Of a DNA stretch of 64,000 nucleotides, positions 1 to 64,000 are shown piece after piece (position 1 is the first letter of the stretch; each line of letters opens with the position of its first letter). The DNA lies in assembly GCF_011386835.1 (NCBI RefSeq), contig NC_088803.1:35154001-35218000 (forward strand), in the 5' to 3' direction. The position numbers and the translations under genes were made by a program. The notes below the pieces were generated by a model, which worked only from the letters and a program-made list of their open reading frames with translations, was not told the origin of the DNA and ran no database searches. Source of the DNA: Chrysemys picta bellii. Taxonomy: Eukaryota.

Positions 1-19
1 TGAACAACATTTAAGCACC

Positions 20-296
20 AAGAGGATAATAGGGTTATGGGAATAGCCAGCATGGATTTGTAAAGGACAAATTATTCCCAAATTAATCTAATTGCCTTCT
101 TTGACAAGGTTACTGGCCTGGTGGATTGGGAGAAGAAGTAGATGTGATATATCTTGATTTTTGTAAGGGTTTTGACAGTCACACATGACAGTCTCATAAG
201 CAAACAGGGGAAATGTGGTTTAGATGAAATAACTATAAGTACTCAAAGAGTACTTATCAATGGTTCTCTGTCAAATTTGAGGGATGTATCTAGTTA
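20..296 (+). mobile_element. Degraded CR1 LINE fragment (RT region)
   Basis: Similar to the CR1 RT segment SQHGF..NLIAF..VDVIYLDF.KAFD, also seen intact in the 61752-62975 ORF. Confidence 0.8.
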
Positions 297-523
297 ATAA
301 TGTAGCTGAATTCAAAGTACCTTAGTTCAAACTTACCGCGGGTCCAGATGCGGCAGGCAGGCTCCCCCGTTGATGCCGCGTACTCCTCTCGCCGAGCTGG
401 AGTACCGGCGTCGACGGCGAGCGCTTCCGGGATCGATTTATCGCGTCTAGACAAGACGCAATAAATCGATCCCAGAAGATCGATTGCCTACCGCCGGACC
501 CGGAGGTAAGTGTAGACCTACCC
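297..523. mobile_element. Non-autonomous DNA transposon (MITE, possibly Harbinger-like), one end missing
   Basis: Ends in AGTGTAGACCTACCC, has an internal hairpin GGGATCGATTTAT..ATAAATCGATCCC, and is homologous to 45048-45320. Confidence 0.7.
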
Positions 524-1279
524 TATGATTCAGTTATTCAAACCACCAAGGTCTAACTTAACAGGAACAATTTTAAGATTCACACGCATAAGTACTTGCA
601 CATTCAGGGAGTCAGGGAACAAAAACAACATTATGAATTATCTAACCAGTCACAAATAACCAGCACTGCTCTAATTTTAAGTATTTGCAAGGAAGTATTC
701 AAAAAGCTACGAGAATAAATACATTTGAGGAGCTTGTGATCTGTTCCTGGATAATCTACAAGTAGAAAAGGCTTAATTCATCATAACTTTAGTTGTAAGG
801 TATTCATTAAGCTATAGTCCCTATATATTAGTCCATGGATACCCATTTTATATCCCCTCTCTTCTGCAGAGAGAGTGTGCCACTCCCAATTACCTTAGGG
901 CTCTACTTACCCCTGACTAGTGAAAGTCAGCTCTGATTATCCCCACTAAACACCCAAGGAAGTGCTCAGTGGTAATCTTATTCAGCCCTCATTAGGGTTG
1001 CTGTTAAGCAGGTCTTGGTCCAGAGGGAAGGCAAAACTTAGGTGATTTATGAATCGTTCCCTCCCAGCATGCTAGTCAAGCTGCCACCCAGTTTGGCAGC
1101 TAAAAGGCTTTACAACAAGAGATCACTTATGTACCAGCAAGAAGATGGTCAACTATTCAGCTTTTTAGAAACACAAACGTCTCCCTGGAATTTAGAGGCA
1201 CCAGGTGTCTAGAGCAAATTCTGTCAAGTGTCTACACTACAGCCTTATTCCGGCCGATGGAAGTGCCCTACTACACTGA

Positions 1280-1950
1280 AAGAACAGGAGTATTTGTGAC
1301 ACCTTAGAGACTAACAAATTTATTTGAGCATAAGCTTTCGTGGGCTACAGCCCACTTCATCAGATGCATAGAATGGAATGTATAGTAAGAAGATATAGAA
1401 ACCTACAGAGAACATGAAAAGGTGAAAGTTGCTATACCAACTTTAAGAGGCTAATTAAGATGAGCTATTATCAGTAGGAGAAAAAAAAAACTTTGTTAGT
1501 CTCTAAGGTGCCACAAGTACTCCTGTTCTTTTTGCGGATACAGACTAACACGGCTGCTACTCTAAAACCATTCCAGACAGTTGACAAGAAGGTGTGAGGA
1601 TACTTAACATGGGGAAATAGACTCAATTTGTGTAATGACCCAGCCACTCCCAGTCTCTATTCAAGCCCAAGTTAATGGCATCTAGTTTGAAAATTAATTC
1701 TAGTTCAGCAGTTTCTTGTTGGAGTCTGTTTTTGAAGCTTTTCTGTTGCAAAATTGCCACCTTTAAGTCTGTTACTGAGTGACCAGAGAGGCTGAAGTGT
1801 TCTCCTACTGGTTTTTTAATGTTACGATTTTTGATGTCAGATTTGTGTCCATTTATTCTTTTGCGTAGAGACTGTCCGGTATGGCCAATGTACATGGCAG
1901 AGGGGGCACTGCTGGCACATGATGGAATATATCACATTGGTAGTCACTTG
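1280..1950 (-). mobile_element. Penelope-like retroelement 3' fragment with GIY-YIG endonuclease and partly inverted terminal repeat
   Basis: The minus frame reads NVIYAIMCQQCPSAMYIGHTGQSLRKRINGH...AELELI (ORF 1623-1895), a GIY-YIG signature. Terminal-repeat sequence at about 1280-1320 recurs inverted at about 1491-1532. Confidence 0.9.
1328..1367 (-). ncRNA. Minimal type I hammerhead ribozyme motif, intact core
   Basis: Minus: GCAU-CUGAUGA-A-GUGGGC(UGUA)GCCCAC-GAAA-GC-UU-AUGC. Confidence 0.8.
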
Positions 1951-2149
1951 AATGCTAGGATAGCTGCCTATAATGCACCGCTCCCAATGCCGCTGCAAGT
2001 GCCGCAAATGTGGCCATGCCAGTGCACAAGCAGCTGTCAGTGTGGACAGTCTGCAGCGCTTTCCCTACTGCACTCTCCGAAGGCGGGTTTAACTCACAGC
2101 ATTCTACAGCTGCAAGTGTAGCCATGCCCTAAGCTGCCATGGAGTAACA

Positions 2150-3330
2150 GGGAAGGTTCTTTCATGGATCACTAACTGGTTGAAAAAAAGGATAGTACTA
2201 AGTTGTCAGTTTTCACAAGTGGAGAAGGGTAAATAGCAAGGTCCCCCAAAGATCTGTACTGGGCCCTGTGTTGTTCAACATATTCATAAATGATCTGGAA
2301 CAGGGGACAAACAGTGAGGTGGCGATATATGCAAATGATACAAAATTCTCAAGACAGTTAAGTCCAAACCTGACTGCAAAGAGTTACAAAGGGATCTCAA
2401 AAAACTGGGTGACAAAATGGCTGATGAAATTCAATGTTAATAAATACAAAGAAATGCACATTGGATAAAATAATCCCAACTATACATACAAAATAATGGG
2501 ATCTAAATTAGCTGTTACCACTCAAGAAAGATCTTAGAGCCATCAGGCATAGTTCTCTGAAAATGCCCACTCAATGCACAGTGGCAGTCAAACAAGCTAA
2601 CAGAATGTTAGGAACCATTAGCAAAGGGACAGATAAGACAGAAAATATAATGTCGTTACTATGTAAACTCATGGTACGCCCAATCTTGAATACTGCCTGC
2701 AGTTCTAGTCACCCCATTTCAAAAAAAGATATATTAGAAGTGGGAAAGGTGCAGAGAAAGGCAACAAAAATGATTAGGGGTATGGAACAGCTTTTATAAG
2801 AGGAGAGATTAAAAAGACTGGGACTGTACATCTGACAAAAAAGGTGACGGGGGGAAATATGATAGAAGTCTATAAAATCATGAATGGTGTGAAGAAAGTG
2901 AATAGGGAAGTATTATTTACCCTTCACATAACATAAGAACTAGGGGTCACCTGACAAAACACATAGGCAACAGGTTTAAAACAAACATGAAGAAGTACTT
3001 TTTCACACAACAATGTCAACATATGGAACTCCATGCCATGGGGTGTTGTGAAGCCCAAAAGCATAACTGGGTTCAAAAAAGAATTAGAGAAGTTCATGGA
3101 GGCTAGGTCCATCAACCTTGATTAGCCAAGGTGGTCAGGGACACAACCCCATGCTGCAGGGGTCCCTAAACCCCCAAGTGCCAGAAGCTGGGACTGGATC
3201 ACTTGATAATTGCACTGTTCTGTTCATTCCCTCTGAAGCATCTGGCACTAGCCACCATCAAAACACAGAACACTGGGCTAGATGGATCATTGGTCTGACC
3301 CAGTATGGCCATTCTGATGTTCTTAAGATA
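2150..3330 (+). mobile_element. Degraded CR1 LINE 3' portion
   Basis: Broken frames give [16 protein letters not shown] and L.K.MVRP.L...KVQRKATKMIRGMEQL, followed by a CR1-type 3' end. Confidence 0.9.
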
Positions 3331-4020
3331 GGCAGATAGCATGACGTGCCAGACTCTGAAAGGAGAGCGAGAAAACTGAGATACGTAGAAGAGAATGACA
3401 GCATGGAAAGAAAAGCAAATGCATTTTAATTTTTCCACGGTAAATGACAGATAATCATTGCACTACTAACAAAAAAGTATTTTGAGAGCCCACTGAACTA
3501 CCTTGCAAATAATTAACCCACCATTGGTCTTCAGGTGACAGGACTGTCTCCCTATCACAATCTTAAGAAGAAAGATCAAACCAAAGTAGTCACCAAAACA
3601 GCTGCACAGTTCATCATTTGTCATGTCATCCATCTCTGCTTGCATCTAAGCAGCAGGATTAACACAACATCCACTGAAGTGAATGATATGCCTGTAATCA
3701 TTAAAAAACATTTTTCTAGATATTTGTTCAGTGCAGAGGACTATACCAGCACTGCCTTACCACCCTACACTGCAACCAAGTTACAAGCATGGTCCAGCAC
3801 CAGCAAAGGAAATGGATGTATGACATAAACAGGAAACAGAGCTACTTCTGATTGTGACTGTCAAATTTAGCCCAGACTAGTTTTTATGAGGAGAGGTGTG
3901 CACGTTTTTTTTTTTTTGTTTTGTTTTTTTTAATGTTAAAAAAAAAAATCATGGAAAGGCAAGAACTGGAAAAAGGGAGAGCTACAGACCCAAGGGACAT
4001 GAAGGGGATCGGAAAAGAAC

Positions 4021-4779
4021 TAGATGGGGCAGGCAAACTTTTTGGCCTGAGGGCCGCATCCCGTTTCCAAAAATTGTATGGATGGCTGGTTAGGGGAGGC
4101 TATGCCTCCTCAAACAGCCAGGCATGGCCCGGCCCCCGCCCCCTATCTGACCCCTCCCCCCGCTTCTCACCTCCTGAGACTCCTGCCCCATCCACCCCCC
4201 CATCCCCTGACAGCCCCCGAATCCCCCGCCACCCCATCCAACCCCCCCTCCTTCCTGACTGCCCCCCCAGGACCCCTGCCCCATCCATTCTCCCTGTCCC
4301 CTAACTGCCCCCAGAACCCCTGCCCCTCACTTCCTCCCGCCCCCCATCCAACCCCCCCCTCTTCCTGACTGGCCCCCCTGGGACCCTGCCCCCATTCAAC
4401 CCCCCTGTTCCCCGCCCTCTGACCGCCCCGACCCCTAACCACCATCCCGGACTCCCCTGCCCGCTATCCAACCCCTCCTGCTCCCTGCCCCTTACCGCGC
4501 TGCCTGGAGCACCGGTGGCTAAGGGCGCTACAACCGCACTGCCCAGAGCAGCAGGACAGGCAGCCGGGCCGCCCGGCTGGAGCCAGCCACGCCACCGCGC
4601 AGCTCAGAGCACCGGGTCAAGCCACAGCTCTGCAGCCCAGAGCATTGCGCTGGCGGTGGGGCGAGATGAGGCTGCGGGGGAGGGGGAACAGCAGGGGAGG
4701 GGCCGGGGGCGAGCCTCCCGGGGCAGGAGCTCAGGGGTCGGGCAGGAGGGGCGCGTGGGCCGTAGTTTGCCCACCTCTG
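4021..4779. mobile_element. hAT-type non-autonomous DNA transposon with C-rich internal repeats
   Basis: Ends ..GGCAGGCAAAC / GTTTGCCCACCTCTG, flanked by near-identical AACTAGA copies. Confidence 0.7.
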
Positions 4780-5175
4780 AACTAGAGGATCGATGATCCA
4801 AAGACGGGGAAGTATTTCTATCTAGAGAAATCAGACAAATGGATCAGCAAAGAAACGGCCACAGAGGCCTCACCCCAAGCCCCTCGCTCCGCACTTATCT
4901 GTCTAAGGATAATCTGCCAGGGCACGTTGTCGCGTCCTCCACGGCGACCAACCCCTCGCCAAGCCGTGGGCCGCACCTGCACTTCACATGTTAGTTCTGG
5001 GGAAAGCCTCTGACGTGGCCCCACACTTGGATCTTTGCAGAAAACAGGAACCTGCCCCTGCCCCCGGCCCCGTCAAATCTCACGGGAGAGCCCAAGGCAA
5101 GGGAGACGCCGCTGAGTCCGGGCACAGCCCCCGAGCAACGGGAGAGCGAGCCACGCTGCCGGCGGGGCGGGGAGC

Positions 5176-5262
5176 CGCGCCTCGGGACCCCGGCCCGACC
5201 GGCCCGCGGACCCCAACGCGCCTCGGGACCCCGGCCCGACCGGCCCGCGGACCCCAACGCGC
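5176..5262. repeat. 41-bp tandem duplication
   Basis: CGCGCCTCGGGACCCCGGCCCGACCGGCCCGCGGACCCCAA occurs twice plus a partial third copy. Confidence 0.9.
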
Positions 5263-5406
5263 TGAGGGCGCCCCGGCGAGGCCAGGCACAGGATCACCCG
5301 GGCGGACAGGGGCTGCACCAGGAGCGGGGGGATGCTGCCTCCTCTCAGCCCTGGGGCCGCACTCGCGCTAGGAGAGGCCCCCTAGAGCCCCAGAAACACC
5401 CGGTAC

Positions 5407-5422
5407 CTGCGCACTCCGCCAT
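5407..5422 (-). CDS. Probable first coding exon (MAECA, phase 1) of an unidentified gene continuing off the left edge
   Basis: Minus strand reads GAGCGCC-ATG-GCG-GAG-TGC-GCA-G|GTACCG: strong Kozak context and a donor-like site in a CpG island (about 4800-5800), preceded by UTR-like GC-rich sequence. No downstream exon was recognised in 1-5400. Confidence 0.45.
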
Positions 5423-8400
5423 GGCGCTCTCCGCGGCCCGGACCGTCCCGCTGCCGCTGCGCTCGCCTGCGTCCGTCACTCCCACAGGTCCCCAGCTAGC
5501 TGCTCTCTGCCTGAGAGTCGCGACGGGTCTCCTCTGGGGCTGCCCTTCCCACTGCCTGTCTCTATCCCGCACCGTGTCACCCCGGTAGCCTTGCCCCCCC
5601 AATGGTTAACCCACTCCCTTACTCTTCCTCAGCGCTCCCCGGGGAAACTTGGCCCCATGTAGGTGGTCTGGGGCTATTTTGATCAGGCACCGCCACGGAC
5701 AGCCCCGGCGGAGCGCCTCCTGGAGATTCCAGTCTCGTGGCTAAGCAGCGTGCGATGGCCCGGGGGGCGCCGCAGAGATCGCTGGAGCCTGGTCCCGGGT
5801 GTGGAGCTGCAGCAGGCTGGCCTCCCCCAAGGGTGGGGAGACTGCTGTGGGCATTCAAGTGGCCATGTTAATTGAATAGATCTCTGCGCGTGTCTGTATT
5901 ACTACAGCATAACTCTCCTCAAGCACCATTGCAATGGTGCATTTTTAAAAAATGAATAAACACATTTCTTTAGGGATATTAAAGATCCGATTTTGGAAAG
6001 CTGGAGGCCGCAGGCTGCCCTCATACAAGCCCTGCGATGGAGCATGCAATTGTGTGGATGGTGTTGGTAGCTAATACTGGGTCAGCCCCACTGGATCATC
6101 ATCCCCTGCCCCTGGAGATCTCCAGGCTTTAGAAAACCTCTCATACACAATCCCTCTACAACCATCTACCATACACACAATTCATCATATCACTCATGCA
6201 ATGCAGTACATAGCGAGGAAAAATCCAAAACAGTTTATAGCCAGAAACGTGAGCTTTGACTATCATTGCATAGCTTGCATAATAGATAGAGGGATAGATT
6301 CTCAGTTGATGCAAATTGGCATAACTTAATTGACTTTAATGAAAGCACACCAATTTACACCAGCTGAGACAGTGTTGCCAATTTCAAATATTCAAAAATC
6401 ATGAATCAGGCCCCCCAATTCATTAAACTGGCTTAGAAGTCATTATAACTATCTTATACCTTTATCTTCATAGCAGATTAAATGAAAACACCAGATCAAA
6501 ATACTCTTACACTTCAGTTTTAATGGCTTTGGCCCATCTCCAGAGCTAGGTAGCAACTGGAGCCATGTGGCTGGTTTGTCATCTGTCTCTGGTGGAGAAG
6601 CATCATATAATGTGCATAGCAGGGAGAGATAGAGAACACATTGCTAATGTCTCCAGAATTATAGGCTTCCTGTGCCTTTGTATTGAAGTGGAAATGTTGT
6701 TTGTTCATGTATATCTCATTCTGTGTAGCAGCCTCCATTGTAACATGACTGCAATGTGTCACTCATGTCTGATCACACTGGGAAAAATCAGTGTTGCCCC
6801 TTTTGACCTGAATAATTAGCCAACAACGGGGGAGGGGGGAGGAGCTTGTAGTTGTTTTCCAATTAGGAGAAATCGGTGACAGTGATGTATTTTCTTGGAT
6901 GCAGTTTTGTCTATTCACAAAGAACGTACAAAGTCCTGTGTCTCTGAATGCAGAAGGAATCAAATAGAAGGAAACAGCTTCTTTTGTTCACAGCACCAAG
7001 GGTACTCTTTTCAGCCTGCATCCCTGACCCAAAAACCTCTCCTCAGGTTTCTTTCAGGGTCAGCCACTGTGTTTTCAATTGCTCTTTCAGGCTCTCTGCA
7101 ACCCCCTACATTGCACCTTCTGTCTTTATTGACACCTGTGCAAAGTGGGGGTCAAACAGTATCAAATCAGCATGGTAGCACTTTCTGCTATGCACAGGTG
7201 TCGCATAACAACAAGAACTTCACAGTGCCTTACCCAGACTCTCTGTCTAGGAAGCTCAGCCCTTAAAGTCAGCCTTAATACTACACAGAGTTCCTGTTTG
7301 ACTTTGGGCAATCACTTGATCTTCCTGTTTATCAGTTCTCCATAAATGGTGGTAATAATACTTCCTTTCCCCCACCCTTTTGTGTGTCTTGGATATTTAG
7401 AGTGTATGCGTTCTGGGGCAGGGACTCTCTCTCACTACGTGTACGTACATTGCCTAGCACGTTGGACTCTGATCTCAATTGGGGCCTGTAGTGTAATGAA
7501 AACTGTGTTACAATTACAGGCTGTCACTTTAAGTTTTAAGGGGTTTTCTGGCTCTGCTTGCAAGCAAGGAGGTTGTTGTAAAGGGTGCAATCTGGATCAA
7601 GGTGGAGTGAGTGGTGCCTCTCTGCCTTAGGGAGCAGCCTGTTTTCTCTCTGTGTTTCGTTGTTGTGGGGAAGAGTTCTGGATTCTTAGAAATACAGTAG
7701 TGTTACATTGCAACCTTCCAGGAAGGGTATTTGGGGGGGGGGGGGGGGGGGGCGTCCTAATACTTTGTGTACATGCTGTGAACATGAACAGGGCTCTTAG
7801 GAACTTCTGTAATAGAAGTCATAATCCTAATATGATCTAGATTTAGTGCAATTTCCTGATACCAACTCATAACTATGCTGTCTTAGTGACATTGCAAACA
7901 AACCTCCACGTTAGAGTGCTGATGTCTCTGTCAGATAACCATGTGCTGCTGATGAGGTCAGAGGTGTAGTATAGATAGGGCCCAAGTACTCTGCGTAGTG
8001 AGACTCGGGGGTGAAAGGACACAGAGGACTTTGTGGCGCACGAAGCTCTCTGTTTCACTGGTAGATTGCCAATGTTCTAATGTGGTTCCCCGCTCCAAAA
8101 GGAAGCATTGGAGGCACTTGATCCAGCCTCCCCCGTCAATGTCTGTACACCTGCTGTTCAATGTCAGCAGAAAGCAAGGATGTCTGTATTTACATACCTG
8201 AGACCTCTGCCAATCCATACGGCAGGTAGTTATCAATGTCAGTTTAATTACAGCTGTGCTACTGTGGTGCCATGCACAATGACATATTCTATTATTGTCT
8301 CGTATGCGGGTCTCTTATCCCAGTAGGAGCCATGCTGTTGTCAGCGCTAACATCACAGGCCCCACCATGAATCCTCCTTAGCTCTGTGTGTGGGACTAAT

Positions 8401-10111
8401 GGCAAAGCAGGTAATACCCTGCTGGTTCTATGCAAGGCTGGGGAACTCCACAAACCTAAACTGGCGCCATCACTCCCAGCAACTGCTGCCAAAAATGAGA
8501 CAGTCAGGAGAAACGTGTGTTTGAAACAGTGCTGAAAAAAGGTAGGGATCAAGCTGGCTTCAGGAATCCTCATGGCCCCCTACAGACTATTCGTGCCCAC
8601 ACGCAGCCTAGGGTATGGGGCATGCTCACCAGCCCCCTGATGCTAGTGTAACCCAGGGCCTATAACACATGCTCACTAATGGGTTACAAACAATACCCTA
8701 AACTTGTGCCATGGATCTGCTTCCATGTTGCAACGCAGTATGTCAGATAGTGAATGTGTGTGTGTTCACCTGTAACATCTGCCCACCTGTGCTTGCATGG
8801 ATGATACGCAGGTGAATGGGTATGAAACCCCTGCCCTCTACCAGCCTGAATTCATTGACAATTTCACTGAGATGGCACAAAGATGGTTGCAGCGGCACAA
8901 CAGGGCCGCCTCCTCTCTATCCCCTTCTGAACTGTGGGACTTCAGAGCCCCACGCTCAAACAGTAGCAAACCAGGAAATGTTCAGGTAAGATCTCCCCAC
9001 AAGGGATGGTAGCGTGACAGGAAATAGCAAGCCACAGGCTCACCAAACGCAGGAAGGGCTCCGTTAAGCTACTGCTTTACACACAAACACAACACAACCT
9101 TAACTCTGCCCCCTAGGGATGCCAGCACCTTGTAGTCTCGCTCTTGTGGGAGCGGGGTAAAACAACAATGGACTTGTTTAGGACACACTTTGGGATGCCA
9201 CCAACATGACTTTCATGGGAAGCAATAATATGGACACCACCTAGAAAATAAGGGCAACCTAGAGACCCATAACACAGAACCCTAGAGAAAGAAACCAAAT
9301 TCATCAACATGACACTCAGAAGCCTGAACAGACTAGCACAAGTCTGAAATAAATGGCCGAAACTGGTGGATGCCTAGGCACCTGAGGGTGCAGGAGGACA
9401 AAGAAGATACTAATAGCAAATCAAAATCAAAATGAAGCAGTTTGATCAATCCAAAATGAAATGGGGTTTGGGGGCAATATTCAGGGAATTACAGAATGAA
9501 ACCTGAACATTTTGAATCAGAATGAAAACAAATTTTAAAATTTCAAAATCCTTCACACAACAGCATTTCCGTTCGCTGCACAGCTCTAGTGGTTAGCCAT
9601 TTGAATGGGGACTGTGTGGCTGAAACAAAGAGAAGAGGCAGCTCCATGTGCCCTGCATGATGTCTGCCAACCAGCTGCAATTACTCCTGAACCCTTGGGT
9701 GCTGGGTACTGTACACAGCTAAATAAAGAGACAGTTCCTGGCTCCAGGAGTTGACAATCCTTGTGTCAAACTGATGCACAGAGAGTCCTGTAGGACTGCA
9801 TTAATAGGGGCCCTGATCTGGAATTGTAATGGGCATAAAGACAATATTGTTAGGGGCAGGTAAGGTTGCATGATTGCCATAAAGGACAGAATTAAGGATG
9901 TGGTTGTGTTCTATTTTTAAAATCTTTCAGTTTTTCAATTCTAATCTGGATGGTCATGTCCCTTTACCTATCTTTTGCATTATTCTGCGTCTTTGCAGGT
10001 TGGATTTAATCAACAAACTGGTCTTTGCAAATATCTTTGCTTCTAATAATTTCCTTGTGCCCCATTTAGCCACCTTTGTCACTTTTATTGTAGATAGCTG
10101 CTAGTCACTGT

Positions 10112-10245
10112 CATAGGTGCTGGAACTAGGGGTGCGGGGGGTGCTGCAGCACCCCCTGCTTGAAGTGGTTTCCATCCCATACAGGGTTTACAGTTTGGTT
10201 TAACAGCTCTCAACACCCCACTCAAAAATTGTTCCATCACCCCCG
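10112..10245. mobile_element. Small hAT-type MITE
   Basis: 8-bp TSD GTCACTGT at 10104-10111 and 10246-10253. Confidence 0.75.
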
Positions 10246-11269
10246 GTCACTGTCATCTGCGCATGCTACAAAAGGGGTACCCAAGGACATAGTCCTGGAA
10301 ACACAACAAAATCTTACTGTCTCAGCCTCCTAGTTTCTAGTTTAGTGTTTTGGGGACACCTTGTGGCTGTAAGGAGTCACTGCAGAAACTGATGTAGTTA
10401 AAACTTGGATAGAGAGAGGGGAGAGAAGAGAAAAGTAGAGTGAAACTATGGTTGTGGGTAACGATTTTTCTGCATTGAGTGGGATGATGCTCCTAGACTA
10501 GTGATAACACCAGCATTCAAATGTGAAACATCTCAGATGGGTCTTGTAAAATTCTCCTTACTCAGTAGCCTAGGCAAGCAGGGTTTTCTTTGATGAGAAG
10601 AAAAATAGCAACAAGGTGCACTGCTACATGTTAGTCTGGACTTGGTAGGTTTTCATGTTTAGTTTGCAAGGTGCCTTAAATAAAGGAGGTGGAGAAGCAG
10701 AGGCTGAGTGAATCTGGAATCTCATGAGATCCATCATAGGGGGAGTATTCCAGTGGTGAAACACTGACACTTTCACACTATCTAGTCCTGCTGCTGGGGT
10801 TTCATTTGGATGGAAGCAGTGAAGAAATCTTGGTAATGTTCTCTCTCATTTGCGCTGTGGTTCTGTAGAAGTGGGGGAAGCTACTGAGGCAGGAGGCTGA
10901 ATTTAGGGGAAATGCACGCAATCTGTCATTTAGGGTAGATGTATACAACCCAGAGAGATGCTGCCCACACTGTAGCATTGAAGAGGCTCTGCCTGGCCTC
11001 AAACCTGCCACTATATAGCAGACAGGTTTCAAAACAAATGTACTATTTGCTACTAATTACTCTCTCTAGAGCCAGATATTACTTTTTAAAAACAAGGAGA
11101 AAAAGAGGCTGATGGGATGCTGCATATCTGGAACAAAAGGTGAGCCACATGGCTTGTGTGTCTTTAATTGCACAAGAGTTTGTTCAGCTGCTACTGCCAA
11201 AAAAACCTGTGCCTCTCCAATCTGCTATAATCTTTCAAGCATAATCACAAAATAGTGGATATAGGAGAA

Positions 11270-12400
11270 CAGGTTGGAATAGTTTATTTAGGCATTCAAG
11301 GAGCCTTTGACAGTCCCTCACAAAAACCTATTAAGGAAATTAAGTAGTCATGGGATGACAGACAAAGTATGGTCATGGATTAAAAACTAAGTAATAGAGA
11401 ACAGAATAGGGACAAATGGCCAGTTTTCAACATAGCAGACAGCCAATAGCAGAGTGCCCAAGGATCTGCATTAGGACCATTATTATGATCTGGAAAAGAG
11501 AGTGAGCAAGGAGGTAGCAAGAAGTCCAGATGGCACAATTATTTGGGTTAGTCAGGACTAGAGAACAATGTGAAGAACGCAGCATGAGAGCAGATTGACA
11601 AATGCAAAGTGATGCACACTACAAGAAATAATCTGAGCCACTCATATGCTTTGCTGGGATCTAAAATTAAGCATCACTCAGAAAACAGAGCTGGCTCTCA
11701 TTCAGTGAAGACCTCTGCTCAATGAGCAAATAAAGAAAAGCAAACAAACTGTTAAGGGATAAAAAGGATGGGGCAGAGAATCATACTACAATTAGGTTAG
11801 TAGTGGTTCACCCTCACCTGGGATATTGAGTTCAGTTCTGGTCACCCCATTTCTAGAAATCAGAAGTAATAGATATAAAGGGAATTCTGAGACAGGTACA
11901 AAAAATGTCTAGAGGCCTGCAGAGACTTCAGACAGACAGAAGAGACTGGGATTGTTTAGTTTGGAAAGGGAACATGGCAGAGGACAATACAAGTGACAAG
12001 TACAGAGAAGGTCAGGAGGTTTTCCTATTTATCTTCCCATTTTGCAAGGGGACAGTTAATGAAATAAGGCAACCTATTTAAAACCAGTATAAGGACACAT
12101 CTCCCCTCACCCTCTCACCCCCTCCCCCATATTTAATCTGTGGAATTCATTGCCACAAGATCTCAAGAATACAAAAAAGGGTCAGACCCATGGATAACGA
12201 GAGCATCCTTACTTACACTAGAGAGGGCAACAACGATAAGGGATCTGAACCCTCGTGCTGCCAATTGCTCAGAGTTGGGAAAAAATTATTGCCCACAGTA
12301 GAGTTTCTTTCTCTAGAGCAGTTCTGGCCACTGGGAAACAGCGTATTGGAGGAGCGGGAGCTCCAGGCTGACACTGTGCAGCTGTTCTTTTGTTACTCTA
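11270..12400 (+). mobile_element. Old, degraded CR1 LINE 3' portion
   Basis: Diverged similarity to the other CR1 copies (GCCTTTGACA.., GTTCAGTTCTGGTCACCCCAT, CTGGGATTGTTTAGTTTGGAAA). Boundaries are approximate. Confidence 0.75.
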
Positions 12401-14671
12401 AGGGATAAGAAGTTGGCAAGGACATACTATCTTTTAACAGATAAAGACCCATCTTCCTGGCACTGACTGAGATATAGGGAGTAGCTCCCAAGGAACCAGG
12501 CAAGGCTCATGGGAGCCCTGCTAAGGACACCGATCCCAGATCTGGGCTGGGGAGATGCAGATCCTCTTTAGGTGCATTTATAGTGTGATGATGTGACTTG
12601 CCCATTACCCAGAACTGCCTAGATGAGGCCAGCCTAGCGTCCTGGGGTGTAGCAAAGACATTGCGTAGACGGCTCTTGCTCCAGATGACTGCTCAGTACT
12701 CTGAAATCCTGATCGTTTTCCTCACTGCACCAGTGGGGCCATGTCACTAAACCAGATTTATGGTGAAAAAGGAAACATATGGATGCGGGGCCCTGGCAGG
12801 TCCCTTCGTGTCACTGTGGGCAGAAGAAACCATCAGCCTCCAAGTTTGGTTCTCTTCAATGTATGATGATGCCACCCATCCACGACTCCCAGCTCCTATT
12901 TGCTCTGCCGCTTAGAGGCTGTACACTTTCCGTGACCCTGGCTCCAACTAGAGCAGGGTTCCTCTCCTCAGTGTCTGTTTAGCATCATTACAGCAGCTGC
13001 AGGAGAGAATATTCCCAGGAAGAAGAGGCTGTAAACAGCTTCTGGCTAAACCTCAAAGCAAGGCCAAGGCTCCAGCCCCACCACTGCTATTCCTGTTGCA
13101 GCATGGGGAGAAGGTGCCACAAACCCCAGACCAGAGCACAAGATTGTAGCCATGTGGGGCTGAGAGGGGTTGTGACTGTTGCTTCTCTATTTAACGCCCT
13201 TCTTTGTTCGGTCTTCAGAATTTTGACAGCTCAACCCCGAAGTTGGCCCCTGTAGGGCAGTGTTGCCAAGGGATTTCTATAATTCTACATCCAAGTCCTC
13301 TGACAATTATACTACAGAGGTAACAGTAACAGCTTCATCCTGCTAGAGAAAGTCTCCAGCCCAGTGCAGGTTGCTGAATGTGACCCAACCCCCCTCCCCC
13401 CCAAAAACCCCAACCCCATGTGGCCAATCGGAACCTGCTCAGAGCTAAATGAATCATTCATAACTTTGGCCTCTCTTTCTATGAATAAATTTTGGTCTGT
13501 AGCTGATTCTCTGAGTATCACTGTGGAAATTCAAGATCTTTTGATCAGCTACATGTCAAGTGATACATTTCTGCTCCAACTGGACGAGAGCGACTCTTGG
13601 AATCAGGATCCAGGGTAAATAATCACAATTACACTTACATTTTCTTTCCACAAATATTCTCCAAGATTCCATTAAAATTCCGTTTTAGCAACACTCCAGA
13701 GCAGTTATCATACTCCTGGCAAGTGAACACCAAAGGACTGAGTCCAACCTCCAAGAAAACATATGGAAAACTTCAAAGAAGTATTTGGGATCGTTTTTTC
13801 AGTTCTCTGCCTTGAATAACGAATGCCAAAAACTGAAAGATGCACACATCTGCATTCACACATTCATATGAGCTGTCTGTGCACAAATCAGATCCTTGTG
13901 CCTTTGTACCCATTTACTCCTCGTGCCCTCCCTAGAGCCAGAACCCTGGGAGAGCTGCCCTTCTGCCAAATCTTTCAGCCCCTGGGGAACAAAGACCCCC
14001 CACCTCACTGCAGTTCCCCATGCTAAGTGAAATGTAATTAAATCTCATACTTCAGAACGTAAACTGATCCAGGCAGGGGTCAGGCAAGACTTTAATATCT
14101 ATGTGCAGCATTGCCCCATTGGCAAGGGCCACGCTGTGGAATTGTTAGCTTCTCCTGAAGTCTCATCGACAGGCACTGACTACTGCTGCATGCAGGACAT
14201 ACCCATGGCCTGGTTCAAAATGGCAGGCGGTGAGATATTGGAGTAGATAGGATCAGTGCTCTGCTCAATTCTGTGCAATCCTTCAATTGTGTCTCCACAC
14301 TCCTCTATGTTCACTCTCCAGCTGAACTTTGAGAGTTCCTTGCTGACTCCAGCCCCTGCAACTCTTATGCTGACCTACTCCTGCAATGTCACTACCAAGA
14401 AGGGAGGACAACTGTTCATTTATGATGGTTACCAGGGCAACAAAAACAGATCTGCCATTGAAGTGGAACATTTCCAGGCAAGGGGATAAGAGTGTACTTA
14501 GCCGAGAAGCCCAGTTCCACAGCTGGCCCAGGAAAAGATCCAGGAGTGAGAACGACTGTCCCTACAGGGCAGGGCTGACATGGGAGGCTAAACCAGGGGA
14601 CAGAAGAAGCTGGAACCCTCTACCTTTCAGCTACAAAAAAAGAACAGCACAGGCCTACAAAACAGCTCAGA

Positions 14672-14677
14672 TTTATT
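14672..14677 (-). terminator. Probable PIGT polyadenylation signal (AATAAA)
   Basis: Plus-strand TTTATT about 310 nt downstream of the PIGT stop codon. Confidence 0.55.
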
Positions 14678-14985
14678 TCTGGTACCTTTTTACAGAACAT
14701 AAATTACCCCTCCCCAGAACAGGATTATCACACCTCTTTCCTGATCACTTGGTTCTGCACTTCCCTGTGATCACAGAGCTTTGGGACTACAATTCCCAGC
14801 AGGCTCTTAACTGGTGGAAGTTATCCCTGCCGTCTTGGCTTCAAGGGCTCCAAGAGACAGAGGTACATGAGGCAGCAGGAGATAAGGCAGCAATGTTTTC
14901 CTGTCCTCTCACAATCTCCCTGCAAGTCCTGGCTGTAGCACCTCCCACTGAAGCCCACATTACATGCCCACTGCATTGGATTCTC

Positions 14986-21983
<6,998 letters not shown>

Positions 21984-22140
21984 CCTCCACACTTCCGCTT
22001 CCGGCCCGCTCACCCAATGGGGAGGCACTTCCGGCACCGACCATCGCGAGCCTGCCGGGAAAGGCGGGGGCGGGTCGAGAGGGTTGCTCAGGGACTTCAA
22101 GCAGAAACGGGGCGGGGCCTTAGTTCAGCCCCGTACCAGC
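21984..22140 (-). promoter_or_regulatory. PIGT CpG-island promoter
   Basis: Tandem ETS/GABP-type sites ACTTCCGCTTCCGG at 21991-22004, CACTTCCGG at 22026-22034, CCAAT at 22014-22018 and a GC box GGGGCGGGGC at 22109-22118. These lie directly upstream of the PIGT ATG in CpG-rich DNA. Confidence 0.75.
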
Positions 22141-22820
22141 AGCGTCCCCGTTGCCGCGGTGACCCTGAGTCCCCCAGCGCGCATGACGGGGTCTGGCGCG
22201 GCCGCGGGGGGGCACAGGCGCGACACACGTGCCTGTCGCGGGGCGCGCGCCGCTGCACCCCCTGGGCTTGGCCTCTCGCGCAGGGAGTTGGACCCATGTG
22301 GCTCGTCCCTTTCACAGCCCCCCATACACACTAGCACAGGGGGCGCTGCGGGCAGCTCCGGGTCTGCACGCCGCTCTCCTCAGCGGGGAGTCCCCGCTCT
22401 GGCCTGATCAGCCCTTGGGGCCGGGGAGCCCGGTTAGTGTTGCTTTCAGTGGGACATGGGCCCACCGAGAACTGACAGGACGGCGACCCACCAAGGGCCT
22501 CACGCGGGCCATGGGGCAGCGACAGAGGGGGGGCTTTGGGTCACCTTCCAGCCTGCTCTGGGACTGGACTGGATCTGATGCAGTGCCTTAGGTGCAAAAT
22601 GCTCCTTATCTTATTCCCTGCCCCGAGCTAGTTAGTACCCCTAACCTAGAGTCACACTGGAACTTGTTCCCTAGAGGTGAAGGCCTCTGGACCCCGTTGC
22701 CTAACTGCAAAGACAGATTCTCTGGCCTGTCCCAGTTCTGTGGAGTTGTCACCTTTCTTAGCTATGGATATTTTTTTGGGGTGGGGTGGGGTGGAATATA
22801 AATCAACATCTGTTTTTCAA

Positions 22821-23032
22821 AAAGAATAGGAGTACTTGTGGCACCTTAGAGACTAACAAATTTATTAGAGCATAAGCTTTCGTGGGCTACAACCCACTTC
22901 TTCGGATGCATCCGAAGAAGTGGGTTGTAGCCCACGAAAGCTTATGCTCTAATAAATTTGTTAGTCTCTAAGGTGCCACAAGTACTCCTATTCTTTTTGA
23001 GGATACAGACTAACACCGCTGCTACCCTGAAA
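22821..23032. mobile_element. Penelope-like terminal-repeat insertion forming a perfect palindrome
   Basis: 10-bp direct repeat TGTTTTTCAA at 22811-22820 and 23033-23042; 92-bp arms 22817-22908 and 22909-23000 are exact reverse complements. Confidence 0.9.
22870..22947. ncRNA. Two back-to-back hammerhead motifs (22870-22909 minus, 22908-22947 plus) with variant core CCGAAGA
   Basis: Each strand reads GCAU-CCGAAGA-A-GUGGGU(UGUA)GCCCAC-GAAA-GC-UU-AUGC. Confidence 0.7.
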
Positions 23033-24431
23033 TGTTTTTCAAGGTGATAGAACATGGATTATCCTGTGAAAATGAGTATTTTCTGATATCATATCAGAGC
23101 CAACTGGGGTCCATCTAAACCAGTGGCTTGTCTCTGACAGTGGCCTGTAGTAGATACTTTTGCAGTTGCTAAAAACACACAATAGACAGTTATGTAATAA
23201 TTTGCCCAAAGAGGAAGTTGCTTCCTAATACTGAAAGCTAATCATGGTGTCTGCTGTGAAGCTGGAAGGTTTATATTCTATAGACATGTTTACCTTAATA
23301 TATATATGGATATACATCCACCTAAGCACCTCTGAAAGCTGTGTAGGTAACTGAGTGCAGATGCCAGAGTCCATCAGTAGGAACAGGGTGTACTCTCCAC
23401 TTTGCCTTGCTTTTTTATAAATTTTTTTTACATGAAGGTAATGGCATGGAAATTCCAGTTCTAGGAGTGTGTTTGGGTTTTTAGGGCCTTTGTCACTTGC
23501 TGTCTAACATTCTACTGCTTGCTGCTGTGGCCAATATATCTGTGGTTTAGCACTGGGATTACTTGTCTAATGAATATCCTCCGGGCACCGTGTCCCTGGG
23601 TTTTGAAATCTGTTGAAAATCTCATTCTGGAGCTGTCAGTATGGATGACAGCAGACCTGACCACTTCCCTCAGCACTGAACAGATGGAGCGATAAAGCAG
23701 ATTCTGACCCTGGCAAACTTTCCCTTGTTTGAAGGGCTTGGTTAACAGGCTTATTGGCAGTTATTTAATTTCTTGTGGAGCTGGGATGTTGAGTTTGTTG
23801 CACTGTACAAGTGCCGGCACTTTTTGCTCTCTGTGCCAGTGTGAAACAACATCTCACCAGGCCTACTCTGCGAGAACATGTTCTTATTTTCTACAGGGGC
23901 TGTGTAGGCAATCATGTTTAATTCCTGCACTCATTTTTAATGTCTAATTACATTCCCCACTAGAGGGCAGACACGACACACATTTGAACCTGAAATTTTA
24001 TTGAACCATTAACCCCATGACTACATTGCAATCTCCTCAGAGTTAATGGATTATACAACACAGGGCAGGTTTAGCATCTCACTAAGAATAGTCTGACCTG
24101 CCTATCGGAGCATGGTGCAGCCTTTCAGCAAAGCTTTAACATATGCTAAAGAGCAGGATCTTACATTATAGGGTAGACACAGTGCAAGAGACCCCCCCGG
24201 TCCTGCCCTGCTTATCCTTAACTATATATAAAAGCTAATCACATCAGTTTGTATCTCAGTCTCTCAGCCAGATAAGCAGCCAAGACAAAGTGCTGTGGTT
24301 TTTCCCAGTAGATGTGTATGTAAAAAATCATTCCTAAAATACCACAGTCCAAACTTGTATCATTTCTGCCATTTCCAATGTCTGGGGCATATGCTGAATT
24401 CCAGAGTTCCCAAATGAACAAAGATAATGAA

Positions 24432-25148
24432 TGAGGCTGCGAGTCTGTCACGGTGGTCACGGATTCCATGACTTTCTGTGACCTCTGTGACTTCTGCAGC
24501 GGTTGGTGCTGGCTCAGGGGCTTCCCAAGCCGGGCAGCCCCTGGGCCAGCAGCAGCACTTTGGGTGTGTGGGAGGGGGCTCAGGGCTAGGGGCAGGCATT
24601 GGGAGGAGCGGGGGGCGCATACCTTGGGGCGAGGGGGCTCCCGGCTCCCACTGGCATGGCCCTGCAGCTTCTAGGTGATGGAAGAGCCAGGGGGCTCCGC
24701 ACGCTGCCCGCAGGCACTGCCCTCTCAGCTCCCATTGGCTGTGGTTCCCAGCCAATGGGAGCTGCGCAGCCGGCACTTGTGGCGGGAGCAGCGTGCGGAG
24801 CTCCCTGGCCCCTCCGCCGCCTAGGAGCTGCAGGGACATGCAAAGTTGGGTAGGTAGCCTGACAGCCCCACCAACCCCCCACCTCCTTCCCCCCCAGCAC
24901 CAGCAGGGATCCCGGGCTGTGCATTGCTGTCCCCCCCAGAACCAGTGGGGGTCCTGGGCCACCTCCCCCAGCACCCATGGCACCCCCCGGACCGCCTCCC
25001 CCAGAGCACCCATGGCCCCCTGCCCAAGTTTTAGTTAGGGGTATACAGTAAAGGTCATGGACAGGTCACAGGCTGTGAATTTTTGTTTGCTGCCCATGAC
25101 CTGTCCATGACTTTTACTAAAACTACCCATGACTAAAACGTACCCTTA
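24432..25148. mobile_element. hAT-type non-autonomous DNA transposon
   Basis: 8-bp TSD ATAATGAA (24424-24431 and 25149-25156). Termini and subterminal sequence are shared with 32617-33348. Confidence 0.85.
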
Positions 25149-25487
25149 ATAATGAATACTATGATCCACACAAAATGTTCAGAGACAAGTCTCCTATGTT
25201 GGAAGTGCTCCCTCCCTAAGTATTGATGGGGGTGCAGGAGAAGTTCAGCAAGCTCATTTAGGGCTTGATTCTGCAACGTGCAGAGCACGCTGGCTCTTAT
25301 CTAGTGAAACACTTATGCTTAAGGTTAAACACATGCTTGTGAGTAAGCCCATTAACTTCAATTGGCTAGCCACCTGCTTAAATGTTTATGCTTCTCTACA
25401 TCAGGGCCAAAGTGCTCCACACCTTGTAGGAACAAGTGCTTGCTCAGAAGCCCATATGGAATCTAGACACATGAGCTCCGTGCCAGG

Positions 25488-25593
25488 CAGGGCTTTGGAG
25501 CTGTGCTCTGGCTCCGCTCCAGGCAAAAACCTGCAGTTCCACTGCTCTGGAGCTGCTCCGCGCTCCAGCTCCAGGCTCCGCTCCAGAGCCCTG
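25488..25593. mobile_element. 106-bp hAT-type MITE
   Basis: Terminal inverted repeats CAGGGCTTTGGAGC / GCTCCAGAGCCCTG; 8-bp TSD GTGCCAGG. Confidence 0.85.
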
Positions 25594-27671
25594 GTGCCAG
25601 GACTTTGTAAAAGAATGCGAGGGACTCCAGGCCTAGGAGATTGCATGGGAGCTGCAGATGCTGCACAACAGAAGGTCTTGCTCGAGAATGTTTTGAACCA
25701 CACCCAACAGCTGGAGAACACTTGCCACCATTCTGACTTGCAAAGGCACAAACAAGCACTCAGTGCAGCCCCAAGCAATACCCCAAAACTCACAATGTAT
25801 GCCCAGCCCTAGCCCAAAACCACTGAGACCTGGAAGAGCACTCCTGTAATGAACATGCCAAACTTCTCAGCACAGGAGTGGAGACTTGCAGTACTGGAAT
25901 CCTTCAGCTACGCATGAGCCAGGATGGCCAGAGGCACTAGACACAAATTCTCTGGGCTTAGGAGACTCCCTGCACCACTCTGTCCACAGACTGCTGCAAA
26001 CCAGCTGAAATCAGGGTCCTGGGGGCAGTCCTCGCTCAGCAGCGGCCATTCATTTCTTGGATTTTTCCATGGGTTTAGCTGATTGCTAGGACTATATTTG
26101 TGCTGCCCCCGTCTCTCGGGAGTTGCCAATCTGCTGAGTCACTTCCTCTTCTCAGACCTTTCTTTTCCCTTTATCCTCTTTCTCTGGAAAGTGCTTTATG
26201 AGGCAGTATAGTGGACAGAATGTGACTCATCTGCACCTGGCTTTTCGTTTGATGATACTTGGGATGCTAAATGCTGCAGCCAGGGTCCAACAGTGTCTAC
26301 TAGTATGTGTCTAGCTACGCAGCTCTGAGTGCTCCCTGGGAAATGGCCTGGATCTAGAGCAATTCCCAGCCTCTGTTATTTATATACCAGACTCCTCTCC
26401 TTGAGGATGCTCCACTTCCGTCATGACAGTGACTTTGTTTTTCCTGTTACAAAGTCTCCTTGTGGCCAAAGCTTTCCTGTATTAGATCAGATGGTGGCAG
26501 TAGCACGCCTCCCTAAAATGGTGATGCAGCCACATCTGTGTGTGGCTATGCTCATTCCCCAGAGTAGGAAGAGGGCAAGACAAATAGCCAGCAAGGAGGG
26601 GGGGTCAAAGTGACAATCTGTTCTTGTAACACAGCTAGCCAGAGCTCCAACAGCCATGCTGGGTATTCTGCTGTTGCTGCACCTGATAATTGGTGCTAGA
26701 AGGGTCATACAATTCATGGGGAATTGCTTGAACACACTCATGGGATCATGTTACAGATCACAGTGCTCCCACGCCCACCAGCCCTGCGGGTTTAGTGTGG
26801 GAATCAGTACATTCTCACTGCGGTCTCAGGCTGTCTCCTCTGTAAGCACAAGTGCAATCAAAGCCCTTTGAAAACGCAAAGCACCATAGAAGTGCTCAGT
26901 ATTATTATTGGGATGGGTTGGTGATTTGCCCCATTAACCCCCATAGTTCTTCTCAGCGGCGGGTAATGAGGACTATGCCACTTGTATTTATGTTGGGCAG
27001 AGGAATGGCCACTAGATTGGGCTGGCGCCTGGTCTGGGAACGAAGTTAAGACCCTTGTTCTCCGGCGACTGAGAAACTTTGGCTCATCTGCTACTGAGGT
27101 CTTGTCCTTGGTAGTATGGCTGTAATTGCTTCATCCCCTGCCTTAAGCCTGTCTCCCCTCCCTGAGGCTCTCCTCTTCCTCATTCTGCAGCCGCTTCCTA
27201 GGCCAGCCCCTCATCCCCACCAACCACCAGTCATTCATGGTTCTCCAATAACACACACCATCCCTACAGCTTATTTGACGGGAGGGTAATTTCTCTGTAG
27301 GCTCTTGTTACACATTTGCCTAGAAGGGGGGGTCTCACTGGGACTGGGGGGTGCGATCCTGCGGGGAGGCCTTGTCAGGAATGGGCACAACTGAGGCCAT
27401 GGCTCGTGTAGCAGTTCAGGTGAGTGAAGCGGGAGAGTTAGTAGCAAAGCCTGAAGAGTTAATTTCTGAAGCACTACACTACCCCTCTGTTTCTGCACCA
27501 CTCTCCTGGCTGACTGAAGAACGTGCTGAGGGAAGCCGTCTCTCCGCTCCTTGGGATGAGGAGACAGCTCAGGTTGTACTGAGCAGGCGTCAAACAACCA
27601 GCAGCCTTCCTTCCTCTCATGCTGGCAGGTCCATGCGGAGGGTGGATGAGGAGAGAGCAGGGAGCCTGCTG

Positions 27672-30600
27672 CTAGCTTCTGGCCGCCTGCGCTTCAGGAC
27701 TGTCCTCCTGGGGTTCATCCTCATCTGACTGCACCACGGGGGTCTCAGCCCCCTCCTCGCTGGTGTCCAGGCTGTTCAGGTCTGTGGACACAGAAGATGT
27801 GGACGAGATCCGGGATTTGATCTCAGCCGCATTGGGCACTTGCAGGGTGATTTCCTCCTGGTAGTGGCTGGGCTCTGCCCAAGGAGAGAGGCAAGATTAG
27901 CAGAAGAAACCAACATGCTAGCATCTTTGCAGGCCTTGTGCCCAGCCCCCTTCACCTCCACCATACCCCTCTGCAGGCAGGCTGGGCCTTCATCCCTTTC
28001 CCAGCCCATCGCAGGGGCTAGATATGTGCAGAGCGCCATTTCAGCAGGGGCAGCGACTCTGGTACACAATGTTTCTAGGCCCTTTAGGAGGAAAGGAGAT
28101 GAGGCTGGAACTATCCCTATCAGGAGAGGTGAGGGGTCGGTGGGAGTCACTGGGCTCAAAATTCTTATTGTCCATGAGCAGAGAGACATGAGCCGGCCGT
28201 AAGCAGGACTGAGCTGCTGAGCTACCGATCCCTTAGCCCGACTTTGATCCCCAGCACGAGCCAGGCTGCAGCCAGAGCCGGGTCTCCTTCCCCAGTCCCA
28301 GACTTTGGCAGCAGGGCATGTGCCTCACATTCCTTCCCCATTTTTGGCAGTGGAGCCTTTTCCGTCTCGCTTGTAAAATTCCAGCTTGGGGCCTTCATGG
28401 GTGAGGCCGTTTAACTGGCACAGAGGAGAATCTGCCGCTAAATGGCTTGACTCCTTCTCAGAGTGACTCATTCTCAGAGTCTCTGCAAGGAGCGCAGTAT
28501 GGGGTGATCAGGCTGCCGATGCCGCCTCCTCCCCCATTGGGGTCCCCCTCTCCAGGCAATGAGCTCAACACAGGGTAACTGGGGTCTGCAAGGCTCCCCA
28601 CTCCCCATGTGAGGAGCCCAGCCTGGGGCCACCACGGTGCTGACACTGCCCCCAACAGGGAGCTCAATGCAAGACAGTCAGGGTCTTGGCACCCCCACAC
28701 TTTGTGCAGAGAGCTCAGCATGGGCAATCAGAGCCCAGGGGAGCGTGAGCATGTGAGGAGTGCGGCAGGGTGTGATGGGACAGTGGCTGCTCTAGAGCAG
28801 TTTGGGGGGACAAGAATTCAGTCTTACAAACCCTAAAAAGCTCAGAGTGCACATCAGCCCTGGAAAACTTGGATCCATAATTCTCTGCTCCCAGCAATGG
28901 TGGCTGTAGTGTAGACAGGGGACAGTGTTTGTACAACAGTACCCTTCCCTAAGATTAGATGTCGTGATGCTGAAAATGCCTGTGCCCTTTCTACTCGGCA
29001 GCCTCCATTGCTCATATCGTCGATGGAGCTGTACTAGCGGAGCTGTGCTGATGTGAACTTTTCCAACCCCACAGGCCAAAGCCACAAGTTTGTTGCCCTT
29101 CAGGACTGAAGAGAATCACAGCAGGGCTTGGACTGGATCGAAGAACTGACCAGCTGGCGTGAAGGTTGGGGGGACAGCAGGGAGCAAACAAGGAGGGTTG
29201 CGAACATACCTGGCAGGAGACCGGCAACATTGTTATCCTCTGTCCCGCAGCTGAGAAACACGTCCATGGTGTCCTGGTCAGAAAGGTCCATCATCTCCAT
29301 CTGCTCCAGCATGTCCACATTCACCTCCATGGAGGAAATGCTGCCCAGCGGAGCTGCAGAGACACGGGCCAGAAAACAAGGGAGGGCCCATCACTAGTGC
29401 CAGCCAGATGAGAACCTATTAGCCCTGGACCAGCAGCACTGAGAAGCCGATGCCATGGGAGGCCAGCTTGTGGGACTAGTCTTCTGGCTTGCTTATAGTG
29501 TGAGCTCTTCAGGGCCCTTATCTTTATGACCTGTTCAGGGTTCTATAAATAACAGGTCACCCCCTCCGCACTGCCTTCCATCCCATTCTGTGTGTGACAG
29601 ACACCTCCCCCTAGCCCCGGGCGGGCGGCACTTACGTCTCCTGTGCTCTATCTGCAGGTGGGACATGGGGAAGAAGAAATCCACATCATGCTGGAAAACC
29701 TCCTCAAAGAACTTCTGCCTGTCACGTAATTTGAGCTGCTGCTGCATCTGCTCTGGCTCCAGTCCCCGCTGCCCATGCTCCATGTCAGCTGTAGAGGAAC
29801 AAGGTGGAAGATCAGGCACAGGCTAGATGCAGTCAGATGGGGCATGGGAGATCAGCCCAGGCCAAGAAGGGCTGCATAAGTCCACCCTATTCCTTCTATC
29901 AGTGTCCTGCAGGATAGGTATTGCTCTCCTGCTCTACTTTATCCATGAGGGTGCATTGTGATTTGGTAGCAATGGAAGAGGTATTACAGGCCATGGAGCT
30001 TGCTCCAGCAGTGCAATCTGTGCTGGGGGCCACTGCTACTGACTCTGCTACTGTGATACAGACCAGTCTGGTGCCCACAGCTGCAATGACCGTCTCATAC
30101 TTTGGGCTTCCCCACCTTCCTTCCAGGGTTCTCAAAGCACTCTACAAACTTTAACTCGCACCCCCTCCGTGAGAGGGGATTAGTGTTCTGTTATCCCCAT
30201 TTTCCAGAGAGGGAAACTGAGGCACGGAAAGCAGACATGACTTGCCCAGGGTCACCCAGTATCAGAGCCAGGAATAGAACCAAGTCCTCCTGACTCACAA
30301 GCCTCTACTCTAACCACTAATCAGCGGTTCTCAAACTGTGGGTCGGGACCCCCAAGTGGGTTGCAACCCCATTTTAATGGGGTCACCAGGGCCAGTCTTA
30401 GACTTGCTGGGACCCAGGGCTTGGGCTCCGTCCCCCTGTCCGTCCCCCACAGGGCAGTGGGGCTCAGGCTCCAACCCCCTTTCTTCCCCCACCCGGGGCA
30501 GCAGGGCTCAGGCTCCGGCCCTCCACCCCCGGGGTCATGTAGTAATTTTGTTGTCAGAAAGGGGTTGCGGTACAATGACGTTTCACTCCTGCCTTGCTTG

Positions 30601-33600
30601 GCAGAGAAGAAACATGGCAGCCCAGATGTTGACTGTTCAGGACTGTAACCAGAGTGCTCAGGTGTGCGTGATATGGGGTAGTCTCAGCTCCAGCCTGTCA
30701 CACTCTGGTTTTCCTGCTGCCTAACAAAGGGTTAACCAGAGAGTTGCCTTTGAATATTAACACAGCAGAAACTCTCCCAGGAACAGGAACTGACCCTGAG
30801 TGCCAGGGATATTGGACTGAGAAATGTGATAGTAATAAAATGGCATTAACACCCCCACCCCCGCCTACAAACACTCCCCTCCGTACACCAGTCTATAATC
30901 CCAGTCCCCCGCCGCCCCACACACACATACAGACAAACAGGCTCCTCCATTCGCCCCACCCCCTTCACACACAGCCAGCCTGGATCTCTGCATTTGCATT
31001 CCTTTCATCCCTCCCATGGTTTAACTCTGCTCCCAAGAGCAATGAGGAGCCACTGAGGGAAGAGGGCTGAGCCCTCCGCAAGGAACAAGGTGATGGAGGG
31101 CCAGTTCCTCCTAAGCACAGCAGGGCCTGTCTCTGTCCCTCCTGCTTTAGGAAAGCAGAGGAGCAAAGAACCTGCAGCCCTTCTAGCTTGGCCAATTGGT
31201 TTCCTGGGCCCAGATCCGCTAAGGTGTTCGAGTTCAATGGAATTTAGGAGCCTAAATACCTTTGAGGAACTGGGCCTTGCTGGTTTATTCCAGCAGCTGC
31301 CTGGATGCTCCCAGACTGGAGTCTCATTCCAGGATCCGTCTCTGCTACTCTTGGCCAGGCAAGGAAAATGTGACAACCCAGCCGGGCAGGGCAGAAACCA
31401 GGGAAACCAAACAAACATTCTAGCCTGTCCCCATCCCAGCACTGACCAAACCCACCTCCTGCTGCTGGAAGCGGGGGCAGGGGGGAATCCCAGCAAAGAG
31501 CAGCAATTGCCTGGGATCCCCACCCTGGCTGGCGGGGGCTGTGTCTGGATCAGGACCAGAATGTTATAACATAGGACCCCAGAGGAAACAAACTTCTTAT
31601 TCCCTCCCCCCAAACACTTGCCCCAGGGAAACCCCTCAGGGCTAAACTCCCTGCCCAGACACCTGCCACAGGGACAGCCAGCAGGGCTAAATCCCCCCCC
31701 TCCCAATACCTGCCATAAGGAAACCTCTTAAGGCTAAACTTCTTCCCCATCAGACATCTGCCCCAGGGAAACCCCTCAGGACTAATCTCCGCCCCCTACC
31801 CTCCCCCCCACCCCCACCTGCTGCAGGGAAACCCTTCAAAGCTAAACACCCCCTCCAGACACCTGCCCAAGGGAAACCCCTCCGGGCTAAACTCCTGCAT
31901 CTGAAATATACCAAACAGGAACCAGCTGCCAACGCTGTGTGACTTATACTCCTGGTGACCTGAAACCCCGTTTCCCCCGGGGTTCTGTATTCATTTCTGG
32001 TTCTGCTTGTCCCATTACTGCTGGGCCCATTTCCAGGCTCCAACCCACCTGGCATAAGTTCTGGTTCCAAGATGCCCAGCCCAGGTCTAGGCCTCCCCAC
32101 TTACTGCAGCCAGAGAGATCAGTGCCAGCCCCTGCTGCTGTCTGTCTCCTTGTCCATCGCCAAGGGCTGGGCTGGCAAGGTGCCCATGCAGCCAGGATCT
32201 CACACACTTTGCCAAGAGACTAAACCCCGTGTTGAAAGCGCCTTAACAACATGTCGAGATTAAGCCCATTTTACTTTCCTTGCTGGTCTCACCATCTGCT
32301 GCTGCACTGACCAGGAGCTCATTCTCCTCCTTATCCTGGGGCAGGGCCACACAGAATCTAAGCCCCCCCACTCCTTTGATCCCACACATACTCACTAATC
32401 CATCAGCAACTCCAGAGCTGTGTCAGAGAGTCTGGGAGGCAGAGAAGGGCTGGGGGAACAGCTACGGCACAGAGGCAGGAAGGAGACTGGGGTGGTCTAA
32501 TTACAAAGCTCTGGGCTGCACAAAGAACAGGTTAACCCTGAAGGATTGTCTCTCCCTCAATTAGCATCGAGGTAACTCTGGGCCCCTTTGGCAGCCCCTG
32601 CAGGGTAGCTAATGACTAAGGCTATGATTTAGTCATGGAGGCCACAGCAGTCACGGATTCCGTGACTTTCCCGCACCTCCGTGATGTCTAGGGCTTCAGG
32701 AGGCGGAGACGGGACTGTGCGCCCCTGCCCTGAAACTGGGGCTGGCTGGAACCAGGACGCTGCAGCCCTAGCCCCACAGCTTCTGCCAGGAGCTTCAGCC
32801 AGGGATGCACTCCCCAGCCCCACGGTGTCCCGGGCTTGGCGGGGGCTGCAGATGGAGCCGCGTGCCCTAGCCCCGCAGTGTCCCAGGCTTGGCGGGGGCT
32901 GCAGATGGAGCCGCGTGCCCTAGCCCCGCAGTGTCCCAGGCTTGGCGGGGGCTGCAGCCAGGGCCAAGTACTCAAACCTTGCGGTGTTCCAGGCTTGGCA
33001 GGGGCTGCAGCCGGGGCTGTGTGCCCCTGCCCGGCGGCTGCACTGGGGACAGTGCATCCCCCTCGCAGCCTCCATGGCCATATGCCACCCCCAGCTGTGG
33101 CTGAGGCTTGGTGGGAGCTGCAGCCAGGGCCACACACCCCTGTCCCATAGCTGTGGCCCGCTGGCATGGGAGCTCGGCCTGACCATCCCCTCTGCGATGG
33201 GACTCCATTCTTCCCCCCTACATAGCCCTGCCCCCAGGGTATTTTTAGTAATGTCACGGACAGATCACTGGCTCCGTGAATTTTTGTTTATTGCCCGTGA
33301 CCTGTCCGTGACTTTTACTAAAATAATCATGATAAAATCTTAGCCTTACTAATGACACAGCCCAGCTGTATGGAGCCTGCCCTATTGTGCTTTCCCACCA
33401 GGGCAGAGTCACCAGCTTCCCGCCGCTCCAGGAAAGCTGCAGCTGTAGCATTGTTGGAATCCCTGGCTAACAGGCTGGACCATCCAGTGGCTTGTCACAA
33501 TTTTCCCAGGGAAAGTGGCCAGCAAATTCAAGTCGTGCAGAGAAGCCAAGGTTCAGGGACTGGCGGTGTTAAGCAGCTCTAGTGAAACCCCTGAGAGCTG

Positions 33601-36600
33601 GGGACACTTTGGAGAAGGTGATCCTGAAGTTCTTGCACCTCACACTCCTTCCCAAGGGCCCTCATTCCCCATATCCTTGGCATCAACAGCGTCCACAACC
33701 ACAAGCTGGCTTCCACAACCACAGCGTGACTCTTACTATGTATTTGTACAGCACCTAGCACAGCAGAGCCTGTCCTCAGGCAGGGTCCCTAGATACTATT
33801 GCAATATCAATATGAACCTAATAGATTAATAATACTGCCGTTTGGGGGCCCAATAGCCAATATGTTACAACTTCACTTTCCAGTAGAGCAACAGGCATTA
33901 TGTGATCTACTTGGTGCACCTATTCCATTGGAACAGGGGACACAGTGGAAACAGGGACACACTGACCCCAGTCACTCTAGTATTGGAGGAAAGCACGGTG
34001 CCCTGGGTTCCCTTTGATTTGAGCTCTGTCTGTAGAGGTGGGCTCCCAACCTCTGCCAGGAGGAAGCACTGTCTGTATGCAGAGGGGAAGGGGGAATGCA
34101 CAGCTATTCCAGTCTCAGGCCCTCCCTGCAAGAACATTGCAGGATAAAGATTAAGGCCATCCTAAGAGTTTGCAATTTTCTACACTGTTAATGCACACAT
34201 TATACATCTCTCTCCCAAGGCATGACAATTACAACCATGGGATGTTCCAGGCACCCAGGAGGAGATGCAGGGAGGTGGCATGGGTTGGTACACTCACAGC
34301 TGGTGCTGGTATGTTACTCTCACTCAAGAGCTGTCCTAGAGCCTCAATGGGGAAGATGTGCCTGCATTTATTAGCAAACTTGTCTGTAAATTCCTTGGCG
34401 AGCTTTTATTAGCCAGCTGAGTAGCCGGCACTGAATACCATTATGTAACTAAGGCAGGCATCAAGCAAGATGTGCAGCGGGGTGACTGACTGGTGACTGC
34501 AGTGAGAAACAGAGATGGAGCCTTTTCCCCCACTTCCTCATCTCAGCTCCCTCTCTCCCTTCCCCCTCGCTCTGTTCCTGTATCTCAGGCACTCTAGGAG
34601 GCCAAGAGCTCTGCTCATGTATTTGCAGCTAAATAACCGCCATGGAGGAAATAAAAGAGACTAACATTCCCTGTCTCTGCCCTTCACCATGTGACTGATG
34701 GTCACATTCTCCTCGCTGTCAGTCGCTGTGATTGTCTCATCAGGATGGCATGTTCCCAGCAAGTGACACACACACTCACACAATGCAGCCCCTGTGCGCT
34801 GCAGGGAATTCATTCTGAGGTTTAAATACCTGCTGGTGGTCTTTTTTACAAGGCACTCAACCAATGGGCTGAGGCTTATGCACATTCGCAGTTGGGACAC
34901 AGCACTGCCTCTCCTGGATCACTGACCCCCCAACACGTCAGCCTGTCACTTCCCAAGAGCGTGAAATGGCACCAGGCTCCCTGCTGCCTTCAAATCCTTC
35001 CGGCTCTTGCTGTTCATTAGGCACCAAAGCCTATAGAAGAACTGGACCTGAATGCAAGTGTGGGGACTGAAGGGAGAGGAGCCAGCCTACCACAGCCCCG
35101 TGAGAAGGAAACAGATATGGGGATTTCCTTCTATTGCCATTGCTCAGTTTCTTCGGTCCCAGCCTCTCCCAGCAGCAGGAAGCAATGTAAGGAGCCAGGG
35201 GAGGTGTTCTGGTTCCAGAGACTCCAGTGCCACCCTGCCTTTGCAAGATGTACTGAAAGAAACAGGGCAGATACGCTGGCTGAGTTGCACAGCTGGGATT
35301 CTCTGTCTCTCAGCACGAGACCCTGTAAGGTGACTGCAGAAAGGCCAGACATGGAAGGTGCTCAGCTCCTCTATTCCCCATCTTCCTGCAGGAAGCATAA
35401 TAGTGAACAGTGCAGGAGTTCCAGCCACAAGGAGCTCCCAGTCCCAGCTATTCCACACCAGCAGGGAATGGGGCCGAGCATTGGCTTTGGGTAGCTCCCA
35501 GCGACTGAGGGTGACATGAGCCCTGGGGGTGACATGGCTGAATGGATTATTTGGGACACAGTGAGATCTTTTCATTGATTTCTTGGGCTGAGCACTGAGC
35601 ACACGGCAGCTTGTCTGGCCGTGTTTCCGCTGGGAGTGGACATGTTTGTCATTTCCCCTTGTCCTGCTGGATCCTAGTACAAACCCCACTCTGTGCACCA
35701 GGCAGTCTGAATGGATGGGGGCGGGGGGCTTGTTAAAGGAGGCACAATCCAAGAGGAGATGGGGAGAGGGTTTTCTTTAATTGATGTCTCTTTAAATCCC
35801 TTGAAAACTCCCCAAGAGATTAAAGAAACAGAGTAAGCCATGAATGGGGCAAAGTCAGGGGGAAAGGGGAGGTTAACAGAGTATAAATGAGGGAAGAAGG
35901 TACATTCTGCAGGGTGTGGATCAGTTCTCTAGGGAGCTACTCCAAGGAGCACAGCTTCACACCCGATCTGGCCATGCCATGACGGGGCATTCCCTCAAAA
36001 GCATCAACCCAGGCCCTGTGAACCGGAACAGGGATACACTGACCCCATTCACACTAATGGTGGAGGAAATCACAGTACCCAGGGCTCCCTTTTATTGAAG
36101 CCCTGTCTATAGAGGTGAACTCCCAACCCCTGCCAGGAGGCATTACACGGAACAGGTCGGGACAGTGATTGTGGGGGGAGCTCGCAGCTACTCCAGTCTG
36201 AGCCCCTCTCAGCAAGAACATTGCAGGATAAAGGGTAAAGCCACCCTAAGAATTTGCAACTTCCTTCAGTCTCGGGGAGAAGCAGCTAGAGCAGAACCAT
36301 TGGAATGACCTAGAAGAGGCCTGTAGCGATGAGCTGACCATAAACTGGATGCCTGGAACCTGCCGAATGCTCCTGTTCAAATTCTCTGCGCAGCCTCCCT
36401 CTCACATTCCGCATCTGGCCTCGTACCGCAGCAAAAGGAAAAACTTAAACCCAAGCCTGCCGGGTGAGAGGGAGTGCACAGGACGGGGAGAGGGAGGGAA
36501 GTGGTTTTAGCAGAGACAGAGCAGGAAAAAACAGGAGGGCGGAGAGCAAGAGTGTCAGTGGGGTGAGGAGGTGGCACCTTGTGATCCTGATTTCTGACAT

Positions 36601-39600
36601 GGACTCTTCATGAACGGTATTCGGTATTCCAGCCAATCCTCAACTCCTCCGTGACTCCACACTAAAAATATCCCCACAGCCCAGAGCTCTCTCCCCAGGA
36701 GAGGCCACGTCACAAGACCCTGCTATTTACAGGGCCTGATTCACTTGACATAGAACCCTGAGCAGGATAAAGCCAGGAGCGCATTCGGGAAGATGAGAGG
36801 AGGTGGGGAGGCTCATAAGCCACACAGGGGATGTCTACATAGCCCAAGGCAGCGAACCTCCCAGCCCAGGTCGACAGACCCGAGCTACAGGAGCTCGCGC
36901 TAGTGCTCTAACAATAGCGTTGTAGACAGCGCTGTGAAGTTGCAGCACGAACTGGAGCTCGGGCTCTGAAGCCTAGGGATGGGGATGGTCTTCACAGTCC
37001 AAGCTCCAGCACAAGCCACAACTTCGAAGTGCTGCCCACCCAGCTATTTTTAGAGCACTCAGGTGAGTCCTGCTAGCCGGCGTCTGTCGACCTGGGCTGG
37101 GAAGCTCGCTGCTGCAGGTGCATGGACAGGCAGCCTCCACACCATGTTCACACTGAAGCTTTTCCAAGTCCTGCTGAGAGGCTCATTAAAGGAGCTGGGA
37201 TACCACCCTGTCTCTCCTCCCCAGCTTGGCCTGGCTGTGCAGAGACCTTCACTGACTCACTGTCTGCTCGGCTCCATGGAGCTTCTCTATCCGGAACACA
37301 TGCTGCTTCAGGGGTTTGCTCCTGTCCTAAGTTCCACAGGTGACAGGGAGAGCTGGCTCATTACAAAAGCAGTTTTGCCTCTCCTGGAATGGACACCTCC
37401 TCATCTATTATTGGGAGTGGACTACATCCACCCTGATCGAGTTGGCCCTGTCAATACTGGTTCTCCACTTGTGAGGTAACTCCCTTCTCTTCGTGTGTCA
37501 TTATATACTGCCTGCATCTGTAATTTTCACTCCATGCATCTGAAGAAGTGGGGTTTCTACCCACGAAAGCTTATGCTCAAATAAATCTGTTAGTCTTTAA
37601 GGTGCCACTGGACTCCTTGTTGTTTTTGTGGATACAGACTAACATGGCTACCCCCTGATAAGGGAGAGCTTTGCCGATCCGGATCAGACAATGGCCCAGC
37701 CAGCTCTGGGCCCGGTTTCTGGCAAAGGTCAGTGCCTGATGCTTCACAGGAAAGCAGCCTGCACCCCCACCAAAAGGAATGCCCCCAGCTGAAGGGCACA
37801 TCCCATAGGGCAAGCCTTTCCTACCACCCAGCAGCTTGAGATGTGACTGCCTGGATCTCAGCATGTAGAACTACTACTGATATTACAATGGGATGTGAAA
37901 GGATGGAGGCACCAATCACCCTGGGGCATATGGGAAGAGCGACTTCAGGTGAGGCTGGTGCATGGTGACTGCGAGATGGAGGCAGGGGGTTGGTGGCTGT
38001 GCAGAGGTGAGCAGCCAGGAAATAGGGATTGTAGAGCTGAGGGCTTTGGTGAGGGAGCTGCTGCTTGGTGGGGTGGAGAGGTGCCCTGCGTGGGGGGGGG
38101 GGGGTGGAGAGGAGCTGGTGGGTGGGTTGTGTGGGGTGTATGAAGAGATGTGGGAAGGCACTGGCAAAAGGGCGCTATAGGGTGTATGGAGGGATGTGGG
38201 AAGGCGCTGGCGGAAGGGCACTATGGAGTGTATGGAGGGATGTGGGAGGGCACTGGTGTACAGGTTGTATGGCAGAATTCTGTGGGGAAGGACAGAGAAG
38301 GGCTATGCCCAGGGGAGGAGAGGGCTGTAGTGTCCATGGGACCATTGGTGGGGGGTGCTCTGCCTGGTGCCTGTTCACAGCATGGTTTGCGGCTGCTGCC
38401 TGTGGAGTCTATGTTGCTCCAGCCGGGGCCTGGCGGCAGCTTCCGAAGATGAGCCAGAGCTAAAGAATTCACTAAAAAAGGAAAGGGTTCAGAGAGTCGT
38501 GTGCCGGGGGCAAGGCATGGGGGAGCAGAGCGCCACTGGGTTAGCACTTCCACACGGATAAAACCCCAACTCCCTCCGTCAGTCAGTACCTTTGTGTACA
38601 TGTACACACACACAGACACACACAGAGGGGACTGACACAGACAGAACACAGGGAGGCGTCTAGACTAAACTGTGGCTGAGCAGTAATTGCTCAAGTTTGA
38701 CTGTAAATTTACAGAACAAACATTTGGCTGAGAGAGATGCAGCCAGTGCAAGGCTGACCCAGGTGTGGCTGAGTGGGTGTGCAATGTAATTGTGTGAGAG
38801 AAGGAGCGAGTGGGTGTAGGTGAAAGTTGTGTGAAACAGACGGGAAGTGTGTGTGAGTCACGGGTGACGGCCAGTGCCTGTGCCCATGATATATGACACT
38901 TTGGGGACGGGGGTGAATCAGCCGGTTTCTGTACAATAGTCAGGATTGTTCTGGGCTGTTGACCACTGCAAGATAATTGTGAATCCCTAAACTCAGTGTT
39001 TTAAGTGGCTTGGGAAAATAGGGTGGGGGGAAGGGCTTTTATGACAATCCCAGCTGCAATAAATGTTCATGCACGGGAAGGGCAGTGCTTTCACCCTTTG
39101 TGAGCTGACTCAGTTTTAATTCTTTTTTGCCGGGACTGTGACCGATGGCGACCCTGCCCACTTTAAGTCCCCCTGAGCTGGGCCCACGAAAGAGCTGCAG
39201 TGTCAGCAGTGTGCCCCCCTCCTGCGGGAGGCTGCCCAGGCAGGAGGCAGCTGCTGTCTGTGTGCGTGGGTGAGCGGGCACTGGCCTCCGGCTGGCGGTA
39301 GTGACTGTGCCGGGGATGCAGTTGGGATACAGGGGGTTGCTCCAAGCCCCGCTCAGTGCAGCGGGCATCAGGAGCGTGCCCTCAGCCTCACGTGGGTCTC
39401 AACCCTGGGGCGCTGTCCGGGCCAGGGAGGGTCCCTGCTGGGGAACATTAGAGCCCTGGAGCAGAGAGTGCACCGGAGGGGGAGAGGACGCCTCCTGCCC
39501 GGTCCTGCACATGTCCCTCCACGCCTGCTCCCGGACAGTCAGCGGCAGGGTGATCCCACCACCGAGCCAGGGCGGGACCCTCGCCGGGCAAATAACCACC

Positions 39601-39674
39601 CCCGCACCAGCCTTCCCGAGAGGGGACTTACAGGGCAGCCTCCTGCTCTGGCTGTGAGCTCCGGGTCCGGACAT
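27672..39674 (-). CDS. DBNDD2: Dysbindin domain-containing protein 2, 4 coding exons, 180 aa
   Basis: Exons (minus): 39632-39674 ([14 protein letters not shown]), 29636-29788 ([51 protein letters not shown]), 29210-29353 ([34 protein letters not shown]...) and 27672-27874 ([14 protein letters not shown]...[24 protein letters not shown]). All junctions are GT-AG and phase 1; total 543 nt. The LRxRQKFFE and [14 protein letters not shown] motifs match DBNDD2, and it sits next to PIGT as in human. The first exon is less certain than the other three. Confidence 0.93.
30140..30321 (-). mobile_element. MIR/CORE-type SINE remnant
   Basis: TATCCCCATTTT..GAGGGAAACTGAGGCAC..GACTTGCCCAGGGTCAC is the typical CORE-SINE motif. 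Confidence 0.7.
30322..30575. mobile_element. hAT-type MITE fragment
   Basis: Starts CAGCGGTTCTCAAAC, related to the termini at 47834 and 53594. The right end is unclear. Confidence 0.6.
31610..31895. repeat. Diverged minisatellite, unit about 40-45 bp
   Basis: About six copies of CACCTGCC.CAGGGAAACCCCTCAGGGCTAAACTCC. Confidence 0.8.
32617..33348. mobile_element. hAT-type non-autonomous DNA transposon with internal 53-bp tandem repeats
   Basis: Terminal inverted repeats TAAGGCTA.GATTT / AAATCTTAGCCTTA; perfect 8-bp TSD CTAATGAC (32609-32616 and 33349-33356). Confidence 0.9.
36828..37125. mobile_element. Palindromic MITE (possibly Harbinger-like)
   Basis: Begins GGGATGTCTACA and has long imperfect self-complementary arms (CCCAGCCCAGGTCGACAGAC / GTCTGTCGACCTGGGCTGGG). 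Confidence 0.7.
37470..37640 (+). mobile_element. Penelope-like terminal repeat fragment
   Basis: Related to the repeats at 1280, 22821, 45647 and 56350. Confidence 0.85.
37536..37576 (+). ncRNA. Minimal hammerhead ribozyme motif, intact core
   Basis: GCAU-CUGAAGA-A-GUGGG(GUUUCUA)CCCAC-GAAA-GC-UU-AUGC. Confidence 0.75.
38130..38270. repeat. About 46-bp tandem repeat, 3 copies
   Basis: GTGTATGGAGGGATGTGGGAAGGCRCTGG.. repeated. Confidence 0.75.
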
Positions 39675-40150
39675 GGCCAGCAGCGGACGGGCAGGCGGGC
39701 GCTGTCTGCTGCAGGCAGCCCAGGGCGCGCTCAGGGTTGGGCGGGTGCAGGGGGCGCTGCAGCCCGGTGCACGCTTCTCTCTCCAGGCAGGGCAGGCAGC
39801 GCTCCAGCGGGTCTGGCCCGGCCGAGAGTGCAACTGGGGCTGCCTCCCGGGCCGGGCTGGCTGGGGCTCGGCAGACTGTACCAACTGCGTGATCCGGAAA
39901 GGGGGTGGGATAGCAGCTCGCACGGGCTCCGGGCTCCCGTTGGCTGTACCAAGGCCAGGCGCTGGAGCCTGGAGGAGGTGGGGGGCTGCCTGCGAGGGAG
40001 CGCGCGGGCAATCGCCTGTGGCTGCAGGGGAGGGAGCAGGAGATGCTGAGGTCCCCGGTAGGGCGGCTGGGAAGCAGGTGCAGGCGGGACCCAAGAGAGG
40101 AGCCTGCACCCGGGTGGAACGGGGGTGTCTATGGCGAGTTTCTCAGCTCT
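39400..40150 (-). promoter_or_regulatory. CpG island around the DBNDD2 first coding exon
   Basis: Locally GC/CpG-rich, containing GCC-ATG-T at 39674 and a GTAAGT donor (plus-strand ACTTAC, 39626-39631). Confidence 0.6.
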
Positions 40151-43100
40151 GCCCCTGCAACCCCTCTGCCCCCTTCCAGGCAGTGCAGCGCTGGCCCTGT
40201 TTGCACAGGATGGGGGCTGGCCAGGAGCACAGTGTCACCCTGAGCTGAGTGGCTCTGGCGGGCATTGAGGAACCTTGCAGTAAGGGGCACCAGGAGCTGG
40301 GGAGGAGAGGTGACCTGCCTGGGAGACCCTGGGGAAGCAAGTCAGGTTCCTTTTCTCACCCCTCCTTGGGCCGCAGCATGGAGCTGGAGCTGCAGCTCAG
40401 CAGTGCAGCCCGAGGCCTGCCAGCAAAGGGAGCCAAAGAAGTGACACCAGCTGGGAAAAGCCAGCATCCCTGCTGTACCGTGCTGCACTTAGGGCAGAAG
40501 CGGGGTGAGGGTGGGATATCAGCTTCCCTCCATCCCAGTGCAACAGGCTGCAATTGCTGTGGAGAGAGCTCAGATATACAGAGCGCAGGGACTGGTGCAT
40601 CTGGAAAACCGCCTCCCCCGCCTAATGTTAATAATTAATGTCTTCTGCTTCTCTATATGCATTGCGCATATGATCATTGAGCAGGCAATGGGCTGCAGAC
40701 TCCATTCTTATCATAACTGATTCCCTGTTTCTCCAGTACACAGATTCCCTTAGAGGCCTCTGTCAGCCTTATATCCAGCATGTTTTCATCATTAGCTCTT
40801 TGGCTATCATTGAAACATGCTGGGCTTGATTCTGCTCCTAGAGCAGAGCTCTCAGGAGCAGGCCCTCTATTTCCTTCCTCTGTCTCCACAGAGTGACTCA
40901 GTCCCTCCGTAGTGCCAGTGCCTGCTCTGGGCAGATAGGATCTGATCACAGCCAGAATTCACAACTCCTCAGAGCATGATTTACTCCTCATTCTCTGCAT
41001 GAAACAGCCAGAAAGGGAGTTTCCCACAACCATTGTCAGTCCCACCCTGACCCAGCCCACTGCCTCAGAGGGTTTGCATCACCACATTACCAGACAAGTG
41101 AAGAGGTTGGACTTGTTTGCGTCGGCTGTTCCTGACTTGGACACTGTTGCTTTGCAGCCCTCCTGATTTTGGCCCCTGGACCTGGTGGTTGTATCAGAAG
41201 TCCCTTGCCACCACTGGTAGTTAACCTGCTATGCGAGGAGGCTGGTTTGAGGCAGGGAGATGATTTCCAGCTCGTGCACAGAAGTTTATTTGTGCAGATC
41301 TGATGCCAATGGTTCCATCTGATGTAAGTTAAATTAATTCTGAGGTTTCAGTTTAGCCTTTGTGATTATTTATCCACATCCAAAACCCACCCCAGAGTTC
41401 CACATGACTGTTTCTGTCCATAGCCTGGGGTCAGGATTAAAGCGCATTGGTAGGGGCCCAGGATTGGAAGAGCAGAGGGACTGCAGGTCAATACTATGGG
41501 GTCCCAGCAGAGTGTTTGTGAGGGGCTCATGATTAGAATAACAAGGCCACTGCAGATCTGGATTGAGGTACATTGGTAATGTACAGAAACCTCTTGCACT
41601 GCACCTATCAGTATTATGAGTGGCTTTAGCCAATAGTATCACTTCCTCAGATTCCTGTCCCACACCTTCCTTTCTGACCTCCCTGATATACACTCTCAGC
41701 TATGGGAGCTAGAGGCCAGGGCCAGGGAATCAGCCCAGATCTCTGCTATAGTACGTCTCTTTTTCTAAATTGGCACCAGTCACTAACGTGAGATTTAAGG
41801 CCAGATTCTGCCACTCTTATTCACAATGAGTATTCCCTTAGTCTGAGTAGTCCCTTTGATTTTAAATAGAGCTAATTGAAGACTAAGATACTACTCAGTG
41901 GGAATAAGAGAGGCATAATCTGGCAAATAATAAATAACACAGCAAACATGCACCCCTCTGCTGTTTCACTCTTTACTGTTTCCATGGCAAAGAGTATCTT
42001 AATCCTTAGAATTAAGCAACATCACCCCCTGCATGTAAAGTACATTGAAGCATCCTGGCGTTTTATCATAGGGCCCCACTGCCTGTTGAGTATCAGTTTT
42101 ACTCAAATTAACTTAATGTAAACCAACCCTGCAAGTTCCAACCTGGTCCCCTCTGCTCTTGGCCATAAATGCCTGGCCTGGGGAGAAAGGAGAGAGGCAG
42201 AGATGGAATCGCGCTACACAGCAATCCATCAGGAATGGACACCACTGGCAAATGGACACAAGGGATCAACAGCATGTAGCCCTGCCCAGGTTGACTCTTA
42301 TTTCTCTCTGACAGGTACCTGAAGGGCCTAGCTCTTTTCTTTACACTGGCATCACTTGTGGGCCCAATCAATTCTCCTTGAAATGAACGGTCTCTCTCCA
42401 GGTCATCATAGGAACTAGTGCCCAAAATTACTGAGATGACATCATAGTCACAGGTCAGCTGCAAGACCCCATTGCAAACCTAGGGGGGGAAACGGCTCTT
42501 TCATCATCATGGCACAAAGTTCAGTTCCTGCCAGAGCCCCTGAGGCAAGCTGGTAATCTGAGCACTCTGGTAGTCAGAATAAAATGCAACGTGACTTGTT
42601 CCTCCTGCATTTCCTGCTCAGGTTTCTTTCTTCTATTATAGGTCTGCAGAAAACAGGAGGTTACTCAGGTCCCTGACCACTGGAACAGGGTGGGACGATT
42701 ACGGAATAAGTCAGCTGCCAAGTGAAAGGTGAACAAGCCCCACCCAGGCACTGAATCATAAAACAATGAAAATAGATCTTATTCTTTGTAAGCACCATGC
42801 GTAAGAGGCTGTACGTGAGATGTGGCTTGATTTGTTCAGTAAGTTGCAGGAGTAAAGGAGGAAATTGGGTTTTTGCCATGGACAGGGCAGGGTTTCTTTC
42901 CTAACAAATTACAGCTGAGCCAGAGTGCAGCCCATCCAGGCTGAAATGCCATCTCTGATGCCTGCAATCTTGCAGTTCCCTTAAAAGGGAGATTTTGGTC
43001 CAGGATAAATGAGAGCCTAAAAAGCTCCCATCTATTGAAGGAATGTGGCTGCTGTGAAGTGAACTTGTCTCACATGGAGCTAGGAAGCTTGGAGGAGAAG

Positions 43101-43744
43101 CACAGAGACAATGGCAGGGCTGGAGATGGTGGATGATTCCAGGTCCGTTAACGCTGCTTCTGAGGCAATGTCAGTGATGTGATGGGAGGTTATACAATGG
43201 GGTAAATTAGGCTGTCTCCCATTTATGCTACTTCATTAGATGGATGCACCCCCCTGCTCTGTTCAAACCCCAATGCAAGTCACCTGCTAAAGTTTCAGAG
43301 CAGGTAGCTCCTGTTTTGGGACAGGTGATGATCACTGCACAAATACATCACTGACCTAGTTAGTGTTTGCCAGAACTGAGGAGAAAGTTCATAGCAGGAA
43401 GGAGCATCTTTACTGTCTCCCCACTCTCTCCTGCTGGCAGCACGTGCCTAGAGCATAAATGTTTTGAAACCTGGGGACTCAGCTAACAGAAAGTCGTTGA
43501 ACTGGGCATCTCAACTGCCCCTGAAATGCTGTCCCGTGCATCTCCTCCAAGGAGCCACCTCACACTCCACAGTTAACATCTGCCCCCGATGGGTGTGAAG
43601 TGGAGAAAGGGAAATGTTTTTACCTTTGTGAGAACTTTGTTTTCTATTAGTCTGACCAGCTGCTTTATTTGGGGTCCAAACAATGAGGAATACGGCCACC
43701 AGAGCAAAAGACACTTTGACTTGCCAGTAGAGCTCTGCGGAGAA

Positions 43745-44540
43745 CAGAAATTCCATTTCACAGAGGATTTTGAGATTTCTAATTTTTTTTTGTTCTGAAC
43801 AAACTCTGAAATCCTCTGCAAAAGAAAATCCCAAAACAGTTTCATTTCAGATCGATCAAAATGTTTTGTTTTGATTTTGATTTTATTTTAAATAGTATGA
43901 CAATAATTCTAATATAGAATTATATAAAACAAATTAAAAAATAAAAATAAGTTTTTTTCAAAAAGAAAAATCAAAATGTTTCATTCTGAAAATGTTGAAG
44001 TGGGGTTGTGGAAGCAGAAGAGTAAGATCTAGGGGTAGATGTCTTTAGACCCTTTAAGGATTGAGCAAAAAGAAACCCTAACCCTAACCACGGGAGAGTT
44101 GTAGGAGATGCTGTTCTCGCCTTTGCTTTTAGTTGATAAGAATGGAATGATGACTTAAGCAGAAACCTTGAGATAAGGTAGTGTCTGGAGGGAGTTTGTA
44201 TAAACAAAGGATAACCGTTAGCTGTTGATGTATGTAACGGAAAAGTATAAATACTTGTCTTTTACTGCTTGTAGGGGGAAGATCTGCCTGAAGTCAGGAG
44301 ACCCCCTGTCCGACTGCAGTCTTCCCTTGCAATTGCTCGTAATAAACTGTCTCTGACTTGTTGCTAACAAACGCAGAGTGAGGACTTGTTTTCTTCCACA
44401 GGGTATTTCAACACTGTCTGAATTATTTCCCTCTTCCCTCATTTTATTTTCCTAAATGAAATTTCAGCAAAATCAATACAATTTCATGAAGCATTTCATT
44501 TTTGATGGAATTGCATTTTCAGCTGGAAAATTGCTCCAGC
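43745..44540. mobile_element. AT-rich old repeat, probably a DNA-transposon remnant, interrupted by the solo LTR
   Basis: AT-rich GAAATT/TTTCA-type motifs on both sides of the LTR; similar sequence at about 9410-9590. Confidence 0.45.
44007..44400 (+). mobile_element. Solo LTR, 394 bp
   Basis: 8-bp terminal inverted repeat TGTGGAAG...CTTCCACA, 4-bp TSD GGGT, TATAAA at 44246-44251 and AATAAA at 44341-44346. Confidence 0.88.
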
Positions 44541-45047
44541 CAGGTTCTTCTGACCTGATCTACTTGTCAGGTTTTCCTCACCATCACCTGGTCATAGCCC
44601 ACAGCCCTCCTGTGGCATCCCTCAAACCAGAGGCCATTCTGTCTGGTCTAACTGTGCTCCTAAGTCACTTGGATATGTTTGAAAATGTCCCCCACTCCGA
44701 ATAAGTCTTCCTTAATGCTGGATTTCCCATCTTGTGTGTGTCTTTTATGCTGTAAGTTGCTTGGGGCAGGGACTGTCTTTATATTAGGGTGTTGGTACAG
44801 CGCTAAGCCCACTGTTGGTGTTAAACAAATAAATCAAGGCTAATGACTAGCCAGAGACCTGACATTCAGGAGCTTTTATTCTCCCCCCCCTAACCCCCCG
44901 TTTTCACATCAACATGAAAATTCAGTTCACATTTTTAAAGTGTGAATTCAGCACCAAGTGCCCCAGGAGGGGTGTAATCTTTGATCTGGGTGAATGGTCC
45001 ACAGGAGTAAGAAATGTGTTCTGTGTCCATGGCCCCTTCACACCTTA

Positions 45048-45320
45048 GGCCTGGTCCCCACTTAGTCCGGACTTCGGACTAAGGTACGCAAATTCAGCTA
45101 CGTTAATAACGTAGCTGAATTCGAAGTACCTTAGTCCGAACTTACCGCGGTCCAGACGCGGCCGGAAGTCTCCCCCCGTCGACGCCGCGTACTCCTCTCG
45201 GCGAGCTGGAGTACCGGCGCCGACTGTGAGCACTTCCGGGATCGATCCGGGATCGATTTATCGCGTCTTAACCAGACGCGATAAATCGATCCCAGAACAT
45301 CGATGGCGTGCCGCCGGACC
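45048..45320. mobile_element. CpG-rich MITE (possibly Harbinger-like), one end missing
   Basis: Homologous to 297-523, with a perfect 20-bp inverted repeat at 45249-45268 / 45274-45293. Confidence 0.75.
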
Positions 45321-45646
45321 AGCCCATGCCATAGGGGAGGAAGACTAGGCCTTAGCCTCCCCTCTGCTGAGAGCACCAGCCCATGCCATAGGGGAGGATG
45401 GATTTTGTGATGTAGGCAGCTGCAGAGAGCCACCTTTCACACAGGGGTCATCACCAACCACTAGATGGCAGTGACTTCCCAGGGCTAGCGTGGAACTGAT
45501 GGGCTATCCAAAAAGGGCTCTTGCTGCCTTCCTCAATCCCTGAGCCACCTAGTCCATCTCAGTTAACACATTATTACTGTAGAGGCCTTTATCATGGACC
45601 AGGATCCCATTGTTCCAGGTGCTGTACAAACACAGAACAAAGGGAG

Positions 45647-46150
45647 GTTTCAGAGTAGCAGCCGTGTTAGTCTGTATCTGCAAAAAGAACAGGAGTACTT
45701 GTGGCACCTTAGAGACTAACAAATTTATTTGAGCATAAGCTTTCGTGGGCTACAGCCCACTTCATTGGATGCATAGAATGGAACATATAGTAAGGAGATA
45801 TATATACACATACAGAGAACATGAAAAGGTGGGAGTTGCCCTACCAACTCTAAGAGGCTAATTAATTAAGAGAAAAAACTTTTACAGTGATAATCAAGAT
45901 AGCCCATTACAGACAGCTTGACAAGAAGGTGTGAAGATACTTAACATGGGGAAATAGATTCAATGTGTATAATGGCTCAGCCATTCCTAGTCTCTATTCA
46001 AACCCAAATTGATGGTATCTAGTTTGCATGTCAGTTCAAGTTCAGCAGTTTCTCCTTGGAGTCTGTTTTTGAAGCTTTTCTGTTGCAAAACTGCCACCTT
46101 TAAGTCTGTTACTGAGTGACCAGAGAGGTTGAAGTGTTCTCCTACTGGGT
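45647..46150 (-). mobile_element. Penelope-like retroelement 3' fragment (GIY-YIG C-terminus plus terminal repeat)
   Basis: The minus frame reads PVGEHFNLSGHSVTDLKVAVLQQKSFKNRLQGETAELEL, nearly identical to the 1623-1895 ORF. The hammerhead-type repeat at 45733-45772 has a mutated core CCAAUGA. Confidence 0.9.
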
Positions 46151-47136
46151 ACACTAGTCCCTTCATTTTAAACATTCAGCCAAGCTTGTTGGATTGCAAT
46201 CAAATCCACAGCCTTCCTGTGTACCCTACCCATTGCCCTTTGTTTCCTTCAAAGAGCTGAAACGCAGAGAGATGGTCTGTGAGCGCAGCCGCTGGTGGTC
46301 TATCAAGTCCACTATCCTGCCTGTATACTCGATGCCCTTGACCAACTCCGCAATGCTGCATATGAGGACTGATAGGGATTTCCCCCTATCCCTTGCCGAC
46401 TGATCTCCCTACACCTTGAAGCATGACAGTTCATCACCGCTGTGCCTTTGTACATATCTGCTTTACAGTGCTCTGCCCACACCACTTTCAAGAACAGTCA
46501 GACACCAGATATGGTCCCCTGGACACTATCATAATTACTAAGGATAGGAAACTCACAGCCACATTCCCAAATGTCATGGATGGTAGGGGACCCCTTGATT
46601 CCTTCATAACCCTCTTCATCAGCAAGTTCCACTCAGTTGTGGAGTTTGCATTGTGAGCAGTTTGCCCCTCCCTTGCCCCAGCTATTGTTAAGAGTAGCAG
46701 AAAATGCTCCACAAATTCCCGAAGTGGTTGATCCAGAAATCCCACGAACAAAGCAGGAACTTTGATCCCTTCTTGACTGCTCACCTACCAAGCAGGACAG
46801 TGCCCCATGACCTGTGGTGCAGGGATCCAGTGCCAACACCTCCAAGCTTTACGTAGCATGGATGTTAGCAAGGCAGCTTTCACAGATAAACAAATCAGCA
46901 GCTCTGATCTCATCTTGAAAGGACATATCTAAAGCAGATACGGGTCCCCCTCCACCACAAACCCACAGAATTCAGCCTTTGTGTCACAGCGCCTGTCTCT
47001 TCTATGCTTCACTGATGAATCAGACACTGTGTGTGACCCCACTGAAAGAAGAGAGGAGGCAGGGGGAGTTAGGAGAAAAGAGTGAGAGCTTCAAACGGAG
47101 CAGCATTGCCAGATGCATACACAGGTACATGTGCAT

Positions 47137-47178
47137 GCACACACACACACAAACATACACACACACACACACACACAC
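47137..47178. repeat. (CA)n microsatellite
   Basis: Visible directly; one interruption. Confidence 0.9.
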
Positions 47179-47833
47179 TGGTAAAGCACTTTTGAATACA
47201 GCAGTGTTTTACACACAGAGACATGCTACTAATATGCTGACATGGATGCAGATGCATTGCTGGATATATATACCCATTTTAAAACACATGCATATACACA
47301 TATAGGTCAATACACACTCACACCCATGTACACATACAACAGTGCCTTCAACCCAGCAACATTGCAGACACACATACACAGGTCCACCATCCCCAGGAGT
47401 AACAGGGACAGTAGCAATCTTTGTTCACCTAGCCATCATGGTATTAAAAAGGAGACACTACCACTCTCCTGGTACCGTATATTTGATCACTGACTGTGTT
47501 TCCAGCCCCATTGGGGCAGCTCCACTCTCTCGGAGATCAATCTACTGAAAGGCATGTGCAGTTTCAGCTTTCCTGCCCTGTGTTCTCTCTCTTTGGCAGG
47601 TTTCCCTCCTTCCCCTCATGTTCTTTGCATCCCAGGCTTGATTTCACCTGCCTGCTTTCTGGGCACTGATTTGATATTTGTAGAAACTGGAAATGGAAAA
47701 GGCCTATTCTCTCTAGTCTCTCCTGGGGCGGGGGAAGGTGCAAGATTGTTCTCTGCCAGTAGATTTGATAGTCCATTGTTAAATGCCCCAAATGATGAGA
47801 CTCACCGCCTTTGCTCTGGTAGCTGCTCTAATG

Positions 47834-48764
47834 CAGTGGTTCTCAACCAGGGGCCCGGGGTCCCTTGGGGGATCACGAGCAGGCTTCAGGGGGGTCACCA
47901 AGCAGGGCCAGCATTAGACTCACTGTGGCCCATGGCAGAAAGGTGAAGCCCCACCGCTTGGGGCTGAAGGCCAGGGCCCTGAACCCTGCCACCTGGGGCT
48001 GCAGCCAAAGCCTGAGCAACGTACAGACTAGGGACCAAGTGGCTAGGCAGCAGTTCTGCAGAAAAGGACCTAGGGGTTACAGTGGATGAGAAGCTGGATA
48101 TGAGTCAACAGTGTGCCCTTGTTGCCAAGAAGGCTAACAGCATTTTGGCTGTATAGGTAGGGTCATTGCCAGCAGATCGAGGGACGTGATCATTCCCCTC
48201 TATTGGACATTGCTGAGGCCTCATCTGGAGTACTGTGTCCAGTTTTGGGCCCCACACTACAAGAAGGATGTGGAAAAATTGGAAAGAGTCCAGCGGAGGG
48301 CAACAAAAATGATTAGGGGGCTGGAGCACATGACTTATGAGGAGAGGCTGAGGGAACTGGGATTGTTTAGTCTGCAGAAGAGAAGAATGAGGGGGGATTT
48401 GATAGCTGCTTTCAACTACCTGAAAAGGGGGTTCCAAAGAGGCTGGATCTAGACTGTTCTCAGTGGTACCAGATGACAGAACAAGGAGTAATGGTCTCAA
48501 GTTGCAGTGGAGGAGGTTTAGGTTGGATATTAGGAAAAACTTTTTCCTTAGGAGGGTGGTGAAGCACTGGAATGGGTTACCTAGGGAGGTGGTGGAATCT
48601 CCTTCGTTAGAGGTTTTTAAGGTCAGGCTTGACAAAGCCCTGGCTGGGATGATTTAGTTGGGGATTGGTCTTGCTTTGAGCAGGGGGTGAACTAGATGAC
48701 CTCCTGAGGTCCCTTCCAACCCTGATATTCTATGAATGTAGCTTCACGGGGCTGAGAACTGCTG
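47834..48764. mobile_element. hAT-type MITE interrupted by a CR1
   Basis: Termini CAGTGGTTCTC / GAGAACTGCTG; near-perfect 8-bp TSD CTCTAATG / CTCTAATC. Confidence 0.8.
48030..48736 (+). mobile_element. CR1 LINE 3' fragment, relatively young
   Basis: [55 protein letters not shown], a frameshift near 48430, and a 3' end ATTCTATG. Confidence 0.95.
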
Positions 48765-49326
48765 CTCTAATCATTCCCCTTGTCAGGAAGTTTGCCTCTT
48801 ATATTCAGACTACACTCTCCTTTTCTGAATTTCATCCCACTCATCTCAGGTGCACGCCCTGTGTATGACACTGAATCATCCCACTCTTGCTGTTTGTTTA
48901 GCTCTTCTTACCTCCCAGAAATCAGCCCCTCCAGTCCCTGAATGCCCTTCTATCAAGTATTGAGCGGCCCAGAACTGGACATGATATTCCACGTGTGCTC
49001 ACACCGGAGCTGTGGATAGAGGTCTGTAGGACAGTTCCTCACCAGTCTCTACTGGATTTGGAGCTCCCTGTGTCAAATACATACTCACTCCAGGTAGCTG
49101 GTGCTGGTTAAGGTCAGCCAGCCACAACATCACAGCTAGAGTCATCTACACTCTATATCAGTAATACTCAGACTGCAGCTCACGAGAGCAAGTGGCTCTT
49201 TAATGCGTCTCCTGAGGCTCTTTGCAGCACATGATATTAAAACACTCTGTTATTAACCAGTCAGAATACTTCTACTATGTTATTAACCAATTAAGTTATC
49301 AACTTGCACTAAGTTATTAACTTATT

Positions 49327-49347
49327 TGTGTGTGTGTGTGTGTACAC

Positions 49348-49390
<43 letters not shown>
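49327..49390. repeat. Compound (TG)n-(TA)n-(CA)n microsatellite
   Basis: Visible directly; self-complementary arrangement. Confidence 0.9.
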
Positions 49391-49393
<3 letters not shown>

Positions 49394-50922
49394 TTTCCCA
49401 TCATACTGTTTAAATATGAATAGTACTATAGTAAATGAAGCAATGAATTCACACGATTGTGGCTCTTCTGGGTAATTTAGCTCCTGAACAATTGAGGTCT
49501 GAGTATCACTGCTCTGTAAACACAAAGAAATCAGGCCAGGAGCTCTGTAAGCTCAGAATGCCCCAGTCTGGTGGAAGTAGGCCTATAAGTCACAATACTC
49601 AGGTCTGTGAACTTGCCTCTCACTTTAGACCCACTCTACGCTGGTGGTCCTAGTCACCAGCTGAGGAGAGACAATCAGACACACCCAGGTTAGTTTCTGC
49701 TCCTTTCTTCAGAGCCCTGTTTATATCACCTTCAGAAAGAAAGAAGGGGGGGGGGGGGAAAGGTGTGCAAAAAAACCAACAACACAAATATCACCCTGGT
49801 CAGCATTCAGACTGGGGTCCTCTGAGTTTCAGTAGCTACCAGGAATGATCCTTTCCAACCCCTGGGGGCTCCTTAGGGCCAGCCAACCAGCCAGCTCTGG
49901 TTACTAAAGAAAACATCTCAATCCTGGCTACCCCCTTCTTTATGCATTGAGTTCTCCTTTATATTGTCTGGCTGAGAGTGTGGGGCAATCATGAAATGCT
50001 GATCAGCTGTGTCAACTGAGTCCCAGCACCTGCCTGCTGGGCTTCTCTCTGGAACAGGGTTGGTACTTGTCCCCCTTCCCCTGGACTATTAAAGGGGCAG
50101 ATTGCCCTGTTATACCCACTTTTACTTCCCTTCCCTCAAACCTATTCATTTTTATTATGAATTATTAGTATCAGAAATGCTGGCTCAGGAGAGAGGTCAC
50201 CAGAAACATTCTGTATGTAATAAATCCAAAGCCAGTTCCTTTCACGTTTCCCCACCTTTTCTCACCATGAAGACAGCTCTCCACCCCTACAGCAATACCC
50301 AGAGCCCCAGGTATTGTGCCAGGAATCATGAGAGCTCCTGGTAGTTATTTATTTATGCTTAATAATAATTAAATTTGCACGGCTACAGTCCCTTTCATCT
50401 CAGGATCTCAGCGGCTTTAAAAACATTAATGAACAAAGCCCCACAGCCTCAGGACTATTCTCATTTTATGGATGAGGAAACTAAGGCACAGACTGACTTT
50501 CTCAAGGTCACCCAGTGAGCTGATGGCAGATTGGGAGTGCCAGTCCCCTGCCCTGAATGTTTGCCGTGCTGCTCCACTTTTTGGTTTCCTATGTTAAACT
50601 GGAAACTGTCCTATCTGGGGGAGCTAGAACCCCTCACTATTGATGTTACACCCTTCTCTTTATTCCTCCCCCGGTGTGCATTACCCCCCACCCCATCTGC
50701 AACTCCCCAGCACACCCTGTCACCCTCAATATTGACATGTGGTTTCTGGTGTCACAGATAAATGAGGTCACAGCCTCTGTCTGAATTGACATCAACCCAA
50801 GACCTCAGACCCTAGGGAGGACCAGAGGCATTTCAGAGAGAGGGAGCTCCCAGGTACCTCTCAGATATCTTGCCTGTCTGCCACAGAACCTCCCATCAAA
50901 GCCCTTACAGAACTATCCCTGA

Positions 50923-53900
50923 ATGACAATGAAGGCCCCAGGGAAGAAGAAAGCCCTCATTCACCAGGTACAGTCAGTCCTTCTTCAGACCCTGTGATGA
51001 GTTGTAGTGATCCTCCTCCCTGAACCTCTTTGAAACTGGCAAAGGGAATGAATAGGTGGGGTGGGGGAAGAGAGAATTTGCCCTTAGACTGGAAGGATGT
51101 AGACTGTAAGGCTTTTGGGGCTGGGACCCGGTTTTCCTACGTGTTCTGTATAATGCTGAGCACCTTGGTGGGGCTCAACCACTAAAGCAATAACAAACAC
51201 ATGCAGTAGGGAAAGTCCCAGCATGGCCATGAATTTAAAGAAGTCTAACGTGATGCTGCACACATACTAGGGTTATCCAGCAGTGGCCTTTTAAATGTTG
51301 CACTGACTCATAGGCTCAGAGACATTAGAGATAAGAAAAAGACTGATCAGGTCCCATCTAGACACTGGTTCCCCCAGAGGACAGGGCAGGATTGTCCCCT
51401 ACAACGCATTTGCTAGTGCTTTGTCCACTCTAGTATTAAATCTATTGCCTCAAGTGTGCCTGGTCTTTTCCTTTCACAGACTGAAGATGTGAAGACTGGA
51501 GCATGTCAGCTGAGCGACATGGAACAAGAGAAGAACCATCTAAAGACAGTAAGAAGCCACCCTGGTTTTTTACATGTACCAGCCCCTGGTTGATAGGTGT
51601 CACCTTCATTACGAGGCAATAGGCACTGTAAAACTGGACGGTAGTGTGGGGTCTGTGCATGTCAGGAGCCTTGTTCCCTACCCCTCTGCAGGCTGAGCTG
51701 CAGCTCATGGACTCTTCCCATAGTTGTGTATCTGTTCGTCTCGAACGCTCCCTGGTTCTTGGCTGGAATTTAAAGGGAGGGCAAGAGTGTGCATGTCAAC
51801 ATCTCAGTGTCTCTTTCTTCTATGGGCCAAGGGCTCAGAAGGGATGCACAACTGGGGATCTGTCTGACACGCTGGCCCAAGGGGCTGGAAAGGATGTGAC
51901 TGGCCTGTAGCTTCTGCTTCCTTCTCTGGCTGTGACAACCTCATGAGATCGGAGCAGGCAATAAAGTATTTCAGCCTTTCATTCCCATTGTACCCAATCT
52001 GGCAGATACTCAAGAAGCTGTCACTGCTGAAGCTGCTGAAGAACGCTGATCACAGGATCCTCCGGCTACGTGCATTAGCTATCAGCTACTGGAAGTCACT
52101 GGCATTCCAGAAGCCTCCCAACCTCGCTGCTGTCCCCTCTGGGTGAGTCCCTGTATAACGGAATCCCTGGCTTTTTGCTTCCCTGTGACTGTCTAATGGG
52201 CACAATGCATGAACCTGAGGATGGTTACGTGATGGTGAGCTTTGTGTGAGTACATTGTGGGATGGGGAGTTTTTTCAGGCTGTGTCAGGAAGTGTGACTG
52301 GGGGAACGGGGGAAAGAAGGGGAAGTGAAAGGTGGCAGATGGTGAAATTAGCTCATTCGGAATATTTTAGGCCACCTCTCAGCCATGATTCCATGGGGCC
52401 GCAGACAGTCTGATTTCTGCTTCCGAATGCCTGATTTAAAAAGGGGGAAATGGTGTCATGCCCAGATTTCTCCAAGAAGCTAGTGCCGGAGGGCTGGAGC
52501 GATCAGGGAAAGTACTAGAGGAGACATGACCTCCATAAGTGGAATAGAGGGATTTCAAATCAAAGAAGATAGTTTTGAGCTGTATCCTGTAATGACCCCA
52601 GGGCAAGAGAGCTGTCTGGGGATGGGAGAGATGCGCTTGTACTTTGTATGCTTGGCAAGGACAGCAGCAGCAGCCCACTCTGCATAGGCTGGTTGGAGTC
52701 TGGAGAGCTGGGCGGTGGAGAAGGGAGGTACAATTGTTGAAGCAGAATGAAATGACAGTCGGGAAGAGGCTGGGAGTCAGACTGTCCCGAGTTCTAATCC
52801 TGGCTCTGTCACTTACTCAGGGGGTGGCCTTGGGCTATTTCCCCTTCTAAATCAGGCATTCAGAAACAGAATGAGCTGGACAAACTGGAGAAATGGTCTG
52901 AAGTAAATCGGATGAAATTCAATAGGGACAAATGCAAAGTACTCCACGTAGGAAGAAACAATCAGTATACAAAATGGGAAGTGACTGCCTAGGAAGGAGT
53001 ACTGTGTAAAGGGATCTGGGGATAGTGGATCACAAGCTAAATATGAGTCAACTGTGTAACAGTGTTTCAAAAAAAGCAAATTTCATTCTGGGATGTATTA
53101 GCAGCAGTGTTGTAAGCAAGACCCCAAAAGTAATTCTTCTGCTCTACTTCACGCTGATTAGGCCTCAACTGGAGTATTGTGTCCAGTTCTGGGCGCCGCA
53201 TGTCAGGAAAGATGTGGAAAAATTGGAGAAAGTCCAGAGAAGAGCAACAAAAATGATTAAAGGTCTAGAAAACATGACCTATGAGGGAAGATTGCAAAAA
53301 TTGGGTCTGTTTAGTCTAGAGAAGAGAAGACTGAGAGGGGACATGATAACAGTTTTCAAGTACATAAAAGGTTGTTACAAGGAGGAGGGAGAAAAATTGT
53401 TCTCCTTAACCTCTGAGGATAGGACAAGAAGCAACGGGCTTAAATTGCAGCAAGAGTGGTTTAGGTTGGACATTAGGAAAAACTTCCTGTCAGGGTAGTT
53501 AAACACTGGAATAATTTGCCAAGGGAGGCTGTGGAATCTCCAGCATTGGAGATTTATAAGAGCAGGTTAGACAAACACCTTTCAGGTCTAAATCAGTGGT
53601 TCTCAACCAGGTATCCAGGGTCCCCGGGGGGCTGCGAGCAGGTTTCAGGGGGTCCATCAAGCAGGGCCAGCATCAGACTCCCTGGGGCCCAGGGCAGAAA
53701 GCAGAAGTCCCATTGCATGGGGCTAAAGCCCGAGGCCCTGAGCCCCACCAACTGGGGCTGAAGCCGAAGCCTGAGCATCTTAGCTTCATGGGGCTTTCTG
53801 TGGTATGGAGCCCCAAGCAATTTCTGTTTGCTGCTGCCTAACGCTGGCTCTGGCTTTTATATGCAGAAAATCAGTAGTTGTGCAACAGGTGGGCCATGGA

Positions 53901-55008
53901 GGTTTTATAGCATGCTGGGTGGGCCTCAGAAAGAAAAAGGTTGAGAATCCCTGGTCTAGATAATACTTAGTCCATGAGTGCAGGGAACTGGACTAGATGA
54001 TCTCTCGAGGTCCCTTCCAGTCCTGCCATTCAATTTTCTAGTCATTTCACCTCTCTGTCTCAGTATCTCTGTCTGAGAAAGGAGGATAATATGAGTTCCC
54101 TCCCGGCCTCATGGGGTGCGGTGAGCCAGATTAATTAGTTAATTTCTGTCCAGTGCTCTGAACACAGAAAGCATGATGAAAATACCACGTATTTGAAATA
54201 ATGGAGGTACGTGAGGGCAGTCACAGCCCGGATCACTGTGATCATCTCTAAAACATTTTCCTTTCACGCATGTCATTGTTCCCACCTCAACCCTTTGTCC
54301 AGGCACTTGAGAGGCAACATACCAAAATAGCCAGGTCCCTCACTACAGTCACCTAGCAGGACCACATCCTTCTTTCTTCGCAGTAGCTCCTTTTCAATGC
54401 TTGCATCCTGCCCTCTGTCTCTGAGCCACTCAGATGGTTCCTCCTCTTCCTTTTTGTATTGGGGAAGGGAGTGTCTCTTGTGTGAATGGCCCCTGCATGT
54501 TTCCTTTTGGCTTCTCTCACTCCTGTGCCTAATTGCCAGAATGATCCTTACCATTCCCTGTGGGCTGCACGCTCAGTCAAAAGGGTTGTCTCTGTGGCCA
54601 GTTCCAGGAGAGCTGGGTTAAGAGGACTGTTTTACAAGCTGTTTTGGAATCTGCAGGTGGCTGGAATGGAAAACAATCATGTTTCATTTTGGATTTTGTT
54701 TTAGGACAAGTGTCTCCTCCAAGGACCCAGACAAGCCTCAAGAAGATTCTGGTGCTAGTACTGTCACCGATGCTGAGGACATGGATACAGATTCTGCAGC
54801 TGTGCAGAGTAACCTTGAGCTGCCCTTGGAAACCCAGCCTCCTGATCTGCATCAGAAGTGCTGGTTCGAAGGCCTGCCCAAGCGGCTCCACGTACCAGCT
54901 CCCAAAGTGCTCTGTAGACCAGCGACCCAGCGATGGATTAAACCCTGCTGCACTCGGTCATGTGGCGAGACTCTGGAGCACACTCTCACCATCCAGTACC
55001 AGCAGTGA
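50923..55008 (+). CDS. TP53TG5: TP53-target gene 5 protein orthologue, 4 exons, 184 aa
   Basis: Exons: 50923-50967 (MTMKAPGKKKALIHQ), 51480-51548 (TEDVKTGACQLSDMEQEKNHLKT), 52006-52142 (ILKKLSLLKLLKNADHRILRLRALAISYWKSL...) and 54705-55008 (...KCWFEGLPKRLHVPAPKVLCRPATQRWIKPCCTRSC...*). GT-AG, phases 0/0/2, 555 nt. Matches recalled human motifs VLKNLSLLKLLKSSNRRIQEL and WFEGLPTRIHLPAPRVMCRSSTLRWVKRRCTRFC. It is antisense to and upstream of DBNDD2, as in human. Exon 1 is the least certain. Confidence 0.9.
52850..54035 (+). mobile_element. CR1 LINE 3' portion interrupted by a MITE
   Basis: ORF 53025-53498 ([28 protein letters not shown]) plus a CR1 3' UTR that resumes after 53953. Confidence 0.92.
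53594..53953. mobile_element. hAT-type MITE nested in CR1
   Basis: Termini CAGTGGTTCTCAACC / GGTTGAGAATCCCTG, near-TSD GTCTAAAT / GTCTAGAT; same family as 47834. Confidence 0.85.
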
Positions 55009-56349
55009 CAGTGTCTGTTCCTTGTAAGCTTCCAGACGCTGGCTTTCGACTGAAGAGAAAATCTCTGGCATCCCCCTGTAACTTTCTCTCCTAGGCATTG
55101 AGTCACTGCGACTTTCTCTCCCCTAGCCAGGCTGGATCCTTCTTAATCCTGTCAATGGCCAGAGGGAGTCACTGCAGAGACAGCTGAGGTGCTTCCCCCG
55201 CATCTTGCTGCCTGTGCACTGCCACGATTCCTAGCCCTTGCTGGCCCTGGGAAGCTGGAGATTGAATGAGGGACCTAACCTGGAATCGTCTATGCAGCAG
55301 CATGACGAGCGGCAGCTGGACTAGCATGGGGGTCCCCTCTTCTATAGATTCTTATACCCCACTCCTCACCACAGTATCGAAGCACCTAGAATTTTCATCC
55401 CCCCCCCCCAGCCATGGTGTCAGGGGAATTTGAACCCAGCCACGCTAGCAATACAAGCAAGAGCTGTGCCCCGAGGCCACTTTTAATACTTTTCTGTTTT
55501 CCTTCCATAGCTAGACACTCTTGTCTCAGCCACTCAGCACAGACGGGGCAGGGCAAATTGGGTCAATCCAGTGCAGAGCTTGTAGGTGTCTCCTTGAATT
55601 CTTTGCTGAGGTTATTCCCAATAACGGCAGTGCCTGACCCATGTCATCAGTTGGGCCTATTCTTATCTCAGTACTCATTATATAGAACCATACATACGCA
55701 GGGCACTTTGCCAGTCTAGTAAAGACAATCTCTGCCATGTAGGGCTCACATTCGAAGTCTGCTCTTCTTGATTGTGAGTAACACATCGCCCCTAACAGAA
55801 TACATTCCCTCCCCAGGTAGGAGGTCACCCCACAGTAACAGGACCTTCCCCCCTTTGATGAAGTCCCATCATTCCCATCAACACTAATAGGATTATGACG
55901 GATATAATTATCATCCGCATTAGCTCTGTCCCAGCATGAAGCATGCAGATTCCAAGGCGGATAAGCAGCTAAGCTACCCTCTCGCTCTGGGTTGGTGTTT
56001 AGGCCTAGAGAAACCCCAATCACTGCACTCGATGATACTTCTCTCTAGAGAAACAGCACCGATGTTTGTTTTCCTTTCAGGGCTTGCAGATGTTCTGAGC
56101 TGGGCAGACACTGAGATGAGGTTTCGAGAGAAAGATCAGCTGAGTGATGCACTGATCCATAATTCTACAAATAAAGGGAATAATCTGCATCCTTCAGACA
56201 CAAAATGTGTCTCTAGCATTTGTCAAAGTGGGAGCTGATTGGATTGAGTTTGGCAAAGGTGGCCAAAGGTGTAGTTTCCACCTCCCTTGCATTCACAGCA
56301 ATGCAGATCTCTGAAGAGTGGGCTGGAATGAACACTCTGGTTGTTGACA

Positions 56350-56560
56350 GGTTTCAGAGCGGTAGCCGTGTTAGTCTGTATCAGCAAAAACAACGAGGAG
56401 TCCTTGTGGCACCTTAGAGACTAACAAATTTATTTGGGCATAAGCTTTCGTGGGCTAAAACCCACTTCATCAGATGCATGGAGTGGAAAATACAGTAGGG
56501 AGGTATAAATACACAGCATATGAAAAGATGGGAGTTGCCTTACCAAGTGGGGGGGGTCAA
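56350..56560 (-). mobile_element. Penelope-like terminal repeat fragment
   Basis: Same repeat family as 1280 and 45647. Confidence 0.85.
56438..56477 (-). ncRNA. Minimal hammerhead ribozyme motif, intact core
   Basis: Minus: GCAU-CUGAUGA-A-GUGGGU(UUUA)GCCCAC-GAAA-GC-UU-AUGC. Confidence 0.8.
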
Positions 56561-58539
56561 AGCAGTCACTTGAACTTCTTCTCGCTATAATAGGTAACTT
56601 TAATCCCCGTTGTAACTTTGTAACTCCACTAAAGTCAGTGGCATTATTTCAGGGATGGATTTAGGTCAGTATGCTATCTTTAAATGAAACCCAAAGAGGA
56701 GCTCAATAGTTTACCAGCAAATGAGTTCCTTCTCCTAAACCAACAGTACTAGCAGGTGGTCATTTTTATGATCTCCTTCCATGGAGGGTTCTACTCTCTG
56801 GGTCAGGAGGAAGAGCATTTCCTGGGACCTCCTTGGCCCAAAGAGCTTTCGTTTCCCCTAATCCACAGATCCAGGAGGGAATAGAAAACAACACAATCCT
56901 GTGCCCATCTCCCACTTCCAGAAGGCCTTGACACTGGTCACAGATAGGGTTAATGTGACTATAGTAACACGTGAAACATGCAGCAATGTGACGTCACACA
57001 GGCTGAACTGTGACACTCCCAGACCATGAAGTGATGTCATCAAAGTGGGCAGAAAAGAGCTTGTCTGGGCAAAGGTTAGATTCTGCCCTCATTTCCACCA
57101 GTGTAAATGAAAAGTGACCCTCACTCACATCAATGGAGCCTAATATAAACAAGAGCAGATGCAGAATCAGGCCCTAGCTATGCAAAATGTTGTATGATCC
57201 CCCAACACACACAGGTTAGAGTGATGGAAACAACTATGGGCAGGTTTATTTCTGTGATAACATCTACTAAGGCCTTGATCTTGCGAAGACTTACACATGT
57301 GCTTAACTTTATTTACTTCAGTTAAGTTAATGGAACTACTTACAGTGCATAAAGTTAAGCATGTGCATAAGGGTTTGCAGGATTGGGACCTCCAGGAAAA
57401 AAATCACCTAGAACCTGAAAGATCATTGAGAATTATGAATTCATTATGAATGATTATCTGTGTATAAAACGTGTGGTGCTAAAGAATCATTCTTAACAAA
57501 TAAATACATAAACACTTTGTTATTGTAGGGTTGCTTATAAGGGCTGACCTGCACACGCTGGTTTATTATGAATTGTTATTTATGTGTTTGTTCATATTGA
57601 GGTAACTCCCGGGGCCCCCAGCCATAGATCAGGGCCTCCCTGTGCTAGGCACTGTACAAACAAAGAACAAAGAGGTGGGCCCTGCCCAAAGAGTTTAGAA
57701 TCTAAGTTTAAAACAAGAGACAACAGGTGGATGTGATAAACAGAGTGAGCCCAAGGAAACAATGCAATGATACTAGTCAGCATGATAAACGGTGGTCACA
57801 GCTGCTTAGCCCATGCTATTGGCATCAAGGCAAAGGTTTGTTACTGCAGGTTGCTTATGAGTGCAGACCCACTGCCATTGGTTTGGTTTTACATAAACAT
57901 TTGCAGAAGCTTTTAAACCAGCGACAATCTGCATAGAAAAGGGGCACTTGAATTTCCTCAATTTTCTAATCCCTTTTCCCCATTAAACATATGAGAAGCA
58001 GCCAGCAGGTGGCACTAGGATTTTACATTGCAATTCAATTCAATTGGTGTGGTAAGTTACCCAAGAGTGGCCAAGCCTAAGGAAAAAGACAAGACATCTC
58101 AGGTGTGTGAGGTTGGAGTGGGCACCACCTGCGCAGGCTGGGTCACACAGGGTGTTTGGAGTTTGATCCCTTGTGTCCATTTGTCATTCCAGATCAGGTT
58201 ATCAGCCAGGATGGTTTTTCTATTAGGGCCTGATCTGAAGTGTGTTGAAAAAAAATTAATGGAGATATCCCATCTCCTAGAACTGGAAGGGACCTTGAAA
58301 GGTCATCGAGTCCAGCCCCTGCCTTCACTAGCAGGACCAAGTACAGTAGGCTCCCTTTGGATCATGTCCTTAGTCTCCTATACCCCTTGCCATCTCCATG
58401 CTTCAATCGCTGCTGCTCCCTTTGCTCCCTTTCCTACCTCTGGCTTTGCTGCCCTGTATACTTAACTGAGAACGTCACATGGCAATTCCCTGCTGCTGCT
58501 GAGTGTTCTGATTTCTTCAGTTCATCATCATTACTGTTA

Positions 58540-58880
58540 CTATTTATTTGTATTGCAGTACAACCTAGGAGCCGCAAACATGGGCCAGAATCCCATTGTG
58601 CTTGATGCTGTACAAGCACAATACAAAAAGTCCCTGCCCCAAAGAGCTTACAATACAAGACTAAAATGAGAGCCATCAGATGGATACAGCAGACAGACAA
58701 GGCAGTACAAACAATGAGACCTACAATATTGGTCAACATGGCAGGCAGTGGTCTCAGCACACCAGCAGCCTAACTGTTGCCAAATATGTTGTAGGCATCA
58801 GGACAAATGAGAGTTTTAAGGAAGGATTTGAAGGAGGACAGAAGTGGTTTTGCACATTTACAGGGAGCCCCTCTTCTCCT
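58540..58880 (+). mobile_element. Old interspersed repeat, probably an L2-type 3' end
   Basis: TGTACAA.CACA..ACAAAAAG.TCCCTGCCCCAAAGAGCTTACAAT motif, recurring at about 45570-45645 and 57600-57860. Confidence 0.55.
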
Positions 58881-60101
58881 TTCATAGAGCAGTTGGTGGC
58901 TAGAAAAATTCCTTCCACAGTCTGCATGAAGCCCCATGTGCCCACCTGTGAACACGAAGGGGAGGGTGCATGAGAGGGAGAAGCAGGGTGGGGGGGGGTG
59001 ACAGGTGTTTGTGTGCGCGGGCGTGTGTGTGTTTGGGAGGGGGTGTTTGTGATAGGATCTGTATGTTTGTAAGGGAGTGTAAGCGTGTGTGTACATGGGA
59101 TGTGTGTGTACGTGAGATGGGATCTGTATGATTGTAAGGGAGTGTGAGCGTGTGTGTACATGGGGGGTGTTTCTGTGTGCCACCCGGCGTTTGTACACCA
59201 GGTTACACCTTACACTAGGTTTGTAAGGGTGTGTACCTGAGTGCCAGGCAGCATGACCACAGAAGACCCTTATATTCAATACCTTTCTCCTGAGTCTCTC
59301 CTCTGGACCATTCTTAGCTGGCTCCCAGTGCTGCTCTTCAGAGAAATTTCCTGCTGCCCTTCCTCTGGAAGCCAGAGCCCAACATGCCACCCGCTGGAGA
59401 CGCCAGGAGGGGCCACATCACTCTGGGGAGGATTGTTAAGAACGCCCAAGGCTGGGAACTAATCCACCTGCCTGCTAATGCACTTTCCAGGGTCTTCTGA
59501 TGCGAAGTCCCTCTCTTACAGAGCCTGCAACGAGCCAGTTCCACCTGCGCTTCACCAGGGATCGATTTTGGGGGGTGTATGTGCGTGAGACTATTAATAC
59601 CCCCCAGTATTTCCTACCCCCGCCCCCATCCCTTGAGCTCAGCGCTCACACGGGCTCTGGCTATTCCTCTCCATCCGGAGACAGGTGTGGGGATGGCGGG
59701 GCTGTGGGAGGGGCAGGGAGATGGGGGAGAAGAAGGGGATGGGGAAGGAGCTGAACTCTCCAGATGCCTGAGCCGCCCAGCTCTGCAGGACCAGGGAAGG
59801 GGGCTTCCCATGGCTAGGTATTAAGGAGACTCCCCGCGGGGTTCCCCAACCCCCTGGAAGCTGCACTGGCGGGCGGGGGCATCACACAGCAGGGACCGAG
59901 CGGCCAGGGGGAGAACCCCCGGGAAATGCAAAGGGCTTGAGAGGCAGCTGGAGCCGGGCGCTGCGCGGGGCTCGGGGAAGCGGGAACAGCGATCGCGGAG
60001 TTTCCAGGACCATGAACTCCCCTTGCAGCGGGGGGCTGCTGCTGATCCCGGGCACGGAGCCGCGCCGGAGCCCCTGAGGAGCGGAGCCGCCGGAGAAGGC
60101 G

Positions 60102-60144
60102 ATGGGCCAGTGGCTGGGCACGGCGCTGCTGCTCCTCACGCTGG
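60102..60144 (+). CDS. Probable first coding exon of a secreted or membrane protein (signal peptide MGQWLGTALLLLTL, phase 1); possibly neuritin family
   Basis: GCG-ATG-G start, hydrophobic LLLLTL core and a G|GTAAGG donor at 60145, inside a CpG island (about 59600-60600). No further exons were recognised in the window. Confidence 0.6.
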
Positions 60145-60916
60145 GTAAGGAACGGGCAGCGCGGGCGGCTCCGGTCCCGCAGGAGACACGCTCGAACCGG
60201 GCGCCGGGGAAGCCAGGCAGGGACCGGCCCCTCAGCAATAGGGCAGAGTCCCGCTGGGGGACAGCACCGCCCCGGCGGGGTCACCCCAGCGCAGCCGGCG
60301 GTGGCGCCCCCTGGCGCTGAGCTGCGGGGCTGCCGCGGTGCGCCCGGAGCCTGGAGGCGCCTCCAGCCCAGGCTGCCCTTGGGGGCGGCTTCCGCCTGGG
60401 AGGGGGAGCGGGGGGCGTGTGGCCCGCAGTGGGCACCGCGAGTTACATCCGCCACCCAGACCCAGGCAGCCCCTGGCTGCAGCTTTCCCGAGCTCATCCC
60501 TTGGTGTGACGCGCCCAACCTCCGGGGGCAGCCGGTGGCCCTTCCCATCTTAACCCCGAGCCCAGCCTGGGCAGGGGAGCAGGAACCTCCCCCGGGCCCT
60601 TCCTGCTGGGGGAGTTAGTGGGTCGCAATTGCCGTGGAAATTACGGAGGTGGCTGCATTTCAGCTGCTCTCAGCTGGGGCAGAGAGGTCCCCTCTCCATG
60701 CAGGGCCCCTGGGGCTGGGCCCCACATGGGCGCCCACGAGAATATAGTATTCTATGGTATTGCAACTTTTTTTAATGGAATGGGCCCCCAAAATTGCTTT
60801 GCCCCAAGCCCCCTGAATCCTCTGGGCAGCCCTGTTTCCATGGGAGAGGGCACAGAGGATGTCATACCCCTCTGCATGGAGCACTGCAGTTGGCTCTGAG
60901 CTCTGCTGGTTGGTTA

Positions 60917-61650
60917 GCCAGGAATAGGATCTCTTCTCACGGGTCACAGAGGGACAGGCACACAATAGAGACACAATAAACTAAGCACCTGTCACCAGAG
61001 CAGCCTCTTCTCTCCCATCCTTTTCATAGTGAAAGAATCCTAGATTCCAAGGCCAGAAAGGCCCATTGGGATCATCATAGAATATCAGGGTTGGAAGGGA
61101 CCTCAGGAGGTCATCTAGTCCAACCCCCTTCCACCCCTCCCTGCTCAAAGCAGGACCAAATTGCCAACTAAATCATCCCAGCATGGGCTTTGTCAAGCCT
61201 GATCTTAAAAACCTCTAAGGAAGGAGATTCCATCACCTCCCTAGGTAACCCAGTCCAGTGCTTCACCACCCTCCTAGTGAAAAGCCAGGAATAGGATCTC
61301 TTCTCACGGGTCACAGAGGGACAGGCACACAATAGAGACACAATAAACTAAGCACCTGTCACCAGAGCAGCCTCTTCTCTCCCATCCTTTTCATAGTGAA
61401 AGAATCCTAGATTCCAAGGCCAGAAAGGCCCATTGGGATCATCATAGAATATCAGGGTTGGAAGGGACCTCAGGAGGTCATCTAGTCCAACCCCCTTCCA
61501 CCCCTCCCTGCTCAAAGCAGGACCAAATTGCCAACTAAATCATCCCAGCATGGGCTTTGTCAAGCCTGATCTTAAAAACCTCTAAGGAAGGAGATTCCAT
61601 CACCTCCCTAGGTAACCCAGTCCAGTGCTTCACCACCCTCCTAGTGAAAA
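60917..61650. repeat. Exact 367-bp tandem duplication (60917-61283 / 61284-61650)
   Basis: The two copies appear identical by eye. Confidence 0.93.
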
Positions 61651-61666
61651 AGTTTTTCCTAATATC

Positions 61667-62970
61667 ATAGAATCATAGAATATCAGAGTTGGAAGGGACC
61701 TCAAGAGGTCATCTAGTCCAACCCCCTGCTCAAAGCAGGACCAATTCCCAGCTAAATCATCCCAGCCAGGGCTTTGTCAAGCCGGGCCTTAAAAACCTCC
61801 AAGGAAGGAGATTCCACCACCTCCCTAGGTAACGCATTCCAGTGTTTCACCACCCTCCTAGTGAAATAGTTTTTCCTGATATCCAACCTGGACCTCCCCC
61901 ACCGCAACTTGAGACCATTGCTCCTTGTTCTGTCATCTGCCACCACTGAGAACAGCCGAGCTCCATCCTCTTTGGAACCCCCCTTCAGGTAGTTGAAGGC
62001 TGCTATCAAATCCCCCCTCATTCTTCTCTTCTGGAGACTAAACAATCCCAGTTCTCTCAGCCTCTCCTCATAAGTCATGTGCTCCAGACCCCTAATCATT
62101 TTTGTTGCCCTCCGCTGGACTCTTTCCAATTTTTCCACATCCTTCTTGTAGTGTGGGGCCCAAAACTGGACACAGTATTCCAGATGAGGCCTCACCAATG
62201 TCGAATAAAGGGGAACGATCACGTTCCTCGATCTGCTGGCAATGCCCCTACTTATACAGCCCAAAATGCCGTTAGCCTTCTTGGCAACAAGAGCACACTG
62301 TTGACTCATATCCAGCTTCTCATCCACTGTGACCCCTAGGTCCTTTTCAGCAGAACTGCTACCTAGCCATTCGGTCCCTAGTCTGTAGCAGTGCATGGGA
62401 TTCTTCCGTCCTAAGTGCAGGACTCTGCACTTGTCCTTGTTGAACCTCATCAGGTTTTTTTCTGCCCAATCCTCTAATTTGTCTAGGTCCCTCTGTATCC
62501 GATCCCTACCCTCTAGTGTATCTACCACACCTCCTAGTTTAGTGTCATCTGCAAACTTGCTGAGAGTGCAGTCCACACCATCCTCCAGATCATTAATAAA
62601 GATATTAAACAAAACCGGCCCCAGGTCCGACCCTTGGGGCACTCCACTTGAAACCGGCTGCCAACTAGACATGGAGCCATTGATCACTACCCGTTGAGCC
62701 CGACGATCTAGCCAGCTTTCTATCCACCTTACAGTCCATTCATCCAGCCCATACTTCTTTAACTTGGTGGCAAGAATACTGTGGGAGACCGTATCAAAAG
62801 CTTTGCTAAAGTCAAGGAATAACACATCCACTGCTTTCCCCTCATCCACAGAGCCAGTTATCTCCTCATAGAAGGCAATTAGGTTAATCAGGCATGACTT
62901 GCCCTTGGTGAATCCATGCTGACTGTTCCTGATCACTTTCCTCTCCTTTAAGTGCTTCAGAATTGATTCT
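61667..62970 (-). mobile_element. Young 5'-truncated CR1 LINE with uninterrupted ORF2 RT/C-terminal frame
   Basis: ORF 61752-62975 (407 aa) with [45 protein letters not shown] and SKFADDTKL; the ATTCTATG tail reads ATAGAATCATAGAAT on the plus strand at about 61667. Confidence 0.97.
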
Positions 62971-63564
62971 ATCATCTGACCTCCGGCATAGCACAGACCA
63001 GAGAACTTCCCCTAAATAGTTCCCAGAGCAGAGCTTTTAAGAAAACATCCAATCAATTAAAAAATGGTCAGGGATAGAGAATACAGCACATACAGACCGT
63101 GGTAAATGGTTAGTTACTCTCACTGTTAAAAGTGCCTTATTTCCTGTCTGAATTGCTCTAGCTACAACTTTCAGCCTTTGGATTCTGTTAGACTGTTCTC
63201 TGCTGGACTGAAGAGCCCATTAACAACTATTTGTTCCTCATTTCGGTACTTATAAACTAATCAAGTCACCCTTTAATCCTCTCTTTGTTAAACTAATAGA
63301 TTGAGCTCCTTGAGAGGCGGTCACTATAAGGCAGGGTTTCTAATCCTTTAATCATTCTCCTGGCTCTTCTCTGAACCCGCTCCAATTTATCAACATCCAT
63401 CTTGAATTGCAGACCCCAGACCTAGACTTAGTGTTCCAGCAGCAGTTACACCAGTGCCAGAAACAACGGTAAAATAACGTCTGTACTCTTATTCATCCAA
63501 GGATTGCATTAGTCCTTTTGACCCCAGCATCACACTGGGAGCTCATGTATAGCTGGTTATCCAC
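62971..63564 (-). mobile_element. Older CR1 LINE, host of the nested insertions; its 3' tip lies at about 61038-61076
   Basis: Degraded CR1 3' sequence that joins naturally to ..GGCCAGAAAGGCCCATTGGGATCATC if the intervening CR1s are removed. Confidence 0.75.
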
Positions 63565-64000
63565 AGGGCCGGCTTTAGGCCGATTCGGCTGAATTGGGCC
63601 CCACGCTAAGAGGGCCCCGCGCCGCAGCTCTCCACCCTGCCCCCAGCTCACTTCCCCCTCCTCCCCTCCCCTGAATGCTCCGCCCCCTGCTCCTCCCCCT
63701 CCCCTGCTTCCCGCGAATCAGAGGTTCGCGGGAAGTCTGAAAAGAAGCAGGGGCGGGCAGGCAGCACCAGAGAACCCGGGGTGGTGGGGGGCGCGAGAAG
63801 GGCTCCGGGGAGGCATGGCCTAGTCCGGCCCCGGTTCCGGCCGAGTGCGCCGGCCTGCGGCGCAGCTCCGGCCCAACCCGCGGCGCGGCTTCGGCTCCGG
63901 CCGGCGCGGCTTCGGGTCCGGCCCGGCCCCCGCGCCGCCAAGGGGCTCTGGGCCGGCCCCAAGCCCGGCGAACACGGCCGGAGTGCGGCTTGATTCCTGG
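63565..64000. mobile_element. GC-rich hAT-type non-autonomous transposon running off the window
   Basis: Starts CAGGGCCGGCTTTAGG with C-rich and CCGG-rich internal repeats like the other hAT-type MITEs. Confidence 0.55.

What the first reader, a model, noticed from the sequence alone, without database searches (positions are those of the whole stretch)
22817..23000. Perfect 184-bp spacerless palindrome made of two back-to-back hammerhead motifs, just upstream of PIGT
Seen: the 92-bp arms are exact reverse complements and share variants that differ from other copies in the window (CCGAAGA core, GGTTGTAG loop, CTAATAAA, CCTATT). The centre ATGCAT is the shared stem I strand of both ribozymes, and a 10-bp direct repeat flanks the insertion. 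Inference: this is a fold-back or template-switch product at the ribozyme boundary during Penelope-like element integration, either very recent or homogenised between arms. It could extrude a cruciform or give a 92-bp dsRNA hairpin about 0.7 kb from the PIGT promoter. The U4C core change may reduce cleavage.
Basis: partly seen in the sequence, partly recalled or inferred. Interest (0 to 1): 0.75.

Follow-up and report, generated by a model that had tools for sequence, protein, structure and literature searches.

The report
Penelope retroelement fold-back insertion near PIGT
The perfect 184-bp palindrome is real, but it is one ordinary, dead, 212-bp insertion of a very abundant turtle Penelope-like retroelement, laid down as two inverted end-pieces in the way these elements are already known to insert.

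Summary
Observation confirmed. Positions 22817-23000 form a 92+92 bp palindrome, 100% complementary, with no spacer.

Each arm carries a minimal Penelope-type hammerhead motif, and ATGCAT lies at the centre.

The 10-bp repeat TGTTTTTCAA is a true target-site duplication. A contig from a related organism (G) skips exactly 22811-23032, which is the empty site. Contigs from organisms A and D cross both junctions, and one from C crosses the right junction.

The real unit is a 212-bp insertion, 22821-23032:
- an inverted arm without the 32-nt "tail";
- a direct arm with the tail.

This matches two published descriptions: the known Penelope habit of an inverted 5'-truncated copy plus a 30-40 bp tail at one end only (PMC8557442), and the in-vitro finding that a Penelope protein extends both DNA strands from two adjacent start sites (PMC11167929).

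Best reading: both target strands primed cDNA, and the two cDNAs annealed at the palindromic ATGCAT.

"Very recent or homogenised" is not needed. The insertion is shared by at least three organism labels, and zero arm differences has a probability of about 0.2-0.3 under neutrality.

C at core position 4 recurs in one other copy in the window (c45700). Cruciform, dsRNA and PIGT effects are untested.

This scan has noted many such fold-backs elsewhere in this genome. Interest is low.

The parts
22811..22820 (+). Left copy of the 10-bp target-site duplication TGTTTTTCAA. Its last 4 nt (TCAA) also pair with TTGA at 22997-23000, which is microhomology with the element at the inverted arm's outer end.
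   Evidence: D5, record 19 of run X14 joins 22810 to 23033, so the empty site holds a single copy
22821..22908 (-). Inverted arm: the Penelope-like element's 3' region, from helix I of the hammerhead to the proximal end site. It lacks the 32-nt tail.
   Evidence: left junction crossed by contigs of organisms A (record 7) and D (record 11)
22906..22911 (.). Central palindromic hexamer ATGCAT. This is the join of the two arms and holds the 5' strand of helix I (GCAT) for the motif on each strand.
22909..23000 (+). Direct arm: the same element region in sense orientation, with the minimal hammerhead at 22908-22951 (core CCGAAGA, helix II 6 bp, GAA-AGCU-U, helix I GCAT/ATGC).
23001..23032 (+). The 32-nt tail, present on the direct arm only. 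It runs to the element's distal end site (...CTGAAA).
   Evidence: right junction crossed by contigs of A (record 8), C (record 31) and D (record 16); tail concept from PMC8557442 and PMC11167929
23033..23042 (+). Right copy of the target-site duplication TGTTTTTCAA.
   Evidence: D5, record 19

Best explanation
This is a single, dead-on-arrival insertion of the 3' end of a high-copy Penelope-like retroelement. It was made by target-primed reverse transcription on both strands of a staggered 10-bp cut.

Inferred steps:
1. The bottom-strand end primed cDNA at the element's distal start site. That cDNA therefore includes the 32-nt tail.
2. The top-strand end (...TCAA) primed a second cDNA at the proximal start site, helped by 4 nt of pairing with UUGA. 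That cDNA has no tail.
3. Both cDNAs copied the same 88 nt through the hammerhead, from two RNAs of one source or from two repeat units of a tandem transcript.
4. Their identical 3' ends, finishing in the self-complementary ATGCAT, annealed to each other and were filled in. This gave a spacerless perfect palindrome.

What is shown and what is inferred:
- Shown: the anatomy, the empty site, the tail asymmetry and the two microhomologies.
- Inferred: the priming and annealing steps, resting on published in-vitro behaviour of an anole Penelope protein.

The copy has no coding capacity. Its ribozyme core carries C at position 4, and in a transcript the 92-bp hairpin would out-compete the ribozyme fold. 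It most likely does nothing.
For: - Perfect palindrome.
- Arms align with four other copies of the family in the window at 83-95% identity.
- All minimal-hammerhead features described for Penelope elements are present (against PMC4209133).
- Precise empty site in organism G, and filled junctions in A and D and at the right junction in C.
- The tail is on one arm only. This is the published pattern of an inverted 5'-truncated copy plus a 30-40 bp tail at one end (PMC8557442).
- Purified anole Penelope protein cleaves and extends both strands, starts reverse transcription at two adjacent internal sites, and the tail equals the stretch between those sites (PMC11167929).
- The second composite in the window (1279-1458 inverted and tail-less, 1490-1567 direct with tail) has the same asymmetry but a different junction.
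- Contigs of all four genomes end at 22819-22821 and, in X14, at 23032, with unrelated flanks. Both end sites therefore recur (table 7).
Against: - No direct observation of the mechanism.
- The in-vitro work reports initiation without homology to the cut DNA, so the TCAA overlap may be chance.
- It is unexplained why both cDNAs ended exactly at ATGCAT rather than elsewhere.
- Classical twin priming gives non-overlapping segments, whereas here the arms duplicate the same 88 nt.
- The link of this repeat family to a reverse transcriptase/GIY-YIG ORF was not tested here.
- The central 144 bp rests on the reference assembly alone.
Confidence: 0.68

Rival explanations
1. Snap-back of a single cDNA. 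The bottom-strand-primed cDNA reached ATGCAT, folded back on itself, copied 88-92 nt of its own sequence, and was then joined to the upstream target through the TCAA microhomology.
For: - Spacerless perfect palindrome centred on a self-complementary hexamer.
- Arms share every variant.
- 4-nt microhomology at the left junction.
Against: - It gives no reason for the self-copy to stop just before the tail, yet the stop matches the other inverted arm in the window within 3-4 nt and a recurrent terminus in four genomes.
- A hairpin with a 0-4 nt loop is a poor primer.
Confidence: 0.15
2. Inherited palindrome. The whole 212-bp unit was copied from a master locus that already had the fold-back, so nothing special happened at this site.
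For: - The arms share five variants absent from the other copies in the window.
- Earlier notes of this scan report many fold-backs of the family.
Against: - It needs reverse transcription straight through a 92-bp perfect RNA hairpin.
- It also needs a 5' end falling exactly on the master's left boundary.
- No second copy with these variants is in the window.
Confidence: 0.07
3. Later rearrangement or arm-to-arm gene conversion. An ordinary imperfect inverted insertion was made perfect afterwards by hairpin-templated repair between the arms.
For: Zero differences in 92 bp although the insertion predates the split of organisms A and D.
Against: Zero differences is expected by chance about 17-32% of the time at the measured flank divergence, so no extra process is required. 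There is no positive sign of conversion.
Confidence: 0.06
4. Assembly artefact. The centre of the palindrome is collapsed or mis-joined in the reference.
For: No independent contig could be assigned to 22847-22990. Penelope structures are known to trouble short-read assemblies (PMC8557442).
Against: - Both junctions, with the arm-specific variants and opposite arm orientations, are crossed by contigs from other samples of organism A and from organism D.
- The outgroup has a precise empty site with one repeat copy.
- Different unique flanks on the two sides rule out a fold-back read chimera.
Confidence: 0.04

Closest known systems
Penelope-like element insertions with an inverted 5'-truncated copy and a one-sided 30-40 bp tail (Evgen'ev & Arkhipova 2005; Craig et al. 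2021, PMC8557442)
   Same: - An inverted truncated copy abuts a direct copy.
- The tail (32 nt here) is at one end only.
- The hammerhead lies in the terminal repeat.
- Heavy 5' truncation and a target-site duplication.
   Different: - Both copies here are truncated at the same nucleotide, so the result is a spacerless perfect palindrome of only 184 bp.
- No ORF and no pseudo-LTR pair.
In-vitro integration by the anole Poseidon element PAc (Frangieh et al. 2024, PMC11167929)
   Same: - Two end sites 32-36 nt apart, downstream of the hammerhead, equal the tail.
- One arm uses each site, as expected if both target strands are extended.
- AT-rich target.
- A stem-loop lies at the start sites.
   Different: - This is a turtle family whose protein was not identified here.
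- A 4-nt primer-template overlap is seen, whereas the paper reports none.
- This is an in-vivo end product, not an assay.
L1 twin priming (Ostertag & Kazazian 2001; cited from my own knowledge)
   Same: - An inverted 5' segment joined to a direct 3' segment inside one target-site duplication.
- Microhomology at the junctions.
   Different: - In L1 the two segments come from adjacent, largely non-overlapping parts of one RNA, and priming is at poly(A).
- Here the arms duplicate the same 88 nt, and priming is at internal, element-specific sites.
Minimal hammerhead ribozymes of Penelope-like elements (Cervera & de la Pena 2014, PMC4209133; dimer cleavage reviewed in PMC6765202)
   Same: - Type I layout and a 6-bp helix II.
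- An extra base between positions 9 and 10.1.
- A G10.1-C11.1 pair.
- No loop 3, with a palindromic AGCU in place of helix III.
- Turtles are named in that paper.
   Different: - This copy has C at core position 4 and A at the variable position 7.
- The motifs are head-to-head on opposite strands, not in tandem, so they cannot form the tandem dimer on one transcript.

Membership tests
Penelope-like element insertion | Hammerhead motif in the terminal repeat region | tested here: met
   full minimal hammerhead parse in both arms and in four other copies
Penelope-like element insertion | 30-40 bp tail present at only one end of the insertion unit | tested here: met
   32 nt (23001-23032) on the direct arm only; definition from PMC8557442
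Penelope-like element insertion | Inverted 5'-truncated copy adjacent to the direct copy | tested here: met
Penelope-like element insertion | Single insertion event flanked by a target-site duplication | tested here: met
   run X14 record 19 skips 22811-23032 exactly; D5
Penelope-like element insertion | Family linked to an ORF with telomerase-like RT and GIY-YIG endonuclease | not tested
   No such ORF lies next to any copy in the window. No eukaryotic genome collection was on hand.
Minimal hammerhead ribozyme (PLE type) | Conserved core C3 U4 G5 A6 N7 G8 A9 ... G12 A13 A14 | tested here: not met
   the core is CCGAAGA, with C at position 4. Positions 12-14 are intact. Copies c1300 and c56400 have the canonical CTGATGA.
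Minimal hammerhead ribozyme (PLE type) | Extra base between 9 and 10.1, G10.1-C11.1 pair, 6-bp helix II | tested here: met
   against PMC4209133
Minimal hammerhead ribozyme (PLE type) | Palindromic 15.1-16.1 (AGCU) with no loop 3; helix I pairs | tested here: met
   A-GC-U, helix I GCAT/ATGC 4 bp; folds
Minimal hammerhead ribozyme (PLE type) | Self-cleavage | not testable with these tools
   Needs an in-vitro assay. Published PLE motifs cleave poorly even as dimers (PMC4209133).
Rfam hammerhead families | Score at or above the gathering threshold | tested here: not met
   no hammerhead model matched, even at E up to 10. This is expected, because the motif has no helix III hairpin.
L1-type twin priming | Inverted and direct segments derive from adjacent, non-overlapping parts of the RNA | tested here: not met
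   both arms cover the same element positions (query about 127-220)
miRNA family mir-4861 (RF03846) | Score at or above the gathering threshold (100 bits) | tested here: not met
   45 bits, with a 99-nt insertion in the loop

The most novel reading that the evidence does not exclude
The shared stop at ATGCAT may not be an accident of microhomology. It could mark a real boundary of the template, either the 5' end of the element's transcript or the point where two template RNAs are held together in a dimeric RNP. In that case ATGCAT-centred spacerless palindromes would recur genome-wide and would record symmetric, two-template integration by a dimeric Penelope enzyme in vivo.
Probability: 0.1. 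Interest if true: 0.5.

Novelty: already known. Interest (0 to 1): 0.2.

Why it matters
It matters little on its own. It is one more dead copy of a repeat present in very many copies.

Its modest value is as a clean natural example, with an empty site in a relative, of the end product predicted by the 2024 in-vitro model. That model proposes that Penelope elements prime on both DNA strands from two start sites.

A genome-wide census of such fold-backs (arm end sites and turning points) could test the model in vivo.

No evidence ties the palindrome to PIGT regulation.

Tried and rejected
- Rfam, whole window at gathering thresholds and the region at E up to 10: no hammerhead family matched. There were only sub-threshold miRNA-type hits that any long hairpin attracts.
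- Independent check of the palindrome's centre with read laying: it failed because thousands of contigs from other copies pile on the arms.
- Joints listed inside the arms (table 5): I do not use them as evidence for other turning points. The tail contains a near-copy of a 12-mer of the arm (D2/I4), which makes such placements ambiguous.
- Search for an RT/endonuclease ORF beside the longer copies: none found.
- Literature on mir-4861: it did not say which animal the miRNA comes from.
- Covariation in the 3' stem-loop: the stem is invariant in five copies, so it says nothing either way.
- A genome-wide count of ATGCAT-centred palindromes could not be run, because no collection of this genome is searchable.
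- Whether the stretch is transcribed could not be settled.

Full report
**1.

- The repeat finder reports arms 22817-22908 and 22909-23000, 92 nt each, 100% complementary, with nothing between them. A script confirms the identity and shows that the symmetry stops exactly there.
- The centre reads GGATGCATCC.
- As single-stranded DNA the stretch folds into one hairpin of -117.7 kcal/mol, against -22 for shuffles. Chance cannot produce this.
- A 10-bp direct repeat, TGTTTTTCAA, lies at 22811-22820 and 23033-23042 (D5).

**2. What the arms are**

- A 30-nt word from the arm occurs six times in the window.
- BLAST with the longest copy finds seven arms of one repeat family: 1279-1458 (-), 1485-1569 (+), the two arms here, 37525-37649 (+), 45640-45900 (-) and 56349-56546 (-).
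- The aligned copies all end in the same way: a hammerhead-like motif, about 85 nt of conserved sequence, then a further 32-36 nt ending in CTGAAAC.

A position-by-position parse shows the same layout in every copy:
- helix I, GCAT/ATGC;
- a 7-nt core;
- one extra base;
- a 6-bp helix II starting G and ending C;
- GAA;
- then A-GC-U-U with no loop 3.

These are the features listed for the minimal hammerheads of Penelope-like elements: a base between positions 9 and 10.1, a G10.1-C11.1 pair, a long helix II and a palindromic 15.2-16.2. That paper names turtles among the hosts (PMC4209133). Such motifs are thought to act only as dimers through the palindromic helix III (PMC6765202).

Rfam's hammerhead models do not score these motifs at all. 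That fits the missing helix III hairpin.

I did not test that.

**3. The core of this copy**

- The core is CCGAAGA, so C replaces U at position 4 and A sits at the variable position 7.
- Two copies in the window have the canonical CTGATGA. One has CTGAAGA and one has CCAATGA.
- The last of these also carries C4, so C4 recurs in a second copy in this window.
- Established hammerhead biochemistry treats position 4 as conserved and position 7 as free. That is my own knowledge, not tested here.

**4. It is one insertion event**

I laid Logan contigs of four runs, from four organism labels, on 22400-23500.

| Run (organism) | Contig evidence | Site state |
|---|---|---|
| X14 (G) | One 381-nt contig (record 19) covers 22536-22810 and continues without a break at 23033-23138. 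It skips exactly 222 bp, which is one repeat copy plus the insert. | Empty |
| X1 (A) | Record 7 crosses the left junction (22782-22846, no mismatch). Record 8 crosses the right junction (22991-23500). | Filled |
| X10 (D) | Records 11 and 16 cross both junctions. | Filled |
| X6 (C) | Record 31 crosses the right junction. | Filled on the right |

- The 10-bp repeat is therefore a target-site duplication.
- The insert is 22821-23032, 212 bp.
- Both arm orientations are confirmed outside the reference assembly.
- The middle 144 bp could not be checked, because thousands of contigs from other copies lie there.

**5. Age**

- Counting substitutions in the 879 bp of unique flank (table 3) gives about 0.6% for C, 1.25% for D and 1.9% for G, each against the window.
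- The insertion is shared by A, C and D and absent from G.
- The two arms have therefore diverged for at least the A-D distance.
- The expected number of differences between the arms is 1.15-1.75, and the probability of none is 0.32-0.17.
- The perfect identity needs neither extreme youth nor homogenisation, though conversion is not excluded.

**6. The anatomy is asymmetric in an informative way**

- The direct arm runs on for 32 nt beyond the palindrome, to the family's usual end. The inverted arm does not.
- The inverted arm's outer end falls at query position about 220. The other inverted arm in the window ends at 217 and also lacks those 32-36 nt.
- Contigs from all four genomes stop matching at 22819-22821 and, in X14, at 23032, with unrelated sequence beyond (table 7). 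Both positions are therefore recurrent ends of the family.

Two papers describe this pattern:
- Craig et al. state that Penelope insertions often have an inverted 5'-truncated copy immediately adjacent, and a 30-40 bp tail at only one end (PMC8557442).
- Frangieh et al. purified an anole Penelope protein. They found that it cleaves and extends both DNA strands, that reverse transcription starts at two adjacent internal sites, and that the tail is the stretch between those sites (PMC11167929).

**7. Most likely mechanism**

1. A staggered cut is made 10 bp apart.
2. The bottom strand primes at the distal site, so this arm has the tail.
3. The top strand, ending ...TCAA, primes at the proximal site, where the RNA reads UUGA. 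This gives 4 nt of possible pairing and an arm without the tail.
4. Both cDNAs copy the same 88 nt.
5. Both end in ATGCAT, which is self-complementary, so the two 3' ends can anneal and be filled in. The result is a spacerless palindrome.

Two RNAs of one source, or two units of a tandem transcript, would explain why the arms share all five variants.

The anatomy, the empty site and the microhomologies are shown. The priming and annealing are inferred.

Two points remain open. It is unexplained why both cDNAs stopped at that hexamer. The second composite in the window joins elsewhere, with an A10 filler. Earlier notes of this scan describe fold-backs of this family turning at the cleavage site, in the catalytic box, or around captured DNA, so the turning point is not fixed.

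**8. Rivals**

- A snap-back of one cDNA explains the palindrome but not the tail-less stop.
- An inherited palindrome needs reverse transcription through a 92-bp RNA hairpin and a lucky 5' end.
- Gene conversion is unnecessary.
- An assembly artefact is made unlikely by the junction contigs and the empty site.

**9. Setting**

- PIGT lies on the minus strand. Gpi16 exons are at 21367-21612, 20277-20540 and 19307-19567, with a probable first coding exon whose ATG is near 21983.
- A CpG-rich block spans about 21400-22600.
- Nothing here shows an effect on PIGT. Cruciform extrusion and a dsRNA hairpin remain possibilities only.
- RNA-labelled runs hold a quarter of the words of the 1.1-kb stretch, but I could not find out which part.

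**10. Verdict**

This is a real and neatly documented example of a known Penelope habit, and not a new kind of element. This scan has already noted many such fold-backs on other DNA of this genome.

Noticed in passing
window 1270-1569: A second inverted-plus-direct composite of the same family. The inverted, tail-less arm is at 1279-1458, an A10 filler sits near 1480-1489, and a short direct arm with the tail is at 1490-1567. The junction is not at ATGCAT.
   Followed up: partly
window 22814-23003: Rfam mir-4861 (RF03846) matches the whole palindrome at 45 bits (E 1e-8, gathering score 100). It shares several words with the arms, so that miRNA family might itself derive from a Penelope fold-back in another animal.
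   Followed up: partly
window 22959-23015 (and the same region of four other copies): An invariant 9-bp stem (UGUUAGUCU with AGACUAACA) encloses the proximal end site and precedes the distal one. It resembles the AC-rich stem-loop where the anole element starts reverse transcription. There is no covariation, so it is unproven.
   Followed up: partly
window 24400-25000: A second CpG-rich block (GC 0.65-0.70) lies about 1.4 kb beyond the palindrome, on the far side from PIGT. The gene was not identified.
   Followed up: no
window 22780-22796: A (GGGGT)3 microsatellite lies 15 bp left of the target site. Penelope clades are reported to favour microsatellites and AT-rich DNA.
   Followed up: no
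window 23055: Organism D (run X10) has a 12-bp deletion just right of the insertion. Organisms A and C show a GG insertion at 22526.
   Followed up: no
window 37525-37649: A more diverged copy (83%) of a related subfamily. Its core is CTGAAGA and its helix II is altered (GTGGGG ... ACCCAC), and it has no inverted partner.
   Followed up: partly
window 22400-23500: Four RNA-labelled runs of organism A hold 24-30% of the sampled words of this stretch. Which part is transcribed is unknown.
   Followed up: no

What the first reader, a model, noticed from the sequence alone, without database searches (positions are those of the whole stretch)
59600..60600. Signal-peptide first exon of a gene absent from the human locus: candidate third neuritin paralogue
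Seen: a CpG island with ATG-GGC-CAG-TGG... encoding MGQWLGTALLLLTL, then a phase-1 GTAAGG donor, on the plus strand downstream of TP53TG5. Established: in human SYS1 follows TP53TG5 directly with no secreted-protein gene between them. The dysbindin family (DTNBP1 on 6p, DBNDD1 on 16q, DBNDD2 on 20q) marks a paralogon in which NRN1 (6p) and NRN1L (16q) also lie, and as recalled NRN1 starts with a short phase-1 signal exon. Inference: this may be a 20q-equivalent neuritin-like gene lost in mammals. Fourteen residues cannot prove this.
Basis: inference. Interest (0 to 1): 0.7.

Follow-up and report, generated by a model that had tools for sequence, protein, structure and literature searches.

The report
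First exon of third neuritin gene
The short exon is real: it is the first coding exon of a painted-turtle gene already annotated as "neuritin-like", a third member of the neuritin nerve-growth-factor family that lies between TP53TG5 and SYS1 in fish, reptiles, birds and a marsupial, and for which I found no intact placental-mammal copy.

Summary
Observation confirmed; interpretation essentially right. ATG 60102, 14 codons plus one base, and a GTAAGG donor at 60145 sit in a CpG island. An in-frame stop lies 27 nt upstream.

The window is Chrysemys picta bellii: L008 matches it at 100%. RefSeq's "neuritin-like" protein (P0293, 138 aa) starts exactly at 60102. Exons 2 and 3 lie 1.2 and 9.9 kb beyond the window end. 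P0293 scores 141 bits against Pfam NRN1 (cut-off 27). It has the six invariant cysteines, a hydrophobic N-terminus and C-terminal tail, and the family's three-exon, phase-1/phase-2 structure.

The order TP53TG5(+), neuritin-like(+), SYS1(-) holds in two sea turtles, chicken and tammar wallaby. Alligator keeps the TP53TG5 side and the teleost Anabas the SYS1 side.

A tree gives four jawed-vertebrate clades, ((NRN1, this clade), (NRN1L, a fourth clade)). Support for this clade is moderate and AU tests do not reject alternatives, so orthology rests mainly on synteny.

Two corrections. The gene is not lost in all mammals, because a marsupial keeps it; no intact placental copy was seen. It is not unannotated either, because public databases list it in more than 100 species. 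Three full-text searches found no paper describing it.

It is ordinary as an object, mildly interesting as evolution.

The parts
59700..60600 (.). CpG island and presumed promoter around exon 1
   Evidence: GC is 0.70-0.75 and CpG observed/expected is 0.69. Promoter function is inferred.
59706..60101 (+). 5' untranslated part of exon 1 (minimum extent)
   Evidence: Logan contigs from runs guessed to be RNA lie on 59706-59976 and 59781-60145. The transcript start itself is not mapped.
60012..60077 (+). Upstream ORF of 21 codons, in frame with the main ATG, ending at TGA 60075-60077
   Evidence: Read directly from the sequence. No function was tested.
60102..60144 (+). Coding part of exon 1 of the neuritin-like gene: 14 codons plus 1 nt, encoding most of the signal peptide
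   Evidence: Identical to the first 43 nt of the CDS of P0293 (XP_023960891.2, Chrysemys picta bellii). L008:10001-10043 equals window 60102-60144 at 100%. Conserved in other turtles and chicken.
60145..60150 (+). GTAAGG splice donor, intron phase 1
   Evidence: The same donor is present in Trachemys, Eretmochelys, Natator and Gallus. A contig stops here.
60145..64000 (+). First 3.86 kb of intron 1, which is 5076 nt long in total. Exon 2 lies at window-equivalent 65221-65368, outside the window.
   Evidence: Exon map of P0293 on L008, with window coordinate = L008 coordinate + 50101.
60916..61650 (.). Two tandem 368-bp copies (60916-61283 and 61283-61650) inside intron 1
   Evidence: 100% self-match seen through L008 and in the sequence.
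61752..62975 (-). CR1-type LINE reverse-transcriptase ORF (407 aa) inserted in intron 1. It explains why exon 2 is pushed out of the window compared with sea turtles.
   Evidence: ORF list. Very high repeat depth in the runs. This stretch is absent from the collinear alignment with L001. The CR1 assignment is by eye from the translation.
50923..55008 (+). TP53TG5, the upstream neighbour
   Evidence: Gene call L008:822-4907, 184 aa, Pfam PF15331, mapped to the window.

Best explanation
Window 60102-60144 is the first coding exon of the painted-turtle gene that RefSeq calls "neuritin-like" (138 aa).

Structure, which is shown:
- Exon 1 carries the start codon and most of a cleavable signal peptide, and ends in a phase-1 donor.
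- Exon 2 lies 5.1 kb downstream, outside the window. Exon 3 lies 8.6 kb further on.
- Exons 2 and 3 encode the six-cysteine, all-helical neuritin domain and a hydrophobic C-terminal tail.

Mode of action, which is inferred from NRN1 and NRN1L:
- The protein enters the secretory pathway.
- Its tail is exchanged for a GPI anchor.
- It sits on, or is shed from, the cell surface as a small ligand of the neuritin type, which promotes neurite growth and neuronal survival.

Evolution:
- The gene is neither NRN1 nor NRN1L. It is a third, ancient family member and the sister of NRN1.
- Its conserved position is between TP53TG5 and SYS1.
- It is kept in ray-finned fishes, coelacanth, reptiles, birds and at least one marsupial.
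- No intact placental-mammal copy was found.
For: Same genome:
- L008 (Chrysemys picta bellii CM062330.1) matches window 50102-64000 at 100% over 13,899 nt.
- P0293 begins with the 15 residues read from the window.
- Its exons map to L008 10001-10043, 15120-15267 and 23846-24071, with GT-AG introns of phases 1 and 2.

Family:
- Pfam NRN1 (PF15056) scores 141.1 bits against a cut-off of 27. Exons 2 and 3, searched separately by reference, score 44.6 and 85.4 bits.
- Six cysteines are invariant across 64 family members.
- Mean hydropathy is 2.1-2.4 at both ends of the protein.
- The same three-exon, phase-1/phase-2 layout occurs in paddlefish NRN1 and in a gar gene of the fourth clade.

Position:
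- TP53TG5(+), neuritin-like(+), SYS1(-) in Chrysemys, Natator, chicken chr20 with DBNDD2 and wallaby.
- TP53TG5 plus neuritin-like in alligator.
- Neuritin-like plus SYS1 in Anabas.

Tree:
- Four jawed-vertebrate clades rooted on cyclostomes, arranged ((NRN1, this clade), (NRN1L, clade 4)).
- Support is 90/87 for this clade and 99/96, 100/97 and 99/95 for the others.
- NRN1L and clade 4 share an insertion before the tail that NRN1 and this clade lack.

Transcription:
- Contigs cover 59706-60145 and stop at the donor.
Against: - RNA evidence is weak. The runs are only guessed to be RNA, they are contigs rather than reads, and the 7 letters beyond the donor were not shown. No tissue is known.
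- Signal-peptide cleavage and GPI anchoring rest on hydropathy and on analogy. No predictor or experiment was available.
- The sequence tree alone does not settle orthology. AU tests do not reject placing the wallaby protein, or the sauropsid proteins, with NRN1 (p = 0.18 and 0.17).
- Absence from placentals comes from protein databases and the literature, not from a search of placental genomes.
- No amphibian or cartilaginous-fish member was seen, and I cannot say whether that reflects loss or sampling.
Confidence: 0.93

Rival explanations
1. The exon is the signal-peptide exon of syndecan-4 (SDC4). In the human gene order read in reverse, SDC4 is the next plus-strand secreted-protein gene after SYS1.
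For: This was my own prior. Human order, from established knowledge, is SDC4(-), SYS1(+), TP53TG5(-), DBNDD2(+), PIGT(+). The window holds PIGT(-), DBNDD2(-) and TP53TG5(+).
Against: SYS1 lies further right and begins only at L008:33302, about 23 kb beyond this exon. No SYS1 exon lies between TP53TG5 and the CpG island. The exons spliced to this one encode a neuritin domain.
Confidence: 0.01
2. The exon is a chance ATG plus GT in a GC-rich CpG island, with no coding function. The island would serve another gene or an unstable transcript.
For: GC-rich DNA gives many long open frames here on both strands. Fourteen residues alone carry little information. The RNA evidence is weak.
Against: The ATG, reading frame and donor are conserved from turtles to chicken. 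Annotated proteins of more than 100 species start with the homologous exon. The three exons reproduce the stored 138-aa protein exactly.
Confidence: 0.02
3. The gene is a relocated or lineage-specific duplicate of NRN1, not an ancient third paralogue dating from the early vertebrate genome duplications.
For: It is the sister of NRN1 (93/85) and is 46% identical to paddlefish NRN1. AU tests do not reject joining the sauropsid copies or the wallaby copy to NRN1. No cartilaginous-fish or amphibian member was seen.
Against: The same clade, next to the same neighbour SYS1, occurs in a teleost, sauropsids and a marsupial. A reedfish and a coelacanth member also exist. The duplication therefore predates the bony-vertebrate ancestor. 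Bona fide NRN1 co-orthologues keep different neighbours, of the LYRM4, PPP1R3G and RPP40 type. The ((A,B),(C,D)) shape with cyclostomes outside is what two rounds of duplication would give.
Confidence: 0.15

Closest known systems
NRN1 (neuritin, CPG15)
   Same: Pfam PF15056 domain, six cysteines, similar size (138 aa here, 142 aa in paddlefish NRN1), and hydrophobic N-terminal and C-terminal ends. Three coding exons with intron phases 1 and 2. It is the sister clade in the tree.
   Different: Only 46% identical to paddlefish NRN1. Different locus: TP53TG5/SYS1 here, against neighbours of the LYRM4, PPP1R3G and RPP40 type for an NRN1-clade gene. Birds have both genes. No functional data exist for this gene.
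NRN1L (neuritin-like protein, CPG15-2)
   Same: Same family, cysteine pattern and exon logic. RefSeq gives the turtle gene a nearly identical name, "neuritin-like".
   Different: About 35% identity. NRN1L has an extra stretch before the tail (T-N-Q-E-T-L type) that this gene lacks. It forms a separate clade with 100/97 support. The similar name in databases invites confusion, but the two are not orthologues.
Teleost genes labelled "neuritin 1b"
   Same: The percomorph and salmonid genes that Ensembl and UniProt label "Neuritin 1b" (Anabas, Hucho and others) belong to this clade. In Anabas the gene lies next to SYS1.
   Different: The milkfish and cyprinid genes that NCBI labels "neuritin 1b" are in the NRN1 clade. 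The milkfish gene has 6p25-type neighbours. One name therefore covers two different genes.
Fourth neuritin clade (lungfish, coelacanth, sturgeon, bowfin, gar)
   Same: Same domain and exon phases.
   Different: It is the sister of NRN1L, carries the NRN1L-type insertion, and was not seen in tetrapods. The turtle gene is not a member.

Membership tests
Neuritin family (Pfam PF15056) | Domain match above Pfam's gathering score | tested here: met
   P0293 scores 141.1 bits against a cut-off of 27. Exon 2 alone scores 44.6 bits and exon 3 alone 85.4 bits.
Neuritin family (Pfam PF15056) | Six conserved cysteines | tested here: met
   C27, C37, C63, C72, C80 and C108 are invariant in alignments of 14 and 64 family members.
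Neuritin family (Pfam PF15056) | N-terminal signal peptide carried by a short first exon ending in phase 1 | tested here: met
   Exon 1 holds 43 coding nt and ends in phase 1. First exons of 40-55 nt in phase 1 occur in NRN1-clade and clade-4 genes. The hydrophobic core has mean hydropathy 2.1-2.3. The cleavage site was not predicted with a dedicated tool.
Neuritin family (Pfam PF15056) | C-terminal GPI-attachment signal | tested here: inconclusive
   A hydrophobic tail of about 15 residues (hydropathy up to 2.4) follows a Ser/Asn-rich stretch. No GPI predictor or assay was available.
NRN1 orthologue | Falls in the NRN1 clade and in NRN1-type synteny | tested here: not met
   It forms a separate clade; NRN1 has 99/96 support without it. 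Its neighbours are TP53TG5 and SYS1, not the LYRM4, PPP1R3G and RPP40 type. AU tests alone do not exclude a placement with NRN1.
NRN1L orthologue | Falls in the NRN1L clade and has the NRN1L-type insertion before the tail | tested here: not met
   The NRN1L clade has 100/97 support without it. The insertion is absent.
Third neuritin clade (TP53TG5/SYS1-linked) | Lies between TP53TG5 and SYS1 on the TP53TG5 strand | tested here: met
   Seen in Chrysemys, Natator, chicken and wallaby. Partial arrangements are seen in alligator and Anabas.

The most novel reading that the evidence does not exclude
The vertebrate neuritin family began as four ohnologues, arranged ((NRN1, TP53TG5/SYS1-linked gene), (NRN1L, a fourth gene)). 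The NRN1 sister survives in fishes, sauropsids and marsupials but was lost or decayed in placentals, so the two-gene family described from mouse and human is a reduced state. The third gene has never been studied functionally and is hidden behind inconsistent names ("neuritin-like", "neuritin 1b", "TP53TG5 isoform X3"). It could mask or modify neuritin phenotypes in chick and fish models.
Probability: 0.7. Interest if true: 0.4.

Novelty: already known. Interest (0 to 1): 0.33.

Why it matters
The object itself, an annotated gene of a known family, is ordinary. The useful points are these.

- The published view that neuritin has a single paralogue comes from mouse and human. Most other vertebrates carry a third gene that is closer to NRN1 than NRN1L is, and some fishes carry a fourth.
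- Chick, lizard, turtle and many fish models therefore have an unstudied NRN1 sister gene. Studies of neuritin function, redundancy and knock-outs in those models should take it into account.
- Database names for the gene are inconsistent and partly wrong. One label covers two genes in fishes, and chicken and guinea fowl file the protein under TP53TG5.
- The case shows that a paralogon argument applied to 14 residues can predict a gene correctly.

Tried and rejected
- SDC4 exon 1 was my first guess. The position of SYS1 and the downstream exons rejected it.
- I looked for SYS1 exons on the minus strand of 55-60 kb and found none. SYS1 lies beyond the window.
- I looked for exon 2 inside the window, in 60146-64000. 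It is not there. A CR1 insertion and a tandem duplicate lengthen intron 1 compared with sea turtles.
- Read laying found no spliced joint, because exon 2 is outside the 6 kb that could be laid. Only a contig end at the donor was seen.
- The scan's earlier notes held nothing on neuritin, SYS1, SDC4 or TP53TG5.
- No solved structure matches by sequence.
- An AlphaFold2 model (mean pLDDT 78.7, all-helical) had no Foldseek match in the PDB below E = 0.5.
- The neighbours of the gar clade-4 gene (NLR-type and 7TM genes) told me nothing about its paralogon.
- AU tests did not reject alternative placements, so the tree cannot stand alone.
- P0252 is an unnamed 201-aa product whose middle part resembles exon 3 of this clade, but with one family cysteine replaced. 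The tool withheld its locus. I took it as possibly human or human-like, left it out of all later alignments and searches, and draw no conclusion from it.
Exons were searched by reference, and whole-protein searches used database records (P0009, P0293).

Full report
**1. The observation**

The sequence shows ATG at 60102, 14 codons reading MGQWLGTALLLLTL, one further G at 60144, and GTAAGG from 60145, which makes a phase-1 donor. An in-frame TGA at 60075-60077 closes the frame 27 nt upstream of the ATG. That TGA ends a 21-codon upstream ORF that starts at 60012. The exon sits in a CpG island with GC of 0.70-0.75 and CpG observed/expected of 0.69.

**2. Gene map of the window**

PIGT and DBNDD2 lie on the minus strand. 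ORF pieces at 14986-15318, 16990-17319 and 21708-22100 are recognisable as PIGT, and the piece at 29535-29819 as DBNDD2 (recognised from my own knowledge of those proteins).

TP53TG5 lies on the plus strand. Its last-exon ORF, 54622-55005, hits turtle TP53TG5 proteins (PF15331) with E down to 1e-64. No SYS1-like piece lies on the minus strand between 55 and 60 kb.

From the human gene order I first expected the exon to belong to SDC4. That turned out to be wrong.

**3. Transcription**

Four runs of the same organism, guessed but not recorded as RNA, hold 30-40% of the words of 59700-60500. When laid on 58001-64000, two contigs stand out:

- One lies on 59706-59976.
- One lies on 59781-60145 and carries 7 further letters that do not fit the genome.

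Depth over 60201-60600 is zero. An alignment that runs one base past 60144 is what a splice to an exon beginning with G would produce, and exon 2 begins with GG. This is consistent with use of the donor but is not proof. The runs are contigs, their RNA status is a guess, and the loose letters were not displayed.

**4. What the exon belongs to**

I looked up the hawksbill turtle TP53TG5 protein with 10 kb of flank. The result showed a called gene starting about 6.7 kb downstream on the same strand, with a product of 138 aa that matches Pfam PF15056 (NRN1). That locus (L001) is collinear with window 50-63.5 kb at 85-91% identity. Its first exon reads MGQRLGTVLLLLTLG, and 2.3 kb further on it holds an exon with the neuritin signature K-C-E-N-I-Y-Q-G-F-S-N-C-V-L-K-L-G.

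A word search with that exon, and then with the flatback-turtle full-length protein P0009, gave 195 hits. Among the 120 listed were proteins named "neuritin-like", "neuritin" or "neuritin 1b" in turtles, crocodilians, birds, squamates, the coelacanth and teleosts.

Members of the 90% cluster around the Gopherus protein include Trachemys and Chrysemys proteins (P0290 and P0293). Both begin with exactly the 15 residues read from the window.

**5. Same genome**

The locus of P0293 (L008; Chrysemys picta bellii, GCA_011386835.2, CM062330.1) is identical to window 50102-64000 over 13,899 nt with no mismatch. The window is therefore painted turtle, and a window coordinate equals the L008 coordinate plus 50101.

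The CDS of RefSeq XP_023960891.2 starts at window 60102. Its exons are as follows:

| Exon | L008 coordinates | Window-equivalent coordinates |
|---|---|---|
| 1 | 10001-10043 | 60102-60144 |
| 2 | 15120-15267 | 65221-65368 |
| 3 | 23846-24071 | 73947-74172 |

The introns are GT-AG, with phases 1 and 2. Exons 2 and 3 therefore lie 1.2 and 9.9 kb beyond the window end.

Intron 1 is longer here than in sea turtles. It contains a CR1-type element (reverse-transcriptase ORF 61752-62975, minus strand) and a 368-bp tandem duplicate.

The exons were scanned by reference, and whole-protein searches used the database's own records.

**6. Family membership**

- P0293 scores 141.1 bits against Pfam NRN1, whose cut-off is 27. 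Exons 2 and 3 alone score 44.6 and 85.4 bits.
- Six cysteines are invariant across 64 family members.
- Both ends of the protein are hydrophobic, with mean hydropathy 2.1-2.4. The tail follows a Ser/Asn-rich stretch, as in GPI-anchored neuritin. The GPI anchor itself is inferred.
- The three-exon layout with phases 1 and 2 and a first exon of 40-55 nt is shared by chicken, Anabas and Natator genes of this clade, by paddlefish NRN1 and by a gar gene of the fourth clade.
- An AlphaFold2 model is all-helical with mean pLDDT 78.7. It has no sequence or fold match among solved structures.

**7. Which neuritin**

An exhaustive HMMER search of 1.84 billion representatives found 171 family members. 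I placed 44 well-covered sequences in a maximum-likelihood tree rooted on hagfish and lamprey. It shows four jawed-vertebrate clades:

| Clade | Support | Members sampled |
|---|---|---|
| NRN1 | 99/96 | duck, mammals, fishes, paddlefish, a frog |
| NRN1L | 100/97 | snake, mammal, fishes and others |
| Fourth clade | 99/95 | lungfish, coelacanth, sturgeon, bowfin, gar |
| The turtle gene's clade | 90/87 | sauropsids, teleosts, coelacanth, tammar wallaby |

The shape is ((NRN1, turtle clade) 93/85, (NRN1L, fourth clade) 90/67). NRN1L and the fourth clade share an insertion before the tail that the other two lack.

With only 140 columns, AU tests do not reject joining the wallaby or the sauropsid proteins to NRN1 (p = 0.18 and 0.17). 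The tree alone is therefore not decisive.

**8. Synteny settles orthology**

- TP53TG5(+), neuritin-like(+), SYS1(-) is found in Chrysemys, Natator, chicken chromosome 20 with DBNDD2 just upstream, and the tammar wallaby.
- The alligator shows TP53TG5 plus neuritin-like.
- The teleost Anabas shows neuritin-like plus SYS1.
- By contrast, the milkfish gene that NCBI names "neuritin 1b" is in the NRN1 clade. Its neighbours have the domains of LYRM4, PPP1R3G and RPP40, which I recall as neighbours of NRN1 in the human 6p25 region.

The duplication that produced the turtle gene is therefore older than the common ancestor of bony vertebrates. An origin in the two early vertebrate genome duplications is inferred from two things. 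One is the tree shape.

**9. Mammals**

The wallaby protein (132 aa; Pfam 103.9 bits; all six cysteines; long branch) shows that the gene is not lost in all mammals.

Of the 150 listed representatives, 31 fell in this clade by best BLAST match, and none of those could be assigned to a placental. A 2026 paper states that NRN1L is the only paralogue of NRN1 in the mouse and human genomes, citing Fujino et al. 2008 (PMC12877949).

One unnamed 201-aa product (P0252) resembles exon 3 of this clade but has one family cysteine replaced. Its locus was withheld by the tool. I treated it as possibly human-like, did not save, compare or search it further, and draw no conclusion from it. The human interval itself was not examined.

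**10. Novelty**

The gene is annotated in this genome and in well over a hundred others, so it is not a new object. Three full-text searches found no paper that describes a third neuritin paralogue or its loss. The single apparent gene-name hit that I opened referred to cell clones.

Database names are inconsistent:

- RefSeq uses "neuritin-like", which is easily confused with NRN1L.
- "Neuritin 1b" is used both for this clade and for true NRN1 duplicates.
- Chicken and guinea fowl file the protein as "TP53-target gene 5 protein isoform X3/X2".

**11. Verdict**

Two corrections apply: a marsupial keeps the gene, and the gene is already annotated. How the protein works (secreted, GPI-anchored, neuritin-type ligand) is inferred from family membership. 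No expression site or function is known.

Noticed in passing
window 60916-61650: Two adjacent 368-bp copies (60916-61283 and 61283-61650), 100% identical, lie in intron 1 just left of the CR1 element. This looks like a very recent tandem duplication or an assembly duplicate.
   Followed up: partly
window 63550-64000 (continues to about 64150 by L008:13450-14050): A patch of about 500 bp with 70-76% GC lies inside intron 1. It is not aligned to the hawksbill locus L001. Contigs from the guessed-RNA runs lie on 63644-63743 with several mismatches, so it may be a repeat or an unannotated internal promoter.
   Followed up: no
window 60012-60077: A 21-codon upstream ORF lies in the 5' leader, in frame with the main ATG and closed by TGA 27 nt before it. 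Further short upstream ATGs lie at about 59765, 59811 and 59927, if the transcript starts as far left as the contigs suggest.
   Followed up: no
L003 (chicken chr20) 7327-12682; proteins P0038, P0047: RefSeq files the chicken and guinea-fowl neuritin-clade proteins as "TP53-target gene 5 protein isoform X3/X2". The two adjacent same-strand genes seem to have been merged, or joined by read-through transcripts.
   Followed up: partly
L004 (Anabas) and L010 (Chanos); proteins P0081, P0150, P0151: The label "neuritin 1b" covers two different genes. In Anabas, Hucho and other species (Ensembl/UniProt) it sits on the SYS1-linked clade. In milkfish and a cyprinid (NCBI) it sits on an NRN1-clade duplicate with 6p25-type neighbours.
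   Followed up: yes
proteins P0145, P0154, P0183, P0286, P0158; locus L007: A fourth neuritin clade, sister to NRN1L, occurs in sturgeon, lungfish, bowfin, gar and coelacanth and was not seen in tetrapods. The coelacanth model is fused to a BCAR1-like protein of 701 aa.
   Followed up: partly
L001 (Eretmochelys), whole locus; wallaby locus: In the hawksbill, the SYS1 and dysbindin-domain gene models both span the entire 24-kb locus on the minus strand, across TP53TG5 and the neuritin-like gene. This resembles the SYS1-DBNDD2 read-through known in human. In the wallaby, a 299-aa SYS1 model overlaps the neuritin-like gene on the opposite strand.
   Followed up: no
L008:22415-22627 (window-equivalent about 72516-72728) and window 22820-23032: A 92.6% identical inverted copy of the stretch that holds the hammerhead palindrome noted upstream of PIGT lies in intron 2 of the neuritin-like gene. 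That element is therefore a dispersed repeat, not a one-off.
   Followed up: partly
protein P0252 (locus withheld): An unnamed 201-aa product has a middle part that resembles exon 3 of this neuritin clade but lacks one family cysteine. The tool withheld its DNA. I took it as possibly human-like and did not pursue it.
   Followed up: no
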